A stretch of 64,000 nt of DNA from Clostridia bacterium. GTDB lineage: Bacteria > Bacillota > Clostridia > TANB77 > CAG-465. Both the position numbers and the translations under genes were made by a program. The stretch lies in the NCBI GenBank assembly GCA_045536565.1, contig JAZSNU010000020.1:71275-135274 (forward strand), given 5' to 3'. Positions 1 through 64,000 of the stretch are shown here, piece after piece (position 1 is the first letter of the stretch; each line of letters begins with the position of its first letter). Below the pieces are notes generated by a model. That model had not been told where the DNA came from and made no database searches. It saw nothing but the letters and a program-made list of their open reading frames with translations.

Positions 1-458
1 CGCCTAATCTTTGCCCTTCTGCAATATCATTATCTATTGTAAGGAACTTTTGGAAAACAGCTTGTGCAATTCTTTCGCCTTTTTTTATGACTATATCTTC
101 GTTGCAGAAATTATAGACGCTAACTAAAATTTCTCCGTCATTTGTAAGATTGGAATAATAGTCGCATTCAAATACACCAACGCTATTGGCTAAAACCAAA
201 CCTCTTTTTGATGGCCCACTTGATCTGTTAAAAAGATACATAACTTCATCTGACTCAAAATATGCCTTTACTCCTGTCTTTATAAGTGTGGGTTTGTTAA
301 TTAATTCATTATTATCTTTTATCATAATAAACAAAGAAGGAACTAGCGTATCTTCTGCTGCTTCAATATCGTAACCAACTGCATGAGCAGTTTGTCTTTT
401 TGGTAAATTAATATTTTTATCTTCGTATCCTTTGCAAATTTCAAATCCTCTTGACATG
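1..458 (-). CDS. dut: dUTP diphosphatase (dUTPase), C-terminally truncated by window edge
   Basis: Reverse-strand translation from ATG at 458 gives MSRGFEICKGYEDKNINLPKRQTAHAVGYDIE...NRSSGPSKRGLVLANSVGVFECDYY...GERIAQAVF, matching dUTPase motifs (AGYD, RSG, GxxDxDYRG, ERIAQ). RBS GGAGGTAATAAACATG on the minus strand. Not listed in the ORF track because the ORF runs off the window. Confidence 0.8.
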
Positions 459-517
459 TTTATTACCTCCTAAAAACATAATAAAATAGCTCTGTTAAAG
501 AACTATTTTACTTTTAA

Positions 518-1399
518 TTATTTAATATTTCTAAGTGCGTTAATTCTATTTACGATACTTGGATGAGTAGACATCAAATTGTCTTTTTCTGCTTTTGTTT
601 TAAATGGGTTTGCTATAAATAGATGAGCAGTTGACTTATTAGCACTTCTTAGCGGAATAGGATCAGTAGAAATTTTAGTTAATGCATCTATAAGTCCGTC
701 TGGATTTCTAGTTATCTCTACAGCTGAGGCATCTGCTAGATACTCTCTTTTTCTTGATATAGCAAGTTGCATAAGAGTAGCAAAAATAGGTGATAGAATT
801 AAAAATACAATAGCTATCAATGATAAAATAGCACCGCTTTTGTTCTCATCATTGTTTCTTCTTCCTCGAAATGCCCATCTAGAAAAAAAGTCTGATAATA
901 TAACAACAAGTCCAACGAAAACAGATACAATTGTTGAAAGTAAAATATCATAATTTTTTATATGCGAAAGTTCATGTGCAATTACACCTTCTAGTTCGTA
1001 TTTGTCTAACTTTTCTATAATTCCAGTTGTTAAACATATAACTGCATTTTCTGGGTTTCTTCCAGTCGCAAAAGCATTAAGAGCATTGTCTTCAATAACA
1101 TATAATTTTGGTTTAGGAAGACCTGATGCTATACACAGGTTTTCTAGTATTGTATCTATAAGTAAATCTTGCTCTCTTGTTGCAGGTCTTGCGTTGTTTA
1201 ATGCAAGTACCATTTTATCACAGTTATAGTATGATATAACAGATGGGATAATAGAAAAAGCAAGAGCAAAAACAATTGAAAGTGGTCCCAAATCAAAGTA
1301 CATACATATTGCATATACACCTATCATTATTACTATTATAAAAATAGAAATAATAAAAAAAGACGATATTTTGTTTTTTCTTACTTCTTCTAAAATCAT
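518..1399 (-). CDS. htpX: HtpX-like M48 zinc metalloprotease (membrane)
   Basis: 293 aa with N-terminal TM helices and the HELSHIKNYD (HExxH) zinc motif. RBS AGGAGAATAATTTAT upstream of the ATG. Adjacent to lemA, a pairing commonly seen in bacterial genomes. Confidence 0.85.
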   Translation of the reverse strand: MILEEVRKNKISSFFIISIFIIVIMIGVYAICMYFDLGPLSIVFALAFSIIPSVISYYNCDKMVLALNNARPATREQDLLIDTILENLCIASGLPKPKLYVIEDNALNAFATGRNPENAVICLTTGIIEKLDKYELEGVIAHELSHIKNYDILLSTIVSVFVGLVVILSDFFSRWAFRGRRNNDENKSGAILSLIAIVFLILSPIFATLMQLAISRKREYLADASAVEITRNPDGLIDALTKISTDPIPLRSANKSTAHLFIANPFKTKAEKDNLMSTHPSIVNRINALRNIK

Positions 1400-1417
1400 A
1401 TAAATTATTCTCCTAAA

Positions 1418-1969
1418 TTAGAATTGAACTTTTACAGCTTCTCTTTGTGCTTCGTCAGTAACTGCGAAGAAAGGTTCTTCTTTAAAACCAAACATATTTG
1501 CTATAATGTTGTTTGGGAATACCGCTAATGATTCATTATATTTTTGAACTGTATCGTTATAGAATTGCCTTGCAAAAGCAATTTTATCTTCTGTTCCAGT
1601 AAGTTCTATTTGAAGAGCTTTGAAGTTTTCGTTTGCTTTTAAATCAGGATAACTTTCAGATAAAGCAAATATTGATTTTAAACAATTTGAAAGCTCATTA
1701 CTTGCAGCGGCTGTATCGTTTACTGAATTTGCTGCTGTATATTTGTTTCTAGCCTCAATAACTTTTTCAAGAGTTCCCTCTTCGTGTTTTGCATAACCTT
1801 TAACAGTTTCTACTAAATTTGGTATTAAATCAAATCTTCTCTTTAATTGAGTATCTATTTGAGCCCACGCATTTTTAACGCGTAATCTTAAAGATACTAA
1901 ATTGTTGTATACTCCTACTACAAAAAGTATAAGTAAAACGACTACACCTAAAATAATCCAACCTATCAT
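1418..1969 (-). CDS. lemA: LemA family membrane protein
   Basis: Single N-terminal TM, then NAWAQIDTQLKRRFDLIPNLVETVKGYAKHEE, the characteristic LemA core. Start moved to the second Met (MIGW...) because the upstream ATGAGGAGG is itself the RBS. Confidence 0.8.
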   Translation of the reverse strand: MIGWIILGVVVLLILFVVGVYNNLVSLRLRVKNAWAQIDTQLKRRFDLIPNLVETVKGYAKHEEGTLEKVIEARNKYTAANSVNDTAAASNELSNCLKSIFALSESYPDLKANENFKALQIELTGTEDKIAFARQFYNDTVQKYNESLAVFPNNIIANMFGFKEEPFFAVTDEAQREAVKVQF

Positions 1970-2132
1970 TTTAAACCTCCTCATTATTAATATAAATATA
2001 TTTTATCATTAAAATTTGATTAAAACAAGATATAAAGAGTAATATAATTAAATTTGATTGTTTAGACATATTATGCATAATTATTGGACAAATATAATAT
2101 AAATATAGTAGATATAAATTAAAAATATAAAT

Positions 2133-2161
2133 TTGACAAAGAAAAACTAGTATAGTATAAT
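2133..2161 (+). promoter_or_regulatory. sigma-A type promoter (TTGACA-17-TATAAT) for the yabE-like gene
   Basis: TTGACA at 2133-2138 and TATAAT at 2156-2161 with 17-nt spacing, about 40 nt upstream of the GTG start. Confidence 0.4.
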
Positions 2162-2197
2162 ATAAGTATCACGGTATAACTGTAAGGAGGAATATTA

Positions 2198-3280
2198 GTG
2201 AACGAAGATAAGATATACATGCTAAGAAAAATATTTGTAATGCTCACATGTATATTAGTATTTGTTACATTAGGGCTTGTAGTGATTAAGTTTCAAACAA
2301 AAGATGTAACAATAGATTATTATGGAAAAGTAGAACATATTAAAACAATGTCTAATACAGTTGAAGGACTTTTAATGCAAAACAAAATACACATTGATGA
2401 AAAAGCAGTTGTAACACCAGGAATTGAAAATAGACTAGAAAACGATATGGTTATAAAAATATATTCAGAAGAAGATGAAGTTGCATATTTAGATATGGAT
2501 ACATATTATGAAATGGCAAAAAGTAATATAGTAGAAAAAGTAGTTGAAGAAATCCATTATATAGAATATGCAAAAGAAGAGAAAAGCAATGCATCGATGG
2601 TAAGAGGAGCAAGCAAAGTTATTCAAGCAGGCGAGCAAGGTGAAAAAACCGCTACATATGTAATAAAATATGATAATGAACAAGAGGTAGCAAGAAAATT
2701 AGTTAACGAAGAAATATCAAAAGAACCAGTTTCTGAGATTATCGATGTTGGTACAGCAATTCCAACTGTATCTAGGGGAGATATGTCAAGAGTAAACCCT
2801 AATGACTTAGTAGCAGATGCAGGTTTTAGACAATATAATATCAATTTAAGTACAGAATTACAAATATATGCATATAACATGGCAAAAAAATATGGAGTGC
2901 CGTATGAATTATTTTTAGCCATGATGTATGTAGAGAGTGGTTTCCAATCTCATAAAATTAGTTCAACAAATGACTATGGTATGTGTCAAATAAACATTAG
3001 TAACCACGCATATTTAACAAGACAATTAGGAGTAACAAACTTCTTAGATCCATATCAAAATATACAAGCAGGTGCGTTCTTCTTAGCAAGATATTTTAAC
3101 TCTTGGAGAGGTTCATCACCAGACCAAGGAACATTAGAATTACATGCATTAAACTCATATAACAGAGGAGAAGGAAGCTATAGAAAATATTTAGCTAATG
3201 GTAATTCTGCAACATCTTGGTACTATGGTAATAAAGTAGTAGATGCAAGAAACAGATTAGTTGCAAATGGTGGATTATAA
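2198..3280 (+). CDS. YabE-like secreted protein: N-terminal TM, DUF348-like and G5 domains, C-terminal SLT lytic-transglycosylase domain
   Basis: GTG start 7 nt after AGGAGG. G5-like segment (VRGASKVIQAGEQGEKTATYVIKYDNEQE). C-terminal ESGFQ...YGMCQIN family-1 SLT motif. Sits upstream of rsmA, as yabE does in Bacillus. Confidence 0.7.
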   Translation: MNEDKIYMLRKIFVMLTCILVFVTLGLVVIKFQTKDVTIDYYGKVEHIKTMSNTVEGLLMQNKIHIDEKAVVTPGIENRLENDMVIKIYSEEDEVAYLDMDTYYEMAKSNIVEKVVEEIHYIEYAKEEKSNASMVRGASKVIQAGEQGEKTATYVIKYDNEQEVARKLVNEEISKEPVSEIIDVGTAIPTVSRGDMSRVNPNDLVADAGFRQYNINLSTELQIYAYNMAKKYGVPYELFLAMMYVESGFQSHKISSTNDYGMCQINISNHAYLTRQLGVTNFLDPYQNIQAGAFFLARYFNSWRGSSPDQGTLELHALNSYNRGEGSYRKYLANGNSATSWYYGNKVVDARNRLVANGGL

Positions 3281-3340
3281 TAAAATGTATATAGAGGCAT
3301 TATGATTAATCATAATGCTTTTTGTTTAGGAGTAAAAAAT

Positions 3341-4201
3341 ATGAATTTAAAAGAGAAAACTTTTAGAATGTTAAATTATTATGGATTAAAAGCAAAAAAG
3401 AGATTTGGCCAAAATTTTTTAATTGACGAAAGTATAGTAGATAACATAGTGGAAAAATCTAATATATCAAGTGAAGATGTTGTAATTGAAATAGGACCCG
3501 GTCTAGGTAATTTAACTGAAAAATTAATTGATAGAGCAAAGTTGGTACTTGCTTTTGAGATAGATGAAGATATGATTAGGGTTTTAAATGATAGGTTTAA
3601 GGATAAAACAAACTTAGTGGTTATAAGCAAAGATATACTTCAAGTAGATTTAGAACAAATACTAATAGAAAATGGAGTAGGCGAAAACAGTGTAAGAGTA
3701 GTTGCTAACCTACCATATTATATAACAACACCTATTATGTTCAAATTGTTTAAATATACTAAATATATAAAAACAATGACTATTATGGTGCAGAAAGAAG
3801 TTGCCGAAAGAATAGTAGCAATACCAGGTTCAAAAGACTATGGCGTGCTAAGTATTAATACGAGATATTACGGAACATCAAAAAAATTATTTGATGTACC
3901 AAATATTTCATTTACACCAGCACCTAATGTTACATCGGCAGTTGTAAAAATAGATATTAATATTATACAAGGAGTACAAAATGAGGACATGTTTTTTAAA
4001 TTAGTAAAAGCCTCATTTGCACAAAGAAGGAAAAAAATTATAAATTCAATTGAAAATAGCAACATGATAGATATAAGTAAAGATAAATTAAGAAGTATAT
4101 TAGAAAAAAACAACATATCTGATAACACAAGGGCAGAAGAAATTAATATAGAAAAATATATTACAATTTCTAATGATATATATAATGAAATAAAAAAATA
4201 A
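3341..4201 (+). CDS. rsmA: 16S rRNA (adenine1518/1519-N6)-dimethyltransferase
   Basis: RFGQNFLID N-terminal motif, SAM-binding EIGPGLGNLT, NLPYYITTPI. Start set at the internal ATG preceded by GGAG. Confidence 0.9.
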   Translation: MNLKEKTFRMLNYYGLKAKKRFGQNFLIDESIVDNIVEKSNISSEDVVIEIGPGLGNLTEKLIDRAKLVLAFEIDEDMIRVLNDRFKDKTNLVVISKDILQVDLEQILIENGVGENSVRVVANLPYYITTPIMFKLFKYTKYIKTMTIMVQKEVAERIVAIPGSKDYGVLSINTRYYGTSKKLFDVPNISFTPAPNVTSAVVKIDINIIQGVQNEDMFFKLVKASFAQRRKKIINSIENSNMIDISKDKLRSILEKNNISDNTRAEEINIEKYITISNDIYNEIKK

Positions 4202-4207
4202 GAGGAG

Positions 4208-5269
4208 TTAATTTCCTCTTATTTTTGATATTGCTGCTAAATGTTCATTATATGTTTTGCTAAACACATGATTTCCATCATTTCCTAAAACAAAGAATAG
4301 GTAATCCGTATCAGCAGGGTATAATGCTGCTCTTATCGATTCTAATCCAGGTGAAGCAATTGGGTTAGGTGGTAATCCTGGGTTTTTATATGTATTATAT
4401 GGGCTATCTATATTTGTATCAGCATTTGTTAAGACTGGTTTCCTTTCTTTTAGCACATATTGTACTGTTGCACAAGACTCCAAATATGGATAAGTTTTAC
4501 TATTTAATCTGTTGTAAAATACAGAGGCTACAATATCTCTTTCGGTATCATTTGCTGCTTCTCTTTCTATAATAGATGCAAGAGTTATTAGTTCGTGAAC
4601 AGACATTTTAAGTTCGTTAGTTCTTGTTTTCATTTCCTCTGTAAATTCAGATTCGAATTTGTTTAACATTTCTTTTAATACCTCTTCCTCAGAAGAATCC
4701 TTTGATACAGTATATGTTGCAGGGAATAGATATCCCTCTAAATATACATCTGATTTTTGAATTCCTTGTAAAAACCAATAATCAAAATCTGAATTTAAAA
4801 TAGTGTTTTTAAAGCCTTCATGTGAACCTATACCCTTTTCAACACATAAATCAATAATTTGTCTTAGTTCATATCCTTCTGGTATAGTAACTTTAACAGA
4901 ATTTTTCTTTCCGCCAACTTTTTGGAGTTCGACACTTAGTTCTTCATAAGACATGTTTTTATTTAAATAAAATACACCGTATTTATATTTATTGCTGTTT
5001 CCTTCTGCAATAGCAAATTCAATAAATTTATCAGGATATTTAATTATATTTTTTTTGTATAGAATATTTGCTATTTCAGATAAATAAGCGCCTTCTGGTA
5101 TTTCTATCTCAATTTCTTTTGCGTTTTCGATTTTGTTTGTTTTGTAATGGTCCTCTTTTATATCATTATTTTTCCATATTAAAAAACTTACCCCTGAAAT
5201 TATTAAAATAGTCATAATTGATATGATTATGACATAAACAGTTTTAAATTCCTTTCCTAATATTTTCAT
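4208..5269 (-). CDS. mltG: endolytic murein transglycosylase MltG (YceG-like)
   Basis: N-terminal TM followed by a YceG-like domain (KVTIPEGYELRQI, ASIIEREA). Start at the internal Met preceded by AAGGAGTGG. Confidence 0.8.
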   Translation of the reverse strand: MKILGKEFKTVYVIIISIMTILIISGVSFLIWKNNDIKEDHYKTNKIENAKEIEIEIPEGAYLSEIANILYKKNIIKYPDKFIEFAIAEGNSNKYKYGVFYLNKNMSYEELSVELQKVGGKKNSVKVTIPEGYELRQIIDLCVEKGIGSHEGFKNTILNSDFDYWFLQGIQKSDVYLEGYLFPATYTVSKDSSEEEVLKEMLNKFESEFTEEMKTRTNELKMSVHELITLASIIEREAANDTERDIVASVFYNRLNSKTYPYLESCATVQYVLKERKPVLTNADTNIDSPYNTYKNPGLPPNPIASPGLESIRAALYPADTDYLFFVLGNDGNHVFSKTYNEHLAAISKIRGN

Positions 5270-5394
5270 ATTCCACTCCTTTATATTTATAATATAAAAT
5301 ATTATCACACAAAGCAGTAAAAAACAATAGAATATATAATATATAGGGAAAATAAAAAAATACTATACATTTTTTGTTTTTTTATCAAAAATGC

Positions 5395-5423
5395 TTGACA
5401 TATTACTAAAAATATTGTAAACT
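5395..5423 (+). promoter_or_regulatory. promoter of the tRNA Lys-Glu-Thr operon (TTGACA-17-TGnTAAACT)
   Basis: TTGACA at 5395-5400 and an extended -10 TGTAAACT at 5416-5423, 20 nt upstream of tRNA-Lys. Confidence 0.4.
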
Positions 5424-5443
5424 AATATGGCGATATGTTTTGA

Positions 5444-5519
5444 GGGCTATTAGCTCAGTTGGCAGAGCACTTGACTTTTAATCAAGTTGTCCCGCGTTCG
5501 AATCGCGGATAGCTCACCA
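5444..5519 (+). tRNA. tRNA-Lys (anticodon TTT)
   Basis: Cloverleaf folded by eye: acceptor GGGCTAT/ATAGCTC, anticodon stem CTTGA/TCAAG with loop CTTTTAA, T-arm GTTCGAATC, 3' CCA encoded. Confidence 0.9.
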
Positions 5520-5523
5520 TGAT

Positions 5524-5598
5524 GGCCCGTTGGTCAATCGGTTAAGACATCGCCCTTTCACGGCGGAGTGAGGAGTTCGACTCTCCTACGGGTCACCA
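5524..5598 (+). tRNA. tRNA-Glu (anticodon TTC)
   Basis: GGCCCGTTGGTCAA...CGCCCTTTCACGGCG...GGTCACCA. Near-identical in layout to Bacillus tRNA-Glu. CCA encoded. Confidence 0.9.
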
Positions 5599-5604
5599 TA
5601 TCGT

Positions 5605-5680
5605 GCTGGAGTAGCTCAGCTGGTAGAGCAGCTGACTTGTAATCAGCAGGTCGTCAGTTCAATTCTGACCTTCAGCTCCA
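5605..5680 (+). tRNA. tRNA-Thr (anticodon TGT)
   Basis: GCTGGAGTAGCTCAGCTGGTAGAGC, anticodon stem-loop GCTGA-CTTGTAA-TCAGC, T-arm GTTCAATTC, CCA encoded. Confidence 0.9.
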
Positions 5681-5687
5681 AAATTAA

Positions 5688-5717
5688 TCCTTGCAAGGAA
5701 ACTTGCAGGGATTTTTT
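5688..5717 (+). terminator. rho-independent terminator after the tRNA cluster
   Basis: Hairpin TCCTTGCAAG-GAAA-CTTGCAGGGA followed by TTTTTT. Confidence 0.6.
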
Positions 5718-5817
5718 GTGTTTAAGGTTGATTATTATGTTAAAATGTGGTATATATAAGTATAAATCAATTAGATATTTAAACTTAATATTAATATATT
5801 AAAGGAGGCGTGATGAC

Positions 5818-6150
5818 ATGGTTAGCTTGAATATAATAGGTACTAATGTAAAAGATGGAACAGCTCTGTATTATGCAAGTATAAGCTATGAGTATACAGT
5901 TGGAGAATTTATAAAAAGTGTACTAAATGAAAGAAAGGGTGAATGGGGAGAAATAGCTGTAAAAATAAATAAAGGAAAAAAAGACTTTGTAGATATATTA
6001 CTAGATAATACAGATGTAAATTCCTGTGATTATGCGTATGGAAAACTAAAATCTAAACTTAAAAAGGAAATATGCAAAAAAAACATAGTTTCCATATGGG
6101 CATATGGGGGATATTCGTGTATGGACTATATTATTATAGTTGATAATTAG
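5818..6150 (+). CDS. hypothetical protein (110 aa)
   Basis: Strong RBS AAAGGAGG 8 nt upstream of the ATG. No recognisable motif. Confidence 0.5.
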   Translation: MVSLNIIGTNVKDGTALYYASISYEYTVGEFIKSVLNERKGEWGEIAVKINKGKKDFVDILLDNTDVNSCDYAYGKLKSKLKKEICKKNIVSIWAYGGYSCMDYIIIVDN

Positions 6151-6210
6151 GACTTAGACTAAGGTTACTAAAAAACAGGTAGTTAAATTACTACCTGTTT
6201 TACATATATT

Positions 6211-7428
6211 CTATTGATTAGTTTGTACTTGTGGTCTATCTGCAATATCCATTTTAAGTCCTGATTCAAGTGGTGCTACTACTGTATAAGGAATAGATAT
6301 ATTAAATGTTTCAAAATTACTTAAATCAACACCAACTAAAGAAGTTGTATTTTTATACATAAATGTTGTATTAATAACATTTGGATCTTTTTCATTTAAA
6401 TAATCTGTAATAATATTACTAAATTCTACATCAAGTTTTTCAGCAGTATCCATATTGTACATATTCCATAAACCTGTTTTAGTATCTTGAATTAATAAAA
6501 AGTCAGCATTTGCACCGTTAAGCGTAACTAGGGTAGTTGGATATGTAAATATTTTATCTATTATTACATCACCATTTAAATTATATATTTTGTTACCAGT
6601 AGTTCCTCTTTTTTGAATTACATAGCCTTCATCGTTATATTCAAATTCAAAACCTTCTTCTGTTTCAATTGAAGTACCGTTATCAAGTATTATATAGTTT
6701 AAATCATCTTTTACAGCCATACATGCTTTATTTGAATCTTTGATTTGTTCTATTTTATCAAATGTTGCTTCAATAATTTGCATGTTATCTTCGTCTACAA
6801 TACCGTATTTTGTACTTCCAGAATTACTAGATTTTATTATATATTGACTTTTTCCCTCTTTTGTAGGATAAGTTAACGCTTGCAATACATCTGCTTTATT
6901 TAAACTAGTATCAGAAACATCTTTTGCAACGAATTTATCAGGTGGTGTAATTTCTAAAAAAGAATAAACAGCATTTATAGAGGCAAAGTCTTTTTCAGTT
7001 GCTTTTTTACCAGTTGCATCTACTAATCTATATATTGCATCGCTTTCAGATGCACCGTATTGCAATATGTATTTATCTAGAAAACCATCAGCACTCTTAA
7101 TGTATATAAAATCATTTTCAACACCGTCTAATGTAATTGTTTCACCTGTTAAAAGATTATATAAATAACTTATATTTTCTGCTTTCAAATATAATATGTT
7201 GTTTACTCTTGCAACCTTTGTAAACTGTGGATTTGCTATTGTTTTTCCATTTGCGCTCATTACACCAAAAGCATTATTAGCTTCAATAATGTAAAGTCTT
7301 TCTATTGAATCACTATTACTAGTATTAGTTGGCTTTAAATCTTTAATTGCTATTATTATTCCCAACCCTATTAAAGTAATTGCCACCATTATTAATATAA
7401 TGGCGATAATTGTGTTCTTATTAACCAT
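6211..7428 (-). CDS. hypothetical membrane-anchored protein, repeated beta-rich (WG-repeat-like) modules
   Basis: RBS GAGGGAG. N-terminal TM (IIAIILIMVAITLIGLGIIIAI) then repetitive segments rich in Y/N/G/D. Confidence 0.55.
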   Translation of the reverse strand: MVNKNTIIAIILIMVAITLIGLGIIIAIKDLKPTNTSNSDSIERLYIIEANNAFGVMSANGKTIANPQFTKVARVNNILYLKAENISYLYNLLTGETITLDGVENDFIYIKSADGFLDKYILQYGASESDAIYRLVDATGKKATEKDFASINAVYSFLEITPPDKFVAKDVSDTSLNKADVLQALTYPTKEGKSQYIIKSSNSGSTKYGIVDEDNMQIIEATFDKIEQIKDSNKACMAVKDDLNYIILDNGTSIETEEGFEFEYNDEGYVIQKRGTTGNKIYNLNGDVIIDKIFTYPTTLVTLNGANADFLLIQDTKTGLWNMYNMDTAEKLDVEFSNIITDYLNEKDPNVINTTFMYKNTTSLVGVDLSNFETFNISIPYTVVAPLESGLKMDIADRPQVQTNQ

Positions 7429-7629
7429 ATGTATATCTCCCTCTTTAACATAAATATATATTATATGGTATAATATTACTTAAAATTTGTCAATAATAAT
7501 TAATTAAGGTTAACAAAATTGTAATGTAAATTAAGGTGTGACATAAATACAAAAGATAAATTTGCCGTCTACTTTTGTAATATATTGTAGAAAGTATGGA
7601 CATCTCTTTTATTTGGTTGTATATTTTGC

Positions 7630-9456
7630 TTGGGTGATAGTTTGATATATTTTTTTCTGATAAGTTTTTTTGTTTTTTCTATCGTTGATTATATTTATCT
7701 GTATAATTATTTTGATTCTAAGTTTTTCTTGAATAAATCTGGTAGCAAATTAAATTATTTAGTAGACTTAGAAAACAACAAAAAGAATTTTAAAGATGAG
7801 TTTATAGCAGTTTTTTCAAAAAAGAATTTAGTTATTATTATAAAAGGTTTAATCTATATGATATTAATGCATATATTAAATATTATTGTATTCTATAAAA
7901 TCATTTTTTCGGACTTCTTAATTCTTAATTTAGGATATAAAAAGATAGATGTTGTTTCTACATTTGATTCATATTGGACAGGTTATATAAAAATATATTA
8001 TATAGTTTATACTATATTCTTAATTATTATATATGTTAAATATATAACTAAATCAAAGAACAAAATTCGTTCAAAAAACAAAAAAGAAGATTTAATAATT
8101 AACGATATTAGCAAAATATATTTAGGAAGTACTATTCAAAAAAGCAAGGTATATATTGATAAAGAAGAACTATATAAAAATGTATTAATTACAGGTAGTA
8201 TTGGTACAGGTAAGACGAGTGGCGCTATAAATACATTTTGCAAGTATATGGTGCAAAATAATATTCCTGGGATTGTTATAGATATAAAAGGAAACTATGT
8301 AAGTAAAGTTAAATCATTTTTAAATAATAATAATGTAGAAATAGTTGTTGTAGGTGACGAAAGTACATGTGGTTATAATCCTATAAGAAGAGATATTAAC
8401 AGCATGGAAATGGCAAATAGATTAAGAAAAGTAATTGAACTAATCTCTATTTCTAACACTAGTGATTCATATTGGTTAGATAAGGTGGAAAATGTACTTT
8501 TTAATGTGCTTTTGCTTATAAAGCATTGTCATTTAAATATAGATTTGCAAGAAATACACAGGTGCATAACTGATGATGAATATCTAAATAGAAATTTAGA
8601 TAAATTAAAAGACATTGTAGTGGATAATATCAATAATGATAAGACAGTACATGAAATAAATAATTTACTACTGTTTTTTAGAAATGAATATTTTAAGTTA
8701 GACATCAGAACAACTAGCATTATAAAATCGGAAATAACAAGACTTACTATACCATTTGTAACTGAATATGATGTGTGTAAAAAGTATGGAACTGAAAGTA
8801 AAGATAATACTAATTTAACATTCAGTAATATAACTCCTAAAATAGTGATTTTTTCTATGAATATGAGTAAAAATTTCTTACTTACTAAAATACTAGCAAC
8901 TTTTATCAAATTAGATTTTCAATCAGAAGTCCTTCAAAAAATATCAAATCCAATAGAAACATTTTGTATATGTGATGAGTATCAAGAATTTGCAAATAAG
9001 CAGGATGCACATTTTCTTTCTTTATCTAGGGAGGCCAAATGTATGAACATATTTAGTATGCAAAGTTATTCTTCACTAAATAATACATTAAAAAATGAAT
9101 ATGCATCAAATGTAATAATACAAAATCTAGTAAATAAGATATGGTTTAGAAATGATGATAATTATACATCACAAGAAATAGTAAAACAAATTGGACAAGA
9201 GAAAAAACAATTTAAAACAAGTAGTATAAGTGAAGGTGCTGAGGAATCAAAGAAAAGCATATTAAGCGGATTTAAGAACAAAAAATCAAATATATCAAAG
9301 ACTATCAGCTATGCAGAAAATAATGACAATATAGTTAGTTCAAAAGTTATAACACAAGAGCTTGAAGTGCTAGAGGCATTAGTGCTGTTTGGCAGTAATG
9401 GTAAAATGAATGAAATTCAAAGAATAAAGTTTGAAAGGGAGGAAGATAATGAATAA
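7630..9456 (+). CDS. VirD4/TraG-like (type IV coupling protein-like) membrane P-loop ATPase
   Basis: About 150 aa of N-terminal TM helices; Walker A ITGSIGTGKTSG; Walker B-like FCICDEYQEF; downstream Q-rich motif IFSMQSYSSLNN resembling the T4CP conserved QSxxQ motif. Exact start uncertain (TTG at 7630 is simply the first in-frame start in the track). Confidence 0.55.
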   Translation: MGDSLIYFFLISFFVFSIVDYIYLYNYFDSKFFLNKSGSKLNYLVDLENNKKNFKDEFIAVFSKKNLVIIIKGLIYMILMHILNIIVFYKIIFSDFLILNLGYKKIDVVSTFDSYWTGYIKIYYIVYTIFLIIIYVKYITKSKNKIRSKNKKEDLIINDISKIYLGSTIQKSKVYIDKEELYKNVLITGSIGTGKTSGAINTFCKYMVQNNIPGIVIDIKGNYVSKVKSFLNNNNVEIVVVGDESTCGYNPIRRDINSMEMANRLRKVIELISISNTSDSYWLDKVENVLFNVLLLIKHCHLNIDLQEIHRCITDDEYLNRNLDKLKDIVVDNINNDKTVHEINNLLLFFRNEYFKLDIRTTSIIKSEITRLTIPFVTEYDVCKKYGTESKDNTNLTFSNITPKIVIFSMNMSKNFLLTKILATFIKLDFQSEVLQKISNPIETFCICDEYQEFANKQDAHFLSLSREAKCMNIFSMQSYSSLNNTLKNEYASNVIIQNLVNKIWFRNDDNYTSQEIVKQIGQEKKQFKTSSISEGAEESKKSILSGFKNKKSNISKTISYAENNDNIVSSKVITQELEVLEALVLFGSNGKMNEIQRIKFEREEDNE

Positions 9457-9775
9457 AATATTAATCAAAATAACGGCCGTGTTGGTTATTACAGTGATTG
9501 TAATAGGTATGTTTTCAACAGTATATGGTGCAACAACACCAACACTAGTTAATAAACTAAATTCTATTTTAAAGAAAATAAAAGAATATATGGTAAAACT
9601 TGCAGGACCTGCTGCTGCTCTTGCAATTGCAACAGGGGTTATGATTAGAAAATTAAGTTTTGGTGATGAAGAAAAAATGGTGATAGGGAAAAGGGTTATC
9701 ATTAACGCTATATTTTGTTATTTCATAATTTTGCTTGTAGATTTAATTGTTAAATTTATAGAGGCTTTGGTATAG
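9449..9775 (+). CDS. small membrane protein with VirB2/TrbC pilin-like topology
   Basis: ATG 6 nt after AGGGAGG, overlapping the upstream stop (ATGAATAA). Signal-peptide-like N-terminus (VYGA/TT) then two hydrophobic helices (AGPAAALAIATGVMI, VIINAIFCYFIILLVDLIV). Confidence 0.4.
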   Translation: MNKILIKITAVLVITVIVIGMFSTVYGATTPTLVNKLNSILKKIKEYMVKLAGPAAALAIATGVMIRKLSFGDEEKMVIGKRVIINAIFCYFIILLVDLIVKFIEALV

Positions 9776-9778
9776 AGT

Positions 9779-19659: not shown

Positions 19660-20688
19660 TTATAAAGAAGATGCTTGTATTGCTTTTGCACCATCATAAT
19701 TTTCTTTTATACATTCTATAAATTTATCTGCTAGCATAGGGTCAAATTGTTTTCCTTTACCTTTTGCTATTTCCTCTAACCCAAATTCTATTGTTGTTGC
19801 ATCTTTATATGGCCTTTTAGCAGTTATAGCATCAAAAGAATCACATATAGTAAGGATTCTAGTTAGATATGGGATTTCATCTCCTCTTAATCCAGAAGGA
19901 TATCCTAAACCATCATATTGTTCATGGTGGTATTTAATTAGAGGAAGCGCATCTTTAAAAATTTCAGATGTAGATAATATGTTTGTTCCAATTAAAGTGT
20001 GTAATTTCATATGGTTGTATTCTTCGTCTGTTAATTTTGTACTTTTTAAAAGAATTGTATCTGCTATTCCTATTTTTCCGACATCATGGAATTGAGCAGC
20101 AAGTACAAGTGTATTTAGTTCATCGCTATTTAAGTTTAAATAATTTCCAAACATTGTTGAATATTTAGCAACTCTATCTGAATGATCTTTGGTAAAGTTG
20201 TCTTTCGCACCAACTGTATTTTTAAGGATGTCTGCAACTTCAATTGCGTGTAGCTCGATTGTATGAGCCATTTTTTTTACATTTTCTAAACTAGCTATAT
20301 ATTTAAATCCGCTTTCAATCAAAAGAACTAATTGATCAAATCTTGAACTTTTTTCAAAATATGCTTGTATATCCAAAGAACGCATTGTATCTATAGAAGG
20401 AGTTAGTTCTTTGTGGGCTGACATCAAGATTATATAAATTTCTTTGTTAAATTCTCTAACAAGTTTAACTATTTCATCTCCTCTTACAGGGTTCATCAAG
20501 TAATTTATAATAAGTATATCATATTGATTGTTTTTTAAGTTTTCGAGTGCAGTTATTGCCTCTGTAAAAGGGCTAACTTGTATATTATATTTCTTTAAAA
20601 CGACGCTCATAGCATCCATCATCCCTACATCGTCGTCAATTACCATTACTTTGCTTTTTCTGCCTGTAACTTGCTCTAATTCGTTCAT
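19660..20688 (-). CDS. response regulator with HD-GYP c-di-GMP phosphodiesterase domain
   Basis: N-terminal REC (VMVIDDDVGMMD..., D..ILIINYLMNPVRGDE) plus HD...HHEQYDGLGYP. RBS GGAGGTC. Confidence 0.85.
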   Translation of the reverse strand: MNELEQVTGRKSKVMVIDDDVGMMDAMSVVLKKYNIQVSPFTEAITALENLKNNQYDILIINYLMNPVRGDEIVKLVREFNKEIYIILMSAHKELTPSIDTMRSLDIQAYFEKSSRFDQLVLLIESGFKYIASLENVKKMAHTIELHAIEVADILKNTVGAKDNFTKDHSDRVAKYSTMFGNYLNLNSDELNTLVLAAQFHDVGKIGIADTILLKSTKLTDEEYNHMKLHTLIGTNILSTSEIFKDALPLIKYHHEQYDGLGYPSGLRGDEIPYLTRILTICDSFDAITAKRPYKDATTIEFGLEEIAKGKGKQFDPMLADKFIECIKENYDGAKAIQASSL

Positions 20689-20765
20689 ATATGACCTCCG
20701 TATATTATACCAAGTTAATTATATCAAATATGAAAAAAATATACAACAACAATTTTAATAATATT

Positions 20766-20978
20766 TTAGTTTAATCTAAAAGTTCCAAGAGTCACCGCAA
20801 AATCATTAGGATATACTGTTATTGCTTCAACTGTTAAATTACCTGTAAGAAGTAATAATATAACAAGCAATTTATTTAAATCTAAATCATTAAAAGGATT
20901 ATTAGATGATATATTATTAAAATGATTTTGAGAATTATTTATAAATGGAAGGTCAAGGCTATTTAGAAAATCGTTCAT
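20766..20978 (-). CDS. small hypothetical protein (70 aa)
   Basis: RBS AGGTGA. Asn-rich, one hydrophobic stretch. Weak call. Confidence 0.3.
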   Translation of the reverse strand: MNDFLNSLDLPFINNSQNHFNNISSNNPFNDLDLNKLLVILLLLTGNLTVEAITVYPNDFAVTLGTFRLN

Positions 20979-21066
20979 AAAAAATCACCTATTAAAATAT
21001 ACTCTTCTTATTGAATTATTATACACATCGTAGTATAATAACTTAGGTAAAGGCAAGGGTGAATAT

Positions 21067-21753
21067 ATGAATAAAAGTAAATTTTTTACAGCAATTATTA
21101 CTATTGGTATATCGGTAATAATACTATTAGTTATATTTAACTATCTATTTAATAATAGTTCTAAGATAAATCAAGGAAAATTCAGGATATCTGATACTAT
21201 ATTAACAAGTGTAGTAGAATTAGAAGATAAAGCAGAGTTGGAAAACGAATGGAAGTTTGATATATCACAAAACAATAAAATATCTATGCTTATTAAGACG
21301 GATAAAGGTATAGGTATTAAAGAGGTATATTTGGAAAAAGTTAAAGTAAAGTCAAAAAATGATGTTAGTATATATATAGAACAAGATAAATATGAACTTA
21401 GCTATGAATACGGCAAAATAAAAGATAGAAAAGTTAATATATATACAGAAGAAACACAAGATGGAATTTACTTAATAGAATTTGATGTTAAGAATGAAGA
21501 TATTATTTCAAACTTTAATATTCCGGAAGAAATAAAAGAACTTAGACATGATGGAACAATTTTAAATATTGCAAAGGTATCAATTTCTGATATCGTATTT
21601 ACTTTAAAATATAATTTGGTAATTGTTGAAAACGGTGGACAAATAAACAAATGTAAAATACTAATAGAAATGCCTAATTCAAAAATAATTACAGAAGGAT
21701 TATCAGTTGAAAGGTTAGATTGTTCTAAATTTAATTTTAAAGTCGAATATTAA
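21067..21753 (+). CDS. hypothetical membrane-anchored protein
   Basis: N-terminal TM, RBS AAGGGTGA. Confidence 0.5.
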   Translation: MNKSKFFTAIITIGISVIILLVIFNYLFNNSSKINQGKFRISDTILTSVVELEDKAELENEWKFDISQNNKISMLIKTDKGIGIKEVYLEKVKVKSKNDVSIYIEQDKYELSYEYGKIKDRKVNIYTEETQDGIYLIEFDVKNEDIISNFNIPEEIKELRHDGTILNIAKVSISDIVFTLKYNLVIVENGGQINKCKILIEMPNSKIITEGLSVERLDCSKFNFKVEY

Positions 21754-21771
21754 AAAAATAGTAAGAAAAGA

Positions 21772-21800
21772 TTGATTAATTAAATGACATAGGGTATAAT
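21772..21800 (+). promoter_or_regulatory. promoter for SRP RNA (TTGATT-17-TATAAT)
   Basis: TTGATT at 21772-21777 and TATAAT at 21795-21800. Confidence 0.45.
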
Positions 21801-21802
21801 AT

Positions 21803-21895
21803 GCGTAGTCGCTTAGGCGATAAGGTGTTTGTGAACCTTGTCAGATCCGGAAGGAAGCAGCAATAAGCATACTACCTTATGCGCCGTAAGCGATT
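21803..21895 (+). ncRNA. ffs: signal recognition particle RNA, short (4.5S-like) form
   Basis: Contains the near-invariant domain-IV motif GTCAGATCCGGAAGGAAGCAGC. The flanks TCGCTTAGGCGATAAGGT and ACCTTATGCGCCGTAAGCGA pair into a long helix. Followed by TTTTATT. Lies immediately upstream of dnaX, as in Bacillus. Confidence 0.75.
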
Positions 21896-21924
21896 TTATT
21901 ATACATATTTTAAGGGGTGAGAAT

Positions 21925-23463
21925 ATGTCATATGTAGCGTTGTATAGAAAGTATAGACCGCTTGATTTTGACTCGGTAGTAGGTCAAAATCATATAACGG
22001 ATATATTAAGAAAACAAATAATAAATGACAAAATATCTCATGCGTACATTTTTAGTGGAAGTAGGGGAACTGGAAAAACATCTACTGCTAAAATATTTTC
22101 AAGAGCAGTTAATTGCTTGAATTTAAAGGATGGAAATCCATGTAATGAATGTGCAGCATGTAAAAGTATATTAGATGATGAAACGACAGATGTTGTAGAA
22201 ATGGACGCAGCTTCTAACAATTCAGTAGAAAACATTAGAGCGATAAGGCAAGAAGTTATTTATGCAACAACAAATTTAAAGTATAAAATATACATAATAG
22301 ATGAAGCACATATGCTATCAACAAGTGCTTTTAATGCTTTGCTTAAAACATTAGAAGAGCCGCCAGAGAATGTTATATTTATACTTGCTACTACTGAAGA
22401 ACATAAATTACTTCCAACTATACTTTCAAGATGTATGAGATTTGAATTTAAAAAGATATCAATAGATGATGTTGTAAAAAGAATAGAATATATATTGCAA
22501 GATAGCAATATAGAATATGAAAAAGAAGCAGTATCATATGTTGCAAGTATTTGTGATGGTGGTATGAGAGATGCATTAAGCATTCTTGAAAGATGTATAG
22601 AAGATGAAAATGCTAAAATAACATTAGATAAGATACAAGACATAGTAGGAATGTCAGATATAAACATATTAAAAGAATTAGCAAAAGGTATATTAGAATA
22701 TGACCTAGCAAAAGCAAATGAATCTACGCAAAAGATTTTAGATACAGGTAAGGATGTAAGGTATATTACAACGGAACTTTTAGATATATTTATGGGATAT
22801 ATGCTAAGTAGTGAAAACAAGGAAAATGTAATTAGATACAACTATATTATAAAAGAACTATCAAAATTAGATAGCGATTTAAGACAAGCAATAAATGTTA
22901 ATATATTGTTTAAAGCTAAAATAATAGAGCTTTGCACAAAAGTTGTATATGAAGATAAGGCGGATTTGTTGGAAAAAATAGAAAAACTAGAAATGAGAAT
23001 AAAGAACTTAGAAGAAAACAAATCAAATATTGTATATAAAGAGATAGAAGTAAAAAAAGAAGTAGAGAACAAACCAAAGGAAGTAGTTAAAGAAAATGCA
23101 TCTGATAAAAAGGAAGATAAATCGAAAATAAGTAAGGAAAAAGCAAACAATATATTGTTTAAAGACTTTGATAAGCTTAGAAATATAGTAATGGAAAAAG
23201 ATAATCTACAATTATTCTCTGCTCTTACAGGTGTTAAAGCATTTCAAAATGGAGACGAAATAGTATTTAATACTGAAAATAAATTTGCCTATACCATTTT
23301 AAGTAAAAATGAAAATACTGAAATGCTAAGGGAAATAACACATGAAATAGTAGACCCTGATTGTAATATAAAAATACAGTATGGAAGCAAAGAAAATAAA
23401 ACTCAAAACAATTTCGAATCATATATGCAAAATAACGAAATACCGTTTACTGCAATTGATTAA
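21925..23463 (+). CDS. dnaX: DNA polymerase III subunits tau/gamma
   Basis: MSYVALYRKYRP...GSRGTGKTSTAKIF (Walker A), zinc module C..C..CNECAAC, SRC motif. Start moved to the ATG after AAGGGGTGAG. The ORF-track N-terminal extension overlaps ffs. Confidence 0.9.
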   Translation: MSYVALYRKYRPLDFDSVVGQNHITDILRKQIINDKISHAYIFSGSRGTGKTSTAKIFSRAVNCLNLKDGNPCNECAACKSILDDETTDVVEMDAASNNSVENIRAIRQEVIYATTNLKYKIYIIDEAHMLSTSAFNALLKTLEEPPENVIFILATTEEHKLLPTILSRCMRFEFKKISIDDVVKRIEYILQDSNIEYEKEAVSYVASICDGGMRDALSILERCIEDENAKITLDKIQDIVGMSDINILKELAKGILEYDLAKANESTQKILDTGKDVRYITTELLDIFMGYMLSSENKENVIRYNYIIKELSKLDSDLRQAINVNILFKAKIIELCTKVVYEDKADLLEKIEKLEMRIKNLEENKSNIVYKEIEVKKEVENKPKEVVKENASDKKEDKSKISKEKANNILFKDFDKLRNIVMEKDNLQLFSALTGVKAFQNGDEIVFNTENKFAYTILSKNENTEMLREITHEIVDPDCNIKIQYGSKENKTQNNFESYMQNNEIPFTAID

Positions 23464-23508
23464 TAAATTTTAAAATCAAAAATATAATAATAGAAAGGAT
23501 GATTAAAA

Positions 23509-23838
23509 ATGGCAAAATTCGGAGGATTCCCAGGTGGAGGAATGAATATTCAAAATTTAATGAAACAAGCACAAAAAATGCAAGCAGATATGCAAAAGAA
23601 ACAAGCAGAGGTAGCAAGTAAAGAAATAGTTACATCAGCAGGTGGAGAGGCTGTTGTTGTTAAAGCAACAGGAGATAAAGTTATAAAAGAAATTATAATA
23701 AAAAAAGAAGTAGTAGACCCAGAAGATGTAGAAATGCTACAAGACTTAATTCTTACTGCGGTTAATGAAGCGTTAGGCAAAGCAGATAGTATGATGCAAG
23801 AAGGTTTAGGAGATTTTAACATACCAGGATTAATGTAG
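23509..23838 (+). CDS. ybaB: nucleoid-associated protein YbaB/EbfC
   Basis: 109 aa with typical N-terminal QAQKMQ and C-terminal PGLM. Conserved dnaX-ybaB-recR order. Confidence 0.9.
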
Positions 23839-23848
23839 GAGATAAAAT

Positions 23849-24442
23849 ATGTATTCAGAATCAGTTCAAAAGTTAATTAAAGAGTTTGAAAAATTTCCTG
23901 GGATAGGTCATAAAACAGCAGTAAGGCTTGCCTTTTATGTTTTAGAAGAAGATGAATCTTTTGCTAAAAATATGGCAAGTGCAATTGTTGAAGCCAAGAG
24001 CAAAGTTAAATTTTGCTCTAAATGCTTTAATATGACAGATACTGACCCATGTTCAATATGCTCAAATCAAAAAAGAGATAAAGAGTTACTTTGCGTTGTA
24101 GAAGATGTAAAAGATGTAGTTGCAATGGAAAAAACACATGAATTTAAAGGAATGTACCATGTACTTCATGGAGCAATATCTCCTATGAATAATGTGTCTG
24201 CCGCAGATATAAAGATAAAAGAATTAGTTTCAAGACTTTCAGATAATGAAATTAAAGAGGTAATTATTGCAACAAATCCTACTATTGAAGGTGAGGCAAC
24301 AGCAATGTATATATCAAGACTTTTGAAACCATTAGGTGTAAAAGTTACTAGAATTGCACATGGAATACCAGTAGGAGGCGACCTAGAATATACTGATGAA
24401 ATTACACTAATTAAAGCCTTAGAAGGTAGAAGGGAAATGTAA
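23849..24442 (+). CDS. recR: recombination protein RecR
   Basis: HhH, C4 zinc finger (CSKC...CSIC), Toprim. 197 aa. Confidence 0.9.
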
Positions 24443-24443
24443 T

Positions 24444-25808
24444 ATGGATAAATTTAAAAAATTAAGACAAGATTATCCAATATTTGAATATAACTCATAC
24501 AAAATAGAATATAACAAGGGAAACATTAAAGTACAGTATTACTTTAATGTTCCTGGTCTTACCCAGTTTAGTCCAAGCTGGGATTTTCCATTTGCGGGAG
24601 AGTTAACAGAGCAGCAAAAAACATTATTTGAAACTGTTATATTTAACTTGGGCATGGTTGAGGTTGTGTCATACTTAAAGGCAACTTGTTCACCAAAGCT
24701 TATTGTAAAAACCGGAGAGTTAAATAATGAACAAATAGATTGGTATAAAAAGTTATATATTAATGGATTAGGAGAATTTTTCTATGTAAATGGGTTAGCG
24801 CATGAAATGAATATAGATACATTTGTAAATATTATATGTGAAACTGATAAAAGTCATATTGAAGCCAAAGAATCAAATATAGATTTAGATGGTAATTTAA
24901 TACCAGTTGGTGGAGGGAAAGATTCTGTTTTAACATTAGAGGTGTTAGAAGAAGAAAAAAACACCAATACTTGTTATATTGTTAATCCGAGAGGGGCTTC
25001 ATACGAATGTGCAAAAATGGCGGGATATGATGATAATGATATATATTGTCCAAAAAGATATTTAGATAAGAAAATAATAGAATTAAATAATCAAGGTTTC
25101 TTAAATGGACATACACCATTTTCCGCTATACTTGCATTTTCTTCATATGCATCTGCAATATTACTTGGTAAAAAATATATAGTGCTATCAAATGAGGATA
25201 GTGCAAATGAATCAAATGTTGAGGGAACAAGTATAAATCATCAGTATTCAAAAAGTATTGAATTTGAAAATGATTTTAGGTATTATGCTAAAAAATATTT
25301 ATGCCAAAATGGTCCGGAATATTTTAGTTTATTAAGACCAATAAGTGAATGGCAAATAGTAAAAGGGTTTGTAAAGAGTTCAAAATATTTTGAAATATTT
25401 AAAAGTTGTAATGTTGGTTCTAAAACTGATATATGGTGTGAGGACTGTCCTAAATGTTTGTATGTATATATAATGTTAGATGCTTTTTTAGAAGATAGTT
25501 ATATGAATAAAATATTTAAAACAAATATGCTTGAGAATAATAAATTAGAAAATATATTTAATGGTTTAGTATATCCAAATTATGACAAACCTTTTGAATG
25601 TGTAGGCACAAAAGAGGAAGTAAATCTGTGTATTGATATGATAATATCTAAACTAAAAAAACAAAACAAGGACTTACCAGTTCTTTTAAGAAACCATAAA
25701 GTAGAGCAAGAGTTGGAAGATAGAATAAATAAAATGGTAAATAATTGGAATAACAATAATAATTTACCAAAAGAATTTGAAATAAAGTTGAGAGAATATT
25801 TAATGTAA
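24444..25808 (+). CDS. PP-loop ATP-pyrophosphatase-like protein of unknown function (candidate MurL-type UDP-MurNAc-L-Ala-L-Glu epimerase)
   Basis: 454 aa. About 150-aa N-terminal domain of unknown type, then PP-loop IPVGGGKDS (SGGxDS) and a C-terminal Cys cluster CEDCPKC. Start overlaps the recR stop; the next gene is a MurD-family ligase 16 nt downstream. Confidence 0.5.
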   Translation: MDKFKKLRQDYPIFEYNSYKIEYNKGNIKVQYYFNVPGLTQFSPSWDFPFAGELTEQQKTLFETVIFNLGMVEVVSYLKATCSPKLIVKTGELNNEQIDWYKKLYINGLGEFFYVNGLAHEMNIDTFVNIICETDKSHIEAKESNIDLDGNLIPVGGGKDSVLTLEVLEEEKNTNTCYIVNPRGASYECAKMAGYDDNDIYCPKRYLDKKIIELNNQGFLNGHTPFSAILAFSSYASAILLGKKYIVLSNEDSANESNVEGTSINHQYSKSIEFENDFRYYAKKYLCQNGPEYFSLLRPISEWQIVKGFVKSSKYFEIFKSCNVGSKTDIWCEDCPKCLYVYIMLDAFLEDSYMNKIFKTNMLENNKLENIFNGLVYPNYDKPFECVGTKEEVNLCIDMIISKLKKQNKDLPVLLRNHKVEQELEDRINKMVNNWNNNNNLPKEFEIKLREYLM

Positions 25809-25823
25809 GTTTGAGGAGAATAC

Positions 25824-27110
25824 ATGTTAAAACAAAAAATAATAGAGGAACTTAAAAATAAAAAGGTATTAATTTTAGGTTTTGGAAGAGAAGGAAGAAG
25901 TACATATAACTTCATACAAAACAACAATGTAAACTGTATATTGGGAGTAGCGGATAAGAATGAAATAGTAGATGAGAAAATAGTAAATAGTAATATAAGT
26001 TTATATACAGATGAAAAGTATTTAGATAGTATATTTGAATATGATATTGTAATGAAATCACCTGGAATATCATTAAAAGATATTGATTATTCTAGTATTG
26101 AAGATAAAATAACATCTCAAACAGAACTTTTCTTAAAGTATGCATCAAAAAAAACAATAGGTATAACAGGTACAAAGGGAAAAAGTACAACATCTTCTAT
26201 TTTACACAATATGTTAAAAACAAAGTATAACACAATGCTTGTTGGAAATATTGGTAAGCCAGTATTTGAAGAAATTGATAAATATAACGATATAGACTAT
26301 TATGTGTATGAATTATCTTCTCACCAATTAGAGCATGTAGGATATAGTCCTCATATATCGGTTTTACTTAATATGTATGAGGAGCATCTTGACCATTATA
26401 ACTCATTTGACGAATATAAAGATGCAAAGAGAAATATATTTAAACATCAAAAAGAAACAGATTACTTAATATATAATCAAGATATGGAAGATATAATTTT
26501 AGGAGGTTATAGTCCAATACAAAACATATTAGATATATCAAAAATAGATTTTGAAATTAAAACAAATCTTATTGGAAAGCATAATGAGTACAATATGAGT
26601 GTAGCAGTAACCATAGCAGTATTACTGGGTGTAGATAATATGAGCATATCAAATTCGTTGCAAGAATTTAAAGGACTTCCACATAGATTAGAATATGTAG
26701 GGAAATATAATAATATTTATTTTGTAGATGATTCTATTGCAACTATACCAGAGGCGACTATTTCTGCTATTGAAAGCATAGAAAATGTTAGCACAGTTAT
26801 AATAGGTGGAATGGATAGGGGAATAGATTATACTAATTTAATAGATTACCTTAATAATAGTAATTTAGATAATATAGTGTTAATGAATGATAGTGGAAAG
26901 AGAATATATGCTGGGTTAAACAAAACAAATAGAAAAAACAATATAGTCATAGTAAATAGTTTAGAAGAAGCAGTAAAATATGCAATTCAGAATACAAACA
27001 AAAATATGACATGTCTATTATCTCCTGCCGCGGCAAGTTATGGAATATTCAAAAACTTTGAACAGCGAGGAGATAAATTTAAAGAATATATTATAAAATA
27101 TACAAAATAA
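25824..27110 (+). CDS. MurD-family UDP-N-acetylmuramoyl-L-alanine--glutamate ligase (MurD or MurD2)
   Basis: Mur ligase motifs GITGTKGKSTT, SSHQLE, KHNEYN, GLPHRLEYV, DDSIATIPEAT, SPAAASYGIFKNFEQRG, all co-linear with MurD. Confidence 0.8.
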   Translation: MLKQKIIEELKNKKVLILGFGREGRSTYNFIQNNNVNCILGVADKNEIVDEKIVNSNISLYTDEKYLDSIFEYDIVMKSPGISLKDIDYSSIEDKITSQTELFLKYASKKTIGITGTKGKSTTSSILHNMLKTKYNTMLVGNIGKPVFEEIDKYNDIDYYVYELSSHQLEHVGYSPHISVLLNMYEEHLDHYNSFDEYKDAKRNIFKHQKETDYLIYNQDMEDIILGGYSPIQNILDISKIDFEIKTNLIGKHNEYNMSVAVTIAVLLGVDNMSISNSLQEFKGLPHRLEYVGKYNNIYFVDDSIATIPEATISAIESIENVSTVIIGGMDRGIDYTNLIDYLNNSNLDNIVLMNDSGKRIYAGLNKTNRKNNIVIVNSLEEAVKYAIQNTNKNMTCLLSPAAASYGIFKNFEQRGDKFKEYIIKYTK

Positions 27111-27252
27111 GGAACTTTTTTCCTTATTTTTTTCTGTTGTTATAAAGTATAAAAACAAATTACAAAAAAATTACACTTTTTATACAAAAAGTATAGTCAA
27201 ATTATATTTTTGTGATATAATTAATACAAATTGATGTTAAAGAGGTGTCGGT

Positions 27253-27939
27253 ATGGATAAGAAAATATTAATAGTTGATGATGAAAAACCAATTGTTGAT
27301 ATATTAAAATTTAATCTAGAAAAAGAAGGATACAAAACTATCGAAGCATATGATGGAGAACAAGCAGTTGCTCTTGCTTTTGAATCAAATCCAGATTTAA
27401 TAATATTGGATGTAATGCTTCCTAAAATGGATGGGTTTACTGTATGTAAAAAAATAAGACAAAAATTAACTTGCCCAGTAATAATGCTTACAGCTAAAGA
27501 GGAAGTTGTAGATAAAATAATTGGTTTGGAACTTGGCGCAGATGACTATATGACAAAACCATTTAGTATCCGTGAATTAACTGCTAGAATTAAGGCTAAT
27601 TTAAGAAAACATGTTATACAAGAAGAGGTTGAAGAAGAGAATCAAACTAGTATTAAAATTAAAGATTTGGTTCTAGATTCTGAAAAATATGTTGTAATAA
27701 AAAATGGAACAATAATTGACCTTACAATGAAAGAGTTTGAAGTACTTAAACTTTTAGCAACTCATGCAGGACAAGTATTTACAAGAGAACAAATACTTAA
27801 AAATGTGTGGGGATATGATTACTATGGAGATTTAAGATCAGTTGATGTTACAATAAGAAGAATAAGAGAAAAAATTGAAGACAATACAGCTGAACCTAAA
27901 TATATTATAACAAAAAGAGGAATAGGATATTATGTTTAA
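27253..27939 (+). CDS. OmpR-family response regulator (WalR/YycF-like)
   Basis: MDKKILIVDDEKPIVDIL..., winged-helix C-terminus. High similarity in layout to WalR. Confidence 0.85.
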   Translation: MDKKILIVDDEKPIVDILKFNLEKEGYKTIEAYDGEQAVALAFESNPDLIILDVMLPKMDGFTVCKKIRQKLTCPVIMLTAKEEVVDKIIGLELGADDYMTKPFSIRELTARIKANLRKHVIQEEVEEENQTSIKIKDLVLDSEKYVVIKNGTIIDLTMKEFEVLKLLATHAGQVFTREQILKNVWGYDYYGDLRSVDVTIRRIREKIEDNTAEPKYIITKRGIGYYV

Positions 27940-29326
27940 ATCTATTAAATCAAGTATAAGAATATTTGCAATACTTATGGTACTTATTACATCTTTATTA
28001 ACAATGATGTTGGTGTCATATAAGCATACAGGAAAAATAGAGATTACATTTGACACACTAATTGTAGTAGCAATTGGTGTGTTAGTTTTAGTGGGCTTTA
28101 TTGTGGCTACTGCAATTTCAAAAGGTATAACTATGCCAATGAAAAAGATGGAAAAAGCCATGAATAATATACTAAGCGGAAGATTAAACAATGTAAATAA
28201 AAGAATGTTAACAGAACATGCAAAATCAGAAGAAATGCAAAATTTTGTTGGTATTTTTGATGATATGATGAATATGATGGCAAAGAAAAACTTTGACCTA
28301 AATAGTGAAGAAAGTAAAACAGAGATAATACTTGAACATATGGCAGATGGAGTAGTTGCTTTTTCTGTAAATAGGCAAGTGATACATATGAATAAAGCAG
28401 CAATGGAACTGCTTGGAATTACAAGTGGTGAGGATACATTTGAAAAAATTGTAAAGAAGATAGGTATAAAATTAGAATTTGATAAAATAATGTACCTTCC
28501 AAATTACAAGAATATTGAACAAGAAGTAAGTGTAAATGATAATGTTTTAAAACTTGTTTTAGTGCCATATCATAGCAATAAAATGATGCCTATGGGTGTT
28601 ATATTAATAGTAAAGAATATAACAGAAAGTATTAAGTTGGATGATATGAGAAAAGAATTTGTTGCAAATGTTTCTCATGAGTTAAAAACACCACTTACAT
28701 CGATTAAAGGATATTCCGAAACAATATTAAATGGTGGTTTGTCACCCGAAGAAAGCGAAAGATTTATTAAAGTAATAAACAATGAAGCAAATAGAATGAA
28801 TAGGCTTGTGCAAGATTTACTTCAACTTTCTAGATTTGATTATCAGAAGAATAAATTTACAGCAGTTAAATTTAATTTAGATGATTTAGCAAAAGAAGTA
28901 GCAGAAAAAATGCAGTATGTAGCATCTGAGAAAAAGCATAAGTTAGAATGCATAATTAATATGGTGCCACCTCCAATATTTGCCGATAAAGATGCAATTG
29001 AGCAAGTAATAATAAATGTAGTAAGCAATAGTATTAAATATACACCAGATGGTGGAGAGATATTTATATATGTTGGAAATATTGCAGGTAAAGCATATAT
29101 AAAAGTGGTGGACAATGGCATAGGTATCCCAGAAAAAGATTTAAAAAGAATATTTGAAAGATTTTATAGGGTAGATAAAGCCCGTTCGAGAGAGATGGGT
29201 GGAACAGGTCTCGGTCTTTCTATTGTAAAAGAAATTGTAGATAAAAACAACGGAACAATTGAAATGAAGAGCGAACCAGGTAAAGGAACAGAAGTAATAA
29301 TAACATTACCTACAAAAACAAATTAG
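27932..29326 (+). CDS. sensor histidine kinase (WalK-like, short form)
   Basis: Two TM segments, HAMP/PAS region, H-box SHELKTPLTSIKGY, HATPase (N, G1 DNGIGI, G2 GGTGLGLSIV). Overlaps the regulator by 8 nt. Confidence 0.85.
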   Translation: MFKSIKSSIRIFAILMVLITSLLTMMLVSYKHTGKIEITFDTLIVVAIGVLVLVGFIVATAISKGITMPMKKMEKAMNNILSGRLNNVNKRMLTEHAKSEEMQNFVGIFDDMMNMMAKKNFDLNSEESKTEIILEHMADGVVAFSVNRQVIHMNKAAMELLGITSGEDTFEKIVKKIGIKLEFDKIMYLPNYKNIEQEVSVNDNVLKLVLVPYHSNKMMPMGVILIVKNITESIKLDDMRKEFVANVSHELKTPLTSIKGYSETILNGGLSPEESERFIKVINNEANRMNRLVQDLLQLSRFDYQKNKFTAVKFNLDDLAKEVAEKMQYVASEKKHKLECIINMVPPPIFADKDAIEQVIINVVSNSIKYTPDGGEIFIYVGNIAGKAYIKVVDNGIGIPEKDLKRIFERFYRVDKARSREMGGTGLGLSIVKEIVDKNNGTIEMKSEPGKGTEVIITLPTKTN

Positions 29327-29340
29327 AAAGGATATATGGC

Positions 29341-30120
29341 ATGAAGATATTTGATACACACGCACATTATGACGATGAAAGGTATGAAAAAGATTTACAA
29401 CAAGTTATAAAAGACAATTATGAAAGTGGAGTACTAAAAATAGTAAATGCATCGTATGACTTGGATAGTTCATTAAAATCAAAACAGCTTGCTAATAGAT
29501 TTGACAATGTATACTATTCTGTTGGAATTCATCCAGATAGTGTAAGAGAAAATGTAGATGAAGACATAGAGAAGTTAGAAAGCATCATACAAGCATATAA
29601 AGATAATACTAAATTAGTGGCAATAGGGGAAATAGGCTTAGATTATCACTATACAAAAGAGAACAAACTACTTCAAAAAGTGTATTTAGAAAAACAGTTA
29701 GAACTTGCTATAAAATATAATTTGCCAGTAATAATACATTGTAGAGATGCAAGTGATGATATGTATCATGTATTAAACAATGATAAATATAAAGATCTAA
29801 GTATAGTTTTTCATTGTTTTCAGCCGGCAGATGCAATTGTTAATCTTGTTATAAAAAGAAAATGGTTTATTGGATTGGGTGGAAATATAACATATAAAAG
29901 AAGTGCTCATAGCATAGATTTAATAAAATTAGTTCCTCTTGATCAAATTATGGTTGAGACAGATGCACCTTATTTGTCACCCGAGCCTGTACGAGGCACA
30001 AGAAATGAATCTAAAAATATAAAATATGTAATACAAAAATTAGCAGAAGTGAAAGGCGTTGAAATAAAAACACTTCAAGAAATATTATATGATAATAGTC
30101 TTAAATTTTATAGAATATAA
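29341..30120 (+). CDS. tatD: TatD family metal-dependent DNase/hydrolase
   Basis: FDTHAHYD, GEIGLDYHY, HCRDA, ETDAPYL motifs. Confidence 0.85.
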   Translation: MKIFDTHAHYDDERYEKDLQQVIKDNYESGVLKIVNASYDLDSSLKSKQLANRFDNVYYSVGIHPDSVRENVDEDIEKLESIIQAYKDNTKLVAIGEIGLDYHYTKENKLLQKVYLEKQLELAIKYNLPVIIHCRDASDDMYHVLNNDKYKDLSIVFHCFQPADAIVNLVIKRKWFIGLGGNITYKRSAHSIDLIKLVPLDQIMVETDAPYLSPEPVRGTRNESKNIKYVIQKLAEVKGVEIKTLQEILYDNSLKFYRI

Positions 30121-30142
30121 CAAACAAAAATACAATAATAAA

Positions 30143-30169
30143 AGTCATGGATAAACCCATGACTTTTTA
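30143..30169. terminator. bidirectional rho-independent terminator between tatD and the convergent XRE gene
   Basis: AGTCATGG-ATAAA-CCCATGACT flanked by A-run and T-run. Confidence 0.6.
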
Positions 30170-30186
30170 ATTTTTTATAATATATA

Positions 30187-30510
30187 TTAATCAACAAATG
30201 TATCTTTGATAGTTCTTACTACACCTTTAAGAATGTTTAATTGTTTATCAGTTAAATACATTTCGTTATCTTCTGCAATATCAGAATGTTTTAATGATTC
30301 GAACAATAAATAATCTAAACTAACATCTAGAACATTTGCAAGACATACTATTGTTTCTAGACTAGGAGATTTTACGCCACGCTCAACATCACCAAGGAAG
30401 TTTGGAGATACACCAATTTCTTCTGCCAAGGCAAATTGTGTTAAATATTTTTCTTTACGAATTCTTCTAATTCTGTTACCTAAATCTTTATTATTTATTA
30501 CAGCTGACAT
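30187..30510 (-). CDS. XRE-family HTH transcriptional regulator
   Basis: HTH: LTQFALAEEIGVSPNFLGDVERGVKSPSLETIV. Confidence 0.75.
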   Translation of the reverse strand: MSAVINNKDLGNRIRRIRKEKYLTQFALAEEIGVSPNFLGDVERGVKSPSLETIVCLANVLDVSLDYLLFESLKHSDIAEDNEMYLTDKQLNILKGVVRTIKDTFVD

Positions 30511-30784
30511 ATGTAATCACTCCTTTTACGCATAATTAAATATATAATATTTAGCAGTAAAATAGAACAAACTAAAAGATTGCAAACAAACACTAATAGG
30601 GTTATAATAAATATTGTGTGCTAAAAAAATGAAATATAAACAAAAGACTTAGCAAAACTATTTAATTATAAATAGGTGATAAGTATAAATTATTAAGTTG
30701 TTGCAAATGTTTACATAATGTGGTATAATACAAAATGTATTTTATATACAAATTTATAATAAAATTATTATGGAGGAAAAAATT

Positions 30785-31384
30785 ATGACTAATGGATTTT
30801 TTAACCGGTACAAATTGCCTATATTTATTGTAGGCGGGATTCTTGTAACAATTCTGTGTGTATACCTAATATCACTCGGAACAAAGACTCAGGCAAATAA
30901 GCTTGAAAACTATGTTGAAACGGCAGCAGCCGATATAACCATTGTGGAAAAGGAAAGAACAGACAAATTAGACACCTTGTTTGGAACTGTAAAGGCAAAT
31001 GCAAAACACGAAAAAAGCATAATTGATTCAATTACAAAGTCTAGACAAAGAATTTCTACTAGTTTAGAAGAAGGAAACTTAGGAGCAGTTCAGTCTGAAA
31101 TGAGTAAGGTTGCTTCTACTATTGAAGTCCTTGTGGAAAATTATCCTGAAATATCAGCAACAAAAGCATATATTGAATTTATGAATGCATCTGCAATTGC
31201 TGAATCTAAGATATCATCTCATAGAACCAATTATAATGCAGCAGTTCGTGAATACAATGATTTTGTTGACGGATCATTTAATAGAATGCTTTTAAAACTT
31301 TCTGGTTATAAGATAAAAACATTAGAACTTCTTGACTTCGGCATTGTATATCAAGATCCTGTAAAATACGATTGGGAGGACTAA
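30785..31384 (+). CDS. LemA-like membrane protein (divergent)
   Basis: Single N-terminal TM, same size and architecture as LemA, weak core similarity (TVKANAKHE). Start at the internal ATG after GGAGGAAAAAATT. Confidence 0.4.
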   Translation: MTNGFFNRYKLPIFIVGGILVTILCVYLISLGTKTQANKLENYVETAAADITIVEKERTDKLDTLFGTVKANAKHEKSIIDSITKSRQRISTSLEEGNLGAVQSEMSKVASTIEVLVENYPEISATKAYIEFMNASAIAESKISSHRTNYNAAVREYNDFVDGSFNRMLLKLSGYKIKTLELLDFGIVYQDPVKYDWED

Positions 31385-31385
31385 T

Positions 31386-32234
31386 ATGAATTACAGGTCA
31401 TCAGAGAGGTTTCATAATGTTACAAGAGGAGAAATAATAATAACATGTATAGCATTTGTTATATGGACTACTTTATGTATATTTATAAACATGTCTATAA
31501 CTAATGCCACGACTAAAAGTAATGAAATATATTATAAAGCTATTCAAATCGATAATGAACCAACCCTTTTTGCGTACGCTATGAAAACAAATGCTGGTAA
31601 TGCGTTAGTGTATGGAGAAGTAAATCCTGTAGATACTGTAACGGATGAAATACTTAAACAAAACTATTTAGCTATAAAGGTGCATATTGATAAATATGTA
31701 GAAAAGGTTAAGTACGAAGATATTACCGATGAAGATGGCAATGTAATTGGGCAAAGAGCAGTGCATTATGAGGAATGGGATAGTTACAAAACAATAGAAA
31801 CCCATGCAAATGAAATAAACTTCTTAGGTAAAAACTTTCCATATTCTAAATTAGATTTATCAAATTATACAAAACTAGAACTTAATACAGATACAGTAAA
31901 AGATGGATTAGAAGGAAATACAAGGTGGAATTATTTTTATCCTTCTGGTAGATTATTTGCAAGAGTTGGAGATTATAGATATGAATACTATATTATTCCT
32001 TTAAAACAGAATATAACTGTATTAGCAAATTTGAGTGAAAACACAATGTATAATGTTAAATCTAGGGATAGAACAGTTGATGTTCATTACAATAAAACAA
32101 TAGATCAAGTTATGAAAGATAGACAACAAAGTAAAAATGGTTTGAATATACTGTTCACGGTATTTTGGTATATTATATTTGCATTTTTTGCATATGTTTT
32201 TATTAATTCTCGTAACAAATGGGCTGATTGCTAA
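31386..32234 (+). CDS. hypothetical membrane protein (N- and C-terminal TM)
   Basis: RBS GGGAGGA; start overlaps the stop of the LemA-like gene, suggesting translational coupling. Confidence 0.5.
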   Translation: MNYRSSERFHNVTRGEIIITCIAFVIWTTLCIFINMSITNATTKSNEIYYKAIQIDNEPTLFAYAMKTNAGNALVYGEVNPVDTVTDEILKQNYLAIKVHIDKYVEKVKYEDITDEDGNVIGQRAVHYEEWDSYKTIETHANEINFLGKNFPYSKLDLSNYTKLELNTDTVKDGLEGNTRWNYFYPSGRLFARVGDYRYEYYIIPLKQNITVLANLSENTMYNVKSRDRTVDVHYNKTIDQVMKDRQQSKNGLNILFTVFWYIIFAFFAYVFINSRNKWADC

Positions 32235-32293
32235 TTTAATCCAGAGCTATATTTTAGCTCTGGATTTTATCATGTTATATATGAAGTATATAA

Positions 32294-32320
32294 AAAAGCA
32301 GATCGTAAAAATCTGCTTTT
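32294..32320. terminator. bidirectional terminator (serves 31386..32234 and tRNA-Pro)
   Basis: AAAAGCAGAT-CGTAAAA-ATCTGCTTTT perfect hairpin. Confidence 0.65.
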
Positions 32321-32324
32321 CATA

Positions 32325-32400
32325 TGGTCGGAGTGACAGGACCCGAACCTGCGACCTCATGGTCCCAAACCACGCGCTCTACCAACTGAGCTACACCCCG
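32325..32400 (-). tRNA. tRNA-Pro (anticodon TGG)
   Basis: Reverse complement reads CGGGGTGTAGCTCAGTTGGTAGAGCGCGTGGTTTGGGACCATGAGGTCGCAGGTTCGGGTCCTGTCACTCCGACCA. Anticodon loop TTTGGGA. Confidence 0.9.
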
Positions 32401-32518
32401 ATATATTTTTGATACGCAAGTTATTATAGCATGTTTTTTTACACAAATCAAGTTTTTTTATGCAAAATGATGAAAATTGCTTGTAAATATGATAAAATAC
32501 CAGTATGGAGTGATTTGT

Positions 32519-32911
32519 ATGGAATGTTTTTGTGGAACAGATATTATAGAAGTATCAAGAGTTAAAGATGCAATATTAAATACAAGGGGATTTAAAGAAA
32601 AAATATATACATTAAAAGAAATTCAAGTTGGAAATAGCAAGTCAGAAAAAGTAATGTATGAATATTTTGCAGGAAGATTTGCAGCAAAAGAAGCAATATA
32701 CAAAGCAGTGAGTAGTTTTAAGAATGATTTTAACTTTTGGGAAGTTGAAATATTAAATGATAAAGATTTAAAAAATAGACCAATAGTTATATTTAAAAAT
32801 GAAGAATTATTATCAATGCAAGATAGAGGATTTTTGAGTATTGATGTAAGTATTTCTCACATATCAGAATATGCTACTGCAACAGCAGTGGTTAAAGTGT
32901 CTAAACCTTAG
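32519..32911 (+). CDS. acpS: holo-[acyl-carrier-protein] synthase
   Basis: GTDIIEVSRV... and ISISH motif; about 130 aa. Confidence 0.7.
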   Translation: MECFCGTDIIEVSRVKDAILNTRGFKEKIYTLKEIQVGNSKSEKVMYEYFAGRFAAKEAIYKAVSSFKNDFNFWEVEILNDKDLKNRPIVIFKNEELLSMQDRGFLSIDVSISHISEYATATAVVKVSKP

Positions 32912-32998
32912 AAAATACCTAAGTTTGACATAAATTTCAATTGACAAATAAAGGGACCTGTGAGATAATTATATTTATAGAAAAAGCGAGGGATTAAC

Positions 32999-34936
32999 AT
33001 GTGTGATAAAAAAGAAAAATATTATATGACAACAGCAATAGCCTATACATCTAAAAAACCACATATAGGAAATACATATGAGGCAATTTTTGCAGATAGT
33101 ATAGCAAGATATAAAAGGATGCAAGGATATGATGTATACTTTATGACTGGAACAGATGAGCATGGTCAAAAGATACAACAACTAGCAGAAGAATCAAACA
33201 TTTCACCTAAACAATATGTTGATAATATTGCAGGTGAAATAAAAGAAATATGGGATTTAGTAGGTACAAGTTATGATAAGTTTATAAGGACAACAGATGA
33301 TTATCATGAAAAAACAGTACAAAAAATATTCAAAAAATTATATGACCAAGGGGATATATATAAAGGATATTACGAAGGATGGTACTGCACACCATGTGAA
33401 TCTTTCTTTACTGAAACACAACTTGTAGACGGAAAATGTCCAGATTGCGGAAGAGAAGTAAACCATTCAAAAGAAGAAGCATACTTCTTAAAATTAAGCA
33501 ATTATCAAGATAGATTAATAAAACATATAGAAGAACATCCTGATTTTATTCAGCCAAAAGCAAGAGAAAAGGAAATAATCAACAACTTCATAAAACCAGG
33601 ACTTCAAGATCTATGTGTATCTAGATCATCTTTTACATGGGGAATACCAGTAGAATTTGATCCAAAACATGTGACATATGTATGGATTGATGCTTTATCT
33701 AACTATATAACTGGAATAGGTTATGAACTAGATAAAAAAGGTGAGAAATACTTAAAATATTGGCCAGCTGACTTGCATATCATTGGTAAAGATATTTTAA
33801 GATTCCATATGATATATTGGCCAATAATGCTTATGGCACTTGGTGAGCCACTGCCTAAGCATATATATGCTCATGGCTGGATGCTATTTGGTCAAGATAA
33901 AATGAGTAAATCAAGAGGAAATGTAATATATGCTGATGATTTAGTAAAATTATTTGGCGTAGATGCGACAAGATTTTATTCATTAAGTGAAATGCCATTT
34001 GCACAAGATGGTTCAATCACATATGAAGCATTTATATCAAGATATAATTCAGAACTTGCTAATACATTAGGAAATTTAGTAAATAGAACAATAGCAATGT
34101 GTAATAAATATTTTGATGGTATAGTTCAAAATAAAAATGTGGCCGATGAAGTAGACCAAGATTTAATAAATGTAGCTTTAAATTCTGCTAAAAAGTATAA
34201 TGAAAAAATGAACGAATTAAAAGTTCAAGAAGCAATTTCTGAAATATGGGAATTAGTTCGTAGAAGTAATAAATATATTGATGAAACAATGCCGTGGAGT
34301 TTAGCAAAAGACGAAACTAAAAAGGACAGATTAAGTACGGTTCTATATAATCTTATTGAATCAATAAGAATGATTGCTGTAATGATAGCACCAATTATTC
34401 CAGGCACATCTGAAAAAATATTTGAATATATAAATTCAAATGAAAAATCATTAGAAAGCATTAATGAATTTGGAATATATGTATCAGGAACAAAAGTGCA
34501 AACTGCTAAACCATTATTTGAAAGAATAGATGAAAAGAAAAAAATGGAAGAAATAGAAGAATTAAATAAGAAAGAAGTGGAAACTGTGGAAAACACAAGC
34601 GAAGAAAAAGCAAATTTAATAACAATTGATGAGTTAGATAAAGTAAAACTACAAGTAGGACAAATAAAAGAAGTAAATAGAGTAGAAGGTGCAAACAAGC
34701 TATATTGCTTATCTGTTGATATAGGAACAGAGGTAAGAACAATAGTATCAGGATTAGTACCATACTACACAGAAGAAGAACTATTAAATAAAAAAATAGT
34801 TGTAGTAACTAACTTAAAACCTGCTAAATTAAGAGGTATAGAATCAAATGGAATGCTTTTAGCAGCAGGAGATGGAGATATTGTTAAATTACTTACAATA
34901 GACGGAGATGTAGAGTTAGGAGCAAACATTCATTAA
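32999..34936 (+). CDS. metG: methionine--tRNA ligase with C-terminal tRNA-binding (EMAP-like) domain
   Basis: HIGN (HIGH variant), zinc knuckle CTPCESF...CPDCG, KMSKS, C-terminal OB-fold domain. Preceded by a TTGACA-17-GATAAT promoter. Confidence 0.9.
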   Translation: MCDKKEKYYMTTAIAYTSKKPHIGNTYEAIFADSIARYKRMQGYDVYFMTGTDEHGQKIQQLAEESNISPKQYVDNIAGEIKEIWDLVGTSYDKFIRTTDDYHEKTVQKIFKKLYDQGDIYKGYYEGWYCTPCESFFTETQLVDGKCPDCGREVNHSKEEAYFLKLSNYQDRLIKHIEEHPDFIQPKAREKEIINNFIKPGLQDLCVSRSSFTWGIPVEFDPKHVTYVWIDALSNYITGIGYELDKKGEKYLKYWPADLHIIGKDILRFHMIYWPIMLMALGEPLPKHIYAHGWMLFGQDKMSKSRGNVIYADDLVKLFGVDATRFYSLSEMPFAQDGSITYEAFISRYNSELANTLGNLVNRTIAMCNKYFDGIVQNKNVADEVDQDLINVALNSAKKYNEKMNELKVQEAISEIWELVRRSNKYIDETMPWSLAKDETKKDRLSTVLYNLIESIRMIAVMIAPIIPGTSEKIFEYINSNEKSLESINEFGIYVSGTKVQTAKPLFERIDEKKKMEEIEELNKKEVETVENTSEEKANLITIDELDKVKLQVGQIKEVNRVEGANKLYCLSVDIGTEVRTIVSGLVPYYTEEELLNKKIVVVTNLKPAKLRGIESNGMLLAAGDGDIVKLLTIDGDVELGANIH

Positions 34937-34957
34937 TATATAGGAGAAAGTATAGTT

Positions 34958-35578
34958 ATGAAAAACAAAGTTGTAAGAGAAGTGTTAGACTGGATAATTT
35001 GTATAGTAATAGCATATGTCCTATACTTAATAATTAACTACTTTTTTGGTACAATATCTGGTGTAAAACAATCTTCTATGTACCCTACTTGTAAGCAAGG
35101 GGATAAAGTATTAATAAGTAGAAGAGTTATTAAACCGAAAGAAATAAAAAGAGGACAAATTGTAACTCTTGAAGCACCAATTTTTGGAGCAGGACTTGAA
35201 ATAAAAGATAATGTTGCGATATATCCTGAGTATCATGGAATGACAAACTTTGCGTATCATGTTATGGGTATAGGAAAGAAAAGTTATATAAAAAGAGTAG
35301 TGGCATTAGAAGGGGAACATATATATATATCAGAAGAGGGAAAGGTATATATAAATGATGAACTACTAAAAGAAAAATACATACAAGAAGATGTAAACAC
35401 AATAAGAAGTGGTGAATTTTATGATTTAATAGTTCCAGAAGACTGTGTATTTGTAATGGGAGATAATAGAGAAGAAAGTGCAGATAGTAGAGCCTTTGGT
35501 TGTGTCCCAATAGAGAAGATAGAAGGTAATGTTAAATGCAGAATATGGCCGCTGAATAAAATAGGTAAAATTAAATAG
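34958..35578 (+). CDS. lepB: signal peptidase I
   Basis: N-terminal TM, catalytic SSMYPT (SMxPT) and GDNREESADSR boxes. Confidence 0.8.
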   Translation: MKNKVVREVLDWIICIVIAYVLYLIINYFFGTISGVKQSSMYPTCKQGDKVLISRRVIKPKEIKRGQIVTLEAPIFGAGLEIKDNVAIYPEYHGMTNFAYHVMGIGKKSYIKRVVALEGEHIYISEEGKVYINDELLKEKYIQEDVNTIRSGEFYDLIVPEDCVFVMGDNREESADSRAFGCVPIEKIEGNVKCRIWPLNKIGKIK

Positions 35579-35587
35579 GAGATAAGA

Positions 35588-36418
35588 ATGTTTGATAGTG
35601 CTATTGGACATAACGGTCCAAAAGAAATGTTATTAAATGATATTGAGAAAAATAAGGTTTCTCACGCATATGCTTTTGTAGGTCCAAAAGGTATAGGAAA
35701 AAAATTACTATCTGATGAATTTGCAAAACAATTGTTGAATACAGACAACTTAAATATAGCAGTTGATTATAAATATATAAAGAAATTAGATGGTAAAAAG
35801 AATATACTTATTGAGCAAATAAGAAAAGAATTAGTTGATGATGTGTATATTTCACCAGCTGCGAGTAGACACAAAGTATATATAATAGATGATGCAGATG
35901 ATTTAAATACTGAATCACAAAATGCACTTTTAAAAACATTAGAAGAACCACCTTCATATGTTTGTATTATATTAATAACAGAAAACATTCAAAACTTCTT
36001 ACCTACTGTTATATCAAGGGTAAAACAAATTAAATTTGATAAATTATCTAATGAAGAAATAACAGACTATTGCACAAAAAATAATATGGAAAATGTTTTT
36101 ACAGAAAATATGTTAAAATATATTGATGGTTCAATAGGAAAACTTGTTAATTTAAAAGAAGAAAGTGAAATGAATATATTTTATGAGGCTGAAAAAATTG
36201 TAAAATGTATTAAAGAAAAAAAAGAATTAGAAATAATTAAAATATTAGATAAAATAAGTTTAAAAAGTACTAATATATTAGATTATTTACAATACTTGTT
36301 ATATATTAATCAGTTATATCCGCCTATGTTTGAAATAGAAAATGCAAGAAAAAAATTAAAATATAACGGGAATGAAGATGTTGTAAAAACAATGTTTGTT
36401 ATAAATAGTTGCAATTGA
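35588..36418 (+). CDS. holB: DNA polymerase III delta' subunit
   Basis: HAYAFVGPKGIGKK, DDADDLNTESQNALLKTLEEPP, SRV motif. Confidence 0.8.
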   Translation: MFDSAIGHNGPKEMLLNDIEKNKVSHAYAFVGPKGIGKKLLSDEFAKQLLNTDNLNIAVDYKYIKKLDGKKNILIEQIRKELVDDVYISPAASRHKVYIIDDADDLNTESQNALLKTLEEPPSYVCIILITENIQNFLPTVISRVKQIKFDKLSNEEITDYCTKNNMENVFTENMLKYIDGSIGKLVNLKEESEMNIFYEAEKIVKCIKEKKELEIIKILDKISLKSTNILDYLQYLLYINQLYPPMFEIENARKKLKYNGNEDVVKTMFVINSCN

Positions 36419-36433
36419 AAGGAGGAAGACTAG

Positions 36434-37312
36434 ATGGAAAAGAAAAAAGAAGATTTAATCTTAGGAGTTAGATTTCAAAAGACAGGAACTCTTCATTATA
36501 TGGATCCTTTAACATATGGATTTAGAATAGGAGATTTAGTTATTGCTAATTCTAAAAGAGGTACTGAGATAGGACGAGTAGTTAGTATTAAAAATAGAAA
36601 TGAATTAGATAAAAATATTGAAATTGAGAAAATTATAAAACCTGCCACTAAATATGATGTTGAAAAGCAAAAAGAACATGAAAAAAATGCCAAAGATGCA
36701 GTGTTAAAATGTAAAAAAATAGCAAATGAACTTGAACTTAACATGAAGGTTATACATGCCGAATATACTTTTGATGGCAGCAAATTAATATTCTATTTTG
36801 CATCAGAAGATAGAGTTGATTTTAGAGAATTAGTAAAAAGACTAGCAGCAGAATATAAATTAAGGATTGAACTAAGACAGGTAGGACCAAGAGATGAAAT
36901 AAAAATGTACCCTAATCTTGGAATGTGTGGCAAGGAAGTTTGTTGTAGGACATTTTTACCAGATTTTGAATCAGTAACAATAAAGATGGCAAAAGAGCAA
37001 GGTTTGCAAATAAATATGTCAAAGATATCAGGTGCGTGTGGTAGACTTATGTGTTGCTTAAAATATGAACAAGATGCTTACAAAGAAAACATGAAAGATT
37101 TACCAAAGCATAATGAAATGGTTAAATATAACGATGAAGATGCAAAGGTAATAGGACTTGATATATTAAATAAAAAAGTAAGACTAAAAATAGGAATAGG
37201 CGAAGATGAAAAGTTTGAAACTGTTGATTACACTGAAATAGAAAGAGTAAAAAAGAATAATAACAGTGATAAAAAACAAGAGAAACAAGGTAAAGAGGAA
37301 CGTGGTGAATAA
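36434..37312 (+). CDS. PSP1 domain protein (YaaT/RicT-like)
   Basis: PSP1 C-terminal region with Cys cluster CGKEVCCRTF...CGRLMCC. holB-yaaT order as in Bacillus. Confidence 0.8.
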   Translation: MEKKKEDLILGVRFQKTGTLHYMDPLTYGFRIGDLVIANSKRGTEIGRVVSIKNRNELDKNIEIEKIIKPATKYDVEKQKEHEKNAKDAVLKCKKIANELELNMKVIHAEYTFDGSKLIFYFASEDRVDFRELVKRLAAEYKLRIELRQVGPRDEIKMYPNLGMCGKEVCCRTFLPDFESVTIKMAKEQGLQINMSKISGACGRLMCCLKYEQDAYKENMKDLPKHNEMVKYNDEDAKVIGLDILNKKVRLKIGIGEDEKFETVDYTEIERVKKNNNSDKKQEKQGKEERGE

Positions 37313-37313
37313 A

Positions 37314-37484
37314 ATGGCATACAGAATAAGTGAAGAATGTATATCATGTGGAGCATGTGCTAACGAATGTCCAGCAGGAGCAATAAAAAGTGGTGATGAT
37401 AGATATGTAGTAGATGCAGAAAAATGCATATCATGTGGAGCATGTGCTGGTATTTGCCCAGTAGGAGCACCAGAAGAAGAGTAA
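37314..37484 (+). CDS. 2x[4Fe-4S] ferredoxin
   Basis: Two CxxCxxCxxxCP motifs (CISCGACANECP, CISCGACAGICP); start at MAYRISEE after GAGGAACGTGGTG. Confidence 0.75.
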   Translation: MAYRISEECISCGACANECPAGAIKSGDDRYVVDAEKCISCGACAGICPVGAPEEE

Positions 37485-37589
37485 AAATATATATTAAAAA
37501 GAGTGCTTAAAACAAGCACTTTTTCTTTACAAAAAATAAATTATATGATAGCATATATATATATATACAAAAGAAAAGAGGTGAAATAT

Positions 37590-38264
37590 ATGGAAAAAAA
37601 GTATAACATAGTACTAGGACTTATGATATTTTTCTTTATAATAATTGTCGGAATAACTATTGCATGGGGATTAGGATATATTGGAGTTAATAAAAATAGT
37701 ACTGTAATAGATAATAGTAATCCTTCAACATCAAAGAGTGATACAATTGTTAATGAAGGAGTAATAGAAAACAGTGATAAAAAAGAAAATGAACAAATAA
37801 TAAAAGAGACAGTTAAAGAAGTCACAGTAGCCAAAATGTTAGAGTTTGATTATACTAAATCTAAAAATGTAGATGATAATCAAAATTATAATGGTGCTAT
37901 ATCAAAGGTATATTATGATGGTGAAAAAGAGTTTACATTATTAATATATTCTGATGGAAGTGCAAAAATTAGTGTTATATTAGATGAAGGACCAATAGAA
38001 TATCCAATAAATAATTTAAAAGGAAAAGTAAAAGATGGAATAATAGGAAGTTATACTCAAGGAATTGAAAAAGCCTATTTATTATTAGAGGATGGTACAG
38101 TCCAAAGTATATCTGATTTTTCAATGTTTAAACAAGTAGGATTTACAGCAGATAAAGTTATAGAAGGTGTAAAAGACATTGTTAGACTAGAAACAATAGT
38201 AAATGTAGGTGGAAAGAGATTACCAATAGCTATTGATAATAATGGATACTATTATGCAATATAA
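37590..38264 (+). CDS. hypothetical membrane-anchored protein
   Basis: Start at MEKKYNIV after AGAGGTGAAATAT; N-terminal TM. Confidence 0.5.
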   Translation: MEKKYNIVLGLMIFFFIIIVGITIAWGLGYIGVNKNSTVIDNSNPSTSKSDTIVNEGVIENSDKKENEQIIKETVKEVTVAKMLEFDYTKSKNVDDNQNYNGAISKVYYDGEKEFTLLIYSDGSAKISVILDEGPIEYPINNLKGKVKDGIIGSYTQGIEKAYLLLEDGTVQSISDFSMFKQVGFTADKVIEGVKDIVRLETIVNVGGKRLPIAIDNNGYYYAI

Positions 38265-38284
38265 TAATATTATATAACAAAACA

Positions 38285-38314
38285 AAGCGGAGAATTATTT
38301 CTCCGCTTCTTTAT
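38285..38314. terminator. bidirectional terminator (37590..38264 and ppdK)
   Basis: AAGCGGAGAA-TTAT-TTCTCCGCTT perfect hairpin. Confidence 0.65.
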
Positions 38315-38335
38315 ATACTTTATTTACAATCCCTA

Positions 38336-40975
38336 TTAGTTTTTAGGAAACTTAATAGCTGCTTGTGCTGCTGCTAAGCGAGCAATAGGAACTCTAAATG
38401 GTGAACATGAAACATATGTTAATCCTGCTTTATGACAGAATTCGATAGATGATGGATCTCCACCATGTTCTCCACATATTCCAAGTTTTATATCAGGTCT
38501 AGTTTGTCTACCTAATTTAGCTGCCATTTCAACTAATTTACCAACACCATTTTGGTCTAGTCTTGCGAATGGGTCTTGTTCATAAATTTTCTTGTCATAA
38601 TAGTAATTTAAGAATTTACCAGCATCGTCACGGCTAAATCCAAATGTCATTTGTGTTAAGTCGTTAGTTCCAAATGAGAAGAACTCAGCTTCCTCGGCTA
38701 TTTCGTCAGCAGTTACTGCTGCTCTTGGTATTTCAATCATTGTTCCTACTTTATAGTGCATGTCTTTTCCGCTTGCTTTTATTATTTCGTCAGCAGTTGT
38801 TGTAACTATTGATTTAACATAAGCAAGTTCTTTAACTTCACCAACTAATGGAATCATTATTTCAGGAACAATATTCCATTCAGGATGTCTATCCATAACA
38901 TTTAATGCAGCCTCAATAACTGCTCTTGTTTGCATTTCTGCAATTTCAGGATAAGAAACAGCTAATCTACATCCTCTATGTCCCATCATTGGGTTAAATT
39001 CATGAAGAGAAGCAATAACATTTCTTAATTCTTGTGCAGTTATATTTAGTTCTCCTGCAATTTCAATAATATCTTTTTCCTCAGTAGGTAAGAACTCATG
39101 AAGAGGTGGATCTAAGTAACGAATAGTTACTGATTTACCTTCCATTGCTTCATATAAACCTTCAAAATCACCTCTTTGCATTGGTAATAATTTATCTAAA
39201 GCTTTTCTTCTTTGTTCTTCTGTTTTAGCAACAATCATTTCTCTCATTGCTTTAATTCTATCTGCTTCAAAGAACATGTGCTCAGTACGGCAAAGACCGA
39301 TACCTTCTGCTCCGAATTTAGCTGCTTGTTTAGCATCTCTTGGAGAGTCAGCGTTTGTTCTTATTTGTAATGTTCTGAATTCATCAGCCCATCCCATTAT
39401 TGTTCCGAAGTTTCCAGAAATAGAAGCTTCAACGGTTGGTATTGCTTCACCATAAATGTTACCAGTTGTACCATCAAGAGAAATATAATCACCTTCGTGA
39501 ATTTCTTTTCCACCTAATGTAAATACTTTGGCTTCTTCATCTATAACGATATCTCCACAACCAGATACACAGCAAGTACCCATACCACGAGCAACAACTG
39601 CTGCGTGAGATGTCATACCACCTCTAACTGTTAAGATACCTTGAGCTGCGTTCATTCCTTCAATATCTTCTGGAGAAGTTTCAAGTCTAACAAGAACTAC
39701 TTTTTCTCCTTTTTCAGCCCATACGATAGCATCTTCTGCTGTAAACACTACTTTACCACAAGCAGCACCAGGTGATGCTGGAAGTGCTGAACCGATTGGA
39801 GTAGCTGCTTTTAAAGCTGCTGCGTCGAATGCAGGGTGTAATACAGCATCTAGGCTCTTAGCATCAATCATAGCAACTGCTTCTTCTTTGCTTATCATAC
39901 CTTCATTAACAAGATCAACAGCTATTTGAAGTGCAGCGGCTGCTGTTCTTTTACCATTTCTAGTTTGTAACATGTATAATTTACCATTTTCAATTGTAAA
40001 TTCCATATCTTGCATATCTCTGTAATGGTTTTCTAGTTTTTTGCATATTTCAACAAATTGATCATATGCAGCAGGCATAACTTCTTTTAATTGATCTATT
40101 TTTTGTGGTGTTCTAATACCAGCAACAACATCTTCACCTTGTGCATTCATTAAGAATTCACCGTAAAGTTTAGCTTCACCAGTAGATGGGTTACGAGTAA
40201 ATGCAACACCAGTACCAGATGTTTCACCCATGTTACCAAATACCATCATTTGAACATTGACAGCAGTTCCCCAAGAAGAAGGAATATCGTTCATTCTTCT
40301 GTAGTATATAGCTCTAGGATTATCCCAAGATCTAAATACTGCTTTAACAGCTTCTAATAATTGTGTTTTTGGTTCAGATGGGAAATCTTCTCCTTTTTGC
40401 TCTTTATAGAAAGCCTTAAACTGAGATATTAACTCTTTTAAATCTTCAGAAGTTAATTCTGTATCTAGTTTAACACCTCTTTTTTCTTTTAATTCATCAA
40501 TTAATCTTTCAAAATTGCTCTTTGGAAGTTCCATAACAACATCAGAGAACATTTGAATGAAACGACGATATGAATCGTAAGCAAAACGAGGGTTACCTGT
40601 AAGATTTGCAAAACCTTCAACAACTTCATCGTTTAAACCTAGATTTAATATTGTATCCATCATACCAGGCATAGACGCTCTAGCACCAGAACGAACAGAT
40701 ACTAGTAAAGGATTGTTTACATTTCCAAATTCTTTACCAGAAATTTCTTCTAATTTTTTCAAACTAGCAAAAATTTCATCTACGATTTCAGGAGCGATTT
40801 CCTTATTGTCATCGTAGTAACGCGTACAAGCCTCAGTTGAAACAGTAAATCCTTGTGGAACTGGCATACCTAAGTTAGTCATTTCGGCTAGGTTAGCACC
40901 TTTTCCGCCAAGAAGCTCTCTTTGTTTACCGTTACCTTCTGAGAACATATATACATATTTTGTGCTCATTGACAC
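38336..40975 (-). CDS. ppdK: pyruvate, phosphate dikinase
   Basis: 879 aa; ATP-grasp N-terminus; phosphohistidine motif GGMTSHAAVVARG; PEP-utilising C-terminal domain. Confidence 0.9.
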   Translation of the reverse strand: MSMSTKYVYMFSEGNGKQRELLGGKGANLAEMTNLGMPVPQGFTVSTEACTRYYDDNKEIAPEIVDEIFASLKKLEEISGKEFGNVNNPLLVSVRSGARASMPGMMDTILNLGLNDEVVEGFANLTGNPRFAYDSYRRFIQMFSDVVMELPKSNFERLIDELKEKRGVKLDTELTSEDLKELISQFKAFYKEQKGEDFPSEPKTQLLEAVKAVFRSWDNPRAIYYRRMNDIPSSWGTAVNVQMMVFGNMGETSGTGVAFTRNPSTGEAKLYGEFLMNAQGEDVVAGIRTPQKIDQLKEVMPAAYDQFVEICKKLENHYRDMQDMEFTIENGKLYMLQTRNGKRTAAAALQIAVDLVNEGMISKEEAVAMIDAKSLDAVLHPAFDAAALKAATPIGSALPASPGAACGKVVFTAEDAIVWAEKGEKVVLVRLETSPEDIEGMNAAQGILTVRGGMTSHAAVVARGMGTCCVSGCGDIVIDEEAKVFTLGGKEIHEGDYISLDGTTGNIYGEAIPTVEASISGNFGTIMGWADEFRTLQIRTNADSPRDAKQAAKFGAEGIGLCRTEHMFFEADRIKAMREMIVAKTEEQRRKALDKLLPMQRGDFEGLYEAMEGKSVTIRYLDPPLHEFLPTEEKDIIEIAGELNITAQELRNVIASLHEFNPMMGHRGCRLAVSYPEIAEMQTRAVIEAALNVMDRHPEWNIVPEIMIPLVGEVKELAYVKSIVTTTADEIIKASGKDMHYKVGTMIEIPRAAVTADEIAEEAEFFSFGTNDLTQMTFGFSRDDAGKFLNYYYDKKIYEQDPFARLDQNGVGKLVEMAAKLGRQTRPDIKLGICGEHGGDPSSIEFCHKAGLTYVSCSPFRVPIARLAAAQAAIKFPKN

Positions 40976-41163
40976 GACCTCCTTAAATTAGTTTAGTATA
41001 TTTACACTTGCTTAAACTAATTCTATGTGAAAATTCAAGCAAATATATTTTTAACATATGAATTATATCAAAAGATATACGAAAATGCTACTATTTATTG
41101 GAAAATAATTAAAAATATTATACATAAAAATTAACTAGGGAATATTTTCCCTAGTTAAAATGA

Positions 41164-41373
41164 TTATTTTGCTTCTTCTGTTGTTTTTGTGGTAGTGTCA
41201 TTTTTGGTTAATGTTGAGGTTGTATGCGTAAAGCAATCACAATCTAAAAAATCACATTCGACATCTAACGCTTTTTTTAATTCCACATATTTTTGGTAAC
41301 CCATTACTCCAAGTGTAACAACACCAAGGAGTGAAGTTCCTACCAAAAATAATTTACCTATTTTTTTTGCCAT
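41164..41373 (-). CDS. small membrane protein (69 aa) with Cys/Asp-rich segment and Thr-rich tail
   Basis: N-terminal TM, DVECDFLDCDCF. Followed by the AACTAGGG-AATATTTT-CCCTAGTT terminator at 41133-41162. Confidence 0.4.
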   Translation of the reverse strand: MAKKIGKLFLVGTSLLGVVTLGVMGYQKYVELKKALDVECDFLDCDCFTHTTSTLTKNDTTTKTTEEAK

Positions 41374-41548
41374 GTTAAATTCCTCCTTAAAATATTAAGT
41401 TTGTTTGGTTAAGTATAATAGTTATACACTTTTAAAAATTTTCTACTATATTAGTATACCAGAAAAACAATAATATGTCAACTAAACATAGAGAAAGTAA
41501 AGTAACCAGGACAAACATATAAGAATATACTACACTAGGTGATGAAAA

Positions 41549-41884
41549 ATGGAATTGTTATTAGAAGTAATAATATATTTACTGGTGGTTTTAGGCTTAA
41601 TAACAGTCTGCTTTACTTTTTTTAATAAGTTTAAATTGCTAGACTTAATTGTGTCAAATGAAATAGTGCAAAGTGAAGAAAAAACAGGGAAACATAAATA
41701 TTTTAGGGTAAAAAATCAAAATGCAAAAGTAATAATGAATGTACGATATAAAAATATTACAGTGGAGGAGTTAGAAAAAATAAAAGAGAGTATAGAAATT
41801 GCAAACTATACCAATATATTAGATATAGTTGATGAAATAAATTACATAGAAAGTGCTCAAAAAAAAGTTAAGAAAAAAAGATAG
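41549..41884 (+). CDS. hypothetical membrane protein (111 aa)
   Basis: N-terminal TM; RBS GGTGATG. Confidence 0.4.
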   Translation: MELLLEVIIYLLVVLGLITVCFTFFNKFKLLDLIVSNEIVQSEEKTGKHKYFRVKNQNAKVIMNVRYKNITVEELEKIKESIEIANYTNILDIVDEINYIESAQKKVKKKR

Positions 41885-41992
41885 TATAGAAGAGGATGAT
41901 GTATACAAGGCATTGTCTTCTTTTTAATTTAATTTTGCCAATAAGTTTGACTTTTGTTTTTAATAAGTATAGAATATATTAGAGGTGGAAAT

Positions 41993-42598
41993 ATGTTTGC
42001 GTATTTAAAGGGTAAAGCAGTAAATGTCAAAAGGGATAAAGTAGTATTAGATGTAAATAATGTAGGGTATTTAGTAAACATTCCAGAGGGCGATTCTGAG
42101 AAAATTATTGCGGCAGGTGATGTTCACATAATGCTTAATATATATACAGATATTAAAGAAAATGATATAAGTTTATATGGCTTTTTAGATGCAGAATCAT
42201 TAAGTGTATTTGAAAAATTAATAAAGGTAAGTGGTGTAGGAAGCAAAATGGCAAGAAATATATTATCGTTTATGACACCGCAGGAAATATGTATTGCTAT
42301 TGCAAATGAAGATTTTGGTTTGATAACGAAAATACCTGGACTTGGTCAAAAAACAGCAGCTAGAATTATATTAGAGTTAAAAGATAAAATACTTAAAGAG
42401 GACATGCCTTCTATTTCATCTAGTAAGACTAAGATTAAGACTAAGACAAATACTAATGAAAATGAAGCAATACTTGCACTTAAAGTCTTAGGATATTCTC
42501 AGCAACAAATTGTTGAAGAGTTAAAAGAAATAGATACCGAAGATCTGAAAGTAGAAGAAATAATCAAAAAAGTGTTATTTAATCTAAACAGAAAATAG
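41993..42598 (+). CDS. ruvA: Holliday junction DNA helicase subunit RuvA
   Basis: MFAYLKGK..., OB domain, two HhH (LIKVSGVGSKMA, IPGLGQKTAARI), C-terminal domain III. RBS AGAGGTGG. Confidence 0.8.
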   Translation: MFAYLKGKAVNVKRDKVVLDVNNVGYLVNIPEGDSEKIIAAGDVHIMLNIYTDIKENDISLYGFLDAESLSVFEKLIKVSGVGSKMARNILSFMTPQEICIAIANEDFGLITKIPGLGQKTAARIILELKDKILKEDMPSISSSKTKIKTKTNTNENEAILALKVLGYSQQQIVEELKEIDTEDLKVEEIIKKVLFNLNRK

Positions 42599-42667
42599 AG
42601 GAATTAATTGGATTAGATTTAGCATATTTAATATGCTATACTATATAAATACAAAAGGAGTTAATAT

Positions 42668-43345
42668 ATGATTGAATTTAAAGGAGTAACAAAAAAATAT
42701 GATCATGGTGTAACAGCCCTTGATAATATTAATTTGAAAATTGAAAAGGGAGAATTTGTTTTTTTAGTTGGACCATCAGGATCTGGTAAATCTACATTTT
42801 TAAAATTAGTTATAAAAGAAGAAGATCCAACAGAAGGAATTATTAATATAAATTCGAGGGATTTGGGAAAACTAAAAGATAGTGATATTCCATATTTAAG
42901 AAGAAAAATAGGATTTGTATTCCAAGATTTTAGACTGTTATATGATAAAACAGTAGAAGAAAATATTGTATTTGCTTTAAGGGTAATTGAAGCGTCTGAA
43001 AGAGAGATAAAAACGCAACTTTCTAGTGTATTAAAACAAGTTGGTTTAGAAGGAAAAGAAAACAGTTATCCTAATCAATTATCTGGTGGGGAACAACAAA
43101 GAGTAGCGCTAGCAAGAGCATTAGCGACAAGACCTCCAATAATTATAGCGGACGAGCCAACTGGTAACTTAGATGCAAATACTGCAAAAGGAATAATGGA
43201 TACACTTTATGAAATAAACAAAAACGGAACTACAATAGTTGTAGTAACACACGACCAAAATATAATTAAAAATGCAAACAAAAGAGTTATTGGCTTAGAA
43301 AAAGGCAAGATAGTTATGGATAACAAAATAGGAGGTGTTGAATAA
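42668..43345 (+). CDS. ftsE: cell division ATP-binding protein FtsE
   Basis: ABC ATPase: Walker A GPSGSGKST, signature LSGGEQQR, Walker B IIIADE. Confidence 0.9.
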   Translation: MIEFKGVTKKYDHGVTALDNINLKIEKGEFVFLVGPSGSGKSTFLKLVIKEEDPTEGIININSRDLGKLKDSDIPYLRRKIGFVFQDFRLLYDKTVEENIVFALRVIEASEREIKTQLSSVLKQVGLEGKENSYPNQLSGGEQQRVALARALATRPPIIIADEPTGNLDANTAKGIMDTLYEINKNGTTIVVVTHDQNIIKNANKRVIGLEKGKIVMDNKIGGVE

Positions 43346-43347
43346 TT

Positions 43348-44241
43348 ATGAAAACATCAACATATTTGTTTAAACAAGGATATGAAAATTTAAAAAAACA
43401 TGGTTCAAAAACATTTTCTACTATGTTAATAATATCTGCTACAATGATTATTTTAGGTATATTTATAATACTAATACAAAATGTAAATCAAAATGTAAAA
43501 ACTATAACAGAAAGTCAAGGATTGCAGGCTTTTGTATCGGATGATTATTTAGATAAAGATAATGTAGAGCAAATCGCAAGAAAATTAAAAGATGTTGAAA
43601 ATGTTAAAGAAATAACATATTTGGATAAGGCGGCTGCTTTTGAAGATGCAAAAAGTACATTAAAAGACTATGCATATTTGTTAGATGGATTAGAAAAAGC
43701 GAATCCATTCCCAGCATCATTTATTGTTAAATTTGAAAATTTAGAAGGTACAGAAAATGTAAAAGAAACTATTGAAACAATAGATGGAATATATAAAGTT
43801 GGATATAATGAAACAATAATGAATGCGGTAATGTCAATTTCTGATATTGCAAAAATAGCATTTTTTGGTATTGGCTCAGTTATGATAATAATATCAATAT
43901 TTATTATATCAAATACTATAAAACTTGCCGTATATTCAAACAAAAGAGAGATATTTATAATGAGATATATAGGTGCTACTAATTCCTTTATAAGAAGACC
44001 GTTTATTGTGGAAGGAACACTTATGGGGCTAGCATCAGCGGCTATGTCATGGGTGCTTGTATCTTTAACATATATTGCAGCATATGCAAGACTTCCTAAA
44101 ATAGGTTCGACACTCGGAATATTTGGTTTTATACCATATTCTCAGCTTTGGTATATAGTACTTGCAGCATTTTTAGTGTTAGGAGTATTCTTAGGAATAC
44201 TTGGAAGTAGTTTAGCAATTAAAAAATATTTAAAAGCATAG
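43348..44241 (+). CDS. ftsX: cell division permease FtsX
   Basis: N-terminal TM, extracellular domain, three C-terminal TMs. Immediately after ftsE. Confidence 0.85.
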   Translation: MKTSTYLFKQGYENLKKHGSKTFSTMLIISATMIILGIFIILIQNVNQNVKTITESQGLQAFVSDDYLDKDNVEQIARKLKDVENVKEITYLDKAAAFEDAKSTLKDYAYLLDGLEKANPFPASFIVKFENLEGTENVKETIETIDGIYKVGYNETIMNAVMSISDIAKIAFFGIGSVMIIISIFIISNTIKLAVYSNKREIFIMRYIGATNSFIRRPFIVEGTLMGLASAAMSWVLVSLTYIAAYARLPKIGSTLGIFGFIPYSQLWYIVLAAFLVLGVFLGILGSSLAIKKYLKA

Positions 44242-44250
44242 GAGATATAT

Positions 44251-45489
44251 ATGAAAGTATTAAAAAGTATCATGAAACAAAAACTCTATATGTTTCTTCT
44301 CATAGTCTTGGTCACAAGTTCAGCATTTACCTATGTTTATGCTGATAAGATATCAGATATAAAAGATGACATATCAGATATAAAAGCACAACAATCGGAA
44401 ACAACAAGAAAATTGGAAGAAGCAGAACAAAGTATAAAAAGCTATGAATCCGAACTTTCAGGACTAGATAAAGATATTGAAAAATATGCAGGAGATATTG
44501 ATAGTTTAAATGGAAGACTAGGTACTGTAAATGAAGAGGTTGCAGAGCTAGAACATGATCTTCAAAATGCTGCAACAAGTTATCAGGCAACAAAAGATTT
44601 ACTTAACACTAGACTTAGAGCATTATATGAAAATGGGTTTGTTAACATTTGGGAAGTGTTATTTACTTCAAATGGTATAACTGATTTTTTGGCTAAATAT
44701 AGTGTTGTAGCCTCTCTTTTAGAATATGATAAAAAAGTGCTTAATGCAGTTCAAAGTCAGAAGACATATATAGCAAGTAAAAAACAAGATTCAGAACTTA
44801 GAAAATTACAATTAGAACAATTACAATACGATTTAGATAAATCAAAAGAAGCCTTAGAAAGTGCAAAACAAGCAAAACAAAGTAAATTAAATCAATTGGA
44901 AAACTCTAAAAAAGAACTCGCCGCCCTTCAAGAAACATTAAAGAAAGATTTAAACGATCAGATTGCAAAATTAAATAGAGAAATGGCAGCTGCTGGTTCA
45001 GGTGGTGGAGTATTTGAAGGAGAGTTTGCATTTCCTGTTGAAATGGTAGGAAAAGCAAAACCAATGGTAACAACAAGGTTTGAACAATGGTATAGCCCAT
45101 GGTCTACATATTGCACTTGTCATAGTTGGGGTGTTGACATCACATATACGGATAGTACAAGAAATCTTATTGCTATAGCAGATGGACAAGTAACAAATGT
45201 GGTTTATGGGTCAACAGGATTTGGTTATTATATTATCATAAATCATGGAAAGAGTTTATCAGATGGAGCTACATATGTAAGTAGATATGCGCACTGTGCT
45301 AGAATTGATGTAAAAGTAGGAGATAAAGTTACAAGAGGACAGGTTATCGGAAGAATGGGAACAACAGGTAACTCAACGGGTGTACACTTGGATTTCTCAC
45401 TTTCAAAGAATGGTAAATATGTAAATTCACTAGATTATTATGGCGGATATAACGCATTTAGACATATTTATACAGAAAGTTGTAAATAA
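44251..45489 (+). CDS. coiled-coil M23 family metallopeptidase (EnvC/PcsB-like FtsEX partner)
   Basis: Signal peptide, long coiled-coil, C-terminal M23 motifs (HxxxD, GTTGNSTGVHLDF). Confidence 0.8.
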   Translation: MKVLKSIMKQKLYMFLLIVLVTSSAFTYVYADKISDIKDDISDIKAQQSETTRKLEEAEQSIKSYESELSGLDKDIEKYAGDIDSLNGRLGTVNEEVAELEHDLQNAATSYQATKDLLNTRLRALYENGFVNIWEVLFTSNGITDFLAKYSVVASLLEYDKKVLNAVQSQKTYIASKKQDSELRKLQLEQLQYDLDKSKEALESAKQAKQSKLNQLENSKKELAALQETLKKDLNDQIAKLNREMAAAGSGGGVFEGEFAFPVEMVGKAKPMVTTRFEQWYSPWSTYCTCHSWGVDITYTDSTRNLIAIADGQVTNVVYGSTGFGYYIIINHGKSLSDGATYVSRYAHCARIDVKVGDKVTRGQVIGRMGTTGNSTGVHLDFSLSKNGKYVNSLDYYGGYNAFRHIYTESCK

Positions 45490-45512
45490 TAAATATATGA
45501 GGATAAAATAAA

Positions 45513-45536
45513 AGACCAGCATTTGCTGGTCTTTAT
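45513..45536. terminator. bidirectional terminator
   Basis: AGACCAGC-ATTT-GCTGGTCT followed by TTATT. Confidence 0.6.
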
Positions 45537-45544
45537 TGGAATAT

Positions 45545-45883
45545 TTAAGCACACTCTTTTGCAATACGCTTTAATTCATTCCATTTGCTTTCAAAGGCTA
45601 CTGGATAGTCCCAATTTGAAAAAGGTACATACATGCCACGGCTTGTAAAACCATTTTCCTGAAGAATATCCATAAACTGTTTAGTATAAGGAATAACATG
45701 TAAAGTGCCATCTGTGAAGAATGAAATTATACCGTTATTCGTGTTGTAGGTGCTTTCAACAAGGTTAGATGCGTCAACAGTAAGTATTTCCTCTTGGTTT
45801 AATTGTGGCCATCTTACCTTAATTGGATGGGTAATTGCGATAGCTGTTTCTTTGAGTTCTGTGAGTGTTTTAATTGTTTTCAT
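45545..45883 (-). CDS. hypothetical protein (112 aa)
   Basis: RBS AAGGAGAAAAC. No motif recognised. Confidence 0.45.
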   Translation of the reverse strand: MKTIKTLTELKETAIAITHPIKVRWPQLNQEEILTVDASNLVESTYNTNNGIISFFTDGTLHVIPYTKQFMDILQENGFTSRGMYVPFSNWDYPVAFESKWNELKRIAKECA

Positions 45884-46141
45884 AATGTTTTCTCCTTTTC
45901 TCCTTCATGCTTTGCATGAGTTCTAATATAATCATATATATAATCAGGTTTCCCTGTTATTTTCCTGTTGTTTAGTATAACAACATCTTAATATGTTTAA
46001 GATAGTTATATTATACCATATTTTACATAAAAAAGCAAATTTCGTTAAATATCAAAGAGATTATTCTTTGTCGAATTTTGAATATAATAGTTTTTGTGTC
46101 ATATTTTGAAACACGGTTTTTGTTGACAAGCAAGGATTACC

Positions 46142-46999
46142 ATGTTAAAGTATAGACATAGAGGAGGTGGTTGTATCTATGAAATAATATGTATGGGTAT
46201 ATTCACAATAATTATATATAAAGTGTTAGATAAATATTTAATTGAGCAGAAAGGAAAAATTATAATAGGAAAGATCAATTTAGATAACAATCTTAATATA
46301 ACCAGAATGCCTACATGTATAAAAAAATATTTATCGAATATTCATAAAAAATTATTTAATATAAGTAATCCATATGGATTAAGTCTAAAAAAATATATAT
46401 TAATAAAATATGTTTTTTCATTTATGTTTTTTATCGTATCGATTATTAATAAAAATAGTATTTTAGTATCTTTAATTATTACAATCTTTACACATTTTAT
46501 ACCTAATTTGTTAATTTATATGTTTAAGAAAAACGAAAGAGTTTATGTTATAAAAAATCTAAGAAATATTGTAAATAGTATGGTTATATCTTTGTCTGCA
46601 TCACTTACATTAGAGTCAGCATTAAAAAGCAGTATAGATGCAATTGAATATAAAAGGTTAAAAGAGGAATTTGAAACTTTTATAGATAAATATAAAACAT
46701 ATGGATATAACATGAGAAAAGCCATTAATTCTCTTAAAGAAAAATTTAATTACTATGAAATTGAACTCTTTATATCGACACTCTTAAATGCAGAAAATGA
46801 TGGTAATATTATTAAAAGTTTAGAAAAGTATAATATGGTTTTAGATATAAGTTATTCTAAATATTTGGCTAAGGAAAATTCAAAAAGAGTTCTTTACCTT
46901 ACATTAGGAACGGTACTGGCACTTGTAAATATAATAATTATTGTAATGTATCCTATGTTTATAGAAGTAGCAGAAAATCTGCAAGTGATATTTAGTTAG
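46142..46999 (+). CDS. type II secretion system F-domain protein (TadB/TadC-like)
   Basis: Polytopic membrane protein with a T2SS-F-like cytoplasmic segment (SLSASLTLESALKSSIDAIEY...). Confidence 0.55.
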   Translation: MLKYRHRGGGCIYEIICMGIFTIIIYKVLDKYLIEQKGKIIIGKINLDNNLNITRMPTCIKKYLSNIHKKLFNISNPYGLSLKKYILIKYVFSFMFFIVSIINKNSILVSLIITIFTHFIPNLLIYMFKKNERVYVIKNLRNIVNSMVISLSASLTLESALKSSIDAIEYKRLKEEFETFIDKYKTYGYNMRKAINSLKEKFNYYEIELFISTLLNAENDGNIIKSLEKYNMVLDISYSKYLAKENSKRVLYLTLGTVLALVNIIIIVMYPMFIEVAENLQVIFS

Positions 47000-47010
47000 G
47001 AGGAAAAAAT

Positions 47011-47244
47011 TTGAAAAAAGTATTATTAGTAGTAAAAAACGGAAAAAAGAAAGAAGAAAAAATAAAAAATAATTTAAATAGTAAAAGAGGTTCAGAACTT
47101 GCTCAAACAGTTCTTATAACAGCAATTATGATTATGCTTATTGCAGCGTTATTCTTTCCTCAAATAAAAGGACTCTTCCAAACAGCAATGACTGAAATTA
47201 CAACTTGGTTTAATACCATTATTGGTGATATATCAGCAACATAA
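47011..47244 (+). CDS. Flp/Fap-type pilin-like protein
   Basis: 77 aa. Basic leader, then G/SELAQTVLITAIMIMLIAALFF hydrophobic segment (class III signal-peptide-like). TTG start 7 nt after AGGAGG. Confidence 0.4.
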   Translation: MKKVLLVVKNGKKKEEKIKNNLNSKRGSELAQTVLITAIMIMLIAALFFPQIKGLFQTAMTEITTWFNTIIGDISAT

Positions 47245-47263
47245 ATAATATAAGGAGAAAAAA

Positions 47264-47908
47264 TTGAATAATATAAAGAAAATAACAATTGCATTTTTAA
47301 TAGCATTAATTGTTGTAGTATTAGTAGAAATAACATGGAATAAATTTGGGATAAAACAAACAAATATATATGTTGCAGTAAAGGAAATATATAAAGGAGA
47401 AAAAATACTAGAAGATGATGTCAAAAAAATATCTTTAAATGCAACGGAAGGTATAAGTAAATATACAAATAGTGATATAGTAGGAAAGATTGCCAAGAAT
47501 AATATTTCGTCTGATAAGATTGTATCAAAGGGAGATGTTACCGCAAACAAATTAGAAATAGAAGATGAGGAAAGTTATGAATATATAACAATAGAGGTAA
47601 AAAGTATAAGTGACTCTCTTGCATATCAGATAAAAAAAGGAGATTATATAAATGTATATTATACAACTAAAAATAGAAAACTAGAGAATTTATTTATAAA
47701 CAAACGAGAAGTACTTCAAAATAATTTAAGCATTACATACAGAATATTTGAAAATACAAAGGTGATAGGCCTATATAATACAGTAGGTCAAGAAGTAAAA
47801 AATGGTAATCAATATAATGGGATAATGCTTAGAGTCAAAAAGCAAGATGCACTATTTGTATCGAATATAAAAGATGAAGGTGTATTTACAACATCTATAT
47901 TAAAATAA
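47264..47908 (+). CDS. CpaB/RcpC-like protein (N-terminal TM, SAF-like domain)
   Basis: TM followed by VAVKEIYKGEKILEDDV, typical of the CpaB SAF domain. TTG start after AAGGAG. Confidence 0.45.
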   Translation: MNNIKKITIAFLIALIVVVLVEITWNKFGIKQTNIYVAVKEIYKGEKILEDDVKKISLNATEGISKYTNSDIVGKIAKNNISSDKIVSKGDVTANKLEIEDEESYEYITIEVKSISDSLAYQIKKGDYINVYYTTKNRKLENLFINKREVLQNNLSITYRIFENTKVIGLYNTVGQEVKNGNQYNGIMLRVKKQDALFVSNIKDEGVFTTSILK

Positions 47909-47920
47909 TGGAGGTATAGT

Positions 47921-48283
47921 TTGAAAATAGCATTTATTAATTCAGAGAAATATTCCAAGTATAATGATAAAATAAAAGAAATTGTAGAAAATGTTAATAA
48001 TAGGTTAGTAAAAAATATGCAGCAAGCAGAAGTAAATCAAGTAGCAATAGGAACAAGGAAAAAATATGATTTATATTTTGTAATAACAGATGATATAGAA
48101 GATTTTAATCTGGTTTGTCTAAAAATAAAACCTAAAATAAATCCAGTATTAATCACTAAAAATCTAGAAGAAAAATTTATTAGGTCAGTTATATTCTCAG
48201 TAAAAGATATATTATACATTGATAATAGTATTGAAGTTATAACAAATAGAATAGCAAGTATTATAGGAAAAACATATGTATAA
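47921..48283 (+). CDS. hypothetical protein, possible degenerate receiver-like fragment
   Basis: 120 aa; alternating beta/alpha pattern with acidic pocket candidates (VITDDIED). No ATPase domain follows. Confidence 0.3.
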   Translation: MKIAFINSEKYSKYNDKIKEIVENVNNRLVKNMQQAEVNQVAIGTRKKYDLYFVITDDIEDFNLVCLKIKPKINPVLITKNLEEKFIRSVIFSVKDILYIDNSIEVITNRIASIIGKTYV

Positions 48284-48836
48284 AAAACAGAACAAGTATA
48301 TTTTAGTCATAATGTTTTTTGTAGGTATTCTTTTTATAGCTGGTTTTGTCAAAACATTTTTTAGTTATAACGATAAATTTATTGATACCACAAATATGTC
48401 TATATATAGAATAGATAATAGTATATCTAAAAATATTACATCAAGACAAATATTGCGTAAGGATAATGTTGTTTTTGTAGGAAATAGCAAAAAAGAAATT
48501 GAAAATGGATACTATGATCTAAAAATAATGTTAGAAGATAGAAATGTTAAGTTATATATAAATAAATTGTGGAAAGTATTTAATCAATCATTATATGAAA
48601 AAGATTATGTGCGTGAGGTAATAAACAGTGTATTTGATATTTTTGAGATTAATCAAAAAAAACAAAAAGAATGTTTAATACAATATATTACTAATGGATA
48701 TTTAGTTAGTAAAGGAGTAAATAAGGAAAATAGTAGTAATGAACAAATATATATAGATAAAATTAGAATTAAATCAGAAATAGTAGATAGCGAATTGATT
48801 TTGAATATTTGTAAAGAGGTGAAGTGTGAAAGTTAA
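48276..48836 (+). CDS. hypothetical membrane-anchored protein
   Basis: N-terminal TM; overlaps neighbours by a few nt. Confidence 0.4.
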   Translation: MYKKQNKYILVIMFFVGILFIAGFVKTFFSYNDKFIDTTNMSIYRIDNSISKNITSRQILRKDNVVFVGNSKKEIENGYYDLKIMLEDRNVKLYINKLWKVFNQSLYEKDYVREVINSVFDIFEINQKKQKECLIQYITNGYLVSKGVNKENSSNEQIYIDKIRIKSEIVDSELILNICKEVKCES

Positions 48837-50436
48837 GAATATAAAACTTGCAATTTCAACATTGTGCATGTGTATAATGTGCATAACTTCCAACAAAATA
48901 TATGGAATAAGCGAAGATTTTAAATTTGTAATAGATACAATAGGTATACCTAGATATAATGTATATGGAAAAGAGATTAATGAGGAAGTATATAAAGCAT
49001 ATAATATTTTTTCTTATGGCTGGCCAGAAGAATTGGGTGCAGATATAGGGCAAAGATGGAAAGGTTCAAAATATGGTTTATGGGCACAAGGAATAGGGGA
49101 ATATACTGGAAGTGGAACAAGAGGAGAATATAATTTGCTTGGTAAAGATTATAGTGGGAATATCATTAATAATTATTATTTTCCTGTGGATTTTATTCCT
49201 ACAGATACACCAGAATATTGGGAGTACTGTGTTAATCCTGGTGCAATAGAATCTTGGAATGATAAAAACAAATACAAATATGTTGAACAATTAGAATATA
49301 TGAAAAATACCAAATTGCTTTTTAATGATATTTCAAGTAGAGATAATGCAGATAATCCAGATATGATGAGAGAATATAACATAAGAGCATCACAAATTGG
49401 GTTAGATAAGGCAAGATTAGATGTGTGTTCCACATGGAAAACAAATGGTATGATTTATGTTAAAAGAAGAGTAGGAAATAGTACTAGGTATGCAGTTTTT
49501 TTAACGAATCCTATGGCTTCTGATGCAAAAATTAAAGCATATATAGATAATGTAAGACTAAGTATGACTATGTATAAAAAACAGGACGAAATAAGAATAC
49601 CAATAAGTTATGGTGCAAACATAGAAAACATGAATGGGTATGCTAAGAAAGAACATATAAAAGAAATAAAATCTGAGTTATATATTAATGGGAAGGTAGT
49701 GGATGAAATAAGTGGCAGTAAAATAGATACAGTGGGTAAAAAATATGTATTAAAGTTATCCAGAGAAGAGTTAAATGAAAATGAGTACAATATAATAGAA
49801 ATTAAAAATAAAAGTTATGCACATACTGAATTTGCAGTGGATGGTCTCATGCAAAGCAGTAAAACTATAACGATAAGAGTATTTGTAGAGAAAAAAGAAG
49901 ATATCCCCTTTAATTTTGATAGTGTAAAAGTTTTAGAAAAAGAAAATGATAATCTGGTTGTAAGACCACTTGCCCAATTTAATTCGTCGGAAGAAAGTTT
50001 CGGAATAACAGAAGCAGGAAAATATTTAGCAGTAAAATTTAATATTAATGATAAACTAAAATATGAAGATTTACAGGATATTGCATTATACTTAAATGAT
50101 GAAAGAATAGATAGTTTTGAAACTAAAAGGTCTGATAATAGTAATGCTTGTTGTGTGATTTTTAGAATACCTACATACACAGATTCTACCATATTTGGTT
50201 GGAAGAGTTTAAGGCAGCTTTATGGTAATTATTTTAGTATTGATGAAACCCAGATAGGAAAAAGAATAAACAATGCACATGAGTTTGTGATAAAAGTAAA
50301 GTATAATGACAAGGAATATAGTGTAAGTTGCAACTTTGATACAATAGATGATTATGTCACTAATATTAATTATAGATATGATGGCGCTAAAAATAATAAT
50401 GAGATGGTATTGTTTTCGGAGTGGTTAGAAGAATGA
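48826..50436 (+). CDS. large secreted protein of unknown function (536 aa)
   Basis: GTG start after AGAGGTGAA. Signal-peptide-like N-terminus (LAISTLCMCIMCITSNKIYG). Rich in W/Y/N. Confidence 0.5.
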   Translation: MKVKNIKLAISTLCMCIMCITSNKIYGISEDFKFVIDTIGIPRYNVYGKEINEEVYKAYNIFSYGWPEELGADIGQRWKGSKYGLWAQGIGEYTGSGTRGEYNLLGKDYSGNIINNYYFPVDFIPTDTPEYWEYCVNPGAIESWNDKNKYKYVEQLEYMKNTKLLFNDISSRDNADNPDMMREYNIRASQIGLDKARLDVCSTWKTNGMIYVKRRVGNSTRYAVFLTNPMASDAKIKAYIDNVRLSMTMYKKQDEIRIPISYGANIENMNGYAKKEHIKEIKSELYINGKVVDEISGSKIDTVGKKYVLKLSREELNENEYNIIEIKNKSYAHTEFAVDGLMQSSKTITIRVFVEKKEDIPFNFDSVKVLEKENDNLVVRPLAQFNSSEESFGITEAGKYLAVKFNINDKLKYEDLQDIALYLNDERIDSFETKRSDNSNACCVIFRIPTYTDSTIFGWKSLRQLYGNYFSIDETQIGKRINNAHEFVIKVKYNDKEYSVSCNFDTIDDYVTNINYRYDGAKNNNEMVLFSEWLEE

Positions 50437-50918
50437 AAAGATTAAAAAGAGGAAATATAACTTTAATGTTATTTCCTATTGGTGTAATGTTATTAATTAT
50501 AATACTTATTTCAATTGCCTTTTTATACATTCAAATAATAGTTAAAATACATGATATTAAATCTAATTTGTTTTATATAGTATCATCTAGTGTTCAAAAA
50601 GACACATTAGAAAATTTATCATATAGGGAATACCTAATTGATAGTGAAAAAATAAAAGAAAAGATAAACTTTTTACTTAATAAAAATTATTTAAAAGAAA
50701 ATACTAACAATGGAATAATAGCCATAGAGTGCGAAGAGGTAAGGCTAGTAAAAAATGAAGGTGATACTATTAAGCATACAAATGGTAAATATAATTTTCC
50801 GATAATATGTGTAAATATACGAGTAGAGTTTAAACCAGTAATAAGCATAATAGGTGATAGGTTAAATATTAAAATACATGAAGATATTAAATTTAACCTT
50901 TTAGAATTTAGTAATTAG
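50433..50918 (+). CDS. TadE-like membrane protein
   Basis: N-terminal RGNITLMLFPIGVMLLIIILISIAF resembling a TadE/TadG N-terminal segment. Confidence 0.35.
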   Translation: MKRLKRGNITLMLFPIGVMLLIIILISIAFLYIQIIVKIHDIKSNLFYIVSSSVQKDTLENLSYREYLIDSEKIKEKINFLLNKNYLKENTNNGIIAIECEEVRLVKNEGDTIKHTNGKYNFPIICVNIRVEFKPVISIIGDRLNIKIHEDIKFNLLEFSN

Positions 50919-50936
50919 CGAAAGGAAATATAATAT

Positions 50937-51350
50937 ATGGATAAGATAAATAAAAAAGGAAATACTGTACTCACCATGCCTTTTGTTATTATAATATCAC
51001 TTACAATAATTATACTGTTTTCTGTATTTGCGATTAATATGATTATGCCATTTATATGGTATGAAAAGTTGCAACATATAAGTTATAAATATATGTATGT
51101 TATTGAAAAGTATGGGTATTTAACAGAAGATGAAAAGGAAAGCCTTATAGAAGAATTAGATAGACATGGATTTGATAAAGAGGAAATAAAAGTAGAAGCA
51201 CCTACTCAGCCATTAGGATATGGAAATATAATTGAGTTTAATATTAAATATAATTATAAACAAAAACTTCCTTTGTGGGAAGGAAGTTTAAAAATGGTTA
51301 CGAAAGATATACCTATAAATGTAAATAAAACCATTATATCGAAGATTTAA
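50937..51350 (+). CDS. small membrane protein associated with Tad-like loci
   Basis: N-terminal TM (MPFVIIISLTIIILFSVFAINMI); 137 aa. Confidence 0.35.
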   Translation: MDKINKKGNTVLTMPFVIIISLTIIILFSVFAINMIMPFIWYEKLQHISYKYMYVIEKYGYLTEDEKESLIEELDRHGFDKEEIKVEAPTQPLGYGNIIEFNIKYNYKQKLPLWEGSLKMVTKDIPINVNKTIISKI

Positions 51351-51354
51351 TAAG

Positions 51355-51960
51355 TTATATTTTACTAAGTTTTTGAAGTGCTCTTTTATCTATTATTAAT
51401 TTTGCCTTTTCTTTGATTAGTGTTTTATACATATCAGTAGCAAAAAAATCTTCTGAATATTCCGAAAGTATAACGAATGTTTTTAAGAATTTCTTGTTTT
51501 TAATGGAAGAATCAGAGAATAATATAAAATATGAATCCTCATATTTGTATAATGAGTTGGTTCCCATAAATGTATTTTCTGCTATAAGTTTTGAGCACGC
51601 TTCAAATATTTTATCAATATTATCAAATTTATAAATTGAACTTGCAACTGTATATTCAATTTTTGAACTTGTTTTTCTGCTTTTTTTAGGTGTATATTTA
51701 GAAAGTTCTGGTATATAATCTATTTTTGTTATAGTCACAACAAAAAGATTTTCATTATCAGATGAAGCCTCTACAAATAACTGAGAATCATCCAATATGA
51801 AGTCTTCGTTTAGATCGGTTTCTTCTAATAAGTCTAAAAATAAATCTTGTGCTCTATTTGAATCTTGCTCTATATCCTTTAATGATATTTGTCTTTGAGA
51901 CAATTCATCTATTGTTAAAGTTATTTTTACTTTGTTTTCATTAATCTTCTCTATTTTCAA
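51355..51960 (-). CDS. mecA: MecA-like adaptor protein
   Basis: MKIEKINENKVKITLTIDEL... N-terminal domain typical of MecA, acidic linker, C-terminal domain. Confidence 0.55.
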   Translation of the reverse strand: MKIEKINENKVKITLTIDELSQRQISLKDIEQDSNRAQDLFLDLLEETDLNEDFILDDSQLFVEASSDNENLFVVTITKIDYIPELSKYTPKKSRKTSSKIEYTVASSIYKFDNIDKIFEACSKLIAENTFMGTNSLYKYEDSYFILFSDSSIKNKKFLKTFVILSEYSEDFFATDMYKTLIKEKAKLIIDKRALQKLSKI

Positions 51961-52147
51961 GAAAATCTACTCCTTTCAAGGGGAAATAATATCTAGTTTA
52001 AGTATATGTATTATATGATTAAATGGTTACACTGTCAAGGCTTAGGCTAAGCAGTATTTATAGTATTTGTAGAAAGAAAAAAAGTATACAAATAAAATAT
52101 AAAAATAGAAAATATTGTAAAAGTAATAAAAAGTTTATTTGGAAAAG

Positions 52148-52176
52148 TTGAAAATGTCAAACTTTTATGCTATAAT
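52148..52176 (+). promoter_or_regulatory. promoter of rpsF operon (TTGAAA-17-TATAAT)
   Basis: TTGAAA at 52148-52153, TATAAT at 52171-52176. Confidence 0.5.
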
Positions 52177-52242
52177 ATACCAAGTTAATTTCCTTACTCT
52201 CACAAAAGGTGAGGGTCATAAGTCCATGAGGAGGTGAAGAAA

Positions 52243-52521
52243 GTGAACGCATACGAAGCAGTAATAATATTAACTAAGAAAATTTCTGATGAACAAGCAG
52301 AAGAAGTAAAAAACAAAATATCTGATTTAATTTCTTCAAACGGAGAAGTAGTAAGCGTAGATGATTGGGGAATGAAAAAACTTGCATATGAAATTAAGAA
52401 AGAACAAGAAGGTCACTATTATTTATACACATTTAATAGCAACCCAGAATTTATAAGCGAGTTTGAAAGAGTACTAAGAATCGAAGATAGTGTTTTGAAA
52501 CACATGGTTATAAAAAAATAA
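52243..52521 (+). CDS. rpsF: 30S ribosomal protein S6
   Basis: GTG start 6 nt after AGGAGGTG; (M)NAYEAVIIL... aligns with S6 N-terminus. Confidence 0.9.
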   Translation: MNAYEAVIILTKKISDEQAEEVKNKISDLISSNGEVVSVDDWGMKKLAYEIKKEQEGHYYLYTFNSNPEFISEFERVLRIEDSVLKHMVIKK

Positions 52522-52562
52522 GTAAATAATAAATTGTTTAAGACCAAAGGAGGTCAAAGTAT

Positions 52563-52973
52563 ATGAATAAATTTCAATTTTTAGGGAGATTAACAAAAGA
52601 TCCAGAGGTAAGATACACTGCAAATACAAATTCGCAAGTGACAGCATTTTCAATAGCGGTTAATAGAAGATTTGTATCTCAAAATGGTGAGAGACAAACT
52701 GATTTCTTTAACTTAACAGCATTTGGAAAAACAGCTGAATTTTGTTCTAAATATTTTAAAAAAGGACAACAAGTACTTGTTGAAGGAAGAATACAAAATA
52801 GAACATGGGAAGATCAAAATGGTCAAAAAAGATATGCAACTGATTTTATAATCGAAAATGCATATTTTGCTGATAGCAGAAGAGATGGAGCAGGAGATGC
52901 TTTTGAAATGCCAGCAATGAATGATTCTTCGGATTTTGTAACAGTAGATGACAGTGAAGACCTACCTTTTTAA
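52563..52973 (+). CDS. ssb: single-stranded DNA-binding protein
   Basis: OB fold, acidic tail ending SEDLPF. Confidence 0.9.
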   Translation: MNKFQFLGRLTKDPEVRYTANTNSQVTAFSIAVNRRFVSQNGERQTDFFNLTAFGKTAEFCSKYFKKGQQVLVEGRIQNRTWEDQNGQKRYATDFIIENAYFADSRRDGAGDAFEMPAMNDSSDFVTVDDSEDLPF

Positions 52974-52996
52974 TTAAAAGAAAGGAGTAGTATATT

Positions 52997-53257
52997 ATGG
53001 CAGATAATAGAAGAAAAGGTTCTAACTCAAAAGACAAACCATTTAGAAGACCAAGAAAAAAAGTTTGTACTTTTTGCGTTGAAAAAATAGACGAAATTGA
53101 TTACAAAGATGTAGAAAAATTAAAAAGATTTGTAAGTGATAAAGGTAAAATATTACCAAGAAGAGTAACTGGAACATGTGCTAAACACCAAAGAAAAGTT
53201 ACAGAAGCAATAAAAAGAGCAAGAACAGTAGCTTTATTACCATTTACAGTTGAATAA
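52997..53257 (+). CDS. rpsR: 30S ribosomal protein S18
   Basis: [11 protein letters not shown]...[17 protein letters not shown]. Confidence 0.9.
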
Positions 53258-53431
53258 GAAAATATGAATGCATTTGCTATAAAGCAGGTGCATTTTTTTA
53301 TATAGTTTATTTTTTCGTTTTGTAAATTCTTAGTTTTTTGTCATTCCAAACCTATTATATATTCGTTGACAAAATATACAAAAAGTAGTAGAATATATTC
53401 GTAAAATTATATTCTGCAAAGGAGAATATTT

Positions 53432-55417
53432 ATGGCAAGTCCGAAACAAAAAAATATTAGGAAAAAATATAAGTTAAATACATACATAACAATGCCTATT
53501 ACATATCTTACTATTTTAATTATATTTACACTAATTAATCATATATTAAAACCAACACCAGTAATTATAGATATAATAATGGTGCTTATAATGATAGCAT
53601 ATACAGTTTATGTTATATACTATGAAGTAGTAAATAAAAAAAGTAAATTAAATGAGCTTTCAAGCGCATTTAATAGGGCTATGGGAAATACCTTTAAAAA
53701 CATTTCGCTTCCTGTGTTATATGTAACAGAACAAGGTAAATTAATATGGGAAAATGACAGGGCAGAAGAAATATATGCAAAAGAATATATACCTGAAATA
53801 TGGACTCATATAAACAAACAGTATGCAAAAAAAGATGGAATAGTAATTAACATAGAAAAAGATGAGTATGTAGTTTATCCTTCTGAAATATTTTTAGGTG
53901 GTAAATCAGGAAAAATATTAATATTTGTAGATAAAACAAGGGAAAAGGAATTAGAACAAATATTAGAAGATACAAGAGTAACAATTGGTATAGTATCAAT
54001 TGATAATTATGAAGAATCATTCCAAGGTGCAGAAGAAATAGATAAATTGAATATTTTAGCGCAAATAGATAATGAACTTGTAAAGTGGATTACTTCATAT
54101 AACGGAATGATAACAAAGATTGAAAAAGATAAATATATTTTTGTTATAGAAAAACAATATATAAAAACATTACAAGAAAATTCTTTTGAAATATTAGAAA
54201 AAGTAAATGATATTTCGGTAGATAAATTAAAAGTACCAACAACTATAAGTATTGGTATATCACATGAAGAAGAAACATTATATGGTAGATATAAATCTTC
54301 AACTACTGCACTTGATGTTGCGTTAGGCAGAGGAGGAAATCAAGCTGTAATAAAGAACAATAAAAAATATGATATTTATGGAGAAGGCGCAAAAGCACTA
54401 GACAAGACAAACAGAGTAAGAGCAAGAATAATATCGCAGGCTTTAAAAGATTTAATAGAAAAATCAGAAGATGTATATATAATAGGTCATAAGAATACTG
54501 ATATAGACTGCATAGGAGCAGCTATTGGTATATATAGAATATGTAAACATTTAAACAAAGAAGCACATATTATAGTGGATGCCAAGTATAACAATAGCAC
54601 AAGACTTGTAATAGATAGATTGCAAGCAGATGGTGACTATGAAGATGTATTCTTAACAAAAGAAGATCTTAAAAAGTTAGATTTTGAAAATAGCCTGCTT
54701 GTTGTGGTAGATACTCATAAGGAAAGTTATTTGGCAGTACCCGATATTGCAAGTGAGTTTGATAAAAAAGTTATAATTGACCATCATAGAAGAGGTCCAG
54801 AGTTTATAGAAGATTCTATACTTACATATCATGAAGTATATGCATCATCGACATCTGAACTTGTAACTGAACTTTTAATGTATATAGAAGATATTCAGCT
54901 TACATCAAAAGAGGCAGAAGCAATTTATGCTGGTATATTAGTTGATACTAAAAACTTTTCATTTAAAACAGGAGTAAGAACTTTTGAAGCAGCTGCATAT
55001 TTAAGAAAAGTAGGACTTGATATTACAGAAGTAAAACATATTTTTCAATCTGATTTTGAATCGTATGTTGCAAAGGTAGATACTGTTAAAAATGCAGAAT
55101 TTATCGATTCTCAAATTGCAATATCTGTAGTAGCAGATGCCGGAAATGAAGATATGGCAATAATTGCTGCTCAATCAGCAGATGAACTATTATCAATAAC
55201 AGGTATACTTGCTTCATTTGTTCTATGTGAAATAGATGGTGTAGTAATGATATCTGGAAGATCGCTTGGAGATATAAATGTACAGGCTATATTGGAAAAA
55301 ATGGGTGGTGGAGGTCATTTGACTTTTGCAGGTGCCCAAATGGCAGGGGTAACAATAGATGAGGCAAAAGAAAAACTATTAGAAGTAGTAAATGAGTATT
55401 TAGGAAAAGAAGAATAG
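53432..55417 (+). CDS. gdpP: cyclic-di-AMP phosphodiesterase GdpP (YybT family)
   Basis: Two N-terminal TMs, PAS-like, degenerate GGDEF, DHH (IIGHKNTDIDCIGA, VVDTH, IIDHHR) and DHHA1 (GGGH). Conserved position between rpsR and rplI. Confidence 0.85.
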   Translation: MASPKQKNIRKKYKLNTYITMPITYLTILIIFTLINHILKPTPVIIDIIMVLIMIAYTVYVIYYEVVNKKSKLNELSSAFNRAMGNTFKNISLPVLYVTEQGKLIWENDRAEEIYAKEYIPEIWTHINKQYAKKDGIVINIEKDEYVVYPSEIFLGGKSGKILIFVDKTREKELEQILEDTRVTIGIVSIDNYEESFQGAEEIDKLNILAQIDNELVKWITSYNGMITKIEKDKYIFVIEKQYIKTLQENSFEILEKVNDISVDKLKVPTTISIGISHEEETLYGRYKSSTTALDVALGRGGNQAVIKNNKKYDIYGEGAKALDKTNRVRARIISQALKDLIEKSEDVYIIGHKNTDIDCIGAAIGIYRICKHLNKEAHIIVDAKYNNSTRLVIDRLQADGDYEDVFLTKEDLKKLDFENSLLVVVDTHKESYLAVPDIASEFDKKVIIDHHRRGPEFIEDSILTYHEVYASSTSELVTELLMYIEDIQLTSKEAEAIYAGILVDTKNFSFKTGVRTFEAAAYLRKVGLDITEVKHIFQSDFESYVAKVDTVKNAEFIDSQIAISVVADAGNEDMAIIAAQSADELLSITGILASFVLCEIDGVVMISGRSLGDINVQAILEKMGGGGHLTFAGAQMAGVTIDEAKEKLLEVVNEYLGKEE

Positions 55418-55436
55418 TAGAAAGGGGAATTCAGCT

Positions 55437-55883
55437 ATGAAAGTAATATTAAATCAAGATGTAAAAGGACTTGGGAAAAAACTAGATAAAGTAGAAGTAA
55501 ATGAAGGATATGCTAGAAATTTTTTACTTCCAAGAAAGATAGCAAGTATAGCTGATAACAAAACTGAGTCAGAAGCAAATTCAAAAAAACAAGCAATTCA
55601 GTTCAAAAAAGATACTGATAGAGAAAATGCAGTTAAACTTAAAGAAAGAATAGAAAAATTAGTTTTAGAATTTAGATTAAAATTAGGTGAAGGAAATAAA
55701 TTATTTGGAAGTGTTACAAACAAAGAAGTAAAAGAAAAGTTAATGGAAGTTGCAAAAATAGATATTGACAAAAAGAAAATAGAATTAGATACTGTTGTTA
55801 AAACACCAGGAATGTATAACGCAAATATAAAATTATACGAAGGAGTAATCGCTAAATTAAAAATAAAAGTAGTAGGAATATAG
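55437..55883 (+). CDS. rplI: 50S ribosomal protein L9
   Basis: MKVILNQDVKGLGKK... Confidence 0.9.
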   Translation: MKVILNQDVKGLGKKLDKVEVNEGYARNFLLPRKIASIADNKTESEANSKKQAIQFKKDTDRENAVKLKERIEKLVLEFRLKLGEGNKLFGSVTNKEVKEKLMEVAKIDIDKKKIELDTVVKTPGMYNANIKLYEGVIAKLKIKVVGI

Positions 55884-55892
55884 GTGATTTAT

Positions 55893-57230
55893 ATGGAGAA
55901 AGAAGTAGTAAGTAAAATACCACCAAATGACATTGTAGCTGAGCAGGCCGTATTAGGCTCAATGCTTGCTGATAAAGATGCAGTGGTAAAAGCAATAGAA
56001 ATATTAAAACCAGATGATTTTTATAGAGAAGACCATAAAGAAATATACGCAGCGATGTTAGAACTTTATGGCCTTGGTGAACCAATTGACTTTTTAACAT
56101 TAAGAAATTCTTTAACGCAAAGAGGTACCTTAGAAAAAGTTGGTTCTGATATGTTCATATCTACACTTATAGATAGTGTACCTACTACTTCAAATATAGA
56201 ATCATATGTAAAAATAGTTGAAGAAAAAGCAACTCTTCGTAGCCTTATAAAAGCGGCTAACGATATTCTTGCAATGGGATATGCTTCAACAGAAGAAGTA
56301 AATAGTATAATTGAAAAAACCGAAAAGAAAATATTTGATGTACTTCAAAATAGAAATTCAAGAGGATATGTTAGTATTAAAGATATCCTTGTTGATACAT
56401 TCGATAACATTGAAAAATTATATAAGAAAAAATCAAAAGTGTCAGGTGTAGAATCTGGATTTACAGATTTGGACTTAAAGACTTCTGGACTTAATCCATC
56501 CGAGCTTATACTTGTAGCGGCTAGACCTGCTATGGGTAAGAGTGCGTTCGTGCTTAACATAGCACACTATGTAGCAATGCATGGCAAAGTGCCTGTTATG
56601 ATATTTAGTCTTGAAATGTCAAAAGAGCAAATGGTAAACAGAATACTATGCTCTGAGGCAGAAGTAGATAGTATGAAGGTAAGAACAGGTGATTTAGATA
56701 GTGAAGACTGGATAAAATTAGGTAAGGCAAGTGGAAACCTAGCAGAAGCACCTATATACATAGATGATACACCAGGACTTTCACCGGCTGAGCTTAGAGC
56801 AAAATGTAGAAAGGCAAAGCTTGAAAAAGATATTGGGGTAATAATAATAGACTATTTGCAACTTATGGAAGCAAAAGGAAAATCTGAATCAAGACAAAAT
56901 GAGATTTCAGAAATAAGTAGATCTTTAAAACTTGTGGCAAAAGAGCTAAATGTACCAGTTATTGCGCTGTCACAGCTGAGTCGTGCACCTGAATCAAGAC
57001 CAGACCATAGACCAATACTTAGTGACCTAAGAGAATCAGGTTCAATAGAGCAGGACGCAGATATTGTTATGTTTTTATATAGAGATGATTATTATAACCC
57101 GGACACTGAAAAGAAAAATATTGCAGAAGTAATTATAGCAAAAAATAGAAGTGGTTCAACAGGAACTGTTGAACTTGCATGGATAGGTAAATATACTAAA
57201 TTCGCAAATTTATATAGAGGAAGTAATTAG
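55893..57230 (+). CDS. dnaB: replicative DNA helicase (DnaB family; DnaC in B. subtilis nomenclature)
   Basis: Walker A ARPAMGKSAF, Walker B IIIDYLQL, arginine finger region. ATG after AGGTGATTTAT. Confidence 0.9.
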   Translation: MEKEVVSKIPPNDIVAEQAVLGSMLADKDAVVKAIEILKPDDFYREDHKEIYAAMLELYGLGEPIDFLTLRNSLTQRGTLEKVGSDMFISTLIDSVPTTSNIESYVKIVEEKATLRSLIKAANDILAMGYASTEEVNSIIEKTEKKIFDVLQNRNSRGYVSIKDILVDTFDNIEKLYKKKSKVSGVESGFTDLDLKTSGLNPSELILVAARPAMGKSAFVLNIAHYVAMHGKVPVMIFSLEMSKEQMVNRILCSEAEVDSMKVRTGDLDSEDWIKLGKASGNLAEAPIYIDDTPGLSPAELRAKCRKAKLEKDIGVIIIDYLQLMEAKGKSESRQNEISEISRSLKLVAKELNVPVIALSQLSRAPESRPDHRPILSDLRESGSIEQDADIVMFLYRDDYYNPDTEKKNIAEVIIAKNRSGSTGTVELAWIGKYTKFANLYRGSN

Positions 57231-58250
57231 ATGGCTAAAAGAGAAAATAGTATTTTAACGAAAGTAAAAAATAATATATTAGAGAATAACATGATAAATG
57301 ATAAAGACAACATTGTAGTAGGATTATCTGGTGGACCAGACTCAGTATTCTTAATACATGCTCTTGATTATTTAAAACATATATTCAAGGCTAAATACAA
57401 TATAGAATATGATGTTATAGTTTGTCATGTAAATCATATGATAAGAAAAGAAGCAAAACAAGATGAACTACTTGCAAAAAAATATGCAGAAAAATATGGA
57501 TTTAAATTTTATGCTTTGGAAAAAGATGTAGGTAGTATAGCAAAAGAAGAAAAAATTTCAGAGGAAGAATGTGGTAGAAATATACGATATGATTTTTTTG
57601 AAAAAGTGTTAAATGAAAATAATGGGACAAAAATTGCGGTAGCACATAATGCAAATGATAACGCAGAAACAGTTATCCATAATTTTATCAGAGGAACTGG
57701 ATTAAATGGTTTAAAAGGTATAAAATTTGTAAATGGAAAGATAATAAGACCAATGCTTAATATCGAAAAGAAGGACATTATACAATATCTAGAAGAAAAT
57801 AATATAAGGTATAATATAGATAAAACTAACCTGACAAATGATTATACTAGAAATAAAATAAGAAATGAGTTAATAAAAAATATTGAAGCAGAGTATAATC
57901 CAAGTATTGTTAAATCAATAAATAGAATGGCTAAAAACATATCAGAGGATATAGAATATATAAATGGTATGGCTAAAAATCAATATGATGAAATAACCAT
58001 AGAAAAAGAAGAAAAACAAGTTCTTTTAAATATAAAGGAATTTAATAATATAAATAAATCTATTCAAAAAAGGTTAGTTATAAACGCAATTTTGGATAGC
58101 ACTCATAGTATAAATGGAATAGAAGATAAACATATAGAAGATATTTGTGTGTTACTTCAAAAATCAATAACAGGGAAACAATATTCTATTGGAAATAAGT
58201 TTTTAGTATCAATAGAAAGAAACAAAAAAGCAAGATTTATGGGAAAATAA
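57231..58250 (+). CDS. tilS: tRNA(Ile)-lysidine synthetase (short form)
   Basis: PP-loop VGLSGGPDS. Confidence 0.8.
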   Translation: MAKRENSILTKVKNNILENNMINDKDNIVVGLSGGPDSVFLIHALDYLKHIFKAKYNIEYDVIVCHVNHMIRKEAKQDELLAKKYAEKYGFKFYALEKDVGSIAKEEKISEEECGRNIRYDFFEKVLNENNGTKIAVAHNANDNAETVIHNFIRGTGLNGLKGIKFVNGKIIRPMLNIEKKDIIQYLEENNIRYNIDKTNLTNDYTRNKIRNELIKNIEAEYNPSIVKSINRMAKNISEDIEYINGMAKNQYDEITIEKEEKQVLLNIKEFNNINKSIQKRLVINAILDSTHSINGIEDKHIEDICVLLQKSITGKQYSIGNKFLVSIERNKKARFMGK

Positions 58251-58341
58251 TGTCAAATTATGAAAAACGAAAAAGTCTGACAAACCTTGAATTTCGTAGT
58301 AAAATATGATAAAGTATTTGATATTAAATAGGAGGAAAACA

Positions 58342-64000: not shown

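Follow-up and report, generated by a model that had tools for sequence, protein, structure and literature searches.

Within a 64,000-nucleotide stretch of an uncultured Clostridia genome (the window), a gene for a PP-loop ATPase-like protein (ORF1) is followed directly by one for a MurD-family ligase, raising the question of how the D-Glu residue at the second position of the peptidoglycan stem peptide is made in this organism. In Xanthomonas, MurD2 adds L-Glu and MurL epimerizes it unidirectionally with conversion of ATP to AMP (PMC8788868, PMC5808125); the X. oryzae enzymes are XOO_1320 (MurD2) and XOO_1319 (MurL, EC 5.1.1.23), and the Micromonospora and Salinispora orthologues are confirmed in vitro (Feng et al. 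2017, reviewed in PMC8788868 and PMC5808125). The route is reviewed as limited to a few genera, comprising Xanthomonadales, a few Alphaproteobacteria, and rare actinobacteria (PMC8788868), and an earlier note on this DNA proposed that the gene pair is a further instance of it.

Both open reading frames are present as that note describes them (Table 1), and they complete a transcription unit ordered SRP RNA-dnaX-ybaB-recR-murL-murD2, as read from the ORF list and sequence. ORF1 has more than 7,991 homologues at E ≤ 1e-3 (the nearest 86% identical), on all of which PF26298 and PF26299 are precomputed, and aligned homologues share its start at an N-terminus beginning MDKF; these are thus real genes and not chance open reading frames. 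The start of murL had been thought to overlap the recR stop, but the junction is TAA-T-ATG, in which a single nucleotide separates the recR stop (24440-24442) from the murL ATG. A MurD-like ligase does follow murL closely, although the spacing is not the 16 nt previously given but 15 nt, with a Shine-Dalgarno sequence of its own, and in the window murL and murD2 are tightly packed without overlap. The GC content of the pair (0.25 to 0.29) is the same as that of its flanks, and recent horizontal insertion is thus ruled out. The unit ends with a terminator-like hairpin (-9.3 kcal/mol, z = -2.5 versus shuffles) that is only moderately backed by direct folding; a consensus terminator scan passed over it, its stem being poor in G-C pairs.

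Table 1. Coordinates of the murL-murD2 locus and its features in the window
Feature	Position	Strand	Description and basis
recR	23849..24442	+	directly 5' of murL; ORF list, sequence; L005 orthologue has RecR Pfam domains
murL (ORF1)	24444..25808	+	454 aa; NF041275 match, 32% identity to X. sacchari MurL, AF2 model
MurL N-terminal domain, aa 1-148	24444..24887	+	invariant Y77, K79, Y105, G108-F112, Y114
PP-loop motif G156-G-G-K-D-S161	24909..24926	+	SGGxDS-type ATP pyrophosphatase loop; sequence, top structural matches
Cys4 motif C322-x9-C332-x2-C335-x2-C338	25407..25457	+	predicted QueC-type structural zinc site
K382-P-F-E-C386-V-G388 motif	25587..25607	+	invariant in 14/14 sequences including Xanthomonas and Pseudonocardia
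murL-murD2 spacer	25809..25823	+	15 nt; Shine-Dalgarno GAGGAG at 25813-25818; sequence
murD2-type ligase gene	25824..27110	+	428 aa; Mur ligase N, M, and C domains
AU-rich hairpin, then U-run	27104..27140	+	overlaps murD2 stop; terminator-like, operon end; RNA fold

The similarity to MurL, on which the earlier note had made its proposal depend, is readily detected. The sole NCBIfam match of ORF1 is MurL (NF041275, E = 5.2e-68), spanning aa 10-426 against positions 6-418 of the 447-position model, and BLASTP aligns it with the annotated X. sacchari MurL at 32% identity over 330 aa (E = 6e-52). Its 229.6 bits fall below the cut-off of 700 for NF041275 (MurL_Xanthmoales), an equivalog model built for Xanthomonadales only, so that ORF1 is a MurL-family homologue lying outside this narrow, clade-specific equivalog. 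An alignment of 14 MurL-family sequences from three phyla, including Xanthomonas and Pseudonocardia, has 56 invariant columns, and the motifs GGGKDS, NGHxP, SNExSA, NHQxSK, SCN, WCxxCxKC, and KPFECVG are common to the Clostridia, Xanthomonas, and actinobacterial sequences. The PP-loop picked out previously is confirmed, within the context LIPVGGGKDS, and none of the 14 sequences departs from it at G156, G157, G158, D160, or S161. The CxxCxxC motif is likewise found (C332-E-D-C335-P-K-C338, nt 25437-25457), and with a fourth invariant cysteine, C322, located 9 residues upstream, it makes a Cys4 motif that is probably a QueC-type structural zinc site, its spacing resembling that of the zinc site in QueC. 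The domain ahead of the PP-loop, estimated earlier at about 150 aa, is about 148 aa long, has a fold without confident assignment, and may bind substrate. A scan with the KPFECVG pattern yields at least 580 relatives.

The AF2 model of MurL (pLDDT 91.8, pTM 0.92) has the SGGxDS-type loop opening a Rossmann-like alpha/beta domain, which places it in the PP-loop ATP pyrophosphatase superfamily; PP-loop ATPases head its Foldseek matches, with QueC at the top. This predicted fold bears out the suggestion of an adenylating PP-loop enzyme. PP-loop enzymes work via adenylated intermediates, and such chemistry fits the published release of AMP by MurL. The likeness is structural only, with QueC and the QueC-like PP-loop ATPases Cap9 and QatC sharing 13-14% identity with MurL; neither Pfam nor NCBIfam yields a QueC family (PF06508) match for ORF1 at E ≤ 0.1, and a PDB sequence search with MurL returns no match at E ≤ 1. 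The description of ORF1 as lacking QueC signatures thus holds for family matches but not for structure, where QueC is the closest solved fold. Identification of ORF1 as either TilS or QueC is ruled out, as it matches neither family and a separate tilS is present at 57231..58250 of the window. Relative to QueC, MurL has in the AF2 model an additional 148-aa N-terminal domain and a helical C-terminal extension of about 100 aa, its proposed substrate is a UDP-muramyl dipeptide, and its proposed outcome is stereoinversion and hydrolysis, with no amide or nitrile formed. MurL is described in reviews as being without known domains (PMC8788868, PMC5808125), and a PP-loop fold like that of QueC, together with the Cys4 site, provides a mechanistic lead.

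The partner ligase has the same three-domain architecture (Mur ligase N, M, and C; Pfam) as canonical MurD, and all of the E. coli MurD catalytic residues (K115, N138, H183, and K198) are present. It scores 322.8 bits against TIGR01087, above the cut-off. TIGR01087 is an equivalog model for D-Glu ligases; genuine Xanthomonas MurD2 is evidently above its cut-off too, and is labeled murD by PGAP.

Specificity for L-Glu in X. oryzae MurD2 is determined by E197 and R358, and the E197D/R358K double substitution switches it to D-Glu (PMC8788868). The key residues of the window ligase are E23, K118, E187, I305, and R332, of which E187 and R332 occupy the positions of E197 and R358 (D182 and K348 in E. 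coli, with D and K there) and I305 that of E. coli K319, giving the same E/I/R set as X. sacchari MurD2. A K319T substitution lets E. coli MurD accept L-Glu. Canonical MurDs differ at these three positions, with D/K/K, A or T/K/R, or N/I/K in the 14 that were compared and Glu at the D182 position in none of them; Ile at the K319 position also occurs in unlinked Oscillospiraceae MurDs, and Arg at the K348 position in D-Glu-specific Bacilli MurDs. The residues of the E23, K118, and E187 columns recur in X. sacchari MurD2 and in at least 93% of 74 MurL-linked ligases, and none of 12 controls has them. At E. coli A414/L416 the window ligase has A and Y, whereas Xanthomonas MurD2 has P and F (P433/F435); the P433A and F435L mutants of X. 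oryzae MurD2 keep wild-type specificity (PMC8788868), and Pro and Phe are thus not functionally required there. A crude NJ tree (87 sequences, 437 columns, 50 bootstrap replicates), in which X. sacchari supplies the only proteobacterial MurD2, groups the window ligase with Xanthomonas MurD2 and apart from 12 canonical MurDs; 48 replicates recover the clade of MurL-linked ligases, and 44 recover it with X. sacchari MurD2 inside. The E187 and R332 residues, the E23/K118 signature, and this grouping all point to a ligase of the MurD2 type, as the earlier note had suspected.

The pairing of the two genes extends well beyond the window. A MurD2-type ligase lies directly 3' of murL on the same strand in all 80 related GTDB loci, mostly with an overlap of a few nucleotides or fused to it, and 5 of the 80 are in-frame murL-ligase fusions. 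MurL is fused to a Mur ligase in 35 of the best 150 representatives of clusters at 50% identity, arranged as MurL-MurD, MurD-MurL, or MurE-MurL. Both the preceding and the following enzyme of the pathway are thus found joined to MurL, and these natural fusions, among them an 895-aa MurL-MurD ORF (L008:5851-8538), suggest that substrate is handed over between consecutive steps. One related locus (L005) keeps the ybaB-recR-murL-murD2-response regulator synteny, and among 73 genes on the upstream side and 66 on the downstream side none is a conserved neighbor of the pair. The MurL family is not bound to one context, as some of its members, on Pseudonocardia plasmids, are without a ligase partner. 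In Bulleidia-type loci, no murD comes after mraY, and the murL-murD2 pair is found 3.4 kb downstream of it on that strand (mraY is annotated in L066, and L051 and L072 have it at the corresponding position).

The resemblance to the Xanthomonas system is thus one of full-length homology in both proteins, of the same murL-then-murD2 order (MurL is directly upstream of MurD2 in X. sacchari), of invariant MurL motifs, and of Glu and Arg determinants, E23/K118 signature, and clade in the ligase. The differences are a modest identity to the characterized proteins (just 32% for MurL and 29% for MurD2), replacement of P433 and F435 by A and Y, a host with a low-GC genome in a phylum outside the published distribution, and the frequent occurrence in its lineage of the module as one fused polypeptide, sometimes as MurE-MurL; MurL fusions are unmentioned in the reviews (PMC8788868, PMC5808125).

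Homology, specificity residues, predicted fold, strict linkage, and fusions all agree with the MurL/MurD2 proposal, and judged from sequence we consider it about 85% probable that the pair is the Firmicutes version, in uncultured Clostridia, of the MurD2/MurL route to the second residue of the stem peptide. The ligase would use ATP to join L-Glu, not D-Glu, onto UDP-MurNAc-L-Ala, and the QueC-like PP-loop domain of MurL would then adenylate the terminal Glu at its alpha-carboxylate, with ATP going to AMP and PPi. Adenylation would acidify the alpha-proton, which would be taken off and put back on the opposite face, via a direct enolate or perhaps an oxazolone-type intermediate; C386, H223, and H266 are candidate catalytic bases, with C386 a possible acid/base residue for the proton exchange. 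The adenylate would be hydrolyzed, and the reaction would be irreversible and require no free D-Glu. We infer that L-Glu ligation and ATP-to-AMP epimerization hold for the window pair as they do in Xanthomonas. Compared with the canonical route of MurI (or a D-amino-acid aminotransferase) and MurD, the proposed order is reversed, with ligation first and epimerization on the nucleotide-peptide afterwards; the route would do without a pool of free D-Glu, each stem peptide would cost one more ATP, and the ligase gene is near recR (recR-murL-murD2) and outside a dcw context.

The most serious of the other readings, though still an unlikely one, is that the pair acts as proposed but is redundant or conditional, the genome also encoding a canonical D-Glu-adding MurD elsewhere, together with either murI or a D-amino-acid aminotransferase. 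The window covers 64 kb and the dcw cluster lies outside it, so that a canonical murD beside mraY elsewhere is conceivable. Set against this, there is no murI, fold-type-IV aminotransferase, or second murD within the window, no murI in 862 kb around the 80 related pairs, and no racemase among the most frequent flanking families of related loci; a literature search for glutamate racemase in Ruminococcus flavefaciens gave no useful result. Published MurD2/MurL carriers are without D-Glu-forming genes, the Bulleidia-type arrangement has murL-murD2 near an mraY with no murD next to it, and in the window the pair shares a core operon with dnaX-ybaB-recR and has the GC content of its surroundings.

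Far less probable is that the MurL homologue amidates the Glu alpha-carboxylate, for example to form isoglutamine at the nucleotide-precursor stage, and that the ligase is an ordinary or relaxed MurD. Other PP-loop enzymes do turn adenylated carboxylates into amides, but every motif invariant in the alignment is also present in bona fide Xanthomonas MurL, and the L-Glu determinants of the partner ligase make sense only with an epimerase acting afterwards. Neighboring genes vary, with no linked glutaminase or ammonia-donor gene, and the MurE-MurL fusion implies that the MurL product is a MurE substrate. Strongly disfavored, and the least credible of all, is a chance association between an ordinary D-Glu-adding MurD and an unrelated PP-loop enzyme acting, for example, in tRNA or nucleoside modification. 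The TIGR01087 score and the closest solved fold, that of a nucleobase-modifying enzyme, are both in keeping with such an association, but it is at odds with the specific full-length homology of ORF1 to MurL, the lack of QueC and TilS family matches, the separate TilS, the invariable linkage and frequent MurD and MurE fusions, and the position of the ligase, with its MurD2 signature, inside the MurD2 clade.

The MurD2/MurL route is itself known, but its occurrence in Firmicutes is new relative to the searchable literature, in which it is not reported from that phylum. Relatives of the MurL module are found in at least 580 species-level genomes and 2,447 clusters at 50% identity, and these sequences show the module to be widespread among Firmicutes of the gut and rumen, including many uncultured Clostridia. 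In public annotation the epimerase is a 'hypothetical protein', and the standard murD equivalog model names even genuine Xanthomonas MurD2 a D-glutamate ligase; metabolic reconstructions of these organisms may therefore assign the wrong substrate to the ligase or show a gap in D-Glu supply. Targeting MurD2/MurL has been promoted as a way to obtain narrow-spectrum, pathogen-specific antibiotics (PMC8788868), an argument that is weakened by the presence of the module in many gut and rumen lineages. Much more tentatively than the assignment itself, and at a little under even odds, MurD2/MurL could be the sole entry of D-Glu into peptidoglycan for a large share of the Firmicutes in gut and rumen (Ruminococcus, Lachnospiraceae, Oscillospiraceae, Erysipelotrichaceae-type, and related MAGs, with possibly some Bacteroidales), often as one fused enzyme and sometimes with MurE. 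In that case none of these organisms would make free D-Glu, the pathway would extend beyond the few pathogen-rich genera to which published accounts confine it, and inhibitors of MurD2/MurL would strike major commensals that MurI inhibitors would spare.

ORF1 (murL) and ORF2 (murD2) belong to the MurL/MurD2 system, judged by their homology, residue signature, phylogeny, and linkage. Both are real genes, confirmed in the ORF list at the positions that the earlier note gave, and their GC content (0.25 to 0.29) equals that of the flanks. Upstream, the unit is contiguous with an SRP RNA gene, dnaX, ybaB, and recR, and an AU-rich hairpin with a U-run ends it. The murL start was thought to overlap the recR stop, but 1 nt separates them (TAA-T-ATG); the ligase does lie next to murL as claimed, but behind a 15-nt spacer with its own GAGGAG ribosome-binding site. 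For dnaX, the ORF list has a mechanical TTG start (21838) that falls within the SRP RNA; the true start is probably a downstream ATG giving MSYVALYRKY. Between murD2 and the OmpR-type response regulator and histidine kinase that follow it come a hairpin resembling a terminator and a promoter-like site, which has an extended -10 TG; the regulator is 83% identical to its counterpart in a related locus (L005), likewise placed after murD2.

Features of the window and of related loci (L numbers)
Feature	Location	Strand	Remarks
ORF1 (murL)	24444-25808	+	454 aa
ORF2 (murD2)	25824-27110	+	428 aa
PP-loop motif LIPVGGGKDS, G156-S161	24909-24926	+	sequence
Cys motif C332-x2-C335-x2-C338, fourth conserved Cys C322 upstream	ORF1		sequence, alignment
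AU-rich hairpin and U-run, end of unit	27104-27140	+	RNA folding
Small bacterial SRP RNA	21804-21901	+	63.4 bits; directly 5' of dnaX
Promoter-like site	27194-27221
OmpR-type regulator and histidine kinase	27253-29326	+	after murD2
Receiver-domain protein with HD..GYP motif	19660-20688	-	close 5' neighbor of the dnaX operon, transcribed divergently
tRNA cluster	5444-5677		beside the ORFs at 6211-10618
404-aa ORF	6211-7428	-	no family assignment
TrwB-like type IV coupling protein	7630-9456
TrbL/VirB6-like ORF	9779-10618		weak match
ORF run with weak or no family matches	46142-50918	+
MurL-MurD fusion	L008:5851-8538		single ORF
MurD2-type ORF with extension	L057:3122-5332		MAG labelled Muribaculaceae
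MurL-family gene, Pseudonocardia alni pPaSha1	L004:4830-6230
murD, Pusillibacter faecalis	L085:2483-3859
murD, Subdoligranulum variabile	L086:2468-3862

The predicted similarity of ORF1 to MurL was detected, its sole NCBIfam match being NF041275, UDP-N-acetyl-alpha-D-muramoyl-L-alanyl-L-glutamate epimerase (MurL) (E = 5.2e-68; query aa 10 to 426 against model positions 6 to 418 of 447). The model is Xanthomonadales-specific, and with 229.6 bits against a cutoff of 700, ORF1 falls outside that narrow equivalog. A Pfam search gives just a sub-threshold match to DUF6395; homologues of ORF1 bear the precomputed accessions PF26298 and PF26299. More than 7,991 homologues score at E ≤ 1e-3, the nearest being 86% identical, and the NCBI entries of near relatives carry the name "hypothetical protein." In a mis-filed Xanthomonas sacchari replicon, found by tblastn of the plasmid collection, an annotated murL has "murD" immediately 3' of it, the arrangement of MurD2 and the same gene order as in the window; the two MurL proteins share 32% identity over 330 residues (E = 6e-52). 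Clostridia MAG proteins, Xanthomonas MurL, and a Pseudonocardia homologue align with 56 invariant columns, including GGGxDS, GHxP, NExSA, NHQxSK, SCN, WCxxCxKC, and KPFECVG. The PP-loop (GGGKDS) and CxxCxxC noted earlier are both present, with C322 in addition, and about 148 residues precede the PP-loop, close to the 150 first estimated.

AlphaFold2, with 54 homologues as input, gave a confident model of ORF1 (pLDDT 91.8, pTM 0.92). QueC ranks top in Foldseek; ORF1 falls outside the QueC family proper. A sequence search of the PDB found no MurL structure. QueC has a Cys4 structural zinc site, and the Cys4 cluster of ORF1 would by analogy serve the same role. Candidates for the acid/base role are C386, H223, and H266, all invariant. 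MurL is described in reviews as one that "lacks known conserved domains," and it needs ATP and Mg, gives off AMP, and runs from L to D only (PMC8788868, PMC5808125). A PP-loop domain directly explains this ATP-to-AMP chemistry, and adenylation by ORF1, as suggested earlier, fits both the QueC-like fold and the published AMP release. MurL would adenylate the terminal Glu alpha-carboxylate, making the alpha-proton more acidic, and inversion would be followed by hydrolysis; a possible path is epimerization of the N-acyl amino-acid adenylate via an oxazolone.

ORF2 has three Mur ligase domains and matches TIGR01087 (murD) with 322.8 bits, a model that fails to separate MurD from MurD2, since PGAP also names Xanthomonas MurD2 "murD." The L-Glu specificity of Xanthomonas oryzae MurD2 is set by E197 and R358 (D182 and K348 in Escherichia coli); the E197D/R358K double mutant ligates D-Glu instead, specificity is unchanged in P433A and F435L, and K319T in E. 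coli MurD confers L-Glu acceptance (PMC8788868). At E. coli positions D182/K319/K348/A414/L416, E. coli MurD reads DKKAL, X. sacchari MurD2 EIRPF, and the window ligase EIRAY (E187, I305, and R332 being the first three). At the first three positions, control MurDs have D/K/K (Acetoanaerobium, Prevotella, Bacteroides, Parabacteroides, Fusobacterium, Neisseria, and Thermotoga), A or T/K/R (Bacillus, Staphylococcus aureus, Listeria, and Streptococcus agalactiae), or N/I/K (Subdoligranulum and Pusillibacter); none has Glu at the D182 position. At these three positions, in order, ligases of the 80 related loci carry Glu (74/80), Ile (77/78), and Arg (77/77). An unbiased column search singled out window residues E23, K118, and E187: X. 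sacchari MurD2 has them, each occurs in at least 93% of the 74 MurL-linked ligases examined, and they are found in 0/12 controls. A neighbor-joining tree of 87 sequences has the MurL-linked ligases as a clade in 48/50 replicates, joined by X. sacchari MurD2 in 44/50, in keeping with the proposal that the full MurD-like ligase is of the MurD2 type. The N/I/K pattern is a third one, unlike canonical MurD and MurD2; in 34/50 replicates its two bearers branch off immediately outside the MurD2 clade, and the Pusillibacter murD lies outside a dcw cluster (fba, hypothetical, murD, yunB, ligA).

MurL-derived patterns, run against GTDB at one genome per species, yielded at least 580 confirmed relatives (of 600 matches listed). 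The best 80 lie in MAGs deposited under the names Ruminococcus (including R. flavefaciens), Lachnospiraceae, Oscillospiraceae, Erysipelotrichaceae/Bulleidia, Bacilli, and Bacteroidales, and some of these MAGs may be mis-binned. A MurD-type gene is directly 3' of murL on the same strand in all 80 of these best loci, mostly overlapping it by a few nucleotides, and in 5/80 (L008, L063, L075, L078, and L081) the two form one in-frame ORF of 838 to 900 aa, both domains being confirmed in L008. Flanking genes vary (the commonest family is in 6/73 loci), so the two-gene module is the conserved unit; in one related locus (upstream neighbor A5, among L005 to L084), the gene directly 5' of murL gives E = 2.5e-76 against PF14336, a D-glutamate cyclase-like family. 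Among 1.84 billion cluster representatives, 2,447 clusters match at E ≤ 1e-3 and 1,003 at E ≤ 1e-30, and the best 150 of the 2,447 (50%-identity clusters) include 35 fusions: 32 MurL-MurD, 2 MurD-MurL (P0174 and P0224), and 1 MurE-MurL (P0265), with one protein (P0173, 1247 aa) organized as MurL-MurD-M20 amidohydrolase. Fusion to the maker of its proposed substrate and to the user of its proposed product places MurL between MurD and MurE. The MurD2-type ORF of L057 extends by ∼300 residues matching DUF362 (E = 4e-50), either a genuine fusion or a stop codon lost in assembly.

Some MurL-family genes on actinobacterial plasmids (L004 from Pseudonocardia alni, H3, and H4) keep every invariant motif but have no Mur ligase beside them, their neighbors coding for WD40-repeat, HTH, and ParA-like proteins. 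The family is therefore not bound to one context and may have members with another substrate.

No murI, fold-type-IV aminotransferase, or second murD is in the 64-kb window, and tblastn of the 862 kb surrounding the 80 related pairs found no MurI. Three Bulleidia-type loci have an mraY with no murD after it, murL-murD2 lying 3.4 kb downstream. These data are no more than suggestive as to murI absence.

Gene content marks the window as an ordinary housekeeping region (htpX, rsmA, mltG, gyrA, dnaX, recR, a two-component system, tatD, metG, holB, ppdK, ruvA, ftsEX, gdpP, dnaB, tilS, and ftsH). The protein divergent from the dnaX operon has a response-regulator receiver domain fused to a C-terminal region with an HD..GYP motif (read by eye), which suggests a cyclic-di-GMP phosphodiesterase-type regulator. 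The run at 46142-50918, with T2SSF-like (E = 3e-4) and SAF/CpaB-like domains followed by three ORFs (186, 536, and 165 aa) that match nothing in Pfam, may code for a Tad/Flp-type pilus, and the region at 6211-10618 resembles the remains of an integrated conjugative element.

The pathway biology itself is not new. The two reviews found on MurL name Gammaproteobacteria, Alphaproteobacteria, and rare actinobacteria as its hosts, note homologues of low similarity in a fungus, cyanobacteria, and an amoeba, and call its distribution limited (PMC8788868, PMC5808125); Firmicutes are not mentioned in them. To this picture, the present analysis adds breadth in gut and rumen Firmicutes, natural fusions, and assignment to a QueC-like PP-loop fold, all of which bear on the proposal of this pathway as a narrow-spectrum drug target.

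What the first reader, a model, noticed from the sequence alone, without database searches (positions are those of the whole stretch)
46142..51350. Tad/Flp-pilus-like gene cluster lacking its ATPase, TadZ and prepilin peptidase
Eight co-directional, tightly spaced genes encode: a T2SS-F (TadB/C-like) membrane protein; a 77-aa Flp-like pilin with class-III-signal-like G/SELAQTVLI; a CpaB/RcpC-like SAF protein; a 120-aa receiver-like fragment; a membrane protein; a 536-aa secreted protein; a TadE-like protein; and a small membrane protein. A functional Tad system needs a CpaF/TadA ATPase, normally a TadZ/CpaE ParA-like protein and a TadV peptidase, and usually two T2SS-F paralogues. None of these is here, and upstream is a 258-nt non-coding gap and unrelated genes. 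The 120-aa receiver-like ORF sits where the receiver domain of TadZ would be, without the ATPase half. This is either a remnant after deletion or a cluster that borrows an ATPase encoded elsewhere. The large secreted protein would be a candidate pilus-associated adhesin.
Basis: partly seen in the sequence, partly recalled or inferred. Interest (0 to 1): 0.55.

Follow-up and report, generated by a model that had tools for sequence, protein, structure and literature searches.

The report
Conserved Tad-like pilus operon without motor
An eight-gene operon in uncultured low-GC gut Clostridia encodes the pilin, platform and scaffold parts of a Tad/Flp pilus plus a surface anchor and adhesin-like pair, but no motor ATPase or prepilin peptidase. 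It is conserved and under selection in dozens of species, so it is a working module, not a deletion remnant.

Summary
The eight co-directional ORFs at 46142-51350 are real. They form an operon with its own promoter, which is conserved across five genomes. Weak but mutually consistent evidence identifies a TadB/C-like platform protein, an Flp1-like prepilin, a CpaB/SAF protein and two prepilin-like small proteins. A structure model shows the 120-aa ORF is a complete stand-alone receiver-fold domain, not a fragment.

The 186-aa and 536-aa proteins are a conserved pair. The first is an anchor. The second is a secreted protein with an N-terminal Athe_2463 domain followed by tandem Ig-like domains.

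No T2SSE ATPase, ParA/TadZ ATPase, second platform gene or A24 peptidase turned up anywhere I looked. That covers the 64-kb window, ±10 kb of about 15 orthologous loci, and the flanks held (up to 10 kb a side) of about 10 loci of a sister seven-gene variant at another chromosomal site.

All eight genes have dN/dS of 0.06-0.41, so the "remnant" reading is rejected. Distant relatives of the 536-aa protein close two complete, divergent Tad-like loci that do carry a T2SSE ATPase and two platform genes. The operon is therefore a reduced derivative of that architecture.

The best reading is a satellite Tad module that uses an ATPase and peptidase encoded elsewhere. That step is inferred and could not be tested here. 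Verdict: a new variant of a known kind, moderately interesting.

The parts
46123..46151 (+). Sigma-70-type promoter with extended -10 (TTGACA-17-TGnTAAAGT). The RBS GGAGGTG follows at 46163-46169.
   Evidence: Promoter scan, 10 of 12 matches with TG. Almost invariant in an alignment of five genomes whose coding regions share only about 50-80% aa identity with the window.
46142..46999 (+). g1: TadB/TadC-like inner-membrane platform protein with a single T2SSF domain and about 4 TM segments. The likely true start is the ATC at 46175.
   Evidence: Pfam T2SSF 21.1 bits (cut-off 25.2) covering profile positions 3-125 of 125. Orthologue P0036 carries precomputed PF00482. The g1 HMM hits the two genes downstream of the T2SSE ATPase in L020, at E 2e-8 and 4e-3. 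TM scan; start codon.
47011..47244 (+). g2: Flp1-like prepilin, the putative major subunit. It has a basic leader, a predicted cleavage after G27, and the mature N-terminus SELAQTVLI...
   Evidence: Pfam Flp1_like in 12 of 13 orthologues, best E 9e-7. G27 is invariant and followed by a hydrophobic helix; position +5 is E in one clade and Q in the window's clade. It is the most conserved gene of the operon (92% aa identity, dN/dS 0.055 versus L018).
47264..47908 (+). g3: CpaB/RcpC-like bitopic protein with a SAF domain.
   Evidence: Pfam SAF 31.9 bits (cut-off 21) and RcpC 17.3 bits. NCBIfam pilus_cpaB E 1e-7. Profile hit to FlgA 3frn at E 0.0015. The g3 HMM hits the SAF genes of the complete loci L022 (5e-6) and L020 (4e-3).
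47921..48283 (+). g4: stand-alone cytoplasmic pseudo-receiver (CheY/REC fold), resembling the N-terminal domain of TadZ/CpaE.
48276..48836 (+). g5: bitopic membrane protein. Its ectodomain is the conserved partner domain found upstream of Athe_2463-domain genes, so it is read as an anchor.
   Evidence: hhalign of g5 family A12 against the SLH proteins of the sister clusters, A13: probability 67%, E 5e-5 over 103 columns. The A12 HMM hits the SLH or amine-oxidase-N proteins directly upstream of Athe_2463-like genes in L019 (7e-7), L023 (1.5e-6) and L024 (1e-3). The A13 HMM hits L019, L023, L024, L025 and L020_294 at 1e-8 to 1e-34, and L022_227 only weakly (7e-3).
48826..50436 (+). g6: Sec-secreted protein (signal helix, conserved ...YG|IS...). 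It has an N-terminal Athe_2463 domain (residues 51-225) followed by tandem Ig-like beta-sandwich domains. It is read as a surface or adhesin-like protein.
50421..50918 (+). g7: prepilin-like small protein, a pseudopilin candidate, with N-terminus ...KRG|NITLML followed by a TM helix.
   Evidence: G11 is invariant, preceded by K/R and followed by a hydrophobic helix in 13 orthologues. No family hit.
50937..51350 (+). g8: TadE/TadF-like pseudopilin candidate with N-terminus ...KKG|NTVLTMPFVII.
   Evidence: Pfam TadF E 7e-4 in the window protein, matched in 4 of 13 orthologues; DUF4320 in 2 of 13. G8 and P15 are conserved.

Best explanation
This is a functional, vertically conserved satellite Tad/Flp module. 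It is one operon with its own promoter.

It encodes six Tad-type parts: one TadB/C-type platform protein (g1), an Flp-type prepilin (g2), two pseudopilin-like proteins (g7, g8), a CpaB-like SAF scaffold (g3) and a stand-alone pseudo-receiver of the kind fused to TadZ/CpaE (g4). It also encodes a conserved two-gene surface module: a membrane anchor (g5) and a secreted protein with an Athe_2463 domain and an Ig-like rod (g6).

Shown here: the identity of the parts, their conservation, purifying selection, the absence of a motor, ParA or peptidase in cis, and descent from the same architecture as complete Tad-like loci that end with the g5-like/g6-like pair.

Inferred: g2, g7 and g8 are cleaved after their conserved Gly by a prepilin peptidase encoded elsewhere. 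They are then polymerised on the g1 platform by a T2SSE-family ATPase encoded elsewhere, such as the CpaF/TadA of a second, complete Tad locus, or ComGA or PilB. g4 would serve as a docking adaptor and g3 as the wall-spanning collar. The resulting short Flp-type fibre would work together with the g5-anchored g6 adhesin-like protein in attachment.
For: Parts: family hits; prepilin motifs; REC fold; g6 model. Operon and promoter. Conservation: the same eight genes occur in 12 species representatives and in metagenome contigs. A seven-gene sister variant sits at another chromosomal site. Selection: dN/dS 0.06-0.41 for all eight genes. No motor in cis: window; precomputed Pfam on L001, L003, L004, L018; the only P-loop ORFs in L006-L017 are ftsE-, dnaB-, rarA- and transketolase-like by motif context; sister loci. 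Link to complete systems: L020 and L022 carry SAF, a ParA-like gene, a T2SSE ATPase, two platform genes (hit by the g1 HMM in L020), Flp-like genes, small TM proteins, a g5-like gene and an Athe_2463-like gene. Literature: prepilin peptidases are exchangeable between systems and can be encoded apart, and multi-locus Tad systems exist but are 'very rare' (PMC6668835). Pilins need not sit with the biogenesis genes (PMC3244431). A low-GC uncultured gut Clostridia order, TANB77, carries a separate complete Tad locus with TadA and a fused TadC-TadB (PMC11680825).
Against: No ATPase or peptidase has actually been shown in any genome that carries the operon. I could not read the rest of these genomes, and it is not shown that the window belongs to TANB77. 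Most family hits are below the curated cut-offs (T2SSF 21.1 vs 25.2; Flp1_like 16.8 vs 33.5; pilus_cpaB 31 vs 71; TadF 20 vs 27.3). The window's Flp-like protein has Q rather than E at +5 and lacks the Flp Tyr at +6. Sharing one assembly ATPase between two different platform proteins has no established precedent that I know of. The g5-g6 pair also occurs without any Tad genes, on mobile elements, so its link to a fibre is by association only.
Confidence: 0.55

Rival explanations
1. ATPase-independent, Tad-derived surface-display scaffold. The pilin-like proteins, platform and SAF protein would form a static membrane and wall complex that holds the g5-g6 adhesin pair. There would be no ATP-driven polymerisation, and the genomes would have no dedicated motor.
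For: No ATPase lies next to the operon in any of about 25 loci from two lineages and two chromosomal sites. The ParA half of TadZ and the second platform gene are also gone. The g5-g6 pair works without Tad genes in other contexts. Q replaces the assembly-critical E at +5 in two lineages.
Against: ATPases are one of the five key, homologous functions of the type IV filament superfamily (PMC6668835), and I know of no described member that lacks one. A platform protein, which is the ATPase's partner, is retained and conserved, as is a cytoplasmic receiver domain. The three prepilin-type cleavage sites are conserved, which implies processing and assembly.
Confidence: 0.15
2. Competence (DNA-uptake) pseudopilus of Flp type. 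It would be powered by the ComGA-type ATPase and processed by ComC, as in the Flp-dependent transformation of Micrococcus luteus.
For: In the window's lineage the operon always sits next to mecA and rpsF-ssb-rpsR. comEA lies about 2 kb upstream and a Com_YlbF gene downstream in L003. Flp pili can mediate transformation (PMC4322843, listed).
Against: The sister variant lies at an unrelated site (PBP and minC upstream, a metallo-beta-lactamase-fold gene and murA downstream) with no competence genes. The operon contains an adhesin-like pair rather than DNA-binding parts. mecA, ssb and rpsF are housekeeping neighbours.
Confidence: 0.1
3. Decaying remnant of a Tad locus after deletion of tadZ, tadA and tadB.
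For: Compared with the complete relatives L020 and L022, the ATPase, the ParA-like gene and one platform gene are missing.
Against: All eight ORFs are intact in every locus that spans the operon. dN/dS is 0.06-0.41. The promoter and RBS are conserved. The arrangement persists across orthologues that are only 36% identical and in a sister lineage.
Confidence: 0.03
4. Not Tad-related at all: the sub-threshold hits are chance matches of small hydrophobic proteins.
For: Only SAF and the Athe_2463 domain pass curated cut-offs. Profile searches of the PDB found nothing for g1, g4 or g6.
Against: Five independent weak signals all point to the same system (T2SSF, Flp1_like, CpaB/RcpC, TadF/DUF4320, a CpaE-like REC fold). 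Flp1_like recurs in 12 of 13 orthologues. The g1, g3 and g6 HMMs hit the corresponding genes of loci that carry a T2SSE ATPase.
Confidence: 0.04

Closest known systems
Tad/Flp (type IVc) pilus loci of Gram-positive bacteria (Clostridia, Actinobacteria; Imam et al. 2011, PMC3244431; Denise et al. 2019, PMC6668835)
   Same: It has an Flp-like small prepilin without Tyr at +6, as described for Gram-positive 'Flp-like' pilins. It also has TadE/F-like pseudopilins, a CpaB/RcpC SAF protein, a single-domain T2SSF platform protein and a receiver domain like that of TadZ/CpaE.
   Different: It has no TadA/CpaF, no ParA-type half of TadZ, no TadV, and one platform gene instead of the contiguous TadB-TadC pair. 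The gene order is rearranged (platform, Flp, CpaB, REC). An anchor and adhesin-like pair is embedded in the operon.
Divergent complete Tad-like loci that end in an Athe_2463-domain giant protein (found here: L020 from ENA ERZ4537018; L022 from GCA_973469065.1)
   Same: They share homologous SAF, g5-like partner and Athe_2463-domain genes, in roughly the same 3' order (small TM proteins, partner, Athe_2463 protein). The g1 HMM also hits the two platform genes of L020; the equivalent pair in L022 is placed by position only.
   Different: Those loci keep a T2SSE ATPase (490 and 468 aa), a ParA-like gene and two platform genes. Their Flp-like genes are leaderless (MNEMIVK...). Their Athe_2463 proteins are 707-1822 aa. 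They sit in mobile-element-like surroundings.
Conserved Tad pilus cluster of the uncultured gut order TANB77 (Nat Commun 2024, PMC11680825)
   Same: It comes from low-GC, uncultured gut 'Clostridia bacterium' MAGs, is a Tad-type cluster conserved across a whole lineage, and includes a large (621-aa) putative minor pilin or adhesin.
   Different: That cluster is complete (CpaB 358 aa, TadZ 231, CpaE 280, TadA 640, fused TadC-TadB 693) and its table lists no Flp-sized (under 100 aa) pilin. Gene sizes and order do not match the operon here. Whether the two coexist in one genome is unknown.
Athe_2463/Athe_2464 of Caldicellulosiruptor bescii (NCBIfam NF047340; PMC5865380)
   Same: The N-terminal domain of g6 meets the NF047340 cut-off. 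Athe_2463 is a signal-peptide-bearing, abundant extracellular protein encoded in an operon with a partner gene.
   Different: The function of Athe_2463 is unknown; it is induced on xylan and xylose. No pilus context is reported for it. g6 is shorter and is followed by Ig-like domains only.
TadZ/CpaE atypical receiver domain (e.g. PDB 4dn6)

Membership tests
Tad/Flp (type IVc) pilus system | T2SSE-family assembly ATPase (TadA/CpaF) encoded with the system | tested here: not met
   No PF00437 hit among about 40 window ORFs. None in ±10 kb of L001, L003, L004 or L018. The only P-loop ORFs in L006-L017 look like ftsE, dnaB, rarA and transketolase by motif context. None in the sister loci. Presence elsewhere in the genome could not be tested.
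Tad/Flp (type IVc) pilus system | Two contiguous single-domain T2SSF platform proteins (TadB and TadC) | tested here: not met
   Only one T2SSF-like gene, g1, is present. Its Pfam T2SSF score is 21.1 bits, below the 25.2 cut-off, although the whole domain is covered. Homology to the platform genes of L020 is supported.
Tad/Flp (type IVc) pilus system | Flp prepilin: short protein with a G/xxxxEY cleavage motif and a hydrophobic Flp motif | tested here: inconclusive
   g2 is 77 aa with an invariant Gly followed by a hydrophobic helix. Flp1_like matches 12 of 13 orthologues (best 9e-7), but the window copy scores 16.8 against a 33.5 cut-off. Position +5 is Q in the window and E in other clades, and Tyr at +6 is absent.
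Tad/Flp (type IVc) pilus system | Prepilin peptidase TadV (peptidase A24) | tested here: not met
   No A24 hit and no multi-TM candidate in the window or in the annotated flanks. The peptidase is known to be encoded apart in some systems (PMC6668835).
Tad/Flp (type IVc) pilus system | TadZ/CpaE: receiver-like domain fused to a ParA/MinD-type ATPase | tested here: not met
   Only the receiver fold is present, as a separate 120-aa protein. No ParA or CbiA domain is found anywhere in the operon.
Tad/Flp (type IVc) pilus system | CpaB/RcpC SAF-domain protein | tested here: inconclusive
   SAF scores 31.9 bits against a 21 cut-off, so that part is met. pilus_cpaB scores 31.4 against 71, and RcpC 17.3 against 28.8.
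Tad/Flp (type IVc) pilus system | TadE/TadF pseudopilins with a prepilin cleavage site | tested here: inconclusive
   g8 scores 20 bits on TadF (cut-off 27.3), matched in 4 of 13 orthologues; DUF4320 matches 2 of 13. g7 has no family hit. Both have a conserved basic-Gly-hydrophobic N-terminus.
Athe_2463 domain-containing proteins (NCBIfam NF047340) | Score at or above the curated cut-off over the whole domain model | tested here: met
   g6 residues 51-225 match model positions 1-176 of 177 at 58.7 bits; the cut-off is 36.
Response-regulator receiver (CheY-like) domain | (beta-alpha)5 receiver fold | tested here: met
Response-regulator receiver (CheY-like) domain | Conserved phospho-acceptor Asp after beta3 and an acidic pocket after beta1 | tested here: not met
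   The position after beta3 varies (D/N/S) among orthologues, and the beta1 loop is S-E, N-G or similar. Only T79 and Y99 are invariant. No Pfam Response_reg hit. hhalign against a window receiver domain is not significant.

The most novel reading that the evidence does not exclude
The genomes that carry this operon have no dedicated T2SSE motor for it. In that case it is a Tad-derived apparatus that works without its own assembly ATPase. One possibility is a static pilin, platform and SAF scaffold that holds a wall-spanning adhesin. Another is a second platform that competes for a single shared CpaF motor, with the free-standing pseudo-receiver g4 acting as the selector. Either would be a mode of operation not described for the type IV filament superfamily.
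Probability: 0.15. Interest if true: 0.8.

Novelty: new variant of a known kind. Interest (0 to 1): 0.45.

Why it matters
ATPases, platform proteins and pilins are three of the key functions shared across the type IV filament superfamily. Tad genes are almost always in one locus, and multi-locus Tad systems are called 'very rare' (PMC6668835).

Here a platform gene, pilins and a scaffold are kept together for a long evolutionary time without a motor. That happened in two lineages of uncultured gut Clostridia. It implies either a motor shared in trans between two platforms or a motor-free use of Tad parts.

The work also defines a recurrent two-gene surface module: a variable anchor (TM, SLH or other) followed by an Athe_2463-domain protein. 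This gives a first functional context to an orphan NCBIfam domain.

The hosts may be related to TANB77, whose pilus proteins have been linked to immunotherapy response. If so, this second pilus-like surface structure would be relevant to host interaction.

Tried and rejected
1. Looking up the window's own proteins in the contig index failed. The NCBI genome, whose contig is 145 kb long, is not on record, so I could not walk beyond the window.

2. Profile searches of PDB sequences with g1, g4 and g6 gave nothing useful. g3 gave only FlgA SAF.

3. hhalign of g4 against a receiver domain from the window was in register but not significant. The structure model settled the fold instead.

5. tblastn of g6 against PLSDB plasmids found no match.

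6. An HMM built from the two divergent ATPases of L020 and L022 found nothing in the window or any locus. It is too narrow to count as a general T2SSE test, so I also used a P-loop motif scan and Pfam.

7. I looked for a riboswitch in the 258-nt leader, since c-di-GMP riboswitches control some clostridial pili. There was no Rfam match.

8. I considered that L003 has a leaderless Flp. This was rejected: an in-frame leader with KVG|SEMIEN exists if translation starts at ATA or ATT.

9. I considered that the 112-aa minus-strand ORF upstream belongs to the system. This was rejected: it is absent from all related loci.

10. I considered an assembly artefact. This was rejected because of the many independent assemblies.

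11. I could not establish whether the window belongs to TANB77.

Full report
**Observation**

The window is about 28% G+C. Eight + strand ORFs of 285, 77, 214, 120, 186, 536, 165 and 137 aa occupy 46142-51350. They are separated by gaps of 11-19 nt or overlap by 8-16 nt.

Upstream lie ruvA, ftsE, ftsX and a PcsB-like M23 peptidase, then a 112-aa minus-strand ORF and a 258-nt gap. Downstream lie mecA (convergent), rpsF, ssb and rpsR; by order and size the next genes look like gdpP, rplI and dnaB (gene order as in L001).

The gap holds a sigma-70-type promoter with an extended -10 (TTGACA-17-TGnTAAAGT, 46123-46151) and the RBS GGAGGTG. Both are almost invariant in five genomes whose proteins share only about 50-80% identity with the window's. 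The ATG at 46142 lies inside that promoter. The real start of gene 1 is probably the ATC at 46175, which is an ATH codon in all five genomes. The gap has no Rfam match.

**What the genes are**

- **g1.** It matches Pfam T2SSF over the whole domain, at 21.1 bits against a 25.2 cut-off. It has about four TM segments.
- **g2.** Its orthologues match Flp1_like in 12 of 13 cases, best E 9e-7. The alignment shows a basic leader, an invariant Gly and a hydrophobic helix. The motif is K(K/R)G|(S/A)x(L/V)x(E/Q)(T/S)(I/V)L. Position +5 is E in one clade and Q, with E at +2, in the window's clade and in the sister lineage.
- **g3.** It has a SAF domain above the cut-off and weak CpaB/RcpC hits.
- **g7 and g8.** Both have conserved (K/R)(K/R)G|(N/S) N-termini followed by a TM helix. 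g8 gives weak TadF and DUF4320 hits.
- **g6.** It has a Sec-type signal peptide. Its N-terminal domain meets NCBIfam NF047340, the 'Athe_2463 domain', at 58.7 bits against a 36 cut-off. Its model (pLDDT 88) continues into tandem Ig-like domains. Structure searches find only ICAM, titin, RTX-adhesin and FN3-type matches, and nothing for the N-terminal domain. Athe_2463 itself is an abundant secreted protein of unknown function in Caldicellulosiruptor bescii (PMC5865380).

**Is anything missing, and is it a remnant?**

About 40 ORFs of the window were scanned with Pfam. None is a T2SSE ATPase, a ParA/CpaE or an A24 peptidase. The unscanned ORFs include no peptidase-like multi-TM protein.

The operon is nonetheless conserved. 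Homologues of g1 and g6 led to 12 GTDB species representatives, all uncultured 'Clostridia bacterium' MAGs, and to several metagenome contigs. These carry the same eight genes in the same order (the loci that are cut short carry the 5' genes only), and every locus that reaches past the operon continues with mecA and rpsF, even where g1 is only 36% identical.

Their ±10-kb flanks contain no T2SSE gene. This rests on precomputed Pfam for L001, L003, L004 and L018. In L006-L017 the only P-loop ORFs look like ftsE, dnaB, rarA and transketolase, judged from the motif context.

Against the closest relative, L018, dN/dS is 0.06-0.41 for all eight genes. The cluster also evolves much faster than its neighbours: g5 shows 47% and g7 54% aa identity, against 99-100% for ssb and rpsF. 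That pattern fits surface-exposed proteins.

A deletion remnant is therefore excluded. So is the idea that the missing genes lie just outside the region.

**Wider relatives**

An exhaustive profile search with g6 against 1.84 billion representative proteins found only 165 hits. The distant hits are 700-2750-aa proteins with the same N-terminal domain followed by PKD, Ig or RCC1 modules. I examined six of their contexts.

Two contexts, L020 and L022, are complete but very divergent Tad-like loci. Their order is: SAF protein, ParA-like protein, T2SSE ATPase (490 and 468 aa), two platform proteins, one or two Flp-like genes, small TM proteins, a partner protein, and finally the Athe_2463-domain protein. 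The g1 HMM hits the two L020 platform proteins at 2e-8 and 4e-3, but gives no significant hit to the L022 pair, which I place by position only. The g3 and g6 HMMs hit the corresponding genes in both loci.

The other four contexts are mobile-element-like regions. There an SLH-domain protein, or a Cu-amine-oxidase-N-domain protein, directly precedes the Athe_2463-like gene.

In five of the six contexts the upstream gene clearly shares a C-terminal domain with the SLH partner proteins (A13 HMM, 1e-8 to 1e-34); the sixth, L022_227, is marginal (7e-3). The g5 family links to the same domain: its A12 HMM hits three of these partners (7e-7 to 1e-3), and hhalign of A12 against A13 gives probability 67% and E 5e-5.

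So g5 and g6 form a recurrent two-gene module. The first gene is an anchor with a variable attachment device: TM here, SLH elsewhere. The second is a protein with an Athe_2463 domain.

**Sister lineage**

A metagenome scan with the outgroup of the g6 family found a second operon type: g1, g2, g3, an SLH-anchored g5 homologue of about 415 aa, g6, g7, g8. It has no g4. It sits at a different chromosomal site, with a PBP and minC upstream and a metallo-beta-lactamase-fold gene and murA downstream. Again there is no ATPase in the flanks that are held.

**Mechanism**

Shown:
- the parts list;
- the single transcription unit;
- long-term conservation and purifying selection;
- the absence of motor, ParA, peptidase and second platform gene in cis;
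- homology to complete loci that do have them.

Inferred:
- The three prepilin-like proteins are cut after their conserved Gly by a peptidase encoded elsewhere. Peptidases are known to be exchangeable and to be encoded apart (PMC6668835).
- They are polymerised on g1 by a T2SSE ATPase encoded elsewhere.
- g4 acts as a docking adaptor.
- g3 acts as a collar.
- g5 holds g6 at the surface.

A plausible donor of the motor is a second, complete Tad locus. One such locus is conserved in the low-GC uncultured gut order TANB77 (PMC11680825). Its published gene table lists no Flp-sized pilin. I could not show that the window belongs to that order, and I could not read the rest of any genome. This step therefore stays an inference, with confidence about 0.55 for the whole model.

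The main rival is a motor-free, Tad-derived scaffold, at about 0.15. A competence role is suggested only by neighbourhood (mecA, ssb, and comEA in L003), and the sister lineage's different location argues against it.

**Comparison and novelty**

The operon works like part of a Tad/Flp system. It fails the membership test on four defining features: ATPase, paired platform proteins, TadZ ATPase and peptidase. Multi-locus Tad systems are described as very rare. Gram-positive tad loci without pilins have been noted (PMC3244431). A conserved operon that is the complement of those loci, with platform, pilins, scaffold and receiver but no motor, does not appear in the papers I searched.

I rate it a new variant of a known kind, with interest 0.45. 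Full-genome scans would settle the central open question quickly. If a complete Tad locus coexists in these genomes, the finding becomes a split or accessory Tad system with an unusual second platform. If no motor exists, it would be far more surprising.

Noticed in passing
L037:5676-7410, L038:6415-8161, L039:4051-5785, L044:4932-6639: In four sister-lineage contigs the g6 orthologue is split by a +1 frameshift at the same codon position (...GEYWIL|GENKDGYE...). I read the site in three of them: CTT-C-GGA in L037 and L044, TTA-C-GGA in L038; L039 has the same ORF split as L037. The 0 frame reads CTT CGG AGA AAA and then a stop, resembling a Ty1-type CUU-(rare Arg) +1 site. Orthologues in L027, L031, L034 and L049, and in the window, are intact. 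This could be programmed frameshifting or recurrent pseudogenisation.
   Followed up: partly
L022:7923-9219 and L020:7968-9123: The complete divergent Tad-like loci have leaderless Flp-like and pseudopilin-like genes (MNEMIVK..., MNEFIVK..., MNNFIVN..., MNTFIIR...). For the Flp-like genes checked, an in-frame stop lies 2 (L022) or 10 (L020) codons upstream with no start codon between. No A24 peptidase gene lies in the locus. This suggests peptidase-independent pilins.
   Followed up: partly
window 7630-13038: A TrwB/VirD4-like coupling protein (608 aa) is followed by three small multi-TM ORFs of 114, 279 and 117 aa, which look like a T4SS pilin, TrbL and VirB3. Then come DnaD-like and DnaC/IstB-like genes. 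This may be a remnant of a conjugative element or a conserved block.
   Followed up: partly
window 45511-45883 (-): A 112-aa ORF with its own terminator (45534-45511) sits between pcsB and the operon. It has no family hit and is absent from every related locus, so it is an insertion specific to this genome.
   Followed up: partly
window 24444-27110: A MurL-like gene (UDP-MurNAc-L-Ala-L-Glu epimerase; NF041275 at 229.6 bits, below the 700 equivalog cut-off) lies next to a MurD-like Mur ligase. This suggests the MurD2/MurL route to D-Glu in peptidoglycan.
   Followed up: no
window 46175; L003:10816-10930: Non-canonical ATH start codons seem to be used. g1 probably starts at ATC 46175, 7 nt after GGAGG of the RBS GGAGGTG. 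The Flp-like gene of L003 has a full in-frame leader only if it starts at ATT or ATA, and gene callers mis-set both starts.
   Followed up: partly
window 46050-46122: Conserved motifs lie upstream of the -35 element (TTTGTCGAA at about 46066-46074, and TGTCAT...TTTTG(G/A)(A/C)A(T/C)ACG(A/G/C)T at about 46097-46117; TACGATTTTTG is the majority form). They are shared by five genomes and may be an operator for an unknown regulator.
   Followed up: no
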